Shown piece after piece: positions 1 through 64,000 of a stretch of DNA of 64,000 nucleotides. The position numbers and the translations under genes were made by a program. Location: contig NMRA01000015.1 in assembly GCA_002633005.1 (NCBI GenBank), positions 1,844,200-1,908,199 on the forward strand, read 5' to 3'. How positions within the stretch are numbered: the first letter of the stretch is position 1; the number at the start of each line of letters is the position of its first letter. Origin of the DNA: Phoronis australis. Lineage: Eukaryota; Animalia; Phoronida. Under the pieces are notes generated by a model that saw nothing but the letters and a program-made list of their open reading frames with translations, ran no database searches and was not told the DNA's origin.

Positions 1-2103
1 ACTCTAAACTGGACGTGTTTGGTGAGAACGGTAAACACCAGGAACACGCATTCTTCGAGTTCACATTTCGCCGGTTCTTCGATGACGGAGGGCACGCGTT
101 GGCGTCCGCGGCGGCATTGGCAGCAAGTAGTGCAAACGCGGCAGAAACACCGAGTAATAATGAAGCCAACTCGCCCGTCTATGTCTAATGAGCTGGACCG
201 GGAGCATGTGTCCATTTTATAAATTATTTTGAATGTGTTGACATGCTGTGCGTGTCTTTTAATTGTCGAGAACTGGTGCTATCTTGAGGTACTGTCAAAC
301 TAGTCATGTTGCACCGAGTGAATCTTGCAATATTTCAGCTTCTCTTTGTTAAATTTGTTCCGTGATTCACTGCTTCTGTGCACGTGAAGTCCTGTCAGTT
401 CAGAAACACTGAGTTCATTGTAATGCTCCTGTTTCTATGCTCAGCACAGTATTGAAACTAGACACAGTAAGGCTGTTAGTGGTGTCTGTAGCTTATACTC
501 AGTGTACCCGGTGTGTAGACCTACTTCTCTGTCAGTCATACTGTGGCAGGCCTGAAGACCTCTCAGTCACTATTTACCTCCGGGTCTGCAAGTCTACCAT
601 TCAATCACTGACAGTGTAGCAGGCTTACAGATCTGTCAGTCTGTCACTCACAGTGGAGCAGGCCAGTCTGTCACTCTTCTCTTTGTATATAGAACCCAGC
701 AACATAAGTGTGCGCAGTGGAGGTTCTTGACAAGCCATTGTTATTGTCAGTAACTGACACCAATGATCAATAAAGAGATTATATTTATAGAGAGATGTAT
801 TGTATCTTGTTTATCTTCCTTGGGTAATGGATCATGCTCAAGGCTAATTTTGCCAACTCTTCTGGTGTGTATTAATATGGAAAAGTCAACTGAAAAAGTC
901 ACAATTTAGGAGGCGTGGCCACCCTATGGACACAACCGTAAAAGGAAGAAAATAGAAATGCTGTCGGCACAATGTCTTGAGAAGCATAAAAAATTCAATG
1001 GCAAGTTGATAGATTTATTTAGTAAATCTTGTATAAAAACGTGCAGTAAAATACAAACAAATGTAATTAACATCCTGGCAGATGAAGTAACTCAAGGATG
1101 AGGTAGAAAAGTCATATAGACTTCGCTATGGTCCAGAAAGCATGCTTATTCTACAACCTTCAGCAACTTGCTGCAACACCCTAACTTATTAAATAAGTAC
1201 ATTTACTGGCTCAACTGGTATGTGATGAATATTGTTTAAGGTTTAAAAACATTACTATTCTCATCGAATGTTGAATTATTGCTGAATATGCGGAGAACAG
1301 GTAATATGCACACGTGCCATTTTCGAATTCACAATCCAATCATAATGTCTATCAACCTCAATATTCTGAAGCATCTTGAGTAGCTGATGGCTTTTATGTT
1401 CTCATTGGTAATGTAAATGAAATCCTGTCATGGCAACTTGAGGAATGTTGTGATAAGGATTTTGTGAGCTTAAGTGGCTTAATTATTTTTCATTTTTGGG
1501 AGCTAAACTCTGATGACTGCATGTACAAAGGTTGCTGTCATGTGAAATGATTGTCTCCAAGAACTTTTGGAAGCAAAACGTAAGAATAACAAAAAAATAA
1601 ATAAAAATGGTTGTGAAGACCATGTGGACACATCTGATAAATAAAAATGGACAAATATGGGGAACAATACTGAAATATTTTTATTGGTCGTAGACGGTGT
1701 TTTTTATTTGTGTTGTTTCTTCCGTTGAGCCTAAATATTGTTTAAGTATAGAAATTTCACTATTTATTTAAACTTGAGTTTTCAAAATTTATTCCTTAAA
1801 ACACAGCAGTAAATCAGCATTGTGCAGGTATTGGAATGAACTAATACAAAAAGTGTCAAAATGAAAAATAGGTTGCTGAGCATAGCCCTAGATAAGCAAC
1901 ATGTAACAGGTATGCCCAGATAGGCTCCTAATCCTGTAGTAGTGGTTCACGTGTCATATACACTGATGGTCGTCTCCATCAACCCTAAGACCAATCAACT
2001 TATTGGCCAGAAATCAACCTCAGGCAATTTATATATTGCTGCCATTATTGACAAGCTATAGCAGCACTATCTATTGACAAACAAGAAAATCATCGCTAGA
2101 TCA

Positions 2104-2141
2104 TGACGTCAACACTCTCGTGCCTAGCGCCACCTATGCTG
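2104..2141. promoter_or_regulatory. NDUFAF4 proximal promoter motifs: CRE palindrome and CTCF-like site
   Basis: TGACGTCA at 2104-2111. TAGCGCCACCTATGCTG at 2125-2141 (reverse complement CAGCATAGGTGGCGCTA, CTCF-like). Both lie in a CpG-richer patch ~90-120 bp upstream of the ATG. Confidence 0.5.
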
Positions 2142-2226
2142 ATCAGCCGGATGGATCGAAAAGCTGCAGCTGAGCGGGTCGTCTAACTATAAGTCAGTGA
2201 TCTTGCGTTTTGCTTTGTTTTTGAAC

Positions 2227-4603
2227 ATGGGAAACCTGGGGTCTAAAGCGACAAGACCAGTGAGAAACTTTAACATCGAACAAAGAACTGAAGCGACGTT
2301 AGAAAAGGCAAAAGAAGTCCCTAGAACTGCACCTCGTCACAAAACCACGGAAAAGTTATTGGCAGACTTCGCTCGTGGTAAGCTGATAAGGCACTGCTCA
2401 TATCAATTCAAATATAATTGTGTTTCCTCACATTTATTGGCTGCATATACCATGGGAACTTGTCGCAATCTTTTTTAAACAAACCTCTCATACACTATAT
2501 GTAACAGCCTTCTGTCCATTCCGAATGAAATCGGCCCACTCGCCAGGAATGCACGCGGCTCAGTCAAATGTTTTAATCAGTGTGAACAGCTTCCGCCGTA
2601 CAAAGCTCTTATTAGTATAGGAGCTTCACCGTCTCTACTGCGGCTTGGTAGAGACGGTGGTCACTGTCTAATGAGAGGTATGCTCTAAATTGAGGGAGAC
2701 AAGATATATCTATTGCTCCACGGTCGCCTGCCTGCTATGTTGGCTTCTCTCAATCTCTGGATTGATGTGTCAATAAAAGTCTGATTGCCGGGCCCCTATT
2801 CAACCCTTCACTTTTATGGATGATATAATAGTATTATAATACCTCAGTTCAAAAGATGGCGTCAGTACGGGAGAGAATTGAGTACGGGAAATTCGTTCGT
2901 ATTTGTGCAAGACTGGCTGTTTTAAAGCAAAAATAACATCGCAAAGGGAGTATAGAATTTGCCTAGAAAGTATTGGTACCCAAGATATTAACTTTGTTTA
3001 CCCAAAAAGGTGTAATTTGTGGGAAAAACAGAAGTACGTTGGGTGCCGTATTTGACACCGTTACCGATTTGTCACTGTCCACTCTTTACTAATATGCTAA
3101 AGTTTTTATCCCCCCCCAGCTGCACTCTGCGCAATACGTTATCATAGTATGGGTATTCACTATGGATTGTAGGTAAAATCCTTTCCAATGCCAACAACAC
3201 TCTTCCATGCATTACAGGTGAAACACGTGACCTCGCACCTTGTGTGTTTCTCGTCACACATAGGTATACCATGTCTACGGTTTCTCATCTTTTGAACGCA
3301 GCCGTGCAAAATTGGCTCCAATACATCCCACTAATGTCTACTTAGGCGCGCATTGAGTTTTTTGCTATCTCTGAAAAGGTGCATTGCATAGGCGTAGTAA
3401 AGTCTTCTTGAGTGGGGAGAGACTGTCTCCCCTGGTCACCCCCCAGTTGTGTCAAAATTCTTCAATTTTGCATTTGAACTATTAAAAATTTTAGGTTTCA
3501 AATCTCCATTGTTTCGCCAAGTATTCATTCTCCATGACCTCTCTTTGAAACTGTATGTATGCTTTAACTATTCAGAACACGCGAGAGTCGATGGAATCTC
3601 TTTGAAGCCATGTGTATGGTTTACCTGTGTTTCAGAACACCCAGAGTTATTGGAATCTCAAAATGAGAGAAACGAGGATCTTCTTGAACGTCTTAAACTC
3701 ATGAAGATAGAAAGTTCTGGAACATTACCCGAGGTGAGTGGTTCAATACTTGAGAAAATGTTTACCGAATTTTTCTGGGTACTTATCCACAGCTGGTGTC
3801 CTCTGTTACGAATGGAGTGAATTGTGGTATTCGGTTACTCCACAATAAGGTAGACAGTTATAGATAAGAGTTTTAGAAAATTGTTTTTTTGTGATGCTAA
3901 TTGTCTAAAATGTGGTAAAAATTCTTCAGTGCAGACTAGGCCACAATATAGCGGATATAAGCAACTTTATTTTTAGGACATATCTCATTAGAACTAAGCT
4001 TTAAGAAAATGTGACTTTGATTTTAGCATGGTTCCACTGACACTGTTGTCATCAATCATTTGTTGAAAGTCTGAACTTCTGTAGCAATGTAGTATGCTGT
4101 TGTAAAGAACTTAAAATGTCAATTTTAAAATTATCCGATATAGTGTTTTACTCTCATTCAAGCAAAAGTGGGATATATTTCATTTTCTGTGCCCTACGTC
4201 TGATACTTTTTAGCTACAACACCAGGCTGCCAATGAGTTCTCATCTTGTTAAATGTTTCAGATCAAAGCAAAGACTCTTCCTCAGGAGCGCAGACAATTG
4301 CCCGACACAGATTTTGGCTACTTTGAGCCGGAAGTTATCCCTGATGGGAAAACAACGATCCGTAAAGTGACGGAGCTTATATCTCAACACTCGTCTGACC
4401 CACAGAAATACTCGGCACAAGTACTAGCCAAAGGTCATAAACTTGACATTGGACTCACGGAGGATGTTTTGAAGCATTTCAAAGTGTTCAACTTGTATTT
4501 ACCAAAAAAACCTACAAAGGGCACTGGTAGAGACGAGACTTTAGAGGCGGGAGAACATATACAATTGGGACAACAGAAAATATCTCCAGGTGATGAGAAA
4601 TGA
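2227..4603 (+). CDS. NDUFAF4: NADH dehydrogenase (ubiquinone) complex I assembly factor 4, 3 coding exons, ~196 aa
   Basis: Exons 2227-2377, 3636-3733 and 4262-4603 have GT-AG boundaries and consistent phases. N-terminus MGNLGSKATRPVRNFNIEQRTE...APRH matches the NDUFAF4 signature (MG..RNFN.E.R...APRH) and has an MGxxxS myristoylation motif. AATAAA at 4777-4782. Confidence 0.9.
3541..3660 (+). repeat. ~60-bp tandem duplication of the NDUFAF4 exon-2 acceptor region
   Basis: ctctttgaa...ttcag|aacac.c.gag...tggaatctc occurs twice, with AG acceptors at 3574-3575 and 3634-3635. Confidence 0.7.
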
Positions 4604-5248
4604 TACGTTGTGAACACGATAGTCAAATTTTGTAAATTGGTGAGAGGCCAGAGTGGTAGTGAACATAGACCTTGAATGACTTTTTGTGTTCAAATTTGTA
4701 GTAATTAGTTGTTTGAAAGTATAGTAATGTAATGATTTTTCTTTCTTGGCTTATGGATATCTTTTAAAATGTGAACAATAAATGATTAGCTGGAGTTTAT
4801 AAGCAGTTTAAACAACACGTGCGCTGTAGGTGTTTCATTTAGTACATTTCAACAATAACATCACCGACCAATCACAACACGACTGACAACACATTGCACT
4901 GAAATCAATTTCATTTCCAGATTTTTTACAATATTTGTCTGCATTAATTCAGTAAAAGCAATCACAAAGAACACTGCAAAAATGTGTTTCGGTTTGGTTT
5001 CATCCCAGCACCTGACGACAAAGTTTCAATTTGGTCTGATTTAATGGCACGTATTTATTTAGAAGTGTAACAAGCACAGTATACACATGGAGAAGCTGCC
5101 ATCCAGCATGTTAAACCAAACCAAATAAATATAATAGTAACACTGTGACTTTCCAGTTAACACAATCCAGTTCTCCCTCCTGACCAACAGATGGCAGTGC
5201 CAGTTGACAAACACACCACAACCAGTGCTTATACAGTGTTGATGGCAG

Positions 5249-8200
5249 TCAATCTGTTTTCTCTGAAGCCTGATTTCTTTTACCAGACAATGCTATCTGT
5301 TTCACACTTTCCACAGTATTTGGTAGTTCCTCAGTTCCAGCATTGGGGTCTTTCATCTTTTGAATAATTAGATCTGAAATGAGAATACAGAAAAGAAATT
5401 TAGTAATACAGAGAGGTTTCCCAGTCAACCTGTGCACGTCATGTTAAAGATGCATTTCCCTCTGTTAAGCTGGCTAAAAATGAAAATCAAATTACGCTTT
5501 TACTTGTATAATACTGGTCTCAACATCGTCTTTTCCATGATATGACTTGTGTTCAGTAACTGAAAAAAAAACAACATACAAACCCTCAACAGGTCAAGAA
5601 ATGCTTCGGAAAGTCAGCGACTTTAGTCTCAAGTGAAATTTTATCATGCATGTGGCAGTATCAAATCATACAAACACCGAATCTTTTCCATGGTTTTCGT
5701 GTTTTAAAAAATATACAACCACTACATAAATGTAACAACTGGGATCGTGTTTAAATCCAGTTGAATAATTCATGGCCCATGACTAGTCTAAAAATTATGA
5801 TGCACACAAACACAAAACCATGACCGCCTGGTTGAGAACTTTGACCGAGAAATGTCTTCTAAATTAAAGAAACTTTATCAAGCTGGACCTGAGAGAGGGC
5901 AACTTAAATTAACAAATTAGTGGATTACATTTAGCATACCTTGACACAATGTCAATGTATTGTAGTCTTCTGCAGACACATGTTCTTTAAGGAATGTGAC
6001 CAGGTGAGGGACACATCGTCCAGGTATATTCACCATACACTGGGTATACAGTTGAAACAGTAACGTCACAGCCAGGTGTAGTGTCATGGCGGCATCAGTC
6101 TCAACACGTAACTGTTCCATCAGACTCTGGCGATGACTGAACACCAGCTGTCTGAAATCATACAAGACAATACAGTACTGCAGGCACTCGGCTAATGTGA
6201 GTATTATATAAGGACTTGAATGAATATGATTCGATTAGGAAAACACAAATGGTGCTAGAGAACAGAATGAAAATGACCTCATCTTCAGGTACAGTAGTAG
6301 ACGAGAAACAAAATATTGTAACAGAATGTTCACATCACATCACAATGCATGGCACAAGATCTGTCAACTAAAAACTACCACCACTCCAGCCCACATATGC
6401 TTTAACATTCCAACTGAGTGACCTCTCAGCATGGAGTACGTGAATAGCTTCATAGATTAGAGGTTTGACACAGCTATTGTCATGACCTTGACCTCGGGAA
6501 ACCCTACAGCGTGGCCAGTGTTGACAGAATGACTAAACAGGGCACTGGTGACATGTTTCTTGTTTTCAATCAGTCCACGAAGCAAAATTCGAGTCGTCAT
6601 GGCAACATAAAACTCATGGCAATCGCTATAGTTCACCAGGAAACCATACTTACTACTTTGCACGGTGTTTAATTTAGACTTAAGCTTGGACAACAATTCT
6701 AGTCTATTATAGGGCCTAAAAACTGCAACAGGGTTAACCGCTTTCCATTTTATACTTCTAATTTGGCCAAAAACTAACATTATTTAGTGTGAATTTTGCT
6801 CTTTAACTTTGATCTTGCATCTGTTGTACTAACTTCCAATTCTGAAAAAAGACAGAACTTTCAAATTTCTCAAGTTCATCATTATATCATTAATGGAAGA
6901 GCTCACAACAGATATTTTAGCATGAAAACCATCAGAAGTTTTATGCCAAATTTGAGTCCTTTTCCAATCTCATTTTATATTTAATAGAAAGCTGCTTCAC
7001 ATTAAAGTAGTGACCAAGTTATATCACCCAGGCAACACTAACACATAGTTTGTGCAGTGAGACTATAAAAGCAACTTCCACTGGATCCAACTACAAACAT
7101 TGTACAGTTGTTTAAATTAGATTTTGAAAATTATTTGTTTAGTTAGTTTAGAGTTTGACACTGTTGAGTGTACATTGGTTTGGCAATTAAAGTGAAACGC
7201 TGAGCATGAAAATCTACTTTGTTGCGATGATATTTAAACATTGTTGCACAAGATACTCAAAGTTCAAGAAGAAGTAGTGAAACTTGAACTTCCCAGACAA
7301 CATTACCAGACTGCTAACCACAGTATATGAAACTTGAACTTCCCACAGACAACATTACCAGACTACCCACCACAGCTCTCTTACCTCTCCTTTTTCTTGT
7401 CTGGCTTCCTCAGCAATATACCCAGATGTTGAGGTGAACACACTGTATCAAGGTGACTACAAAACTCCTCTACACTCTGAAATAACAAATTGCGGTATTA
7501 CGAATCACAGTATAACGAAAACCAAATCAAAGTGTGTTTGAATTTAGAGCTCCTTCTGTCCATGCTTTTAATCATAGACTATTATTTGAAGCCAAAGTTA
7601 TGATATTAATAAACCAGGTACTTTATACTTACTCCACAAGCAAGTGATAACTGATTCAGAATTAATGTCCCTTTACATGAAGGACTCTGCTATGTTGAAA
7701 TATTTCCAACTCAGGTGAACAAACCACGAGATCGCAGTCAGTCATAAGAACCACAGATCGACACAAATTAATGATCGTAATCTTTATCGTAGACCCACAA
7801 TACCGTACACTGAGCAATATGTAAGCTACAAAAACTACAGAGGCTGGTTTCATCAAAGGTCACAAGTCCTGTAGTAGTGAAGATGGCCATAAACCTGTTA
7901 TAGCAAATGTGACATTTTGTATCAGAGCAAAATGTTACAACTGACGTTAAGTAGATAATTTTTGTATTCAGGTGTAATGGCTACCTTGATGACCTGTGTG
8001 TAAATTAAAGTCTTTACTGACACCTTCATTAAGACCAAACGGCCCCCAGATAAAGACAACCACGCAAATGGTACAAAAATAAAATACCGTCTTAACTACT
8101 GACATCTGCAAATTTAAACCATTTAGGTCTGTATTCACAAACCTTTCCATTTAGTGAATTGGTTAACTTGGTCATAATAGCCTGCATTTGGTCAGGTAGG

Positions 8201-11200
8201 TTTGCCACAATCTTTGACCTAAGCTCAGAGGTCAACTCTCCTTCACTGACAGACATCATGTTGTCACTAGCAACAGCATTGAGGGCCAGGTTTGCAATGT
8301 CTGTACATATTGTTCTCAAGAGGTGACGGCTGACTTGAACTTGAGTCTCATCTGGAAAAAAGGTTCAAAAGTGAGCAGCTCTTCATCTCAACACTTTCTA
8401 CCTTATTTCACAAAACCCGGTCATCACTGCAAACAGTTTAGCAAACAAGTTTCGTTGACATTTTTCTCAATGTTTTACTTTCTCATTAACGAGCCAAAAC
8501 AATGTCAAGTAGAAGATCGGCACCTTCAGCACCAAGTAGATTGTCTGCTTTCAATTCGGCATTACTGGCAGAGCACTGTATAGGCAATGGATTGGAATTT
8601 GTCTCCACATCTGAAGTTTTATTTTACAGACAGAGCAGGGTCTTCACAAGTAAAGGAGATCCCAATTGTATTTGTGACTCCAAAATGTTGCAGATAAATT
8701 CCAATTAAGAGTGAAAAGACTATAATTATTCTTCAATCTGAATTTCACATATCACCTCGCTTATTTTTGTGGTGGTGAAGGCGTTATTAGTATGCTCAGC
8801 AACTCAGTGCTCAGTCTAAGACTCTCAAACTTTACTTAAGACATGACTTGACAATAGACACATTGCTTGACACGTTTTGAGTATCGTTCCAAAATTTGCA
8901 CCATCTAACTTGTCAATTTTCCACTCGATTCTCAAGTACAGTTTGAAGTTTTTGAACTCGGGTGCCAACCACTGCCAGGGACGTGTGATTCAAGTATTGA
9001 AATACAGATGCATGGACACACACATGTACAGTACACAAATAATACTGCATGCATGTAAGTGCACATAGCTTAAGTCATGTTGTAATACAAGTACAGTTTG
9101 TACCATTCAACAGTAATGTGCCCTTCTCATAGAGCTTCAGGTTGGTCCAGAGGCCAGTCAACTTCTCCTGTAGTGCTCCGTGGGTCTTCTTTCTGTCACT
9201 GGCTGATGTGGTGCCAGTCGCCTGCAGGAATACTGACTGGGCCACGCTTTGGTACTGTTTACGTAATGGCCTGAAAGTATAATAATGGACATTAAATGAA
9301 GAGAGACAGGGCGTTACACCATGGTCACATTCCAGTCCCAGCAGGAGACTTCTAGCGGGGGTGGTGATGTGCCACCACAGAGTCAAAAAGTGAAAACTTA
9401 TCAATACTAGGAATTTGGAAAAAGGCATCCATATTCAGTATCAAGTCATAGGCCACACACACATTGGCAGTCTGTGACACATGTCCTTCAATACAAGGAA
9501 TGGGACATGCATAAAGACAGTCATGACACATCATAAGGTCATGCCTCATGCACAACGCAAGCCTGTAATGTCTCTTATAATAAGGTCATGGGTCATGCAC
9601 AGCAGCAGCCTGTGAAGCATGTTTGTAATAATAAGGTCATGGGTCATGCATAATGGCAGCCAATGGCACATGTCCCTCATAATGAGGTCATGTGTCATGC
9701 ACACTGAAACCCTTTCGGGGTAGAGCAACACAAACAGAAAGTTTCAAACTTCCTCAAAACATCAAGCAATCAACAAGGCACTCACCTGTGTAAACGCTCA
9801 GCTATTTCGACCAACATTTCTTCTTTGCAATCATCCAACTTTGTCCTCAAAATGTCCTGAATTTCTTCAACCTTCATAAATTCCAGTTCTTTTTCTTTCC
9901 CCTGTTTACCACCAGATGTCACTGTTTGTTCATCCTCGGAACCATCGTCCTCTCTATTCCCGCGTGGTTTGTATTTCTTTTTCGTTGACTTTGTCTTGAC
10001 TTCTCTTCCTTGGGTGCCCCCTCCACTTTTTGTGGCAGCTGAAAGCAGCAGTACGTTGAGATGTGGTATCAGGAAACAAGTGAGGAATGTTATCAAAATC
10101 TTTTTAGCAATATAAACAGGCGAACATAATTATCAAAAAAACAAGTAGAACTTTCCAATCACTCGTCATTCAATGACAAGTTCCTGCCAAATATAATACA
10201 TAACCACATTGTTTTGAAATATTTTACTTCTGCAAACAACACAAGAAAAAGAAGTGGAGTGAAAATGAGACAGAACAACTGCATGACACATGTGCATCAC
10301 TGTGGGTGAAAAAAGCTTATTTTATTAGTGATTGTTTGATTACAGGGTAAGTCAATTGATTATGATTTAATTTATGATACATAACAAACCAGAAAACCAA
10401 TTCTAATCAAAAGTCACCCAAAACTTGTGTCACGTTTGGTCAAAAACCATTTTTTTACCTCATAAGCACCCTGTTTGTAGACCAATAATTATTGCTACAA
10501 ATCCAAGCAACACAAAATGTGTTTCCATTTGGTGGTATAAGAAGAGCAGCACTCCACAGACACAAGACACTCATGAGAAGCGCCAGTGTGGTCACATGGT
10601 TCATTTGTATTTGCACGGCAATATCTCTGAAGGGAGTGACTGATCTTAAGGTTTTCATAAATTTCTTTACATCTACAAAACAAGCCCAGGTCTGACAACT
10701 GCAAAGGCCAACCACCTATGTAACACCCCATCACACCACCCACCTGCCGCTTTCTGTTTCCGCTGGCTCTTGCGGTCCTCTTTAGTGTTACCTTCATCAC
10801 CTGCCATGGCTGAGGATGGGGGTGGGTTCACATCAGAAAACAACACTGCATTCATTTTACTATCCTGAAATTGTCAACCAGACATTTATCAATGAGTTTG
10901 AAACATGTTTTGCATTAGGATTCAATGAAAACAACTGTCCAAAAGGTAGTACTAGCAATGACAGTTGGAGTATACTTTATTCACATAACACAAAAAATTA
11001 AGAAATACTACAATGAGAAGTTTAATGGTTGTGTACTTACGAATGTACTTACTCTCATACAGTTCACCTCGGGTCACCATCTTTGCTATTCACAGTTATG
11101 TAATTTCATACTCAAAGGAAATGAGACCACCATGTGAAAATGATTAGAGGCAGTCAAATGTCTCATGCAAAATTTTCAGGGTTATACAAATGTGGTGTTG

Positions 11201-14200
11201 CAGTCTGCCACTCAGAAAACAAGTTGTCCTTCAACATGGCTTTCACACAGTTATGGATATTTCCCAATAAACATCACAGCACAAATATTCCAACTCAGTG
11301 ACCTGTAATGAAAGCCTCGAGGCCACTGGGAAACTAACCATTCACTAGGTGGCGCTGATGACAAACTGGTTCTCTTTTTGTTATCTGAACAGCTTGAAAA
11401 ACAGGAAGTTGTTTAACAACATGAGGGCCTGTGTGGCTGAAAGGTAAATGCACACACAAAAGGTGAGTGCCTTGCCTAGGAAATTTCAAGCTCGTCATTG
11501 TCGCCTACCTTGATAGCCTTTTGCTCCATCAGTTCGCTGAAGTAGGATTTACACGTGTCTATCAACTTATGGCTGACAACAACAGTGTCACAGAGCAGTA
11601 GGTGGTCCGACCGTGACTTCAAGCAACTAGTAAGAAGTTGGTTGGCATCAGACTCACTGAATATAGATGGCAGCAGCGGCTTTGGAAGACAAAATAACAT
11701 TTATCAGATAGAAAGCAGCAGACCAGTAAGGATGAGTGTACACAGATAATATATCATCTTCTAGTCAACAAAACCACAATTGTTAAATAAACTTTTGATT
11801 TATTCCATTTAGTGTTATAAAACCATTCTATTTTTGTTGCTCATTCAGATTAGAGGTAATTTCTTAGTTTGAGAAGAACTGAGAGGTTGTCAGACCACAA
11901 TTATTAAAGTTAGTTTCAGTCGTCAAGACAGTGTGGCTACCAGGGGAATTGTAGGAGATTCATAGAGGTTGCTCTTAATAAAAACAAAGGATAACAATGT
12001 GACAGCGCTGCTCTGTAAGAGCTGATAGCCAGCGGGAAGAAAGCTGACATGGTTTGCAATGGCTGTAAGGGGTTCTACACAGTGTCAATTAATTATTTTT
12101 TGATATTTTGTAATTTGGTCATTGCCTACTACAAATTAGCAAACCAAAGAAAGGGGTCGTCAAATAAGTTTTTTTTCATTGTTACATCTGCCTAAACAGA
12201 GGCACCTCAGGCAAAATGGGAAATTAAAATACTGAAAGGCCATCTCTAATTAAATTAGTGATTGCCAAACCTCAAGCGACAACTATAAACTCTTAAGATC
12301 TGTTAGATTATCATATTGCTGATGAGACTAAATAAGACAGCACACAGTGACTACAGGCAAACAGTCGGTGTTTTCAATACATATTCAAAAACTTTGACAT
12401 CAGAACACCAGAGGCCTATTTTATCAAAGGTTGTGTGACCAAATGCGACTCAGAAATTTTGCTGGTATTTGGTTTATCAAAAAGTTTTAAGAAGATGGTT
12501 CAGTGTGACAACAGACCAAGATCAATTTTATATTCACTCCAATGTCGCGTTCCAAAATAAGAACAAAAACATGTTAGTGTTAATAATCACAAACATATGG
12601 TGCATATGAATTTTGATAAAATTAGCCCCAAATGTTTCCAAGCCTCAACTTATCTGATTATGAACAGTGACATCTAGACACAAACCATGACATCAATCCA
12701 ACCAACTGATGATAGACTCTCTTCAACAGCAGCCTCTAGATGGTCCTGTATAGAGACACCAACACAGCATGTACTGAGGAACACCAGCTTCTCATCCTTA
12801 AATCTCTTCTTGATGTACTGTTTTGGATCACTGATTCCGATACGCTTTAATGCATTGTACTCTGAAAAAACAAACATTGATAGTTAAAAATATGTTATTG
12901 GCAAGAAGGGATGTTTTCTGAGATCAGCCTCAGAGCAGAATCAATCTCATGACCGCGGCAGTGACAGTCCAAAACAGTTTGCTGGTAGTGCTAAATTCCA
13001 CTCGATAAATAGCAGAGTATTTTACACATTTAACTACTTTCAGCGAATCAGTGGCAGAAAACAGCAACAACTGACAATTGTAATGAAATCACAAAACGGG
13101 CTCAGTTATTTTATAGCTCTGGTCAAAGCTGAAGGTGAAAAAGAGTATGAGTAAAATAATGCTACCTTGAATGAGTTGGCACAATGTATAATGCATTCCT
13201 ACTCATACACAAAGCCACACTGGCTAGTGTGTACAGAGATGACGAAGTACAGAGATGACAAAGATGAGGCAATACAGACTTAAGGGGCCAGAATTGGTCT
13301 TACGGCTGAAACAATTCTCACAGTTGTCTGTCACACATTCACTGAAATCAAGGCCAGTGTCATTATCATTTAAATATATTTAAACTGCTCCACCATAACG
13401 GAGGTCTAGCTCCCAGGCAGAGCATTAGGCTACAACTGCTGAGATATACGCCTCGCATAACACAACAACCTCAATCTCAGAACATCAGAGCCAGTCTTAA
13501 CATCACAATGAAACAAGTGGACAACACTGCTGTGTACAAAGATGACAGAGGCAATACAGGTCTAAAAGTCAATATTTATTGAAAGTCATCTTTGAGCACA
13601 GTAAACATGAGGTGCAGGGCTATTTCACCTAGTGATGACCCTGCCACACCAAACTCAATCGTTTATGTGACAAGGACAGAGAGTCACACATAAGGAAATG
13701 CATGGGAAGTGCAATACAGACCCAAGACTGTTGCGATATAGGAGTACTGGGCAGCAGCCAATTGTAACAAAAACTCCTAACATTCAGTTTTGACCTTGTT
13801 CATTGCAGTGGCACTACAATTTGAATACTTGTAAATTAAACGTGATGTCAAGGTCATTGTTTTTAATTAGCTGTCAATTACACACACAGTGACTGACCCA
13901 AATATTCATTCTGTTGGTAGAATGCGTCCACGTACGAGTCCTGTGACCTGGTGTGTAGATCAGGAACATAGGTGGCTTGTTCTTGACGACCACCTGAGAG
14001 TGAGCCAGCCAACCGGCCGGTGCTGATCAACTCATCCAGGACACCTGCACAGAATACATGATCAGAGGTACAGCAAAATGTTTAATGAGCCATAATAACA
14101 ACCATAGTTTGGCACTGTTCCGCATTATTGCCACTTTCACAAATGCGCAAAACTTACTTTTTCCAAAGTCCCATATCCCTAAAAGTGTACAAAAAATGTC

Positions 14201-17200
14201 AATGTTCTAATAGGACAGTACTTATATACCTGTATATACACTTGAAACTTGAATGTCCACTGGCTTTTGTCTTAACACTTACATGCTAAGATAAAGAATT
14301 ATTTTATAACGTTTCTCCATGTACTTTTGATATGAGAAAGCAATAAACATTTAATTTTCATGTCACCATTTGTTTGACATCAAAAGTACGCACCAACAGC
14401 AACCATCAAGCAATTTCCAGCAGACATGCGTTTTGTACACTGAATGAAAAGGGTATTATAATAAAAGTTGAAAGGTTTTTCAACCAAATGATCAAGGTGA
14501 CTTACTATAAAACAATCTTGGTGGAAAGTTGTAGAGACTCAATATCTGAGACAGAGGACACGGTCGAGTGATAGCGGAGAAGGCACCACGTATTCGGGAT
14601 TTATGACGAGCTACAAAAGTCTCGGTGAATATAACGTCGTGATTGTAGTCATCTCTCTGGCCATGGATCAGTTTGCCAAGACGATCTTCTACACTCTGAA
14701 ATTCAAGAGGAAATAAATTCAAATAAAAACCCACAAAGAGCCTACAAGGCATATTCTAGGACCTAGGTTTACTTTTTATCACAGTCCTATAATCACGTCG
14801 AGTGTAGTATTTGCTCAAACTGTATATAAATGGTCTTGGAGATTAGAATTACATGCAAACATACATCGGACAGGAAGTCGCCAGGTAGGTCGTAGGTCTT
14901 GGTGAGGTCAGCAATAGTGATCTGACCTTCCTCTTGAAGCCTGTCATTGATCTCTTCAGCTATTCTGTCCAAGTACGACCTGAAAGCATTACAAACTTCA
15001 TTTTATACCGTGCTTACAGTGTACAAAATCACAAAGTTATGGCTTCAGTACCTTGTGACAACCAACCTTCTGCTCAAAACTCTGGAATTTCTTCTCACTT
15101 CAACCCTCGGACAGTGTAGAGAAAACTTGTCCATTCACAATACTGTTATGGGCCTTTGAAAACATTAAAAAAGGCCAATTTTTGGCAATCAATTTTGTCT
15201 GAAATTGGTGAGATCAGTAATTTGGTTCTAATTAAGCAAATTTGACATTTGTTGCCTTAAGTTACTCACGGGTCAATAAGTTGTCCCAGTACAAAGTTCA
15301 GACTCTTGTCACTTTGGACAATCTCACTGGTCTTAGCCTGAATGTGACTCAGGTCAACATTGATGGCTTGTTGCAAGTCAACCAGGTTTACTCTACCTGA
15401 AACAATGATAAAAAGAGCATTCACAAACACAGTACTGTGAAATAACTAGTCAAAGTAGTCTGATACTACGCAGTGTCCTCATCAGGCATAGTGAGTGGAG
15501 GAACAATCACACAAAAAGTTTGAGCTCATATTCAAATTTTACTACCATACTCAAATTCTGAGCCTTGCACTCAAATGTCTACAGTGCTGAAACGTCAAGT
15601 TACCATCTGGTGACCTTCTTCAATATAATGCACACTGCAGTCAGGACCTCGCTGTATATTATCCAAATGATTATTTTAGAGTGACCTGAATTTTTGTAAA
15701 AATGATTACGGATGTCAGCAGCCTCCCGTTCACTGTAGTAATTGACAGTGAGACGACTAATGAGAACACAGCGAAGAACAGACGGAGGAAGTAACAAACA
15801 ACGGACAACTACAGTCATGTTTTCAACAGCAGCAGTGTATTTTGATGCATCCAAGTGTATAAGACACATGTCATTGTATGTATAATTTTTTTCCTAACTT
15901 TGTCTCTGCATAGCAACCCGCGTGTCATTGGAAGCAAATCCTTAAAAATTTTTGTGACTGACAGCACAGCAGCATGGAAACGAGGCTGTGAAGCACTGTG
16001 GGTAAATAGTATGGTTTTCACGAAGCACGGACACACTTTGGGATGAAAAACAAGATTACCTCCCTTGACTTCAAGCTCTTCTCTGATTTCCTTCCCAAGT
16101 TCTTGTGGAGTTAAATATTCCTTTCCATCAGTTGTGTAAACAACCTCAAGTTCTTTGGATTCAATAAGTTTGCGCACAATCTCAATGCAGTTTCGCTCGG
16201 TCAGTCTGAAAAATACAGGAACACCGTCCACTTAAGTTCAGCAAATAAAGGCAGGCTTATTGAAAAGTTCAAACACAACTTGTCAGCCAGAAGTAACTGC
16301 ATGACCATTTGTAACAAATGTCAACCAATGCAATTCAATATGACTCGTGCAACAAAAATACACTATTGGCAGCCATGTTGTTTTTACAATATTGTATACC
16401 TATGATGTAGTTTAAGCACCTGATCTACATAATATTTTGCATTCTCCCGACAAAACCATAACAAGTTATAAAATCCTGCGAGTAGCTGTGTCGCTGCTAA
16501 ATTTGTGGAGCAATCTTATGCGTTGGTTTTCAGCGCGATGAAATATGGCATCACTTAGGCTATTTCTGTTTTCGCTGATTCTTCAATTGCTCTTCCTCCA
16601 CAAGGTTGTATACATGTCACAACCAATCATTGGAACTGGGTTTTTTTAGTACCAGCAAACCAAGTTCCTGAACAAATTTTGCCTTGGCATAGCTGTCATC
16701 ATCTCCTGGAAAATAACATCACAAGCATACTGTTTTCAAGTCAGCAACAAACTCTTCTTGTTACAAGACAAGAAAATATGATGCTTTAAGATTCCTTTCC
16801 ACGATGTAACAGGCAAGGTGTCCGTTAGCTCTACAAGTTTCAAAGTTTCAAGATAAGGTGACGAGCAGAACTATTCGGAAATGTGAAGTTTAGAAGTCTA
16901 TGTGAAATTAACACACAGCGGTTCCAAGCTGTATTTTGGCGTTGCCTCAGCTAGCTTGTTTTGATCTGTAACAATATTAAGTGTCTCTATACTACATTAT
17001 ATCTGCTGGAAGTTGGATAATGGTGTGCCAGAACTTCTGGCAGAAGTTTGGAAAGGTTCAAAATATCGCCACTATACCACGCATGAGTCAATCCGTGTGA
17101 TTGGCAGCTGTTTGACGTGTCTGACCTCAAACAGTAGATCATCCATTGACCCACATCACTTACTTATAAGTCTTAGCCTCGCGGTTTCTGGGTTTGTTAT

Positions 17201-18140
17201 TATTTCTTTGTATGTTCTGTGTATCCTTCAATAAATATATCGTCCGGTTACCTATTTTCGTCAGGCTCCAAAGTTCGTCCGCCATCTTGTTTCGCGTGCA
17301 GCGCAACCACGCGGGACTTAGCGTTCCAATTTGGAGTTCTCGTCTGCACGTTAGGTACTAACTTATCGGAAGAGACACGTATCAAAGTAATGAGACAAAA
17401 ATCGGTGAGTTTACCGATTGTTTTTTAAAACCACTTAAAAATCAGTAGATTTTACTAATACACTTTTTTGTGCGTTTTCAGAAGATGTTTTCGAATTTAA
17501 ATTTTCTTCCGACGGGANGCATTAGTAAAATCAACAAGTTTTTAAGTGGTCTCAAAAAAACAGTCGGTAAATGCATTAATTTTAGTCTCAGTTCTTCCAC
17601 GCGTGTTTCTCCCGAGAGGTTAGTACCTAACGTGCAGACGAGCGTTCCAAATTGGAACGCTAAGTCCCGCGTGGCAGCGCTGCACGCGAAACAAGATGGC
17701 GGACGACCTTTGGAGACTGACGACGAGAGGTAATCGGACTATATATCACATTCACAGTGAAAGATCTAGTCAGACAGAGTGGTGAAATTGTGAAACTCGC
17801 CATTGCATCTATGCATCGTTGTAATGGTATACGCAGTACTCCCATATTTACTTGTGGAGTACACTAGTCACTAGCAGAGGTAGGTTATGTTTCAAAAGAT
17901 CAAAATAAGCCCCCCCCCGCCCAACCCAATGTTGGCCCATGCTGGTCAACTCCAAGCCTGTCCAAGACAGTAGCAAAGTCAAAATCAGAACAGTTGTCAA
18001 AAAAACAGCATAACCACAAAACCGTTACCCTTAACTTTATATTTTTTTCACGTAACCTACTTCTGGGTGGTGCTGCTGTACTGTGCCTTCTGAAAATCTG
18101 CTGCAAGCCTCTTTATTTCCTCCCAGTTGGCTTCTGCCAT
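5249..18140 (-). CDS. UFL1: E3 UFM1-protein ligase 1, 15 coding exons, ~776 aa
   Basis: Exons (minus): 18140-18061, 16205-16060, 15396-15270, 14979-14865, 14695-14506, 14044-13898, 12861-12686, 11679-11509, 10864-10744, 10038-9786, 9270-9104, 8351-8143, 7476-7385, 6151-5940, 5373-5249. All are GT-AG and phase-consistent (2331 nt). Peptides [67 protein letters not shown] and PGRCVP match UFL1. Confidence 0.96.
7278..7375. repeat. ~50-bp tandem duplication next to the UFL1 exon-13 donor
   Basis: tgaaacttgaacttcc(ca)cagacaacattaccagact..ccacag occurs twice in tandem. Confidence 0.6.
9519..9703. repeat. Degenerate ~40-bp minisatellite in a UFL1 intron
   Basis: Core ataaggtcatg(g/t)gtcatgca recurs ~4-5 times. 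It explains the spurious CMTHDLII repeats in ORFs 9352-9731. Confidence 0.7.
13336..13445 (+). repeat. Dispersed repeat fragment, second copy at ~24861-24952
   Basis: cattc(a/g)ctgaaatcaaggcc(a/g)gtgtc...g(c/t)agagcatt.(g)gct...tgctgag is shared between the two loci. Confidence 0.45.
17235..17746. mobile_element. Foldback/MITE-like element with ~220-bp inverted arms in UFL1 intron 1
   Basis: 17235-17459 is the imperfect reverse complement of 17521-17746 (e.g. gtccgccatcttgtttcgcgtgcagcgc / gcgctgcacgcgaaacaagatggcggac). Both ends have TATA/TA-rich flanks. An N lies at 17518 in the spacer. Confidence 0.75.
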
Positions 18141-18256
18141 GTTGTTAGTTTTCTATTGTATTCACTCACCGCGAGGTGGCAGTGTCCAACAGGTGCCCGT
18201 TGCATCATGGGTATTGTTGTAGCAACTAGTAAAGATGGAGGATTAAAGAAGACGGT
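18141..18256. promoter_or_regulatory. Bidirectional promoter between UFL1 and the uncharacterised + strand gene
   Basis: Head-to-head starts are <130 bp apart. CTCF consensus CCGCGAGGTGGCAG at 18169-18182; ZNF143/SBS-like TGCATCATGGGTATTGTTGT at 18201-18220; RFX-like GTTGTAGCAAC at 18216-18226; YY1-like AAGATGG at 18232-18238. Confidence 0.7.
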
Positions 18257-21200
18257 ATGGAACAGGTAATTTTCTCGTTTGTTATGATTTTTAGCTCTAT
18301 TTTGCCGGATATTGGACCAAGTCTGTACAGAATTAATGATTCTCTTCCTAAAAAACAACACATTGTTTCCTAGTTAATATTAAGGTGCCATTAGTGTCAC
18401 AAACATCACCAAGATTTGTTTAAACAGTTTAATTTTTACTGTCCTTGAACTGAAGACTCTTAACAGTAACATGGTCTTTCCATTATCAATCCATCAGAGC
18501 ACAGGCACCATTAATTAACAGCTCCTTTAATCAGCTAGTCATATGACACTATAGTACATAACAGCGAGTGCCTGATGAGAGTGGCTGTGATCAGACAGTG
18601 GCACCAGTCGATACAATTGTCCCTGCCTTAGAGATCCAGGCAATCACTGAATAACGGCCCCTGGCTGTTAGGTAGCGGATGAAACTGGTTCTCTAAATCA
18701 GTATCCATTATATCCGACTAGTGCTCAGGCATCAGTGAATTACTGAATCTGTCACGTGCTGTCTCAATATACAATCACTTATTTTTCCTTTACCAAAACT
18801 TGAGTCACATAATCGAATGTGAATGGTTGTTTAATTATTGTTAGGTGAATCCGATCCACAATAGTTAAAGAAACAGTAAAGGTTGGTTAACATTTCCATT
18901 ATTTTATATCATGTACATGTGATTTGATTTAGTGCAGTGCAATTTTTTATCACCATGGATGTAATTATTTGAATGAGCTTATAAAGCGAGTATTCCATTA
19001 GCTTATGTATACCCCATCTTGAAATCAAACTGCACAGTATACTCATGTCTCATGCTCGTGAAAGCTTCTGTCATTCTTTTTAACATATGCATATAGCTGT
19101 CATTATATACTTTTATGTACCGAAGTGACTTGTATCGCTGACACTTCATCATTGCTGAGAACAGAATGGATGTCACATAGGATTCTCAGTCACTGTCTGA
19201 TACACTCGTTGATCGTTAGTTACGCTGTGACTGGCTGATGTCAAGTATGGAATTTCTGAATGTAATGACCTCAATCAAAGGTTAGGTGGTATTCAGTCGC
19301 TAGGTTGTTAGCCAAGTTAGGGATTGGTCAGCTTGTCACTCAGTGAGAGTTTCATGCGACATCAACAGTTCTGTTTTCAGCCATGACGAACTGTAATCAG
19401 TGGAAGTTTTTTATGGTATTGCACATAGCTGGCATGGCACCACCTGTGTAAACAACTAACTCAGGCACATGAATGGAGTACTGTATTAGAGATTATAGAC
19501 TCACTCAGCAACTTGTATTCTTACATGTCTGCTGAGTAGTAATAAACGCATTGCACATCTAAATAGAAGTCTCCTTTTCTTGTGTCCCTGCTAGCTAGGC
19601 CTTCCAAATTTGACAAAACTGCTTAAACTCTCATCACCTCGTTATATCACAAAACATGAAGTGAACCCACCAAACAAGGCACCTCTAAAATTTTTGTGTT
19701 TGTCGCAGGAATCAAATAGAAAAATGAAGAAGAAAGAAGCAGTAGCCATTACGTACGGTAAACAGTCACGCACTAGTTTACCTAACGTACTAGAACAGTA
19801 TGGAATGAAAGATGCCAAGTCTATGAACAAGGTGAGGGAATGTTGTAAAGAAGGTGAGGGCCTCTTGTAAAGTTATTTGTTCACACCAATTAAGAACTAA
19901 GTTTATTCAAATGTGTTGATGTTATCAGCACCGTCTTTGGAAACCATTGCTCTGTTTCATGTGTTGGGGCAAAACCTGTGTTTTTTTGTTAAATTCAAAT
20001 TTAAGCTTTCCTAATTACTCATGACAAACCAAGGGACAGAATGGAGTTCAGTGATAGCTTTAACGGGAAGATTCATCTCCGCTGGAAGTTGATTCATTCC
20101 AGTTTGAAGATTGTTGGTTTGTGATTATCTCTTAGATAAGCTATTTTGCTGACACGCTTTGAAACTTCCATTACTAGGCACCTGTCAGAGGTCTTAAAGG
20201 GGCTATGATCCCGTCTTCCATCACAAAACCTACTTTGTTTTTTAGGGCTTTGAAAGAACTGACAATTCATTATTGCTTGAGACCTGGTGCTTGTCGCGGC
20301 GTCTCATTTTATGCACAGAGCGTGTTCTTGAGGAATAATGAACTTTCAGTTTGTTGCAATTCCAGAAATTAATTAGTTGAGATCTAGTTTATAGCAGCTG
20401 TGGTCTACATCCAAGTTCCTCTTCTTGAGTAGAAAGTGGGTTCATAGGGACTTCAAATTGTAAACGCTGAAAGTTAATTGTTGGAGTGTTCACCATTGTT
20501 TGCAGGGAAATGAAGTCAAACCAACAGCAGACAGGCATCATCATGGCCATCGACCTTCATCTGGCTTTGAAAGCCAATTAGAGAAAGAAAAACAGAAAAA
20601 TGAGGTACGCATATTCTAATGCCTGTGTTCACGATACCTGTGTGCACGAATGTGTTCTAATACCTGTGTGCATGAGTGACCAGCTTTGTGTTTCAACACA
20701 TCTTGCCTCAGTCTAGATATGCATGCATTGCGGTCTCATGGGACCTTTATCCCACTAATGCTATTTTACTGGTGGACAGTCGTTTGTTCTAAAATCCTCA
20801 AATATCTTCCTTATAGCGTTGCCTTGTAAATGTTGCGTTGTCCATTCCTTTTCCTCCTGGTTTTGATTACCTAAAAACAAGCAAGATGAAACTGTGGTCT
20901 TGCTCATAATGATTTCATAGGTTTTTTTGAGGAAATATTTACACCAAAAACTTGAAACGAACATGTTTACTTTTGCAGAAGTACATGCAAGTCTTCAAAG
21001 ATTTTCAAAAAGCTAAGAAGTACTATTACTCTAGATATATGAAAAACCTAAAAGAAAAAGTCGAATTGCAAAGAGAGAAAATTCAACAAAAGACTGATGA
21101 ACTTAACAGCAAAATTCTAGAGAAAGAAAGAAAAGAGGTTTGTATGTTATTTGTAAACTTGACCTTTATGAATTGGAAGTTGTCTTTTGCTGTGAGAAGC

Positions 21201-24200
21201 GTGCTAAAAGTTGTCTCACTTAAAGTGCATTATAGCGTAAGTGTACCCATTTTTGACACCTTTTCACATCATTTTGTACTTCCATATAAATTCTGAGTTA
21301 TTTCTGCAAAAGCTTACTCAATGTCAATGTAATGAAACATGTTTTCTTGAACTATAAGATGTGTCACCTATAAAAAGAGACGATCAAGATACTAAGATTT
21401 CACAAGTGATACAAAACAACTCACTTGGCTCATGAAAGTGTGTACCCCTGATTGATACCCCATAACCCAGTGTTTCCGAAAGCACATTTCTAAAAGTCCT
21501 CATTATTTCCTGATGACTGGTTATTTCATTAAACAATAGTTAAGATTGTGTAGTATTATTTAATGTACAATTATGCTTCAAGTCTGAAAACATTACAAAA
21601 TTGTAAACTTCCCAGTCATCTGCTTCCACGTGCGGTTTGATGGCACACGTGCAGTGCAGGCTGTTTGATGGCATATGGACAGTGCTCTCTGTTTGCTCAC
21701 AAGACTTCAGTGTAACTGGTAAAGCTGAAAAATACATTTTGATTCACCAAGAATCATAAGGGTGTCGATGGTGGGCACACTATTGATTGTGGGTTCACTT
21801 TTGCTATGTTTTTGTTGCTTCGCTGAGCTTAGAACGATCTTCCCTGACGTGTTACTACTTACTATTAGATTATTGGTAAAATAGGTCCAGACCACATGAT
21901 TAATTTTGTCTTTGGGTTTCAATTGATTTCCGGGGATGTGACTGTCATACGTTTAACTATAACCTAAATATATTTTCAGGAGTATAGTCGTCACCATCTC
22001 AAGAAACGCTTAAAGCGAGTCGATGTCACACATAATGATGACTTTCTTCACAGCATTCCCAAGTCAGACTTCTACAAGGTATTTTACATTGGTTTTCTCT
22101 GGATGAATTCCCATAAAAACATTTCTCTTCTCCCGAAGCACATCTCTTTTTACACTCTGACTGCAGTTCATCCTGAGAACAGAATTGCAGTGAAAAGCTT
22201 GCCGAAGAAATGCTTAAAGATGTATTTGCATGCTCCTAACTATGCTAATGTATAGCAGGAACTAAACGGCAATGCTGCTGAACATCATCTACGCTAAACA
22301 AAGTGCAGTTGTATTCATTGACAACTTGTAAATGTGAAAACAAAGAATTATGCAAATAGGTGACCTTTGCACTAATGACGTACCTCGAGGGCTCACATAG
22401 CCCAAATCATGCGCGGTCCCCAACACCACGTCACGAAACTTACTCGACATGGTTGAGTGATTGCAGCAGATCATTTTCGATCCAAAACTCGTTCTTAAAA
22501 ACATCTGGCAATTTTCAACGTACTTCATACTTAGTCACATTGTCGCTATATGTTGTGTTTCTAACTAATTTGACCAATCAATGACAGAGATAAGGAATTA
22601 GTGTGCAACTTCCACTTTAAATGAGTAAAACACTGTTTATGAGAACACTCAGACAGTCTTTGAAGGAGAAAGATTTTCTGCCCTAGGAGGATTTCCCCTG
22701 TATTTTTAAGTAGACACTACTAGTCTTTAACTGATGAGTGGTGGCCCCTTCACCCACATTTTTAAATTCTTATTTTTGCATGTAATGTGAGTGCCCGATG
22801 GAAGTATCTGAAAGTCAATTTAGTATAATTTTGTTAGACCAAACGGCATTGGAGACCTCTCATGGTTGTAGGTTGTATACCGAATAATGTAATTTTATGT
22901 TCCAAATACATAGTTAGATTCTTTTCACGTGTTTTGGTGTTTTTGTTACTAACTTGCACAGGATTCTTGGCGGGAGAACATATTGCATTAAGTGACCGAT
23001 TTGTGACTTTCTTCTTAACTTTAGATTGTAAAGCTGGAGAAACTAATGAAGGCCAGAGGCAAACTGAACAACCAGATGGATGTTGATTCATTTTGGATCA
23101 ACATCAAGAAGCCTGAGGTGTTCTATTCATACTTTGGAAGATATCCAAAAGGAGGTGAGAGCATTATGTTTATACTTGGCATTATGGGTAGGGGTAGATT
23201 CTTTTGCAGCATTTCATACTTTACCTGAAAATTTTATGGACCATGAATGTGAGACTGTTCATAGGTGGATTTAGGAGGACGCTATGAAATCTTAGTTCCA
23301 CAGGACAATTTGTCTTCTAACTTCTTCTCTCTGAACAATACAAACCACAGTTTGAAGGATCTGAATAACACACACACACCTGTTTTGATTCATGGCTCAT
23401 GTCAACAGTTTCAAAACTGTTTGTCAGCAATTGCTGACACCAAAAGCTAGACAATATGATATACAGCAATGCATTATTCTTTGACTTAACTTAAAAGCGG
23501 CAGAAAACTTAGATAAATCTAAGATATGTTTTCCCTAGCTGTCACTGAGGAAGAAAAAAGCCAGTTGCTCAGTTTCCGTCTATTTTTGGTTGCTTGTAGG
23601 TGTTTACTTTCTATGTTCTCTACCATTTCAGATTTTGAATCAGACTATGAATACAGGGCAGGGTCAGATCATTCCTATCACACTGGTGTGCATACCTCAG
23701 CAGGGAGTTCTGCTGGTGCTCAGAGTGAACACGACAGACGACCTGCCATGATGAGTGCAGTACCAGAAACTGGGGAGTCTACTCGGCCAACAACACAGCA
23801 CGTACAAGTGGGCAATAGAATTGTAGAGGAGACAGAGGTACAGTGGTGTTGGTTGAATACCACATGGTGTTGTGTGGGTAACACCCAGTGGGTGGTCAGT
23901 GATTATGGTCATAGTGAAAGAACTTGAGGCGGCAGAAAATGATGGTGTTAATCATAACAATAATATCTATGCTATATAGCAATTACTAAAAGCTAAGTGC
24001 TTTACTATAAGCAGTTTGTTCAGGAGGTTGCTGAAACAAATATTGAAGACAAGGAACACTTTCAGTGAAAGATGGACAGTGTTGCTGAATGTTATGTTCT
24101 ACTTGCTTTGTTTGTTTTAACAACTTGGATACATTGTTCAAAGCGTTCTGTAACCAATATAATGAAATCAGACCCAACATTTTGGAATTAAGTCCATTAA

Positions 24201-27200
24201 TGGATACTATCATGATTTTCGAGCTGGGGGAAATACTGTTACTACAGTTCCAAATAATGCGTAAAAAAGAAGTTGGTAAAGCGATGAGCAAATTTTATGT
24301 TCTAAATGATGAGCTGTTTTAATAATTAATGGATCCTTTTTGCAGAGTGATGCATTACTGGCGAAGCTGAACACGGAGAATATGACATTGACAGAACTTG
24401 GGCGTAAGGCTGCCTATGAATTGGACAGAAGGTGCCCTAAAGTTGAACTGCCCGATCTGGCGTGTTTTCAGTTGGAACTGGGAGAGAAACCACCTGACCC
24501 TGAGGAGGTAGAATGTAGTGTTGGTCCCACTATCGGATTGTAGGGTCATGTGATAATATTGTGCAAATCTATTTGTGAGGAGAGCCATGATTGGCTTTGG
24601 TTAAGCCTGGCTGTGAACTGTTGGTCATGTAAAGCAGCACTGCCAATAGATGGCGCTATATGATCTGTAGACCGAGATCACTTTATTGAAACATTATATA
24701 GGGGCATCATTGGGTTTTATGTCCAAAAATGCATTTTTGGTACTATTGTTGGATGGGATAGTTCTTGACGTTCATAGCCTTGACCAGAGCTATAAAACAA
24801 CTAAATCTGTTGTTTATGTGATTGTATTACAAATTGCCGATTCTCGCCATTTTTTGCCAGACATTCGCTGAAATCAAGGCCGGTGTCTTTACTGCGAAGC
24901 TACCATTAAACATGTGGGACAGCAGTAGAGCATTCAGCTGCTATTGCTGAGTTAAAAGTTTCAAATATAGCTACTGCTACCCCGAGAATATTCCTTTATG
25001 TAGCCAGAAGTTGTCTCGTCTTCAACAGTTTATTGCAGTCACATTTTCTGGACCAAGAATCATTGAAAGTAAATGTGATATGCAGCTGTGACCAACATTG
25101 TGCACGTATTCCACCAATGGGACCAATAAAATGTTGCAATTACAGGAAATGAGAAAAGCTGAATTTAAAGCAAGAGAGAATCACAGAAAAGGAGTCGTGA
25201 AAACTGTTCAGAAGATGTACAGATTGGCTATGGCCCACAATGCATCAGCTCTCAGAATACTCGACAGGCACACAGACGACATTTCCCAAGTGTTGGATCA
25301 GACGTCTATAAGGGACATAGTAAGAGTTTGTTGATTGTCAATTTGTACTTTGCTACCAGTTTCTCTAACATGTGGAAACGGAGCTGGTCTATCACCAATT
25401 AGTATTGTGAAATGACTCAGCTGTCCTTAAAATATTCATTCTCCCCCTGCTCTCATTTTTCTGAGATGAGTAAGTCAGTTGGTAAAATACTAGTTTGTTT
25501 TTTCAACTTTTCACTGTTGAGGGTACATGCCTTTTGTTTCAAAAGTACAAATTACAATTTAAAAAATTCTTTTGTCAGATTACATGTAAAATCTTTTTAG
25601 TCACGCGTGATTTTCAATCAGTCCCGCAAGGGAAACCAACTTATAGTTTAATTCCTACGATACATAACTGATATTACCTTTAGTACTTGGAGTCTTTAAC
25701 TACTAAAATTCTGTTTGGCCATTTGAATCATTGTGCAATAATTTCATGATCGTATACTACAATTATAGGGTGATTACTGAATAATTTCAAGCCAATTTTA
25801 AAGTCTTAAAAACTCGAGCTTTTTGAAATTCATGAAATAATTAAATTTTATTCAATAATTTTCCTTACACGTGTATGTTCTACACTTTACTCTCGTTAAC
25901 TTGTAGACGGGTACCAACTGTTTCTCACCAACTCTAATTCAGTCCAGCCAACGCCAGCTGCGCCCCCTATCTGTTCCAAGTGCACGCCAACTTGTCCCCA
26001 TACAGGACAGCGTATGCCAGGAAAATGTTACTGTTCCAAAATCACCTTCTTTGTCTTCACACTCTGCAAAGATATCCCGAAGGTGAGTAGTTGGAATAAT
26101 GGTACAATTTGCTGTTCTTCGAATGGAAAGTACTGCTTACTTTTCCCAGGGGTAGTGTATAGGAGCCTGTTTTGTCAAAAGTCATAAGTCCGGTCATGAC
26201 AGAGATGGTCGCAGGTGCATTATTGCAGACATGACATCGCTTGTTTTTTTCAGAGGAGCAAAACTGTTGCAAATGACTTAAAAGTTTATATTTTTTAATT
26301 CAGACTTAGAACCTGTCTTCACAAGCCACATTTACAATTAAGTGTCAGTAGAATGGCACTTACGACCATCTCAGCCAAGACCGGACTTGCCATCTTTGAT
26401 AAAATGGGCCCAAGGTGCTTTGATACCATGCTCAGGTGGTGAGCCTCTTAATTCCAGCTTCGATCCCTGAACCCCAGTTCTGTGGATCAACAAATTGTTA
26501 CCAAGCCTGCAGTATGGATATTCTATACCCACAACCCTAACACCACACGATACTTCATTCCCATCGTACAAATTCCATTCCTGAGGACCAAACTCCAGAC
26601 CCAAAGCATGGGTCCAGGTGAAGATTTTGGTCTGGAAATGAGGTTTGGTCACTAGGCATACAATAATTACACCAGTCCTGTTATTAAAATAAACACACAC
26701 CGTCTTGTATAGACAGAGGGTATTAGCCACTAAAACCTGTTCCTGCTCCTGTTGTTCCACCAGAACACCAAACCTGTCAGACATGAGTGTGTTGCACAAA
26801 TTCGTTTTGTGTGCTTGTTCCATAGTAATGCGATTGTTTCCACAAGGTTTAGTGTCACCACAAGCATAGTACTTCACGTTTTAAGTCGTAACGAACTATG
26901 AAGAAAACATGAAAGGCTGTCAACTGTAAAAAATGAGGGCTATAACCCACACGTACATTTTAAGAGTGGGTTAGAGCCTGGTGGAAATAATTAGTTTGAT
27001 AGATATTTTAATTTTTTAATGACATTGTCATTGTTGTTGATTGTAGGAGCAAGACATCTGGAGTATCAAGAGAGATTTCGCAGGTCAGTGTAGCGGAACC
27101 TCAACCCTTGTCCATTGAGAGCTTGGTACAGCATAAGAGCACAGTGGTACGTACAATATTTCATCTATTTAATAACACCACTTTAGCTTAAAAAACAAAA

Positions 27201-27618
27201 ATAAGGCTGTAATGTCATCAATTTCACCAGCTGCAACATAGATGAGCCTGCAGGTGGCAGTGTACAATGTCACCAACTGCGACAGAGACGAGTCTGCAGG
27301 TGGCAGTGTACAATGTCACCAACTGCAACAGAGATGAGCCTGCAGGTGGCAGTTTACAATTCAAATTAAAATTGTGAGATATAATTTCAACATGATCAGA
27401 TGAACTGTTTTGCGAAATATTTACTGAATTTATGTATTTCCTTCTTTAATCTTTCACTTTTGATTGGTTAATTGACTTCACAATCGATTCCCTAATTACC
27501 TGGATAGGGGTGAGACTTGTCTAAATGACCTGTTTTCCTTTTCCAGGAACCAAAAACCTTATCGACGTTCTGGAATAATTACTTAAAAGTTGGAAAAAGC
27601 ACCTTTGCTCCAAGTTAG
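18257..27618 (+). CDS. Uncharacterised multi-exon protein (~500 aa) with an N-terminal Lys/Glu-rich coiled-coil
   Basis: Phase-consistent GT-AG exons: 18257-18265 (MEQ; start uncertain, alternative ATG at 19724), 19709-19831, 20506-20604, 20979-21137, 21980-22078, 23025-23154, 23632-23837, 24346-24507, 25146-25319, 25907-26082, 27047-27146, 27547-27618 (EPKTLSTFWNNY...stop). ATTAAA at 27947. No family confidently recognised. Confidence 0.75.
27225..27360. repeat. 46-bp tandem repeat x3, each unit with a CTCF-like core
   Basis: Unit caccaactgcaacagagatgagcctgcaggtggcagtgtacaatgt. Confidence 0.8.
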
Positions 27619-27946
27619 TTGACAGAGGATAAAGTTAAAAGTAAACTCCGAAGTGTCTGATGTGCTGTAGAAGTACAGACGGCCTACACATTTTCTGAAG
27701 TGCTGGATGTCATTGAATTTTCATTTGGTTGTACTAAGTACTTGCAAGTAAATTATTCTTAGCACAAGCCTAGTTACCTAAACGGTTTCCCGTTTGTCAT
27801 AATCACAGATATTATGAAGAAAGATTTCAGTCTATTTCAGTAATGCGCTTCCTGATTAGTATGCTTTCCTGAAGGCAAATGAAAACAAAAAGTAGTAATG
27901 TTTAAAAACAGGTAATATATAAGTATTACCTTCATAAAAGAACAAC

Positions 27947-27973
27947 ATTAAATGCACGACCAAGACATTTATT
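27947..27973. terminator. Back-to-back polyadenylation signals of two convergent genes
   Basis: ATTAAA on + at 27947-27952 and AATAAA on - at 27973-27968, between the stops at 27618 (+) and 28045 (-). Confidence 0.5.
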
Positions 27974-28044
27974 AGGGTACTACACAATTACAACAGCATA
28001 AAACTGTAACATATAACTTGACAGGTGGCAGCACAGCACTATGT

Positions 28045-31000
28045 TTACGATTTTCTAGTTGATTCAAGTCTACTGAGTATTTCTCCATATACTTTAGTCA
28101 TTTTTGTTACATAAGTTGTCTTCAGCTGCCTCAGATGGTTAAGAAACCTCATACTTAATGCACACCAACGTTCAGCATCTTCGTACCTTGATGAACTGAA
28201 AGCACACAATATTAGATTGTACTAAAGATAGTACTTATAGTTACTGTATCTATTAGCAATGGGAACGTTTTCCAAACTTTGCAATTTTAACACGACTAAA
28301 CGGCATATTTTGAATGAAGATATTTTGCTGCTGTTTCACTGTGCTCCTTGCCTGGTAGTGTAAAAAGGATATCAGTGTTCTATTATCTACTTGAAGTTTC
28401 GATCCCGATTGCTAGCGACACCCGTTGAGTGTTTTTGGTACAAAGCACAACTCTAGAATGTAACCTGATATATCACTTATTCATCAATGTCAACCAGATT
28501 TGAGAACAATACAAGTTGTTTGTTGTCTGTAAATCCAGTCTTTGTGTTTACATATTGCACTGTTATCAAATAACAAACCGTTGTATGCGAGATGACCAGT
28601 TTAGCAGGACAGACTTGACCACCCAGTGTAATTATATCTAAGAGCGTTTATTTCTCATTCCCTATCATATCTTATTATTAAGCAACGTTTTATGAAATGT
28701 GAACATACTGCAAATTGTTTTGTCATCAAAATCCTCACCAGTAAAGATGAATGCCACAGTTCCAAGCCCTGGTCATCAGCCACAGCAACTCAGTTTGGGG
28801 ATAACTGTTCTGAAAAACAAATTAAACATTTCATTTTAAAAAATGTCAAACTGAAAGGTGTATTGCACGCTGGTTCAATAAATTAATATCTGAGACCATA
28901 TCGATGACAGTATTAGGTAATGAGCACTAAAACATAATTATAGACATCTTGTCAAATGCATTCAGAGACAGGACAGTTAGTGAAGTCTGTGATATTAACA
29001 GCAATCTGCATGCCTTGTAAGACTTAATCAAAAAAATTACAATGTCGTGTCATTTTCAAGCACAGAATAGGTTTCTGTGACAAACATTATTTCGATTTGA
29101 AAACCAATAGTTCAGAAGATGGGTGAACAGGTATTCAAAAACTAATATCTTAAAAGACACCTTCACAAATGAAGCAATTTTTACATATTTGGCACAGTTA
29201 CACATACCAAACATACGGCCTATGCACGAGCGCACCCAGCCTAAAATAAGGGGGGGGGGCTCGAATTTTTGACAATGTGGACCTTACTAACAGAAAAATG
29301 GGGGACAAAGAAAATTGGATAGCACATTCAGAACTGAATTGTGCACTCGCACCTTTTGACTTGTTCGAGACCCCCCCTTGGTGCGCACATGTTATGAACC
29401 TCAACCCGGAAACATTCTGGCACCTGAGAAGTGTTGTCTATGAAGTTGAGGGCATCTGTAAAGTGCTGGCATGCCTCGTCTCTTCTACTGTCGTCTCCAT
29501 AACTCTGGCCTAGAGTCAGCTGGATCAGGCTTTGGAACAGTTTACTGTAAGCAACACAGACTTGGTTGAGTAATGGAACTCTGATTGAAGATATTAACTG
29601 CAGATAACACAAGGCTTTAACACAGTAACATTGTGTTGTACAATGATGATACTTGTTATGATATTACAGCATCAGTAGTCTTTTGTCACCACTCATTCAT
29701 TCACACGTAGGGGTTGTAAGTATCAATATCAAACGCAATTATTTCACAGTTATTTGAGAAATTGATTTATTAGTACGATTACTCAATAAGAATTATTGAA
29801 CGAATGTCAAAAGACATAACATAAAGCCTCTTTACTTCAATGAGCACAGTCATAAGAAAGCACTGCAGATGGCACCAAATCTATTTAAAAACAGCAGGAA
29901 ACACCATACTATTACTGTGAATAAAATCATGAAACTAAGAATTATGCCACCAAGTATTCACAGTGTTAAAATAATGCACACAACTGTGACTGCAAAGACA
30001 ATGCAAGAATAGAAATGAGACAGAAGATTTTGAATGTACAGTTTTTAAAACCTGCACACGAGACTAACTAATGCTTACAAGTGTCAATCTCGTGTCTACA
30101 CAATATGTGTTCAGTACCTGCATTTAACATAATCAACAGGTTGTTGCTGTATGTACTTCTTGATGGCCACTTTGACAGCTCTTGTGGCAACACTTCGGTT
30201 TTCACGGCCTGCAGTCATTGACAGCGCTACACACAAAAAAAGTCACATTAGAGGCGTTGATATCATCCAATCGGCAAAGGTTGATATTTATAGTGAAATA
30301 AAAAAATAGCGAATACCAAAACCATTATAAAAACTCACATTACTTAGAATCAATTGAGTAGCAGCAGTTTGTAGAAAATGTACTATATGTAAACAGTCAT
30401 GTAATATATGTAAACAGCCATGTACTATATGTAAACAGTCATGTACTACATGTAAACAGTCATGTACTACATGTAAACAGTCATGTAATATATTCATTTA
30501 TCACAAGCTCTACACACAGCCATGTTATTACCCCACTATGCAACACTAACACAACATGCAGACAGTTCATATTTCCATTCCCTTTTCATTGCTTTTTTCC
30601 TTTAGCTTCAAATCAACAACTGTGACGAGACCAAAACTTGAACTGTTAGGTCTGTTAATGTGATTTTTTGGCAATAAGAATTCTTTTCCAAAATATTTAA
30701 AATTTCTCATACAAACACAAAAATTTCTGGATTATTAGCGATTTTCACACCAATAAATACTTGTTTGCAGGAAAAAAAAACCGCAAACAAGATGACTTGC
30801 ACCAATGAGCCTTTTGTTCCTCAAAATACTATTAAGATTTTAGACCATGACCATATTACTGAAGATTTCATACTTTTTAAAATTGTTTTTGTTAACAATT
30901 TAAGTTGTCATTTCATACTGAATTCTACCGGCAATTGTCTCAAATGTTTTTGGCTCTGAGTTAGCCATCTGTAGCGCCTTCTCTAGCAACAGCTCCAATC

Positions 31001-34000
31001 CATGGTAACCCAAGTGAACTTTAGCTTCAAACTCATACAGTAGAAGTAGCACTGCTGTATTGTCTTTAGACTTGGCTTCACCTGCAACATGACCAAATGA
31101 CAGCTGTTACCTAGGCAACAGACTGCTAAAGCATGCCATGAAAACTATGATCACTGTCACGCAACCACGTTTTAAGATGAAGCTATTTGATACTCTTCAA
31201 GGTATAGCAAAAGGTACTCATTATGATCTAGTCTGTTACTACCAAAGATGATAGCATTCAAGTTTCACAATGTATCACTACTTAAAGTAACCTGAATAAT
31301 GATAGTACTAAATCAGACACCACCATGCATGGTTTCATTGACCATGTTGTATTACCAAATGACTATCAGAGCACTAACACTGAATGGTGACTACGCAGAG
31401 TAAATAGACTTGAACTGACCTGTCTTTAATGCTGAGTTCACTGCAGCAAGTTTTTCAGAAATTCCTTTGCAAGTTTCGATGAACCCAAGCACTTTGTGGA
31501 GAGTATCGTCCTGTAGTAAAACAGATGTGAAATATAGCGCTTGAATACACACTCGAGACCGCGTGCCCACACGCACACACTAAAGTTTCACTTAAATGTT
31601 GCAGTGAATTAGAACAATATCATATTTTGATCTAAACCAAGACAAATTGGTTGCAATGCTTGCAAATAAAACAATAAGTTTCTACATTATTCAAAACTGA
31701 AATAACTTGTGTCACAATATCTCATACAAGATATAAGACTGGAATGAAGCATTTCTTTCTTCAAACATCTGATTTGTAGACTTAAAAATAAACTGGAATG
31801 CTTTAGTGCAAGAGAGAACATTGACTGGCACTCCCAGAAAGTCAACAACTTAGTTGCCTAACTCTCAGTGTGCAGAGTCAATGTAAGTTACTCCTTTGCC
31901 ATAAACTGCAGTCGATCTTGGTACTCTCTTCTTGGCACACTACAGACCACTTACATCTGTTTGGCCAGCAGTCATACACAATCTTGGTACTCTCTTCTTG
32001 GAACACTACAGACCACTTACATCTGTATGGCCAGTCATACACAATCTTGGTACTCTCTTCTTGGCACACTACAGACCACTTACATCTATATGGCCAGTCA
32101 TACACAATCTAGAACACACAACACCACACCACACCCACAATTATGTAACCCAACTCTCGTATCACCCCAGTATGTATACCCCTCCACCATCACTTACATG
32201 TATTGGGCCCAGTATGTATACCATTTCAACATCACTTACCTGTACTGGGCACAGTATGTATACCCCTCCACCATCACTTACCTGTACTGGGCACAGTATG
32301 TTTAACATTCCAACATCACTTACCTGTACTGGGCACAGAATGTACACCCCTCCACCATCACTTACCTGTACTGGGCCTAGTATGAGGGCTTGGAATGACC
32401 AATGACAAAAAACGCCGAAACTTTTACGGTCCAAAACATGCGGCTACCCAGCCTTGAAATAGTCGATCACCCAACAAAAATCGGAAGGACTAAAAAAAAG
32501 TTACCACCATCAGTAGCATGTGTCTGCGTCTTCTTTGCTCGTCCGTCCACTCCCACCCCCACACATTTTTGGCTACAGAGCCGTAGTATTTGTCACCGCG
32601 GTTATCACACGAGACGCCATTGAAAATCCCACCACGCTATCCCAGATACCCCGGCAATGTTGACAATTTACGTTCCTCCGAAACATAAAGAGCAACTTCT
32701 GCTTTTCGAGGTCAACGTCGTCTGCAACGCTGCGGTAAGAAAGGAATTTGTCGTGGAAATTTTATTTAAAATCCGATTTTTTTTACGCGGAAATATAATA
32801 AAATGCGCGGACAGAACATTTGAAAAAAGCGGAAATACGTGTTTCCGCGGAAAATTCCAAGCCTTGTAGTATGTACACCCCTCCACCATCACTTACCTGA
32901 CAGTACTGGGCCCAGTAGATACACCTTTCCACCATCACTTACCTGCACTGGGCACAGTATGTATACCCCGGCTTCTGTCATCACTTACCTGTACTGAACA
33001 CAGTATGTATACCATTCCAACATCACTCACCTGCACTGGGCCCTGTTTCATCTTCTTCCCACACTCCAGACCACTAGCTGCTGCCATCAACAGACACGTT
33101 CTGTCTCGCACCAAAGACACACAATCGTCACCAGTCAGGCAGGAGAACTGAAGGTCAGAGAAAGGAGAAATAAACAGCAGAATACTTTGTAAATAATGTG
33201 GTATGGTATGATCTCTTAAAATATAGTACGTTACTAAGAGGCTTACGTAAGGCTCTGTACAATTACTTTTTAGATTCCAAAGTATTTGTTTGTAATGTGT
33301 ATGCAAGTTATATATTCACCTCAAAGCATGCAGGATTATCCAGAAAAAAGCATGTGCACCATTTTTGAAATACACATAAAATAGGGCTGTTGATTATGCA
33401 TGTTCTCAAAGTTCGGTTCCATTAGGTGATGAACAGGCATGTAAATTCATTTCCTTTACTTTCACTATTACCTGTCACCTATCCACTTATAATGAAGAAT
33501 TAAATAATATCTCTCCAGTAATCCAGATATTGGCAATTTTCAATCAAGTTCATTATTAAGTGTGCTGGCCTATCTTTTGTCTAGCATCATGCACACTGAT
33601 ACACAGGCCAATTATCTGCCATGCTTCAGAGTTACTAATTGAAGTCACTGTTAATGTTATAATTGACTCTGCTCCACAAAAAAGAATTAAATTGCATCAG
33701 AGTTTCTGATCCTGGGGGTCATTGCCACATGCGGTTCTTGAACTTATCACCTGACAATTAAAGTACCATGAACAGGCTGGGTTTGTAATGATACCTTGTA
33801 GCATAATTCAAACATTTCTCCCATCTGTTGAGAGTAATTGGAACTCTGAATTGCAAGATTCCAAGCTGCAATGTAAGCATGCAATCATTAATGTTTTTCA
33901 ACAACAGCTCTCCGTAATACAGATTAATGCCATTTATGTGCACAAATTTAAAGACAGTTACTTAACTAGAGATATTTCAAAAGTTGTAAAAACAAGAAAA

Positions 34001-37000
34001 AACATGTTTAATAAATTACTAATCTGCAAAATTTGAGAAAACGTGCAAATCCTTTTCAGGATAATCCGAAACTAATGCTTTATAGACAAGTAAAGATAAA
34101 GTTGAAATTAAACACTGAATAAAATACCGATTTTCATAAACCAAGACGCTTCCCTAGCAACAGCCTCCTTCTGTAGAGATTTCTCAGTTACCAGATGCTC
34201 CAATGCTTTGTGGGCTGAAAATAGTAATAGACTAATTCTAAGAAAACAACAGCTACCAACAGGATGAATTTGAAGTTTTTGTTGAGCTCTACACCAGTGG
34301 GTCAAAATTGGCCAAGTTCAAAGTAATGATAACGAAGTGGTTAATTTATTAAATCAAACTAACAGCCATAAGCTCCATCCAAACCACAGAGTAACCACTG
34401 AAAACAAGTGTTAACTTTTACGACTTGATTTTTTGAGAGGATCACAATTAATTCGATTAAATCTAAACCTTCAATACTTGCATTGTTTGGAACAAGATTT
34501 CCACGATGATGGTCATATTACATAATGAGCGCTGAATATAACTTTATGTAGTTTTGAGGCTTCTTTTTACTTAAAATAAACGCGCAGTACAAAATGTAAC
34601 AACAATATACCGCCCTGCTTTAACACATTTAATTTTCAACCTTTCTGAATTTTATGCAAAGTGCTATCATCTATGGGACACAGTTAAGTGATCAAAGTCT
34701 AAAACAGTGTAATGGCAACTGAAACGAAATTGAAACCTTCGTTGATTTCATGAATTAACTTCATCATTACGGTGAGCATGAAAATATCAAGTGAAGGTGA
34801 TGTCTGTGTGAGTTGTAACTGGAACAGGTTAATTTAATCAGATCATATTCACACTTAAGCATTTTGTACCAACATTGATTATTTACATCAGTAGTGAACA
34901 AAACTGACAATGAAACTCGTTCAAACATAACTAGTTAATTAAAACCTCAACATCAATCACCTTACCCTTCTGAACATAGGAACAAATCTTGGCCAAATCT
35001 AAACTTTAACAGGTGGGAAGATAAAAAAAAAATCAATTACAAGCTGTGTCTTATTAGGGATTTCAACTGCACTTGAAATGCTTGAAGATTCAAAACAGAT
35101 CACTCATATAGCCATGGGTGTAGCATTATATGGAAACATTCGAAATTCCTTAAAATATTTAATAATCATTAGCCAATAGACACGTTTATTGAACTGGGAG
35201 GACAGACTAGTTCAGAGTCTATTGTTTATCAAATGCAGTTGGTCAACATTTCTCACTGCTTGGTAGAGCAATGCTGCACATGTAAAACATTCTTTTAAGC
35301 AGGCATGATTAAAGTTGCAAATCATTTGTACAGTATCCTTCCTGTGTATTAATTGAAATACTTACTAATTGTGCTCATCATCCAACAACATAGTAAGCCT
35401 GAGTCTAATGAGAAGCCTCAGTACAGTCACAAGTTGTTGACTGTTGGGCAGAACATCTACCAGGCAGGACAGAGCACTCATGGCAGCTTCTTGGTGAGTT
35501 TTCTGCAATAGATGAGGGCAATGTCAGTAACAAGATCAACTAAGAAATTACAATTATGTAGTTCTCCATATATTTTGAACATCTGTCCTTATCCATTTTT
35601 CTTAAGGGTGATTATCTTGCAACAAATTATGGAATTTTTTACCAAATACTGTTTTATGACACCTAGGCAGTAAACACTAAGCTATTAACAGAACAAAATT
35701 CTATTAATCTTTTGTCTGGAAAATTTTGACAAAATTAAATGTCACTTAAGTCCATCATAGTGAGTGTGCTAAATATAAGTGAAGAATTAGCAGACACATT
35801 CCAGTCAACAGATCAGGTCAGATGTACTCTAACTAAAACGCAACTAAAAATCTTCAAAATTCACAAATCTAATTATTCCTTTACATCCTTTTTACCCACC
35901 AATAGGAAGTTACCAATGAAGGTAACTCAGACATCAGTGGCTTAAAATGTGATTAAGGTACAAAGCAATTAATTGAAAAAATCGTTCAGTCATACAGATG
36001 GGAAGGAAATAATGAGACATTGAATTGGCACAAAATAGATGGTGAGTGCCATTTAATTATAGTTATGAAGACTGCAATAGAAACTCAGCATTTGTGAAGC
36101 AATGCCTTGCCTCTTAATGAGATCCAACTAAGTTGTCTCATGTGCCAGTTAATTTAGGTGCTCTGGTCATCATCAAGGCTGATTGTCTGGTGAAGCTACC
36201 TCATCTTGTGGTGCAACAAACATGACCCTGTCTGAGAACTAATTTTCCCCAGCATGACTTGCCTCAAAAGCTAATTGAGCCGCCAAACAAATCAACTCTG
36301 AGTGCATGTTGTCAAGACCAGACCCTTCACTACACAGTGCACACATCTTGGGTAGGACAGCAGCAGCTGAAATGGTGACATCATATCATGACCGAAGCAG
36401 TATTACTGAGGCAATGACGTTTCAAATGTGCATTACAGAACAAGTATTATCCCCTAACCGACCTTCAGTCACATAGTTCTGGTCAAGTTTAGCAGTTAAT
36501 ACTTAACACATGTAATGACCAGAACACAATCGGCCAGTTGACACAATCATCTGTAACAAACAACTGACAGTGAACAGATAGTCACATGTTTATCACCAGG
36601 CCAGAAGATGGAGTAATGTATAATGGCAGGCCACACTTTGTCACATCTCAAAATTTTTCAAATGACACAGGCAAGTCAGCATTTTTGCATGTGTAAGTCG
36701 CACCCTGAATTTTGCTTTACATACGCATACAAGACACAATGTTTTTCATTGACAACAGGGCCATAATTTTACAAGTTGTAAAGACGTTTCTGCCACCTGA
36801 TGCAGCATGAAATAACAGCAAACCCAACAAAACACTAACACCCTATTGGCTCAGAAAATTTGTCACATTTTATCACAGAATTTTTAAAATGTCACAGCAT
36901 TTCAGGCAAGCGAGTTTTGTCACAGAATGTGCACTGGGACAAAGTTTGCATGTCGTGAACACATCCACTACCACAAAAAACTGTAAGAACACCGCATTTT

Positions 37001-40000
37001 TCCACCTTCACTCTTATCAGGCTTCTATTGTGAGTCAGCATGCAAGAATAATTGGCTGATAAGCCACCTCTGGGACTACTTTTGGCTGAATGGATGACCA
37101 GGCCATAAAATGATAATTAGCCAAGACCAGTTACTAATGCAACAAAGAATGTCGTAACATCACCTAGCCTTGGTGGAAAGCTGTATACTGTATTGACTCT
37201 AATAAACGCTTAGAAAAATTCATTTCACGGGGAGGGGACGCTCATTGTAGCCTACGGCAGTTGAAACCCGGTTTCCCAAATGGGTAAAATCGGAAGCTAG
37301 GATTCATCAAATTTACGCTCTGTGACGTATATGTAGCCTATGACAGTCTTTTTACAAAATTGTGGTGCATTGCTATCAACTTCCGTTGTTAAATTACGAT
37401 AATTTTTCAAAAAATTGTGCTCATCACAGGGCGAAAACTTGCCGACTGATGCGTCGCTGAATCGCGATCGTCAACAGGAAAACTTGAACTCGTGAATAAA
37501 AATATAGTTTTGACTCAACAAATTACCTGAAATCTTCCTTATGTTTTACAATTTTTAAAGTTCATGTGGAGACCAGATTAATTGCGATTAAGTCCAAATG
37601 TGCGCTACATCGTACTCCATAACACGAGAAAAATCTCTGGATGAACACACATGTTGTTGTCACGTGACGTTTGTTTTGAAGTTTGTCTGCGTATGAGAGT
37701 GAGTGAGCGTGCATGTGCGGGTCATCGACGACAGACTTTTTTGTTACAAAAGGCGGAGGATTATGCAAGAAAATGGCGTTTACTAGATTGTTTTTCACTT
37801 AAACGGCTGCAACGTGCAAGGTGAGTGCTGGTTAACTCACAGATTTTGTGTGCACAGGCCGACNAATGTCCTTCAGTGACAACAGGGCCATGAATGTCCT
37901 CCAGTGACAACAGGGCCATAAATGTCCTTCAGTGACAACAGGGCCATAATATTACAATTTGTAAAAAAGTTTCTGCCACCTGATGCAGCATAAAATAACT
38001 GCAAACCCAACAAAACACTAACACCCTATTGGCTCAGAAAATTTCTCACATTTTATCACAGAATTTTTAAAATGTCACAGCATTTCAGGCAAGCAAGTTT
38101 TGTCACAGAATGTGCACTGGGACAAATTTTGAGAATCTAGGGCACTTTCAGTACCTAAGTACAGTAATTCTTTGACTTATTTACCAGATTAATATGCCCG
38201 ATAAGTGAAATTTTATTTTGTAAAATTTCTCCACAAAAATAAAGATTCATTTACTAAAATTTTAGTCCATTAGTAGCATGGCTTGTACAATGTGCATGTC
38301 ATAAAACAACTTTTGGTAAATTTTGCGTATTTGCCATGAAGTAATCCACTTCAGACAAATGCAATAATGATAAATTTGGCAATTAATTTGTGAAAAAAAT
38401 AAGTGGAGGCTTACCACTAGCTTATGTTGCACAATTAGTGAAACTAATCTATGAATAATAGATGGCTTAGAATCAAAGGCAGCAACTAATACCTTCCTTT
38501 CCATTATCCATAGCCAACAGAACTTTAAATTTAATGAACTGGTTGTATGGTGAAGTGGGATCATACTTCTCAGCCATTGTTGCACAGTCTAAAGCCTAGA
38601 ATTGAAATGTAAGATAGGTGGTCAAATTAATTGAATAACTGTACTGTCAACAGTACTGTACTGTCAACAGCACTGTACTGACAACAGTAACTAGTTTAAA
38701 ACCAATAATGAATTTTATTGTAGAGACCCTGTGAATAGAAGAAAAATTACTATGAACAGCTGGCCAATAAAACTACAAAATCATACAAATAAGTCAAGAT
38801 GGCTGATAGTGAAGAAAGTGTTCCCTGTAAACTGAAGGCATAACAACTGTCATAAGATCACAACGACACTCTCAGCTTATGTATCATACCTGAGTGCAAT
38901 AATCGTATGACAGCTACTAAAATACTTTGCAACTAAGATGTCCTAATAGCACTTAACTATAAACTGAAAGTTTCAATCACCTCAGTCAACTTTCCCAGAG
39001 CAAGCAGACAGCCAGCCTTGTTACGGTAGATTTTAGCCAGGTTCAAGCCATCTGTTTCGTCTGTGAATACACTCAGTGAATAATTGTACCACTGCAATGC
39101 TTCAGTGAACTCAATGTTCTGAAACACAAGAGCAAGAAGTAGAATAGCAGCGTGACAAAGGAGTCTCAATCAGACTGTTTCCAGGTGGGGAAGTTTACCC
39201 CCCCTCAGCCTAATGCAAACCTTAAGGTGCATGAACTAGGTAGAAATTAACAGACAGTGCATTGTGAAATTAAAATTAATTTTAAACTGACATGGACGAG
39301 AGTAGATGGCATTTTGTCGTAGGCTTTGAAATACAATGGAAGAACAGCCTGGAGAGACAAGTGGACACTTGAGACAAAATCTGAGAACGCAGTATTCATG
39401 TCATGAGAGTAGGAGGGTCAGGCGAGCGGAAACAAGAAATTACTTTAAAGTTGGCTTTACTTGAGTGTTACAATTATATTGTGAAGAATTATAACACATA
39501 CTATTTACAACATAAATTATGTGGGTTATTGTTGAGTGTTAAGCAAGGCATCTTACAGTGGGCTTGGAAAGAAAAGTTGTAACATCATTAATATGTTAGA
39601 AGGTCGGGGAGTGCCTGTGAGGTGTATAAACAATTTTCAAAACTGATTCAATATGAAATGTGAATTTCTATTGAATGACCTCAAAGCACTTTGCAGCATT
39701 CTGCCACATCAAACCATGAAACTTATTCTTCACATCAGAGTCCATCGGCTGCTTGCTATTCCTATCTTCTGTAACAGAGAACAGAAACAGAAAAATAACA
39801 TTACAAATAGCAATTATAATACTCCATATAGTTCAACAACTAAAATTATGACAGAGGCTAAAAAATGATAATGAACACAGGCAGATCAAAGATATCGCAA
39901 GATGGGGTCAATCCCAGTTTCTTAAGGACAAGTGTTTGCGTTACCCCTAAAACAGCATGCTGGCACCACTTTGTTTTTGGCCAGAGCCCGCCAATATTTT

Positions 40001-43000
40001 GGGATAAAACAGCTATTAACTAAATCAGAAATAAAAATCATTAAAGAAAACAAAGAATTATACTACAGTAAAATGCATCAAATGAATTAAAAATTACTTA
40101 TCAAATCACAACAAAAATGCTATTTGAACACAGCCAAGTATCTTTTTGAAACTGAGGCCAACTCCATTCAGTTTACTGAACATTTTTGCCAGTTTGAGCA
40201 TTCATGGTGTGTTAGTTCATGGACTGCCATTAATAAAAGGCCATTAATGATAAGACACCAAAAGAGGTCTCACTTTACTTAGTGATACCCTACTGTGTTG
40301 CACCTTAGGTAAGTGTGGTTATTATTTACTTTATTTAGCACACAAGATGGCCAACAACTAAATTCTATTTTGTTAGGTTTCTCCATAAAAGATGAAGATT
40401 AAGAACATTATACACTATTTCTTGGCTAATTTGTAGTGCGTAAATGCCATAAAATAACGTTTGGAAAATTTCCATCATTATTATCATTACTATTTTAGTA
40501 TCATTATTGTCATTATTATTATTACTGTTCACCATTATTTTTATGCAAAAAAAGTGGAGAATCACTGTAGCTATATGTCTGAACACAAATTTTCAAGGAT
40601 TAAAAAATGTGGATTTTCAAATACTTTGGCAATATACAGATTTTTCTTTGAAACAGAATACTTTCCTTCGTTAAGGAGCAATTGGCATATGCGTTGATGG
40701 TTGAAGTCATCTAGGAACAGCAAAAATACAAATGAAATTTACTTATTTAACCACATTGGCTGAATGACAACAGAATAAGTCAGATCAACACGGTCAGTTA
40801 CTTACTGGTGATACAAGACTCAATAACTTGCTTAGCGTCCTCAAGTCTCCCAAGTTCTAACAGTGTTTCAATATGAAGCATGTCGATTTGTCCACATTCA
40901 GGTCGATTATTATATCGTGATACAAGCAGCTCAATACCAGCTATGGAAAAATCCAATCTGCAGGAAAACAATTGTGAAGAACAACGGAACATAAATAACA
41001 AGAATGACAATACCATATTGAGGTGCTTCAAAACATTTAATGGGCTCTCTGTCGGGTAAAAAGTTCGGCAAGTGACTAAATCCTAGAAAAAGATAGAACA
41101 TTATTTTCTAAACTGCTTCTGGATTTTAAATGTAACATTAAACAGTCATTGTTAAATATTGAAGGGTTCTTTAGGTCAGAGGCAAGAGTCAACCAAATAT
41201 TTCACCTGTCAATGGATTTTACATGCAGCCACATCAAGTCCCAGCATGAGGTGCACATATATGAGACTACTAAAAAGATTACTAGTCACCTGTTGTTTCG
41301 AGTCGCACATCTCACAAGGCTGACGGCAGATTCAAGTTCAAAACCTGGATCATTCATCAAGTCCTCAAAGGCTGCAAAACAAATTATGAAATAATGGTCA
41401 CTGGAGCTGCTGTTTTATATTACAGAGTGAAGATCAAGTTCTTTTCGGATAATCTTTGTACATAATAATTGACATTACAGCAAGTTTAATATTACTAATT
41501 CTAAAACAGTCTTAACCAATAATCGAAATTGAAATCTACATAAATTCAAAGATCGAGGACACCATTTACAAGCATCGTTAGTATGTTACCAAAGAGTACG
41601 AGAGGAAAAGACTGTGAATACATTATCAGTGGCCTATTTTGAGATCAAGTTGGTCTAATACTTTGCAGATTATTATTTTAATGATTTATTCACATTAACG
41701 ATTCATTTTCGGGGCATCTGTTTTCAACTCACACCTGGAGACCACAGAAAACAAGCCTCTCATAGCAAGTTGTAGAATTATTAATTTCTTGATTTTACTT
41801 TGAAGCAGTTGTGTCTCAGGAGGTGCACAACCAACTTGAAACGGCCTTGACTTGTACTTCATTCCAACACATCTGCGTAAAACTAAAATCAAAAAATGTT
41901 ATTACCACAACTTGCTAGAAGAGCCTCGCTTTCCAGGGCAGACCTATGATTTCATCCACCTTGGACCAGAAAGGGACATGAAGTACGGTCTCTTGTTTAG
42001 GCTCATGTAGCTATATCATTCTGGAACGAATCTTTTTGAAGATGCTCAAGTGTTTCACATATTGCTGAGTGTGCCTAAACTTGACAGTAGTCAGAGGCTG
42101 CTGTCTCTTGCTTTCAAAATTATGTGAAACGCATGTCCTGAACTGTATGCAATATGTTTTTGTCTGTTCTTAATACTATTCAGTACGACAGTGTTAATTT
42201 ATGCAGAAGGCCATTTCAAAACTTACATGGGTACAACTATTGCCCAGCAATGTGTATTATGGGAAGGTTTATAGTGCTTTAGCAACATAAGGCAAATCTT
42301 ACGTTAGCAGGATTTGCACGCAAGTGCACGAGAAAGCATGTACCGTTAACCCCCAGAATATCAAGCAAAGTCTTGATGGTGCCCTCACGGATTCAAGTGA
42401 GCTAGTCGCTATTCATGGGATTGGCTGAACGTGTTAGATGAGATAATTGCACTCATAAATCAACATGCCTGTGTAGCATACGAGTTTCAAAGTAAAAAAA
42501 TAAACAATAAGGCGAATGACCAACAAAACTGTTTTAAAAATTGAAAAGAAAATAGTAGCCGTCTTTGAATTTTTAAAATCAATTCATTACAAGAGTTATA
42601 ATTAGCGGATAGGTTTTCTTCAGTATCTCGGCTAAGCCACGAGAATTAATTTATGAATTGATTAGGACGAGTTAATCACTGTTGGGCTCAGGCTCACTTA
42701 GGTGTTAAGGTAACAAAACTCCAAATATTAGCGTGGGAGTTGTCTCATCAACAGATGTTGACTTCACCTTTGCAACACTGAGACACACTGCCATTTGTGT
42801 GGAGCAAAACTTTGGCCATTAAATAGATTCCAGAAGTAGAAGGCTTTACCTGCAAATTGTACATACGTCTGAAGTTTTCATTGGAAATCTCATAACAAAC
42901 TCAATAGCGCCAAATGATATTGATGATAATAATAATAATAATAATAATAACAATAATAACATAGTAATAAAGATAATACATTATTAGAAAATTAATTTAT

Positions 43001-45734
43001 TTTACGAGCAAGTATGTTTCTTTCAGGAATATTTTTCAAACATTTCCAGCACTTAGAGCAGTCCATTTTTGCTGAACAAAAACTTCAATTTCTATTTTGT
43101 AGTACAGCATCAATTTCATTGTTTTTATTCATTGTTTAACCCAATGCAGTCAGAGCAGTAAATATTATAGAACACATTATTATTAGCTGAACTGTGCGTG
43201 TTTAATGGACAGGATGTTAAAATTGAGAAACCAAAAAAACCTGAGATGGAAAGTATTAAGCTATACATGGGCATTTTATAACAAATTTAAAATTAAAGTT
43301 GAAAGGTTGGGGAGAACATTTACCTATTAAAAAGTTGATTTCAGTTAATAAATTTACTGTTACATAAGATGAAATGTCCCAGTTGCCAGTTGGATTGGGG
43401 CTTAGAGTCAAAATACGAGGTTAAATGGCACCTCTGACACAACTTAGAACGCTGAAAATCCTGACTGTACAGTTCAGAGGCATGTGTATACACGTAACTG
43501 AACATGGGCATTTAAAAGCGAAAATTTGGACAAAGGGGTTAAGCCAAACATGTACAAGTATAGTACAGAGTTTGGAATTTAAAGACACCTTAAGTCTATT
43601 TCAAAAACACCAGTTCATCAAAAAAAGTCATGAGATCAAAGACACCAGTCAGACATGATTGATGACAGTTAGTATGGAGCATAAAAACCACAACTGCATA
43701 TTACTAAATTTTCGAAAAATACCAGGTATTACCATCAAAAGAAAACCACAAAATGCCAACAACTCACACTGTTTGCTAATGTAACAGCATCTAATGCTTG
43801 ACTGCTGTACTTGTTAACATCCCACTCTATGAAGACATTGGTGAGGAGACGCAGAGTTCTTGCCTTAAAGTTAAATGAAGAATGAATTTGAGTGAACTAT
43901 GAAAAACATGAGGTAAAGGACACTACACAGCTGCACTATTGTGTAGTTACCCCAAGGCTGCATCAGCTGTTTCTGACATTATTTATAATGACACGATTTG
44001 GACTAAAAGTGCGCAGTCAAACATTTTTCAGGTCTTGTGTATTTTTCCAATTCAGGTAACCAAGGGGGCTTTTTAGCGCTCCAAGCTTTTACAAAATTAT
44101 GTGTTTGGTTTAATCGGTGTGTGGTGACAATGGCTGCGTATGCTCGCACGGAGTTAAGAAGAGTATAAGATCTCTGCCTGGCCCGGTAATAATCTTCAGA
44201 GTACCAATAGTATGGTATTCAAAATGATACGTAAAATCTGGTCCATTTATTGTGATTTTTGATTTTGGCATTGGGTTCATTTAACTGGATCAAAATGATG
44301 TCACACAAAACAAACCCATACCTGCTGTCCCAAATTTTTAGAGAGCTCAGCTGCTTCAGAAGCTAATTTTTAACATTATCTGAATTCTGTTTCACAAAGA
44401 CAAAATAAAAACAAGATTGAGTGGGCTTCCCAACACTATGCAACTACCACCAGTCAGGGCAGACAAGGGGTCCAGGGCAATGATTTAGCCAGATAAGTGT
44501 TCATAAGAAAACCCAGTGAAATGACATTAATTGCAATAAAACTATGTAGCACAGACAGCTTAATTAAGACACTGCTGAACAGCTATCAAGCAGCATGTTT
44601 CAGTAGCAGTAAACTGAGTTAGGTTTATTGCTTTTCTGGCTCCAGAAGAGGCATTTCACAAGGAAAATAGTCGGGTAATTAGTATAGCTTAGTGCTGTGT
44701 CTTTGTCACATGTTGACACTACTCTGATGGTTACAAGGCCTGAGCCAATTCCCTCATCCTGAAATTATCTCTGTTTTGAAGAGGTAGAAAAATGCAGTTG
44801 TACTATAGTTTTCAAAAAGTATGGCAGCTAACACACTTCAAAGCCGAGTCGGTTCAATGAAGCACATTTTATCGTGCCTGCACTCAGCTTTTGAAATTTC
44901 TATGTCTGCACTGTGCAATGCACTCTAAAACCGAGTAAAACTTTGTTCAGATCAGAATGACTGGCAAACTAATTTTAGTGTAAGTTATAGCAATTAGTAC
45001 AACAGAAGCTACAACCTTCGGACAACTGCCTTACAGATGCACAGCATTGTGGGAAAATACTGCAAATCAGAGGGGTACGGTTAGAGATGTTGTATTCCGG
45101 AAAATAGCTATTAAGAGTCAAACAAATTTTTAAATCTTGAAGTACTTACCAACACCAGTTCAGTTTTAAAAATTAAGGCAAATCTGTATGGAATGCTCTA
45201 AAATATTCATTTTCTGAGGATTTACAATATTTATAACTTTTTTATACATTTACAACACTCACAGCAGTTGATTTGTTTCTTATAATCATGCACCCAACAA
45301 AATTCTTTTAGAATCTATGAGTGATATTTTGTCTTAGTAGTATGTGTTAGAAGAAACTATAAGTGAAAACTCCACGATTTGAGGTCACAATGTAGCACAC
45401 AAGGGATATTTTATTTCCATAAAAGATTGTTAGGAGCAAATTTTATATGTTACCACGTTCAGCTTCTGGTCATCAGACATTTTGAAAAGATCATGGGGAA
45501 TGACGATAATATTTCAACACCTTAGACAAATATGTAATAATTTTTGTCCAAAACTGATAAGATTTTACCATAACAGTTCAAAAGATGTGTCCATTATTTC
45601 ACCTGTTTGGAAGAGTCTACGACAACTTGACCAATATGATAACTTTCCTGTAGCCAGGCAACACTCTCTTCATACTTCTGTGACTCGTAGGCTTCAACAC
45701 CAAAATTGTAGCACATCATGGACACAGCAAATTG
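28045..45734 (-). CDS. TEX11: Testis-expressed protein 11 / ZIP4-SPO22 meiotic TPR protein; 20 exons (~707 aa), 5' part not located in window
   Basis: Exons (minus): 45734-45603, 43863-43768, 42849-42768, 41371-41290, 40957-40806, 39768-39680, 39118-38981, 38595-38493, 36366-36263 (GC donor), 35502-35366, 35003-34966, 34214-34128, 33865-33795, 33147-33031, 31510-31420, 31081-30929, 30226-30118, 29544-29424, 28809-28739, 28195-28045. Phases are consistent. Peptides CYNFGVE..KYEESVAWLQESY, ARTLRLL, ALQWYNYSL, WFMKIAWNLA, EPKTFETIA, YPQTELLWLMTRAWNCG and AERWCALSMRFLNHL match TEX11. Confidence 0.92.
30378..30492. repeat. 21-bp minisatellite x~5.5
   Basis: Unit atgtactatatgtaaacagtc. It explains ORF 30288-30497 (HDCLHVV repeats). 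Confidence 0.85.
31915..32110. repeat. ~63-66-bp tandem repeat x3
   Basis: Unit atcttggtactctcttcttggcacactacagaccacttacatctgtatggccagtcatacaca. Confidence 0.9.
32165..33043 (-). repeat. 42-bp minisatellite derived from a TEX11 exon/intron junction, interrupted by a MITE
   Basis: Minus-strand unit GCCCAGTACAG|GTAAGTGATGGTGGAGGGGTATACATACTGT. Copies lie at 32165-32383 and 32867-33043, and the last copy overlaps the true donor at 33031/33030. Confidence 0.85.
32385..32866. mobile_element. ~480-bp hAT-like MITE
   Basis: Termini (g)agggcttggaat ... attccaagccttg form an imperfect 13-bp TIR. The element is flanked by direct repeat TAGTATG (32378-32384, 32867-32873). The CpG-rich interior contrasts with the flanks. 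Confidence 0.75.
36947..37863 (-). mobile_element. ~0.92-kb interspersed repeat, inverted copy of 50130-51061
   Basis: Near-identical reverse complement of 50130-51061; ORFs 37562-37798(-) and 50196-50432(+) translate almost identically. Truncated at the N at 37864. Flanked by a ~200-bp direct duplication (36750-36948 vs ~37933-38131). Confidence 0.8.
38638..38688. repeat. 17-bp tandem repeat x3
   Basis: Unit actgtactgtcaacag(t/c). Confidence 0.7.
42925..42960. repeat. (AAT)n microsatellite
   Basis: Run of aat triplets directly visible. Confidence 0.85.
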
Positions 45735-47623
45735 CTGGAATCACATTCAGTTTATACAATGTGAGAAATGATACTCAAGGTTTCCCAGCCACCAGCAACC
45801 ATGGCCAAAGTCCAGACTATTTTAGGCCATACCTAAGCAACATTTCAACCCACTGTAGCCCATGCAGGAAATCAATTCTCAGAACACAAAAAACACAGTT
45901 TACTTTAACTATTTAATGTTCTGGTACATGCTTGACGTCTACATCATACTTTTGGTTTGCGGAACTCCATATATTTATATTAATTTCATTTTTATAGAAA
46001 TCAATGAAAAAGTTCAAAATACATACTAATTTAGAAAGTAAAATATGACGAACTGAGCAAGGGGTATTTGAAAAGGTACCACCCCTTCAAATTTGCCTTT
46101 GTTGATATCATGTTACACATATGGTGAAGTCACACACGTCAGTTTGTGCTGCGTAACGAGTGTCACATATACAACACAATTGAAGGTTAAAACTAATGTT
46201 CATAGACATATTTAATGCAGACGCTACTTGTGACTCTGTTAATGTATAAGTATCAAGACAATGGAACATAATTTTACTGCTTTATCAATAATAGCCCAGG
46301 TTGTCAGATACAGTCAGCTGAGAAGAAACAAACAAAAACTAAATCTACCGGTAATACTTGTATATAATTGTGTTGCTACTAATCAGCACATTTATATCAT
46401 TTATTGTAAACTATTTTGCCCGGGGTATGCCACGAGCTATGTTGCAGAGTAAAACAATTTTTGTTCGCCAAGACATAATGCTTTCCAATGCTTTATGGGC
46501 TTAACTCTTATTATTGTACATTGTATTTTTCATAATAAACATCAAAAATTTTTGTAAGAATTATTAGTCTTCATACATGTCACATGTTCCTTATGTTATA
46601 TGAACTACGAGTCATGTGACCAACATATATGAAGTGTATGAAGATGTATATTAATTAACTTATAAACTAATACTTGTAAAACTTGAGCTGGCTTTCATGA
46701 ATGACCATGCAATCAATGACGAGTAACATTGTTTTCACTCCTTCCCTTAAGCCTAAAAATTCAGTGACAAACATGGGGATAATCAATAAGCAATTACACG
46801 CCAGTGCCTGTCATTATGCTTAAGAGTACTCTTGATTGCACACAGTAATTAAAATGTTTTAAATAAGGCAATCCAGGCCCCAGGACACTAACATCAAAAC
46901 TGTATAGTATAAAGTTAACACCTGACTTGAATTTCTAAAGAAAATATTAGGATACAAAGACAGAAAGTTAAAAAATAGTTTTTATCTTTGAGAAACACAT
47001 AAAAACATTCTCTTCTATTCCAACTAGTTACAAAGTTCACAAAATGAAATGCAAAGTATGAGTTTTGTCAAAACATATAGGAATTTCAATATAACATCAA
47101 TTTTAGTCAAAACTAAAACAAAATTGAAAATATCCATTTTAAGTATAGCTTAAGAAATTCTGGTGGTACACTAACAAAATGAATACTGAAGTGAAGTGAA
47201 AAATTACTTTTTATAAACTTTGATAGCAAAACTGCAGTACGCACAAGATTAACATCTACAAGATGTCCTAGTTTTAGTAAAGCCAAACACAATACAGCTT
47301 CAGTGTTGCCTGTTAACGGTATATATTGTGATCGTGAATGTCTAGCAGAGAGGAAATGCGCTTGTGCCTATTCTAAGTAAGGTTATTTTTGGAGTGTAAC
47401 TAATCATGCAATATAACACGACTGAGACTGCAGTCAGTGGAACTGGCAAACAACCGTCTATCCACTTACTGGCAGCATAATGCTGTAACAAACACCATTT
47501 AGTTCTATTCATGCATCAAACCACTATCTCTGTCTCATACAGTTTCCTTTGCCAGCCGTCTAATATTCGTTTCATTACAAGAACTGATGCATCAGTTGTT
47601 CCCACACATTATATGCATATATA

Positions 47624-48202
47624 TCAGTCCTCAATGTCTGCTTTATTAATATCCATCTTCTTTGTGTTATTATCAGTTGGCACATCGTTAGTTTCCTGTA
47701 AGATGGAGTTAATGACAGATATAGTGTCATAATCACTATCTGAGTCAGTATCCCCCTTGGTGTCAATAACCATTGGTTTCCTAAAAATCAGTTCATTTTT
47801 AAAGCTGTCCATTTTCTCCTGCTCCTCTTCAGCTTTAGGTAACAAGTCAGCCACAAGATCTTCAATTTCTACACTAGGATAGTCTTCTTCTAAACTACCG
47901 CCACGCCGCGGAGTTGAAACCTTTGCACTGGAACTCGGCTCTTTGTTCTCCTTGTCCGCAGTCGAGGTATCTCCTCCCGTTACGTCCACACCAAATTCCT
48001 TGCAGAGAGCATTTAGATCCATTTTCGTTGACATCCGTTTATGAAACACTTTTCCTTTTGGCAAGTTTGCTCTAGTGTCTTTCAAATCAATGTCTGCAGG
48101 TCTCTTATCAAACGTAGTCACATTGAATTCTTCACAAAGTGCATTCAGGTCAAATGTTACGAATCTAGAAGATCGACGCTTGGTCATAGGTTTTTTAGCC
48201 AT
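47624..48202 (-). CDS. Orphan single-coding-exon ORF (~192 aa) with a duplicated DLNALCxEF motif and an acidic C-terminal half
   Basis: Part of the 252-codon open frame 48382-47624. The likely start MAKKPMTKRRSSR at 48202 is preceded 2 nt upstream by an acceptor-like tttgtcag. The composition is protein-like and the internal repeat is peptide-level. No homolog recognised. Confidence 0.55.
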   Translation of the reverse strand: MAKKPMTKRRSSRFVTFDLNALCEEFNVTTFDKRPADIDLKDTRANLPKGKVFHKRMSTKMDLNALCKEFGVDVTGGDTSTADKENKEPSSSAKVSTPRRGGSLEEDYPSVEIEDLVADLLPKAEEEQEKMDSFKNELIFRKPMVIDTKGDTDSDSDYDTISVINSILQETNDVPTDNNTKKMDINKADIED

Positions 48203-49249
48203 CGCTGACAAACAGGCCCATGGCAGACCACCATCTCTTAAGATGAACTTGAAGAGCCAACAGACCTGTACAACTGCTGAGGTGGTTAATGGCAATAAGA
48301 TTGAATAACAATGGCTATTGATTGTACACACTGGGAAGAGTCCAACATTCTGCAAGGTCATTATAGGCAGCATTGTGATCAATGATGATCAATGGGTAAG
48401 ATTATGTATTAGTGAAATGCAACATATATGTAATCCTCTGTATTAGATTATTCAACAAGAGAACTTCATTATCTTGGCAAGCTTGATATACATGACCATC
48501 CTTCATTAGCAGGCAAGTGAAGAAGAGAACCCATAGCGGCGAGTTCACGTTCACAGCAGTTGCTGGTGAAAGGATTACGAAGACTAATTGAATGATCGCA
48601 TGACAAAATTTCTCAATTTACTACTATATAAAAATCACAGATTTCGTCAATCAATTTCTATAATAGCGACATCAACAACACAAATGCCAAACTAATGGTA
48701 AAATTAAATGGACAGTAAGTGATTGTCACATCTCTTATTTTAACAAAGTCTAGTTTTTGCAACGTATCAAATTAATATTCATTCCAAAGTAGTAACTATT
48801 TTTTACCATAATTCTTTTTACTCGTTCCTTAGCACTAATTGTCAAGCTGAATACTTTATTGTCTGAGAGTTCAGTACTCAAATAAACATATCAGTTTAGT
48901 TTACGGAAAAATCTCAGCAAATTCGGACAAAAATAATTGTCCAAAATGCTTTTTAAGGGCTTCTAAGCTTGTAGTGAATGCCCATAAATTTTCAAAACTT
49001 TATTTGATGGTGTTTGTGGTATAAAACCTGAACATCATGCTATGAACATTCCCACTAAATAAAATTGGTTCTAACCCCAGTGGTTAAGGTAAACGGCGGG
49101 GTATGGAAAATTGAACTAGACCGTATTTATCCACCTTGGCTGAGTCGCACTCGGCTCACGATCAAAGGGATGCCGCCAGGCTGCTCTAGTCATCGAGTCA
49201 CGAGCGAGGATAATTGGCTTTGCTCATGCGGATATGATCAGCTGATTAC

Positions 49250-49417
49250 TAGCAGACTGTACTTTTTATGGTGAGAGTTTTACGTAGTTTTTACTGTAAT
49301 ATTTGAAAAGAGGAGCGAAAACAAACTGATTACAATCTAGCTAGCAGACTGTACTTTTTATGGTGAGAGTTTTACGTAGTTTTTACTGTAATATTTGAAA
49401 ATGGGAGCGAAAACAAA
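49250..49417. repeat. ~90-bp-period tandem duplication
   Basis: ctagcagactgtactttttatggtgagagttttacgtagtttttactgtaatatttgaaaa...gagcgaaaacaaa at 49250 and again at 49341. Confidence 0.8.
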
Positions 49418-49873
49418 TATGAGTACAACTTTGAATTTTTCAAATCGGCCCGGGATAAGAGATTTTGCAACACAGCAACACTCACGATTACTTTCATTCG
49501 GCGCGCACTAATACAAAAATATAGGACCCAAGTTATTTCGATTTTGGAACACATGCATTGCAATATTCAAAATACTTTTATTATGAATCTTACAACCTGT
49601 AAAACGACGTTGTTAATTTCATTGTGTTCATTCATTGTCAGCCGTCAAATCGGCAATTTCCGAGATGTGATCTGCGGCGTGCGCGTATGTGTACAAAACA
49701 CGTGATTGTTATGTTCCTGAAGTACGAAAATTAAGAAGGCTTTAACATGCCTTTATTATTGACAGGGACACGATAAAACGAATTTGGATTTTGACTATAG
49801 TCTTGATACAGCGATCTGACTGACCACTGCGTCAGTGTCTCCGTTAGACCCAGAAATTTCACACAGCCCGGGT

Positions 49874-50239
49874 AGTTCATTTCGTCCCCAACATGTACAT
49901 GTAGATCGAGCCTTGGACTATTAATACTCCACGTACGGCAGAGCTAACGACAGTCGGCCTGTGCACACAAAATCTGTGAGTTAACCAGCACTCACCCTCT
50001 ACGTTACAGCCGTTTAAGTGAAAAACAATCTAGTAAACGCCATTTTCTTGCATAATCCTCCAGTTCATTTCGTCCCCAACATGTAGATCGAGCCTTGGAC
50101 TATTAATACTCCACGGCAGAGCTAACGACAGTCGGCCTATGCACAAAAAATCTGTGAGTTAACCAGCACTCACCTTGCACGTTACAGCCATTTAAGTGAA
50201 AAAAAATCTAGTAAACGCCATTTTCTTGCATAATCCTCC
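49874..50239. repeat. ~185-bp tandem duplication
   Basis: agttcatttcgtccccaacatg...cattttcttgcataatcctcc at 49874-50061 and 50062-50239. Confidence 0.85.
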
Positions 50240-51061
50240 GCCTTTTGTAACAAAAAAGTCTATCGTCGATGACCCGCACACGCACGCTCACTCACTCTCA
50301 TACACAGACGACCTTCAAAACAAACGTCACGTGACAACAACATGTGTGTTCATCCAGAGATTTTTCACTTGTTGTGGAGTACGATGTAGCGCACATTTGG
50401 ACTTAATCGCAATTAATCTGGACTCCACATGAACTTTAAAAATTGTAAAACATCAGGAAGATTTCAGGTAATTTGTTGAGTCGAAACTATATTTTTATTC
50501 AAGAGTACAGTCAAGTTTTCCTATTGACGATGGCGATTCAGAGGCGACGCATCAGTCGGCAAGTTTACGCCCTGTGATGAGCACAATTTTTTGAAAAATT
50601 ATCGTAATTTAACAACGGAAGTTCATAGCAATGCACCACAATTTTGTAGAAAGACTGTCATAGGCTAAAAATTCGTCACAAAGCGTAAATTTTATGAATC
50701 CTAGCTTCCGATTTTACCCGTTTGGGAAACCGGCTTTCAACTGCCGTAGTCTACAATAAGAATCCCCTCCCCGTGAAATGATTTTTTCTAAGCGTTTATT
50801 AGAGCCAATACAGTATACAGCTTTCCACCAAGGCTAGGTGATACTACGACGTTATTCTTTGTTGCATTAGTAACTGGTCTTGGCTAATATTATCATTTTA
50901 TGGCCTGGTCATCCATTCAGCCAAAAGTAGTTCCAGAGGTGGCTTATCAGCCAATTATTCACGCATGCTGACTCACAAATAGAAGCCTGATAAGAGTGAA
51001 GGTGGATAAATGCGGTGTTCCTACAGTTTCTTGTTTTAGTAGATGTGTTCACGACATGCAA
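50130..51061 (+). repeat. Interspersed repeat, inverted copy at 36947-37863; abuts the transposase promoter
   Basis: Direct sequence comparison. Homology ends at ...cacgacatgcaa, ~80 bp before the 25-bp motif at 51141. Confidence 0.8.
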
Positions 51062-51253
51062 TTATCATGTTATTGTGTCTGTAGTTACGTTAAAAAGCGA
51101 AAATTAAAAAAAAATCCGCGAAAAGTTGACCTTTGACACCGTGACATGGTGTTGGGGAACACAAACTAGATCAATATCCCACAATGCAGTTTACCGCCCA
51201 TAGAAAACAGTGGAAGACGAACAAGGAGCGTTCAATCTTGGCGTGATTTAGAC

Positions 51254-54200
51254 ATGGTACATCGGTGTGTGTGCGCCAACTGTGCTAACACCAGCCAGGT
51301 GGAAGGCGGGACCCTATTTAGGTTTCCCAAAGACAAGCATCTGGCCGCGAAATGGCACGTTTTCGTGTGCACTGCTCGTCATTGGAAAATGACTGTCGAG
51401 TCGGCCATATCTGTCGGAGCCGAAATATGCTCCGACCACTTTGAGGACGGCTTCTTCGACGACAAACATATCATGAAGTTTGAAGCTGGTCTTGTGAAAA
51501 GGTATAAGTTATCTTCATAATTTATGGCTTAGATCCATGACGCTTTCTCAGTGCTTGAACTATAACGATCTTTTTTTGCAATCACCATAGTTCTCGCGGT
51601 CAACAGTTGCTGAGTGTTGCCGGTGGTATTTCTTTGGAATGTTGCCCAGTAGGACCAGTAGGCTATTTGTTGATTCAACTGTTCTTGGTGTTGTGTGTGT
51701 AGCAGCGCTAGTTGAGCATCATGTTGACCCCATGCAATTTCATTTGCTGATGGTTCTCAAAGTCAAGTCACGCGAAGTCAGTAAGGATCATTTAGGGTAT
51801 CATATTTTTGAGAATCATTGTCTTCAGCCAAATTAGAGTGGAGATATACATCTGGTACTATGGGGAGAGCAGCACTTGGGTGGACAATACCATCAGCCCC
51901 CTATGGTGCACACCGCCCATGCCGATGGGCGGCCCAGCTCTGAAGTAACTACATACATGTACTATAGCCCTGTTGTAGATGTGCTTCCAGTGAATCATAT
52001 GAGCCTCTGTTAGCTACTCGCTAATGGGAAATTGCCTATTAGCTGAATGGTTAGCACGCTTGCCGGTTTTATGGGGGTCGTGGATTCGATTCCTGAGTCT
52101 GGTAATCTCGGCTATTACTACAGCCCCCCCCCAGCCCCCTACGAGGCTATGGTGCGCTTCAGAGACCACTGTATTTNTTAGCACGCTTGCCGGTTTTATG
52201 GGGGTCGTGGGTTCGATTCCTGAGTCGGGTAATCTTGGCTATTACTACAGCCCCCCCCCACAGCCCCCTACGAGGCTATGGTGTGCCTCTGAATATCAGA
52301 GACCACTGTATTTGAGCATCAGGAGGTTCTTTGTGGGGTTTTGTCAACCAAGTAATAGATGGTGGTGTGCTGACAAAAGTTTGAACTGTTCTAACCATAC
52401 ATCAAGGTAACTAAACTACACGGTCAAAGGACTCATAAACACGGGCACGGACACATGAACACGACTCATGGACCTGCAAACACCGTCCGCTGACTCACAA
52501 ACATGGGAATGGACTCACAAAACATGATCCACGTACCCAAATACGCGGGACACGGACTCATAGTCACGAGGAAACAAGGTTAACGGACAGTGGACGGTGT
52601 TTGCAGATCCATGCGTCTGTGGCCCGTGTTTATGAGTCCACTGACCATGTAGTTTAGGTACCTTGTACATGTACTGTTCATAGCTAAGCATTTATCTGCC
52701 CTTCAGTGGAACTTGACAGTGACCCTCATTGGAATGTGTTTATGACAGTTTTTCATGGTTAATTAGTTTAGGCATTTCTTTGTAAATATTAAGTCTTAAG
52801 TTATCTATTGTTGAATGGAGACAACATTCTTGGGAAATCTATTTTCTTCTTTATTGAATAGACCTTATTTGTTTATGTTTCATTTCCTGGTTTTCTTTAG
52901 ATTTCAATTGACTTGATGGAGCCTCTATTATATTAGATGTTTGTGGACTCTGACAACCTATTGTGTTTTCATACCTGTAGCAGATTAACTCTATAATCCT
53001 ATCCAGCTGCCCCCATTGTTAAGTCTTAACTTGTATTTACAATCATCCCAGTCCAAACTTTTTCTCATTGGTTACTTTTGTATTTGGTACACATTCATAT
53101 TAGTGGAATAGGTTCACTTGCAAGTTTGATGTAATACCTTTATACTACCATGCCAGAAGCTTTTATACATCATATTTAACACTTGTGTTTTTCTCTATAA
53201 ACCACCTTGGGGTTTTTCCTTGCATAATAAAACCTAGAACCCTAAAGTGGATTCAGAGAATCTTTTTCACCACAGTAATACCAGTTAGGGCTAAAATGTA
53301 TCCTGTAATAGATTTATTTTGTCAATGTTGTCATTTCATAATTTTGTCAAAAATGCCTTCGGGGCAAGACTGGATGTCTTGTCTGTTATTCAGTCTTGGA
53401 TAATTATAGCTTAGCTATTGAAACAGTTGTTCATTTCATTGTAATGATATTATTGACATGGTGATGAACAGGATCTCTTCAAAATATCCATTCCTGCACC
53501 TTTTCACATTTTACTAGTTTCGACTGACTTCAGTATGTAATTTACTTAATATCTGGGGTACTTAGACTCAGCCTTTGTGACTGACATTTAACATGGTGAC
53601 CCTTTTTTAAACATTTCAGTTTACAGACTTGTGCCATATACATGTAGAATTTATTTTTGAGTGCAATTAACATTTACAAATTTTATCAGGCGGTTAAAGT
53701 TAAAACCAGGAGCAGTGCCTACACGACAGAAGTCAGCAGATGGCAGTGAAATCCCAACCAAAAAGCCAAGGAGAGACAGTGTTGCTGCCACGAAGCTTGC
53801 ACAATCCAGAGTATGATTAAGTTACTGGTCACTAAACTACACAGTTTTGTGGATGCATTCCATAGTCAGATTATTCTATTCAGTTGCTTGAGCTTTAGTG
53901 GACTAAATAATAATTATGGAAATCCTGTTTGTAATCACGTTTAATTTCAGCTGTAACTGCTGTGAGTATTTTGGGAATTTTCCTGTCCCCTGATTGGTCA
54001 AAAGAAGTCAGATTCAATGAGGCAACGTTCAATATTCGTTAATCATATAATAAAACAAACTTAGTGAACAGAGGAGTAAGTCAACACAAGAAGTTTTAGT
54101 TTTGCCGCGGCATTACTCAAGTGAAGATACTCTTTGTTTTACCTTTTTGAAAATCAGTAATTATAAACATTTTTGTTGTGTCGCATCACACTAAAATGCA

Positions 54201-57200
54201 TTTATCTTGGCATTGACTCAATGCAACATGGTAATGTCATTGCCTGTACATTGTACATTATATCCACATTTATTTCAGTTGAAGGTTGAGATGAAACAGA
54301 TGGCAGTGAAGAGACGTCAACAGCAGCTGCCTCACGCTCAAGGTGCACCATCCACGTCATCTCTGTCCACCGATGATCCGCCCTTATCAGATGTCACAGC
54401 CATGCACACAACTGAGGTCGCTTTCAATGCACCAAGCTCAGAGACTCCCACCCATGCACTGCAGCACCCTCCAGTGGTCACTGTTACTTATATTACAACA
54501 GCGACTCAGGTGGCTCCAAGTATCTCAAGCGTTGGTACACAGACTTACACTGACATGGTTACAACTGGTACTCAAGTGTCTCCAGAAATGCTTACGATTG
54601 GTACACAAACCAATGTCATTAGTAAGTGAATCACTATTTTGTAGTACAACTTTTTCAGATTGCTTTTGCATTCATTTTCAGTTCATGATGTTAATTGGGT
54701 TTACCTTTCATGTTATTGTATACAACTGTTTTAGAACATTGCCTGATGTTTTTATTTACATCATGTCACCATTGTTATAATTTTGTGCTGTAATTGATTA
54801 CATACATATCTATTTATTTTCCAATGTGGCATTCTATATTAGTTCAATAGTATTTCAACACATGATGTTATCCATCACCTCATAGCATACCCAGTATAAC
54901 AATTATTTTTTACTTCATGAGTTGCCACAAAAATGGAATTATTACGCTCATTTTAAAGTATATTTATTTTGTTTCATCAGAAGCTGATATGGAGGAATAC
55001 GAGCAGCAGCAAGAAAACAGGCAAACTGCTGCTGTGGCACAATCAAGCTCTCCTCCACAGCCATCCACTTCACGTAAAAGTTCTTCCAGCTCTGTAGATG
55101 ACTCTGGATCTTCTTACATTCCGAGCTCCTCAGATGTGGAATCCAGCCCAGAAAAAATGAAGAGGTATATAATGGTAGTTATTTGATAACCCTGGATTCT
55201 TATTGTCCTACAGCGTACGAGGAAATTGTTGCCTTTGGTATGCTCTTGTGTATTCTAGCCATGTTTTCTTCTGCTTAGGTGTTCCTTATTGATACATTGA
55301 CTTACACCAGACACCAGTGTTGGCTGTCTCTTGTTGTGTAAGATTACTGAGTTCAAATATGAAGTCGTAATATACACACCTGAACATTTTTCGGTGGCTG
55401 AACTTTTTTTAAGTACTGTTGTGCTTTTTTTAAGTACTGGGCTTGTGTGCACTAAGCTATAGTGGGATAGAAATTCTGAGCTGTGGATTCCATATAATTA
55501 TGATGGGCCGGTTGCTGCAGTACTGTCATTTGTGTATTTGTGCTATTGGAGCTGTACGATTCTTGAATATGTTACTCTTTTTTAGACCATCGAGAATAAA
55601 GCAGGAAAAGTACTTGGCAAAAGATGACGACAGAATCCTCTTGGTTTTTGAGTCCATGCTGTTACAGTTATTGTCATTTTGCATGACATGCAGACGGAGG
55701 GCAACACCCCAGTTGATCAAGTTTATCGGCACCATGGTTGTGATCCATCAGGTGTGCTCTCAATCAAACTGCCCAGGATACACTTGGTCCTCACAGCCAA
55801 GTATAGACCAGCTGCCTCTTGGAAACATTCTGTTGTCACTATCAATTCTTTGTGCTGGCAGTTCAGCATCCAAAACCCTGAGGGTTTTAAAATTCATGGG
55901 CGTGAAAGCCTATCACTACTCGACGTTTTATCGCCACCAAAAAATGTATCTCAACGGCGCCATCATGAGAGTTTGGGAAACACAGCAGGCCGAGCTCCTG
56001 AGAACCCTGGGTGATGACGTGCTTCTGGGTGGTGATGCCCGTTGTGACAGCCCAGGACACACGGCGAAATATGGCAGCTATACTTTCATGGACTTAAAAC
56101 GGAATAAGATTGTTGCCATGGAGCTAGTACAGGTATTAAAAATTACATTGTGCTTGCATGACCTGGGTTGGATCACAAATGTGTCTATTACCTTTGCACA
56201 TGAATATTTTTCCATGGCAAATGTTTTGTTCACTGAAAAGGGATCTGTGAACTTCCGAAATGAGACTTTACTTTTCATTAACTGTACCAGGACCAGGTGG
56301 AGTCAAATGGCTAGAATTTTTATGTTCTAAAATCTCACAATTGATTGATGTTATACTTAAGATGCAAATTTTTATACGAATGTATTTTTGCTTTGATATT
56401 GCATTGAGTGGTGTTCCAATGGTAATGTTTACTCATTTCCTGTTGTTTGTGATCCTCTTGATCGGTATGTAGAGACAATCTGTGACATTGTAAGCTAAGT
56501 GGCTCAACTATCTGCTCTTACTGCTAGACTATTTCTATAATTTTAACACATAATTTAGGTGTGTTTTATACTGTCTTTTAGGTAGTCTTATCAGGTGTCA
56601 GTTTTGTACTCATTTTTGGTTTTTGCTTCATTTATTTCAGAAAAATGAAGTTGCAGGCTCCTATCACATGGAATTGGAAGGATTCAAAAGGTGCCGACTG
56701 AAGCTGTTGGACCATGTGGTTCCTCAGAGTCTGACAATTGTGACAGATCGTCACCCTTCCATTAATAAATGGATTGCAGATTACTGGGCTATTGTCAAGC
56801 ACTTCTTTGATATTTGGCATATAGCTAAAGGTACGGTGACATACAAAAAAGTTCCTGAAAATGCTTATCATTGAAGTCAAAGTTTTAGTGAGTTCTCGTC
56901 ACTTTGCATCGAATTTTTTTTTCAAGTTTTTTTATAACTTAAGTATGTTAGCCAAATTTTGGCATGATTCATCAACTGTTGTTAAAAACTACTGGAACCA
57001 TTTTTATATGATGTGTGTTGTAGTAAATTAAAGTAAGGTGGCTTTGAACATATGCTCTTGTAAAAGTTGCCTTCAATTTTGAATAAGTGGGACTACGTTC
57101 ATCCTTGCGTGGCACCCGTACTCGCCTGGGGTTGTAGCATGTAATATTGAGAAGATTCTTGTTGCATTTCACTAATTTGTGATGGCCTGTAATTTTGCAT

Positions 57201-59416
57201 TAATTTGTTGTGCCTTCCTAGGTCTGCGTAAAAAACTGGCCCCACTGAGCAAGAAGTACCCATTGGTGAAGAAGTGGGAAGATGCAATCATAAATCATGT
57301 GTACTGGTGTGGCACAGAAAGTAAGGGTGATGGTGTCCTGTGTCTAGAGATGTGGCAGAGTTTGGGAAACCACATCGTGAACATACACACTCACAAAGAC
57401 AATAGTGTGTACACTGAGTGCAGGCACGGCCCCCTTCAACCTAGGGAATGGATGACTCCAGGTATGTAAGCGTTATATTTGCCATGCTTTATATGGTGAT
57501 ACCTGAATGCTTTTCATAATGAATGGCTTTGCTTTGCTGACGTTTGGAAATGGTAGAATTGTGCTCTTATTTACACTGCCAGCTTTGCCCACTTTATTCA
57601 AGATATGCATGGAAAACCAAATGATTCCTGTAAGGTATAGTTGCGATTCAGGTTATCAAAAGGGTAGTTTGGTTTTCACTATTTGTCAATCTTGGGTGTT
57701 GCGAGAAGTTGCCAGCTAATTCAGTGTTTCTCCTGCTATTACATAGCTACTGTTTCACTCTCACTCATTCTTATTTGTTGTACAAATGAAGTCTCTTTTT
57801 TCGAAGGTTTGATGAAACCTTCATACTCGTAGTTCCAGGCCTGTAATTGTGGCATGTTATTGTTAACTACGTATTGAGTTGATTACTGTGATGGTACAAG
57901 CAGTATTATTTATACAGGGACTGCTCAATATGAAGATCTTATGAAGGTGTTGGATAACAAGCTTTTGAGGAAAGACATCTCCAGGCTTTCTCCCGTTGGC
58001 CAGACCGCATCCTTAGAAGGATTCCACTCCCTTGTGAACCAATTTGCTCCAAAAATGAAGCATTTTGGTTACTCGGGGATGAATAGCAGGTTTGTATCAT
58101 AGTCATGTATCATGGGCTCTAATAGGGACGGGTAGGGGGTCATCACTGCACCAAGGTAGTCTGGGACATTCCACTGTCTTATTGTAGCTTCAGGCTTCCC
58201 TTGTGGAAAGCTTCATTGAGCATCAATCTGTATCTTTCAAAGATATTGTGGCATAAGTTTCAGACTTTTAGGAGTTATTTTTGTCTTTTTGAACTAACGT
58301 AAATCTGTACCCTGCCTCCATATATTCCATTAAAAACATTTGAAATACTCAACAGTGCATTTGTTATGAACACTTGGTATACCATTATTTGAAATATTCT
58401 GTGCTTCGTTCATCAACACGGATCACAATAGTTTGGGTGTGCTTTTGAAGCGGCTGGGGTTCAAAGCAAACTTTTTCACATTGCATGCCTTCTTTGACAT
58501 GCCAGCATTTGAATAACACTCTTCCTTACCTGAGTGAATTCTTTCCGTTTATGTTATCTGTTGAAAAATTCTTACTGTAATATTTTTCAGGCTTTTGTTA
58601 GCAGTTCTGCACTACAACGAAAATGCTGGCAGGGCGTGTGTTGTAGACACCGATGGTAACGCCAAGTGGAGTATGGCATTTCCGCGAGGTCGTAGGGGGA
58701 AAGCTGTTGTGAGACCAATCAAGATCGACCCAACATTTGGTATTTTTAAACTGTTCTCACCATATTCTTTTGAGTTGACGCCTATGTTTGCTAAATTCTC
58801 ACTGTTTTTCGAAAGTTCACGTAATCATCGAACACAATTTTTAATTTCTCAGTTTAAGCACCCTAGGCATTCACCTGAAAAGACATGGTATATTTGTCTT
58901 GTACTTATGCAGAATTCAGTTACATTTTTAATTTAAAAACAAAATTCTCCCGAGTTACTGCATTGTTCATATGAAAGCTGATCTCATAAGACGCACGTGT
59001 TTTGAAAAGAATGCAGACTATGAATAAAGTAAAAAAACTATGGTACTTAAGTTGCACGGTTTTGATTATTAAAGTAACCTGCTTCAAAAATAAAATGGGG
59101 TTAACTCTGGTTTTGGCCTTTGCTTGAAGGTTATAAAAGTAGGCGAAAACTTCCACTTAGGTGACGTCGTGTTTAACTTAAATCATTGATTCAAAATGTT
59201 TTTTACTTTAAATTGCAGTTGTTGTGCTTTTCAGAGTATGTGAACGAAGTAAGGAAGAATACCTTACACTTGTTGCGAAATAAAAGAGAAGCCAGTGACC
59301 TCGAAATTCGTTTGGAAATTGACGCCCCTCCAATGCTGAGTGCTGGTGCTCCAGATGTGTCCAAGGAGGAGGCCGTGGCACGGATGAGGAGCCGATATCC
59401 AGACAAATTCAATTAG
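51254..59416 (+). CDS. THAP-domain DDE transposase of Kolobok type, 10 exons, ~791 aa, open reading frame intact
   Basis: Exons 51254-51501, 53690-53810, 54279-54621, 54981-55164, 55586-56132, 56641-56830, 57222-57461, 57918-58089, 58591-58739, 59235-59416 (2376 nt, phase-consistent). THAP C2CH: MVHRCVCANC...FRFP...W...ICSDHF...LKPGAVPT. Catalytic-type motifs GDARCDSPGHTAKYGSY, VTDRH, FDIWH, QTASLEGFHS..FAPK and LAVLHYNEN. Confidence 0.88.
52034..52312 (+). mobile_element. tRNA-derived SINE-like sequence in transposase intron 1, duplicated across an N join
   Basis: Pol III A-box TAGCTGAATGG at 52040-52050. B-box GGATTCGATTCC at 52082-52093 and GGTTCGATTCC at 52210-52220. No clean cloverleaf. 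The second copy follows the N at 52177. Confidence 0.55.
52403..52665. mobile_element. 263-bp MITE with ~50-bp TIRs and a 5-bp TSD
   Basis: caaggtaactaaactacacggtcaaaggactcataaacacgggc ... gcccgtgtttatgagtccactgaccatgtagtttaggtaccttg, with TACAT on both sides (52398-52402, 52666-52670). Confidence 0.8.
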
Positions 59417-60084
59417 ACTGCTTGTTTTGTCAATGGACAGTACTGATATTTCTTTCCATCACATACATGACAATGAATGATATTGGGGCATGAAAAGACT
59501 GACGACCCACACAGGTACTTTTTCGCCCCCTTACCGATGCATTATTTGGGACGGCAACAGTTTACTGCTAATCAAATAAACCTAAAAGCTATGCCACAAT
59601 ATTTATAGTCATTATATTGAAGTAACATTGAAATGTTTCAATGTTAGAACATAGTATGTCGCAGGGTTTATACAAAGCGGACAGCCATATGGCACGCTCA
59701 AAAGTGTTTCACGATTTCCAGTACTGGTACTATAAATACTCTGGCATTGCTATCTGTACAGCTTTCAAAAAAAACCCTAAAACATTGGTAGTGATGAAAA
59801 GATACATGTGTGGGTCGTCAGTCTTTTCGTGCCTGCCAATATCATTCAAATTATATGACAGAATAATCATTTGCACAGAATCCCAACTCTACTGTCTAAC
59901 ATTTTCTTGCGAGTTTTTGTGTGAGTGGTCCAAGCACTCTCCAGATTTCCCACTTCCTACACATGTGTATTATTTTGTGTGTTTTATACCATGTCATAGA
60001 CATCTGAAGCTATTTCATACTGGAGCTTTTGGGTGGAAATTCAGTAGTTTGCCATGTCATGGTAGTTGATGTCTTGTTGAATTA

Positions 60085-60221
60085 CAGTAGAACTCGGTAA
60101 GTTGGAGCCAGTGAGACAGATATTTCATCGAAGTCAAAGTTACTTGGAGGCGTTACAGGAATTAATGCATGCTAGCCTTTCTAGTTTCCACTGAAGCACT
60201 CCAATGTAACGAGTCCTACTG
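60085..60221. mobile_element. 137-bp Tc1/mariner (pogo-like) MITE with TA TSD
   Basis: TA|cagtagaactcggtaagttggag ... ctccaatgtaacgagtcctactg|TA. Confidence 0.7.
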
Positions 60222-60641
60222 TATAAGAAGAGGGCAGGAGATTCAGTCTCTACCTCAGACAATAGTCCAGATTTTTATGTAACAGCAATATTGTTGAATG
60301 TGTTCACTTGAAACTCACTAACAACTCCAGTGAGACCAATTCCTAAGTAAACCATAACTGATGTTGAGTTTAGAGGTTTATAATGTAGTTCTAGTAACAT
60401 TACACTTGTCATGACCATGTCACTATATGTTCCTGAACATCAATATATGCTACTTTCTTTGTCAATTGTTTACCATTCTGAAACCACAGAAATCCATCAT
60501 GGAATGCCAACTTCATTTTTGTACCAAAGTAGATAAGGCTACTCCCCGAGTCACAAGTTTTAGTAATAGAGTACTTAGGTAATGAGCTGGAGTTGGCATT
60601 CCAGGGCTAAGACAACTCGATATATATATACATAAATGAAA

Positions 60642-62724
60642 CTAATGAGAAAACCCTTGAAACTCAAAGTCCTCCTCATTTCCCGGTGGAGGGTAAAAAG
60701 CTCTGATGCAGGCCACTGCGCATGCTGGAATTACAACACGGACAGTTCGTCCTAGGTGACCATGCACCCATCTTTGGAACTGTCTGTAGGCTATGTGCCG
60801 CATCCTTTTATCAAAGGGTCCGTCATAGCCATCCGGATATTGGCTTTTATACTGCAACCATGCAGTCTCCAAAACATCACGATTGATGCACACAGGTTGA
60901 AAACTTCCATGGTCCACGATACATTTTTTTCTTCTGTTTAAGTTGTCCCTCTTCATTTCGTCCTCAAGTTTAGCAATAACCTTGTTGACCTCTTGACAAC
61001 ATACTCTTTCTNTTAAGTTGTCCCTCTTCATTTCTTCCTCAAGTTTAGCAATAACCTTGTTGACCTCTTGACAACTTACTCTTTCTTCAATGACTGCAGT
61101 AGTCTGACAGTTGTCACACGTGCACCTGCAAGATGTGACAATATGTATACATTACTTTAGTAAACATCAAAATGTCGAATTGAAAAAATTACTGATTTAC
61201 CAAGAGTGTCTCGGCCAAATTAATGATTGAGGGTTTGCAATGACCTCAGTTTTCGAGAAGACTGATTGTTGAGCAGCGACCTGTTTTTTTAATAATCGTG
61301 AATATTACAGTAAACATTTTAAAAAACTTCTCCATATCCGATGCCTTCTATACTCTTTAGAAACTTTACCAGACGGTTCCTTCCAAAGTCAACTCGCACC
61401 CAAGCCATGTACCAATTTTCACAAATAACAGCAACATTAAGCACATAGGCATGAAAGCATTGACTTACACAAACTAAACCTGGTTAGAAAAACGTGTGTA
61501 CATTGCTCTGGCCCTAGAGTATGAAAATGAAGTGACCTGTTTTATAACCAATGGAATTCCCTCCGGCCCCCAGGTAAGAAAGTCTAAGTTGCAAAGTTGC
61601 AATTCTTTTTTCCTCTTGTTTACACTACACAGTTGAGTATTGGGAGGTGGTTCTCATTCATTCCCATGCATANGCTGACACCTGATTCATTGATGGAGGG
61701 GTCTGTTTTGTTAATAATCGTGAATATTACAGTAAACATTTTTAAAAACTCCATATCTGATGCCTTCTATACTCTTTAGAAACTTTACCAGACAGTTCCT
61801 TACCAAGTCAACTCGCACCCAAGCCATGTACCAATTTTCACAAATAACAGCAACATTAGGTACATAGGCACGAAAGCATTGACTTACACAAACTAAAACT
61901 GGTTAGAAAAACGTGTGTACATTGCTCTGGGTCCAAGTTGACTTGGCCTTAGAGTATGAAAATGAAGTGACCTGTTGTATAACCCATGGAATTCCCTCCG
62001 TCCCCCAGGTAAGAAAGTCTAAGTTGCAAAATTGCTATTCTTTTTTCCCCTTGTTTACACTACACAGTTGAGTATTGGGAGGTGGTTCTCATTCTTTCCC
62101 ATGCATACATTTATTCACTCACTAGTAAGACTGAGCTCATAGGAGTAGGAGACAATGCCCAATTGTCTGCCAGTGAAAGCCAGGATTCGAACCCGAGTCT
62201 CACAAAGGGGCCCAAACCAATGTGCCACTGTCTACAAATAATCAAAGACCACACATTGTTGAGTGATTTGCGTAAATGCAACGAGTCCCATTTTTTATCA
62301 CTGAAACTGGTACTTATCCACGGCTGAAAAATGATTCATCAGTGGGGACGAGGGCGCCTGGGAGTGACCGGTAAAGCTACTGAACTTAAAATTAAAAAAG
62401 ACCAAGTAGTAATTCGCGGTAGTATGATGCATATTTATAATATTCTTACCAGTCACTAACATTCTGTCGCAACTCCTGCGCACCTTCTGCCCGTTGATAT
62501 TCACTGCACGAACCGGCTGGGGCTGGATCGTCGACAACCGGAGCAAGGGGATCGAGGGAAAACGGTTCTACTAAAGAGAAGGTGTGAGCACAAATTGTTC
62601 CTATGGGGTCTGTCGCCTCCTCCTCCACATCCGAAACGTCAGAATCGTCTGAACACTCCACCTGACCCTCCCTGTATCTTTCAAAATATTCTTCATCTAC
62701 GCTGCTGTACTCACTGGGATCCAT
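60642..62724 (-). CDS. KolX-like protein: Cys-rich Zn-binding domain homologous to the P2X7 cytoplasmic ballast / nanor domain, acidic N-terminus; 2 exons
   Basis: Exon 1 is 62724-62450 (MDPSEYSSVDEEY...QNVSDW) and exon 2 is 61125-60642. Motif WCTCDNC...CCQE...CIVDHGSFQPVCIN..VL...RHIAYRQFQRWVHGHLGRTVRVVIPACAVACIRAFYP...FQGF. A 75-nt in-frame duplication around the N at 61012 is probably an artefact (~227 aa without it). Confidence 0.85.
61281..62107. repeat. ~390-bp tandem duplication across the N at 61673 (KolX intron)
   Basis: 61281-61672 closely matches 61702-62107, with scattered substitutions and small indels. Confidence 0.8.
62105..62230 (-). mobile_element. Short tRNA-derived SINE-like element in the KolX intron
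   Basis: Minus strand reads GTGGCACATTGG (A-box) ... GGGTTCGAATCC (B-box), followed by a short body ending near AATAAA. Confidence 0.5.
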
Positions 62725-63194
62725 ATTGTTTCTTTGTGTTCCCCAACACCACGTCACAGATGTGTAACGAAGGAAAATGTCGCCGTTTCTATTTTCCGTT
62801 ACAACAATGGCGTTGTAACGCCACGGCAACAAATATGTAAATAACTTTTTATAGCGACGTACAGTTCAGTTAATGTTAAGAATATAGCAATGATAATTAT
62901 AAACACGAATTTAGAGCATATTGTTGTTCAGATTGGTTGAGACCTTGCAATTTACACTTTAAGTTTTATCTTAAAATTGGCTGAAAGTTAAGATTTGTCT
63001 AAGCTAAGTCAATGTTCATGGAACGGGTCCCAGCTCTTCGTCTATGGATCTCTGACGTGACTTATAACAAAGATATTATAGTTACTCCATCTTTGGTTAT
63101 AAGGCATGTATAGCGAGCAAGCTCATTCGATACAATATTTGACACTTTCCGTACATGGAAATAGACGAATTTTGTATCGAGTGAGTAGGCCTAT

Positions 63195-63617
63195 AGTCCC
63201 GTTTAGACATCAACTTTTGGCCCAGCGCAACTGACACGGAGCAAATTGACCCGTGTTAAGCGGCCGTTTACATACACAACTCACTAAACGTGGTAAGACG
63301 GAAATTGCAGGCTGGAAAGACTGGATCGCACATGCGCAGGTTTACAAATGACGAGAGTTGCAGAGACAAAGAACCCGTATGAAGGTCATTGCACAAGCGC
63401 AGTAGAGATGATCTTTTCCGCCTTTCTCCAGTTTCTCATTTAGATTTATAATTGACACGGCGCAAGATGCTCGCGCGCAAATTGCTCTACCTCACAAACG
63501 GGTGGCAAAAATTTGTCACCGCGGTGTCAATTTGCTCCGTGTCAGTCCGTTTACACACTGGAACAACTTGTTCCGTGTCAGCTGATCCGTGTCAACTTTG
63601 TAAGTGTAAACGGCACT
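63195..63617. mobile_element. 423-bp PIF/Harbinger-like MITE
   Basis: TIR agtcccgtttagaca ... tgtaaacggcact. Internal inverted segments ctgacacggagcaaattgac / gtcaatttgctccgtgtcag. 3-bp direct repeat TAT on both sides (63192-63194, 63618-63620). Confidence 0.75.
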
Positions 63618-64000
63618 TATGCGTACGAGCGTCGCCGAAAGATTTTTTTGAAGCCAACGCTTATTGGACTCTCAGTATTGCTGTAGTGAGATAAGACAAT
63701 GCAACAACTGCTAAATTAAAATTCCTGTCTTTATTTTCATTAATGACATCATACCTCCGCACTCCGTAAAATGCTGAACTGCCCGTAACGCCGCAGTTAC
63801 CGACTTGGTTTTCAGACTCTCGCGCGGCTGCTACCTGACTATGCTGACAGAATTGAAGTTGTTTACACGGAGATTTCAGTCTGAAATTCATTATTAATTT
63901 TAAATGACTGCCAGCATTCAGTATAAATGCCTGATCCTTCGCCTGTGTAACTTGCTGAACCATGAAGCACTAACACTGACGGATATTGGTGTGCAGCACA

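What the first reader, a model, noticed from the sequence alone, without database searches (positions are those of the whole stretch)
51141..62757. Intact two-gene Kolobok-type element pairing a THAP-DDE transposase with a P2X7-ballast-like (KolX) protein
Seen in sequence: a 10-exon, stop-free ~791-aa ORF with an N-terminal THAP zinc finger and GDxRxDSPGH / TDRH / DIWH / QTxSLEGFHS motifs. It converges on a 2-exon gene whose C-terminal domain has the CxCxxC...CC...AYR.F..W..G.LG...R..IP.C...IR..YP pattern. Established knowledge (recalled): this pattern is the Zn- and guanine-nucleotide-binding ballast domain of vertebrate P2X7, and Kolobok transposons carry such a second ORF (KolX) whose function I do not know to be established. 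Inference: this is an autonomous or domesticated two-component system in which a possibly GDP/GTP-sensing accessory protein regulates transposition. Both ORFs stay intact although the introns and the spacer have collected SINEs and MITEs, which suggests purifying selection.
Basis: partly seen in the sequence, partly recalled or inferred. Interest (0 to 1): 0.85.

Follow-up and report, generated by a model that had tools for sequence, protein, structure and literature searches.

The report
Kolobok transposon with KolX-keeping short copies
This is a rare full-length copy of a known two-gene jumping-gene family (Kolobok), not a domesticated host gene; the genome likely holds tens of shortened copies that lost the cutting enzyme but keep and transcribe the small zinc-protein gene KolX, whose kinship to the P2X7 receptor tail was published in 2022.

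Summary
The two genes are real: a 10-exon, 791-aa THAP-DDE transposase and a convergent 2-exon KolX with the P2X7 ballast motif. This is the Kol0 lineage of Kolobok, and KolX = ballast fold was published in 2022 (PMC9587614). This scan noted the same pairing 11 times on other DNA.

The true right end is 62958|TTAA; I found no left end. KolX exon 2 holds a false 75-nt duplication with an N.

Domestication is not supported. In one DNA sample the transposase middle sits at about half host depth. A deletion form (52392>59036) that keeps THAP exon 1, exon 10 and KolX sits at roughly 30-55 times host depth. In three RNA runs nearly all reads come from the parts it keeps: spliced KolX, an exon1>exon10 stub lacking the THAP AVPT box, and antisense read-through.

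KolX is under purifying selection in mobile relatives (dN/dS about 0.13-0.22). Only 3 of 5 GDP-pocket residues are kept, so GDP sensing is untested. One high-depth KolX contig looks frameshifted. Ordinary family; the lopsided copy structure is of modest interest.

The parts
49036..51058 (.). Separate 2,023-bp high-copy repeat with CATG ends, sitting where the element's left end should be (flanks CAT / CAA do not match)
   Evidence: (loose ends, depth)
51059..51165 (+). Remnant of the left subterminal region; about 80 bp with TIR and TTAA likely missing (inferred from spacing in the related MITE)
51141..51165 (+). Inner inverted block, left arm; 88 nt before the transposase ATG
51254..51501 (+). 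Transposase exon 1, most of the THAP domain; kept in the deletion form and spliced to exon 10
52393..59035 (.). 6,643-bp segment absent from the high-depth deletion form (exons 2-9)
   Evidence: joint 52392>59036 in 4 of 4 DNA runs and 3 of 3 raw RNA runs
52403..52665 (.). 263-bp MITE in intron 1 (44-nt inverted ends), inside the deleted segment
53690..53810 (+). Exon 2, carries the THAP AVPT box (aa 91-94)
54279..54621 (+). Exon 3, low-complexity linker
54981..55164 (+). Exon 4, Ser-rich linker
55586..56132 (+). Exon 5, Cys pairs and first catalytic Asp (D449)
56641..56830 (+). Exon 6, second Asp (D517) and DxxH signature (538-541)
57222..57461 (+). Exon 7, H2CH zinc-finger residues
57918..58089 (+). 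Exon 8, catalytic Glu (E658)
58591..58739 (+). Exon 9
59235..59416 (+). Exon 10; read out of frame after exon 1 in the deletion form, giving a predicted 98-aa stub
59487..60223 (.). Spacer with two MITE-like inserts (59487-59833, 60083-60223) carried by the high-depth form; a KolX RNA end cluster near 59777 in one run
60642..61125 (-). KolX exon 2, ballast-like Zn domain
60938..61012 (.). False 75-nt duplication with an N (assembly artefact)
62450..62724 (-). KolX exon 1, acidic leader; phase-2 intron after the Trp, at the same place in three complete relatives
62733..62757 (-). Inner inverted block, right arm; 8 nt before the KolX ATG, about 200 bp inside the right end
62758..62962 (-). Right subterminal region and terminus (5'-AG, ends 62958) followed by the TTAA target site 62959-62962
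22214..22620 (.). Related 399-bp Kolobok-type MITE with TTAA on both sides; fixes what this family's ends look like

Best explanation
This locus is a full-length, two-gene Kolobok (Kol0) cut-and-paste transposon copy, likely present on one chromosome only and likely immobile because its left end appears lost, while its family has spread mainly as a shorter deletion form that keeps KolX. SHOWN: gene structure, motifs, right end at TTAA, the 6,643-bp deletion form in DNA and RNA, KolX splicing, exon1>exon10 splicing, antisense read-through. FROM KNOWN BIOLOGY: the THAP domain binds sites near the ends, and the DDE core excises the element and inserts it at TTAA. INFERRED: rare copies such as this one supply transposase in trans and move the shorter form. 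KolX is most likely a two-zinc structural cofactor of transposition that works in trans, as the second gene of Harbinger elements does; it is kept under purifying selection between mobile families. Its presence in the short form is most simply a by-product of where the deletion fell and of a burst too young for full decay. The 98-aa THAP stub is probably a poor DNA binder.
For: Motifs match Kolobok_1_XT1p and Kolobok_2_DR_1p rows of Data S5 by eye. 36 of 77 KolX loci, or 36 of the 43 long enough to judge, have a convergent transposase; they fall in 8 of 28 sequence clusters. 5 of 27 loci examined are complete, with TTAA and 5'-AG ends; their transposases are 32-33% identical to this one. Their ends are about 230-bp imperfect inverted repeats with a TGACGT block 181-201 bp inside; here it is 206 bp inside. 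Single-contig depth over host depth: deletion joint 54, 37, 30, 42 times; exact-match contigs of the transposase middle 0.56, 0.58, 0.63, 0.88. A contig leaves the window exactly after TTAA 62962 and enters another TTAA-site sequence (table 5c). RNA sense depth over exons 2-9 averages 0.34, 0.14 and 0.00, against 16.7, 15.7 and 202 at KolX exon 2. dN/dS in near-open pairs of relatives: KolX 0.13-0.22, transposase 0.12-0.24.
Against: All DNA comes from one sample, possibly the source of the assembly. Contig depth is only a rough copy proxy (the tool warns so), and run X4 gave 0.88, not 0.5. No contig spans the short form end to end, and its left end was not seen. A TTAA lies at 48953, at the spacing expected for a displaced left end (my reading), although it lacks the AG...TTGCA terminus and host-depth contigs run through it. 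Summed depth of 64-79 over exons 5-8 in X1 suggests one or two further related coding copies that could be the real source. No tree with Repbase sequences was built. Nothing here shows that KolX acts on transposition.
Confidence: 0.78

Rival explanations
1. Division of labour: the short copies are selected to keep making functional KolX, which is limiting for the few transposase-coding copies, so the family runs as a split two-component system.
For: The short form keeps both KolX exons and KolX is spliced in 3 of 3 raw RNA runs. Listed high-depth substitutions in KolX are one silent change, one change in the acidic leader and one that gives the CC zinc pair. An X2 contig of depth 486 skips the false duplication in frame. 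The same asymmetry is reported for a Harbinger family (PMC13668399).
Against: One X3 contig of depth 221 replaces 38 letters of KolX exon 2 by 36, which by my count breaks the frame (tables 5 and 5c). High-depth contigs over 62125-62727 have 19-20 gap letters whose place (intron or exon 1) is not shown. The copies are so alike that neutral retention suffices. None of 6 transposase-free KolX loci elsewhere had paired TTAA-AG ends.
Confidence: 0.22
2. The short form is a self-repressor, like the P-element KP element: its THAP stub blocks the ends, or its overlapping sense and antisense transcripts feed small-RNA silencing.
For: Exon1>exon10 splice in 2, 4 and 58 reads; antisense read-through across the deletion joint in 175 reads in X8; little RNA over exons 2-9. 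KP precedent (PMC7776569, PMC12393704).
Against: The stub loses the AVPT box encoded in exon 2, which is described as needed for folding and for placing the minor-groove residues, and it carries G19V and F67C. Low exon 2-9 RNA may only mean that those animals lack a full copy or that the tissue is somatic. No small-RNA data.
Confidence: 0.15
3. Domesticated host gene pair, kept for a host function.
For: Both frames are open across 10 introns; the left end is missing; domesticated Kolobok transposases exist in Xenopus (PMC6004289).
Against: Half-depth coverage, a high-depth deletion family only about 1-1.5% diverged, a second TTAA junction, and almost no RNA over exons 2-9 in three other animals.
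Confidence: 0.04
4. KolX is a guanine-nucleotide sensor or carrier that gates transposition.
For: R546, H547 and R578 equivalents are kept here and in the family: R 144 of 158, H or Y 143 of 158, R 122 of 147. The isolated P2X7 ballast binds GDP, Kd 2.6 uM (PMC9574498). P-element transposase, of the same C/DxxH group, needs GTP.
Against: The R574 position is Val in 121 of 150 and the K583 position is mostly Pro or Ser. Rump et al. noted the same partial conservation and already suggested GDP binding from models. The kept arginines could be structural or bind DNA phosphate.
Confidence: 0.2

Closest known systems
Kolobok superfamily, Kol0 (Kolobok0) lineage, type Kolobok-1_XT; closest row by eye Kolobok_2_DR (Kojima and Bao 2022, PMC9587614)
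   Same: THAP-DDE transposase with DxxH and H2CH motifs, second gene KolX with the ballast fold, TTAA target, 5'-AG end.
   Different: This copy has 9 transposase introns (in the two relatives listed the catalytic region lies in one open frame), is about 12 kb against 5.4-5.5 kb for complete relatives, and appears to lack its left end. A KolX-keeping deletion family is not described in the parts of that paper I read; Repbase itself was not available.
P2X7 cytoplasmic ballast / Nanor / ZCD family (Pfam PF20478; Rump et al. 2020, PMC7016195)
   Same: Seven zinc cysteines, RHxAYR and P-x-C-x4-IR-x2-(F/Y)P motifs; P2X7 is the top structural match.
   Different: Stand-alone protein of about 227 aa with an acidic leader; two of five GDP-pocket residues differ; no channel domain.
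Harbinger-1M_cIno of Caenorhabditis inopinata (Sato et al. 2026, PMC13668399)
   Same: Two-gene DNA transposon in which accessory-gene copies expanded while about one locus keeps the transposase.
   Different: Other superfamily; its accessory MADF protein is a known DNA binder needed for mobility, whereas the role of KolX is untested. Here the full copy still has both genes.
P element and its KP deletion derivative (PMC7776569, PMC12393704)
   Same: THAP-DDE transposase; an abundant, transcribed internal deletion gives an N-terminal stub.
   Different: KP (207 aa) keeps the whole THAP domain and dimerises; this 98-aa stub loses the AVPT box.

Membership tests
Kolobok superfamily | DDD/E transposase with C/DxxH signature | tested here: met
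   D449, D517, D538xxH541, E658; same layout as Kolobok_1_XT1p and Kolobok_2_DR_1p by eye
Kolobok superfamily | N-terminal THAP domain and H2CH zinc finger | tested here: met
   THAP E 4.3e-10 plus AVPT at aa 91; His/Cys residues at 570-613; features as listed in PMC6004289
Kolobok superfamily | TTAA target site and 5'-RR...YY-3' termini at both ends | tested here: inconclusive
   Right end met (62958|TTAA, 5'-AG). Left end not found in this copy. Both ends met in a related MITE in the window and in 5 of 27 related loci
Kol0 lineage | Second gene KolX with the ballast fold | tested here: met
   Pfam P2RX7_C E 2.5e-12; the top 14 Foldseek rows are P2X7 for both models, none at E<=0.001; VIA Z 6.9, rmsd 4.8, 96 aligned, next row 3.9
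Kol0 lineage | Placement in the Kol0 clade of a transposase tree | not tested
   Reference rows were read by eye only; no tree with them was built
KolobokP | 450-660-bp long terminal direct repeats and a His-Me nuclease | tested here: not met
   No such direct repeat in 44000-64000; the second gene is KolX
Domesticated transposase gene | Single fixed locus with no closely related truncated copies | tested here: not met
   Deletion form at about 30-55 times host depth, transposase middle at about half depth; one DNA sample only
P2X7 ballast / ZCD | Seven zinc-binding cysteines | tested here: met
   All seven in the CC form; each kept in 90-96% of aligned homologs
P2X7 ballast / ZCD | GDP pocket R546, H547, R574, R578, K583 | tested here: inconclusive
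   3 of 5 kept here and in the family; binding cannot be measured here
KP-type repressor element | Truncated protein keeps a complete DNA-binding domain | tested here: not met
   The stub matches Pfam THAP positions 1-66 of 87 and lacks AVPT

The most novel reading that the evidence does not exclude
The family has split into a two-component system: one or two transposase donors and tens of mobile KolX donors. KolX is a dose-limiting cofactor that brings, in trans, the guanine-nucleotide pocket that P-element transposase carries in cis. The GDP site of the P2X7 receptor would then descend from a transposition cofactor, and this family would be a natural test bed.
Probability: 0.1. Interest if true: 0.8.

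Novelty: new member of a known kind. Interest (0 to 1): 0.3.

Why it matters
The pairing and the P2X7 link are known, so the element itself adds a family member. What may be useful is the copy structure. A young, abundant, transcribed deletion form keeps KolX but not the transposase. That gives many near-identical KolX copies on which selection can be measured apart from the transposase, and a cognate pair for the first with/without-KolX excision assay. The role of KolX, and so the ancestral role of the P2X7 ballast, is still open in the papers I read.

Tried and rejected
No whole genome is held for this window, so copy number rests on contig depth.

Left end: a scan of 116 x 21 TTAA pairs found no paired terminus. 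The stretch 48886-49035 ranked 109 of 5,068 windows against the right end, not significant. The 82-nt left remnant alone matched the right flank no better than 51 of 500 shuffles. The 25-nt repeat was rejected as the TIR, and set aside as a generic host promoter motif once its third copy proved to lie in a TTAA-flanked MITE.

Complex prediction of a cognate transposase core and KolX from relative L024 returned 'no answer' (score 0.00, alignments not used); it counts neither for nor against binding.

No RNA holder was listed in the run search; the RNA runs were added by species label.

KolX-only mobile copies in other genomes: none of 6 transposase-free loci showed paired ends. dN/dS: 34 of 78 pairs passed the filters; pairs with broken copies (L066, L041) gave 0.34-0.66 and L048-L010 gave 1.45 on seven changes; the pairs are not independent. 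dN/dS between the window copy and the short form could not be computed, as only 40 of about 840 differences are listed.

Literature: searches for Kolobok+KolX, Kolobok+ballast and Kolobok+'accessory protein' gave one relevant paper; a six-term search on repressing deletion derivatives gave none. The scan's own notes had no match for a KolX-keeping derivative and none for this genome.
Full report
OBSERVATION. Residues 306-786 align in one piece with database proteins at up to 40% identity, which supports the exon model over the catalytic half; exons 2-4 rest on splice signals and frame alone. Exon 1 is a THAP domain (E 4.3e-10), and the convergent gene's second exon matches Pfam P2RX7_C (E 2.5e-12). 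By sequence, the four best solved-structure hits are P2X7, at E 0.002-0.085. A model of the window exon (pLDDT 69) and one of a relative's KolX (pLDDT 91) both rank P2X7 in the first 14 Foldseek rows, none at E<=0.001. The wide search gives P2X7 at Z 6.9 against 3.9 for the next row, below the Z of 8 that the tool treats as clear.

ASSEMBLY FLAWS. KolX exon 2 holds an N between two 74-nt copies. Homologs lack the extra 25 residues, and contigs skip the 75 letters (X5; X2, depth 486). Without it KolX is 227 aa. A like duplication flanks N52177, and a longer one surrounds N61673.

ENDS. It is not the terminus. Five complete relatives (of 27 loci examined) end in TTAA and 5'-AG and have about 230-bp imperfect inverted ends. 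In the three measured, a TGACGT block lies 181-201 bp inside; in the window it lies 206 bp from a TTAA at 62959-62962. DNA depth is about 5,200 at 62815 and 181 at 63156, and one contig leaves the window right after that TTAA and enters sequence that follows a TTAA in another repeat. A 399-bp MITE at 22218-22616 has TTAA on both sides, and its right end aligns with the element's right end (score 93.5, best of 300 shuffles 66). The terminal pattern occurs three times in the window, against 0.24 in shuffles: both MITE ends and 62962. It does not occur on the left. There, 82 bp upstream of the inner block, lies a 2,023-bp high-copy repeat, and beyond it contigs at host depth run up to 49035. I infer that about 80 bp of left end are lost (about 70% likely). 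A TTAA at 48953 fits the spacing but lacks the terminal motif.

COPY STRUCTURE. Four DNA runs of one sample were laid on 44001-64000. Contigs that match the transposase middle exactly have 0.56, 0.58, 0.63 and 0.88 of host-contig depth, which suggests one chromosome. All four runs hold a joint 52392>59036 at 54, 37, 30 and 42 times host depth, and arm contigs at 30-52 times. These differ from the window by about 1-1.5% plus gaps and run as single contigs of 0.5-1 kb, so the copies are young. Contig depth is only a rough proxy for copy number, the sample may be the assembly's source, and no contig spans the short form. The spacer MITEs lie inside such a contig and so travel with the element.

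RNA. About 18-19% of each of three raw runs (three samples, one study, tissue unknown) and one contig run were laid on 47001-64000. The KolX intron is spliced in 17, 7 and 88 reads. Exon 1 is spliced straight to exon 10 in 2, 4 and 58 reads. The deletion joint is read in 7, 6 and 175 reads, in X8 all on the KolX strand, so KolX transcripts run antisense through the THAP stub gene. Sense depth over exons 2-9 averages 0.34, 0.14 and 0.00; those animals may lack a full copy. The exon1>exon10 product is 98 aa and lacks the AVPT box, described as needed for THAP folding and DNA contact (passages of 10.1101/813352 and PMC10824691). A KP-like repressor is therefore doubtful.

IS KOLX KEPT INTACT IN THE SHORT FORM? 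Unsettled. Listed high-depth changes are C24F, one silent change and S>C giving the CC pair. But one X3 contig of depth 221 has 36 letters in place of 38 within exon 2, out of frame by my count, and 19-20 gap letters in contigs over 62125-62727 are not located.

RELATIVES. Of 77 metagenome loci with KolX, 36 have a convergent transposase, 1 a distant divergent one, 6 none within 1.5 kb or more, and 34 are too short. The 36 fall in 8 of 28 clusters. In near-open pairs dN/dS is 0.13-0.22 for KolX and 0.12-0.24 for the transposase. So KolX matters to mobile elements, and purifying selection does not imply domestication. In 160 aligned homologs (of 162 held; the window protein was not among them) each of the seven zinc cysteines is kept in 90-96% of rows with a residue. 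The R546, H547 and R578 positions are kept, R574 is mostly Val, and K583 varies.

MECHANISM. Shown: anatomy, deletion form, transcripts. From known biology: THAP-DDE cut-and-paste into TTAA. Inferred: rare coding copies move the short form in trans, and KolX is a zinc-held cofactor of transposition. Nucleotide gating (0.2), division of labour (0.22) and self-repression (0.15) are not exclusive and are untested.

WHAT IS KNOWN. PMC9587614 (parts 1-2 of 6, section 10, passages, supplement 3 parts 105-106 and search hits) defines Kol0 by KolX, states that KolX has the ballast fold and proposes it as the origin of the P2X7 tail; its Fig. S6 alignment is a picture I could not see. PMC7016195 (passages) reports the partial GDP pocket. 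PMC6004289, PMC7776569, PMC9574498 and PMC12393704 were seen as passages. PMC13668399 (abstract and Discussion) reports accessory-gene copies outnumbering the single transposase locus in a Harbinger family. Kapitonov and Jurka 2007, McCarthy 2019 and Repbase were not seen; Repbase may already hold KolX-keeping non-autonomous families. The scan's notes list 11 similar findings in at least 4 other genomes.

VERDICT. A new member of a known kind. Interest 0.3, mainly for the lopsided copy structure.

Noticed in passing
window 22214-22620: 399-bp Kolobok-type MITE with TTAA on both sides and imperfect AG...TTGCA ends, related to the element's right end; a possible small substrate for assays.
   Followed up: yes
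window 49036-51058: 2,023-bp repeat with CATG ends and imperfect inverted termini, at depth over a thousand times host level and transcribed on both strands; another end copy at 36946-36965. Superfamily not determined.
   Followed up: partly
window 2146-4600 (+) and 5920-16228 (-): Host genes UPF0240 (NDUFAF4, name recalled) and UFL1, side by side. I recall both lying on human 6q16; not checked.
   Followed up: partly
window 47627-48214 (-): Single-exon frame of about 196 aa with a twice-repeated DLNALCxEFxV motif, no Pfam match above cut-off, host-level DNA depth, very low RNA.
   Followed up: no
window 51502-51506: The dominant expressed copies in X8 lack two letters just after the exon 1 donor (115 of 128 reads), which appears to give a closer match to the donor consensus than the window copy has.
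   Followed up: no
window 60524-60545: A 78-letter insertion with a 3-letter duplication in part of the RNA reads; expression of the short form differs about tenfold between samples, so a few copies may dominate.
   Followed up: no
window 52177, 61012, 61673: Three of the five single Ns sit in or between near-identical tandem copies, a sign of a short-read assembly with overlapping contig ends; tandem duplications in this assembly deserve suspicion.
   Followed up: partly
window 63122-63617: Hairpin (63122-63185) followed by a 423-bp MITE-like repeat just right of the element.
   Followed up: no
L034:5502-5946 / L035: KolX exon 2 alone, 89-95% identical to that of two-gene relatives, embedded in unrelated sequence without transposase or Kolobok ends: possibly a captured fragment.
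   Followed up: partly
P0128, P0157: Long proteins (825 and 1,066 aa) with a KolX-like domain near the C-terminus: possible fusions or gene-model joins.
   Followed up: no
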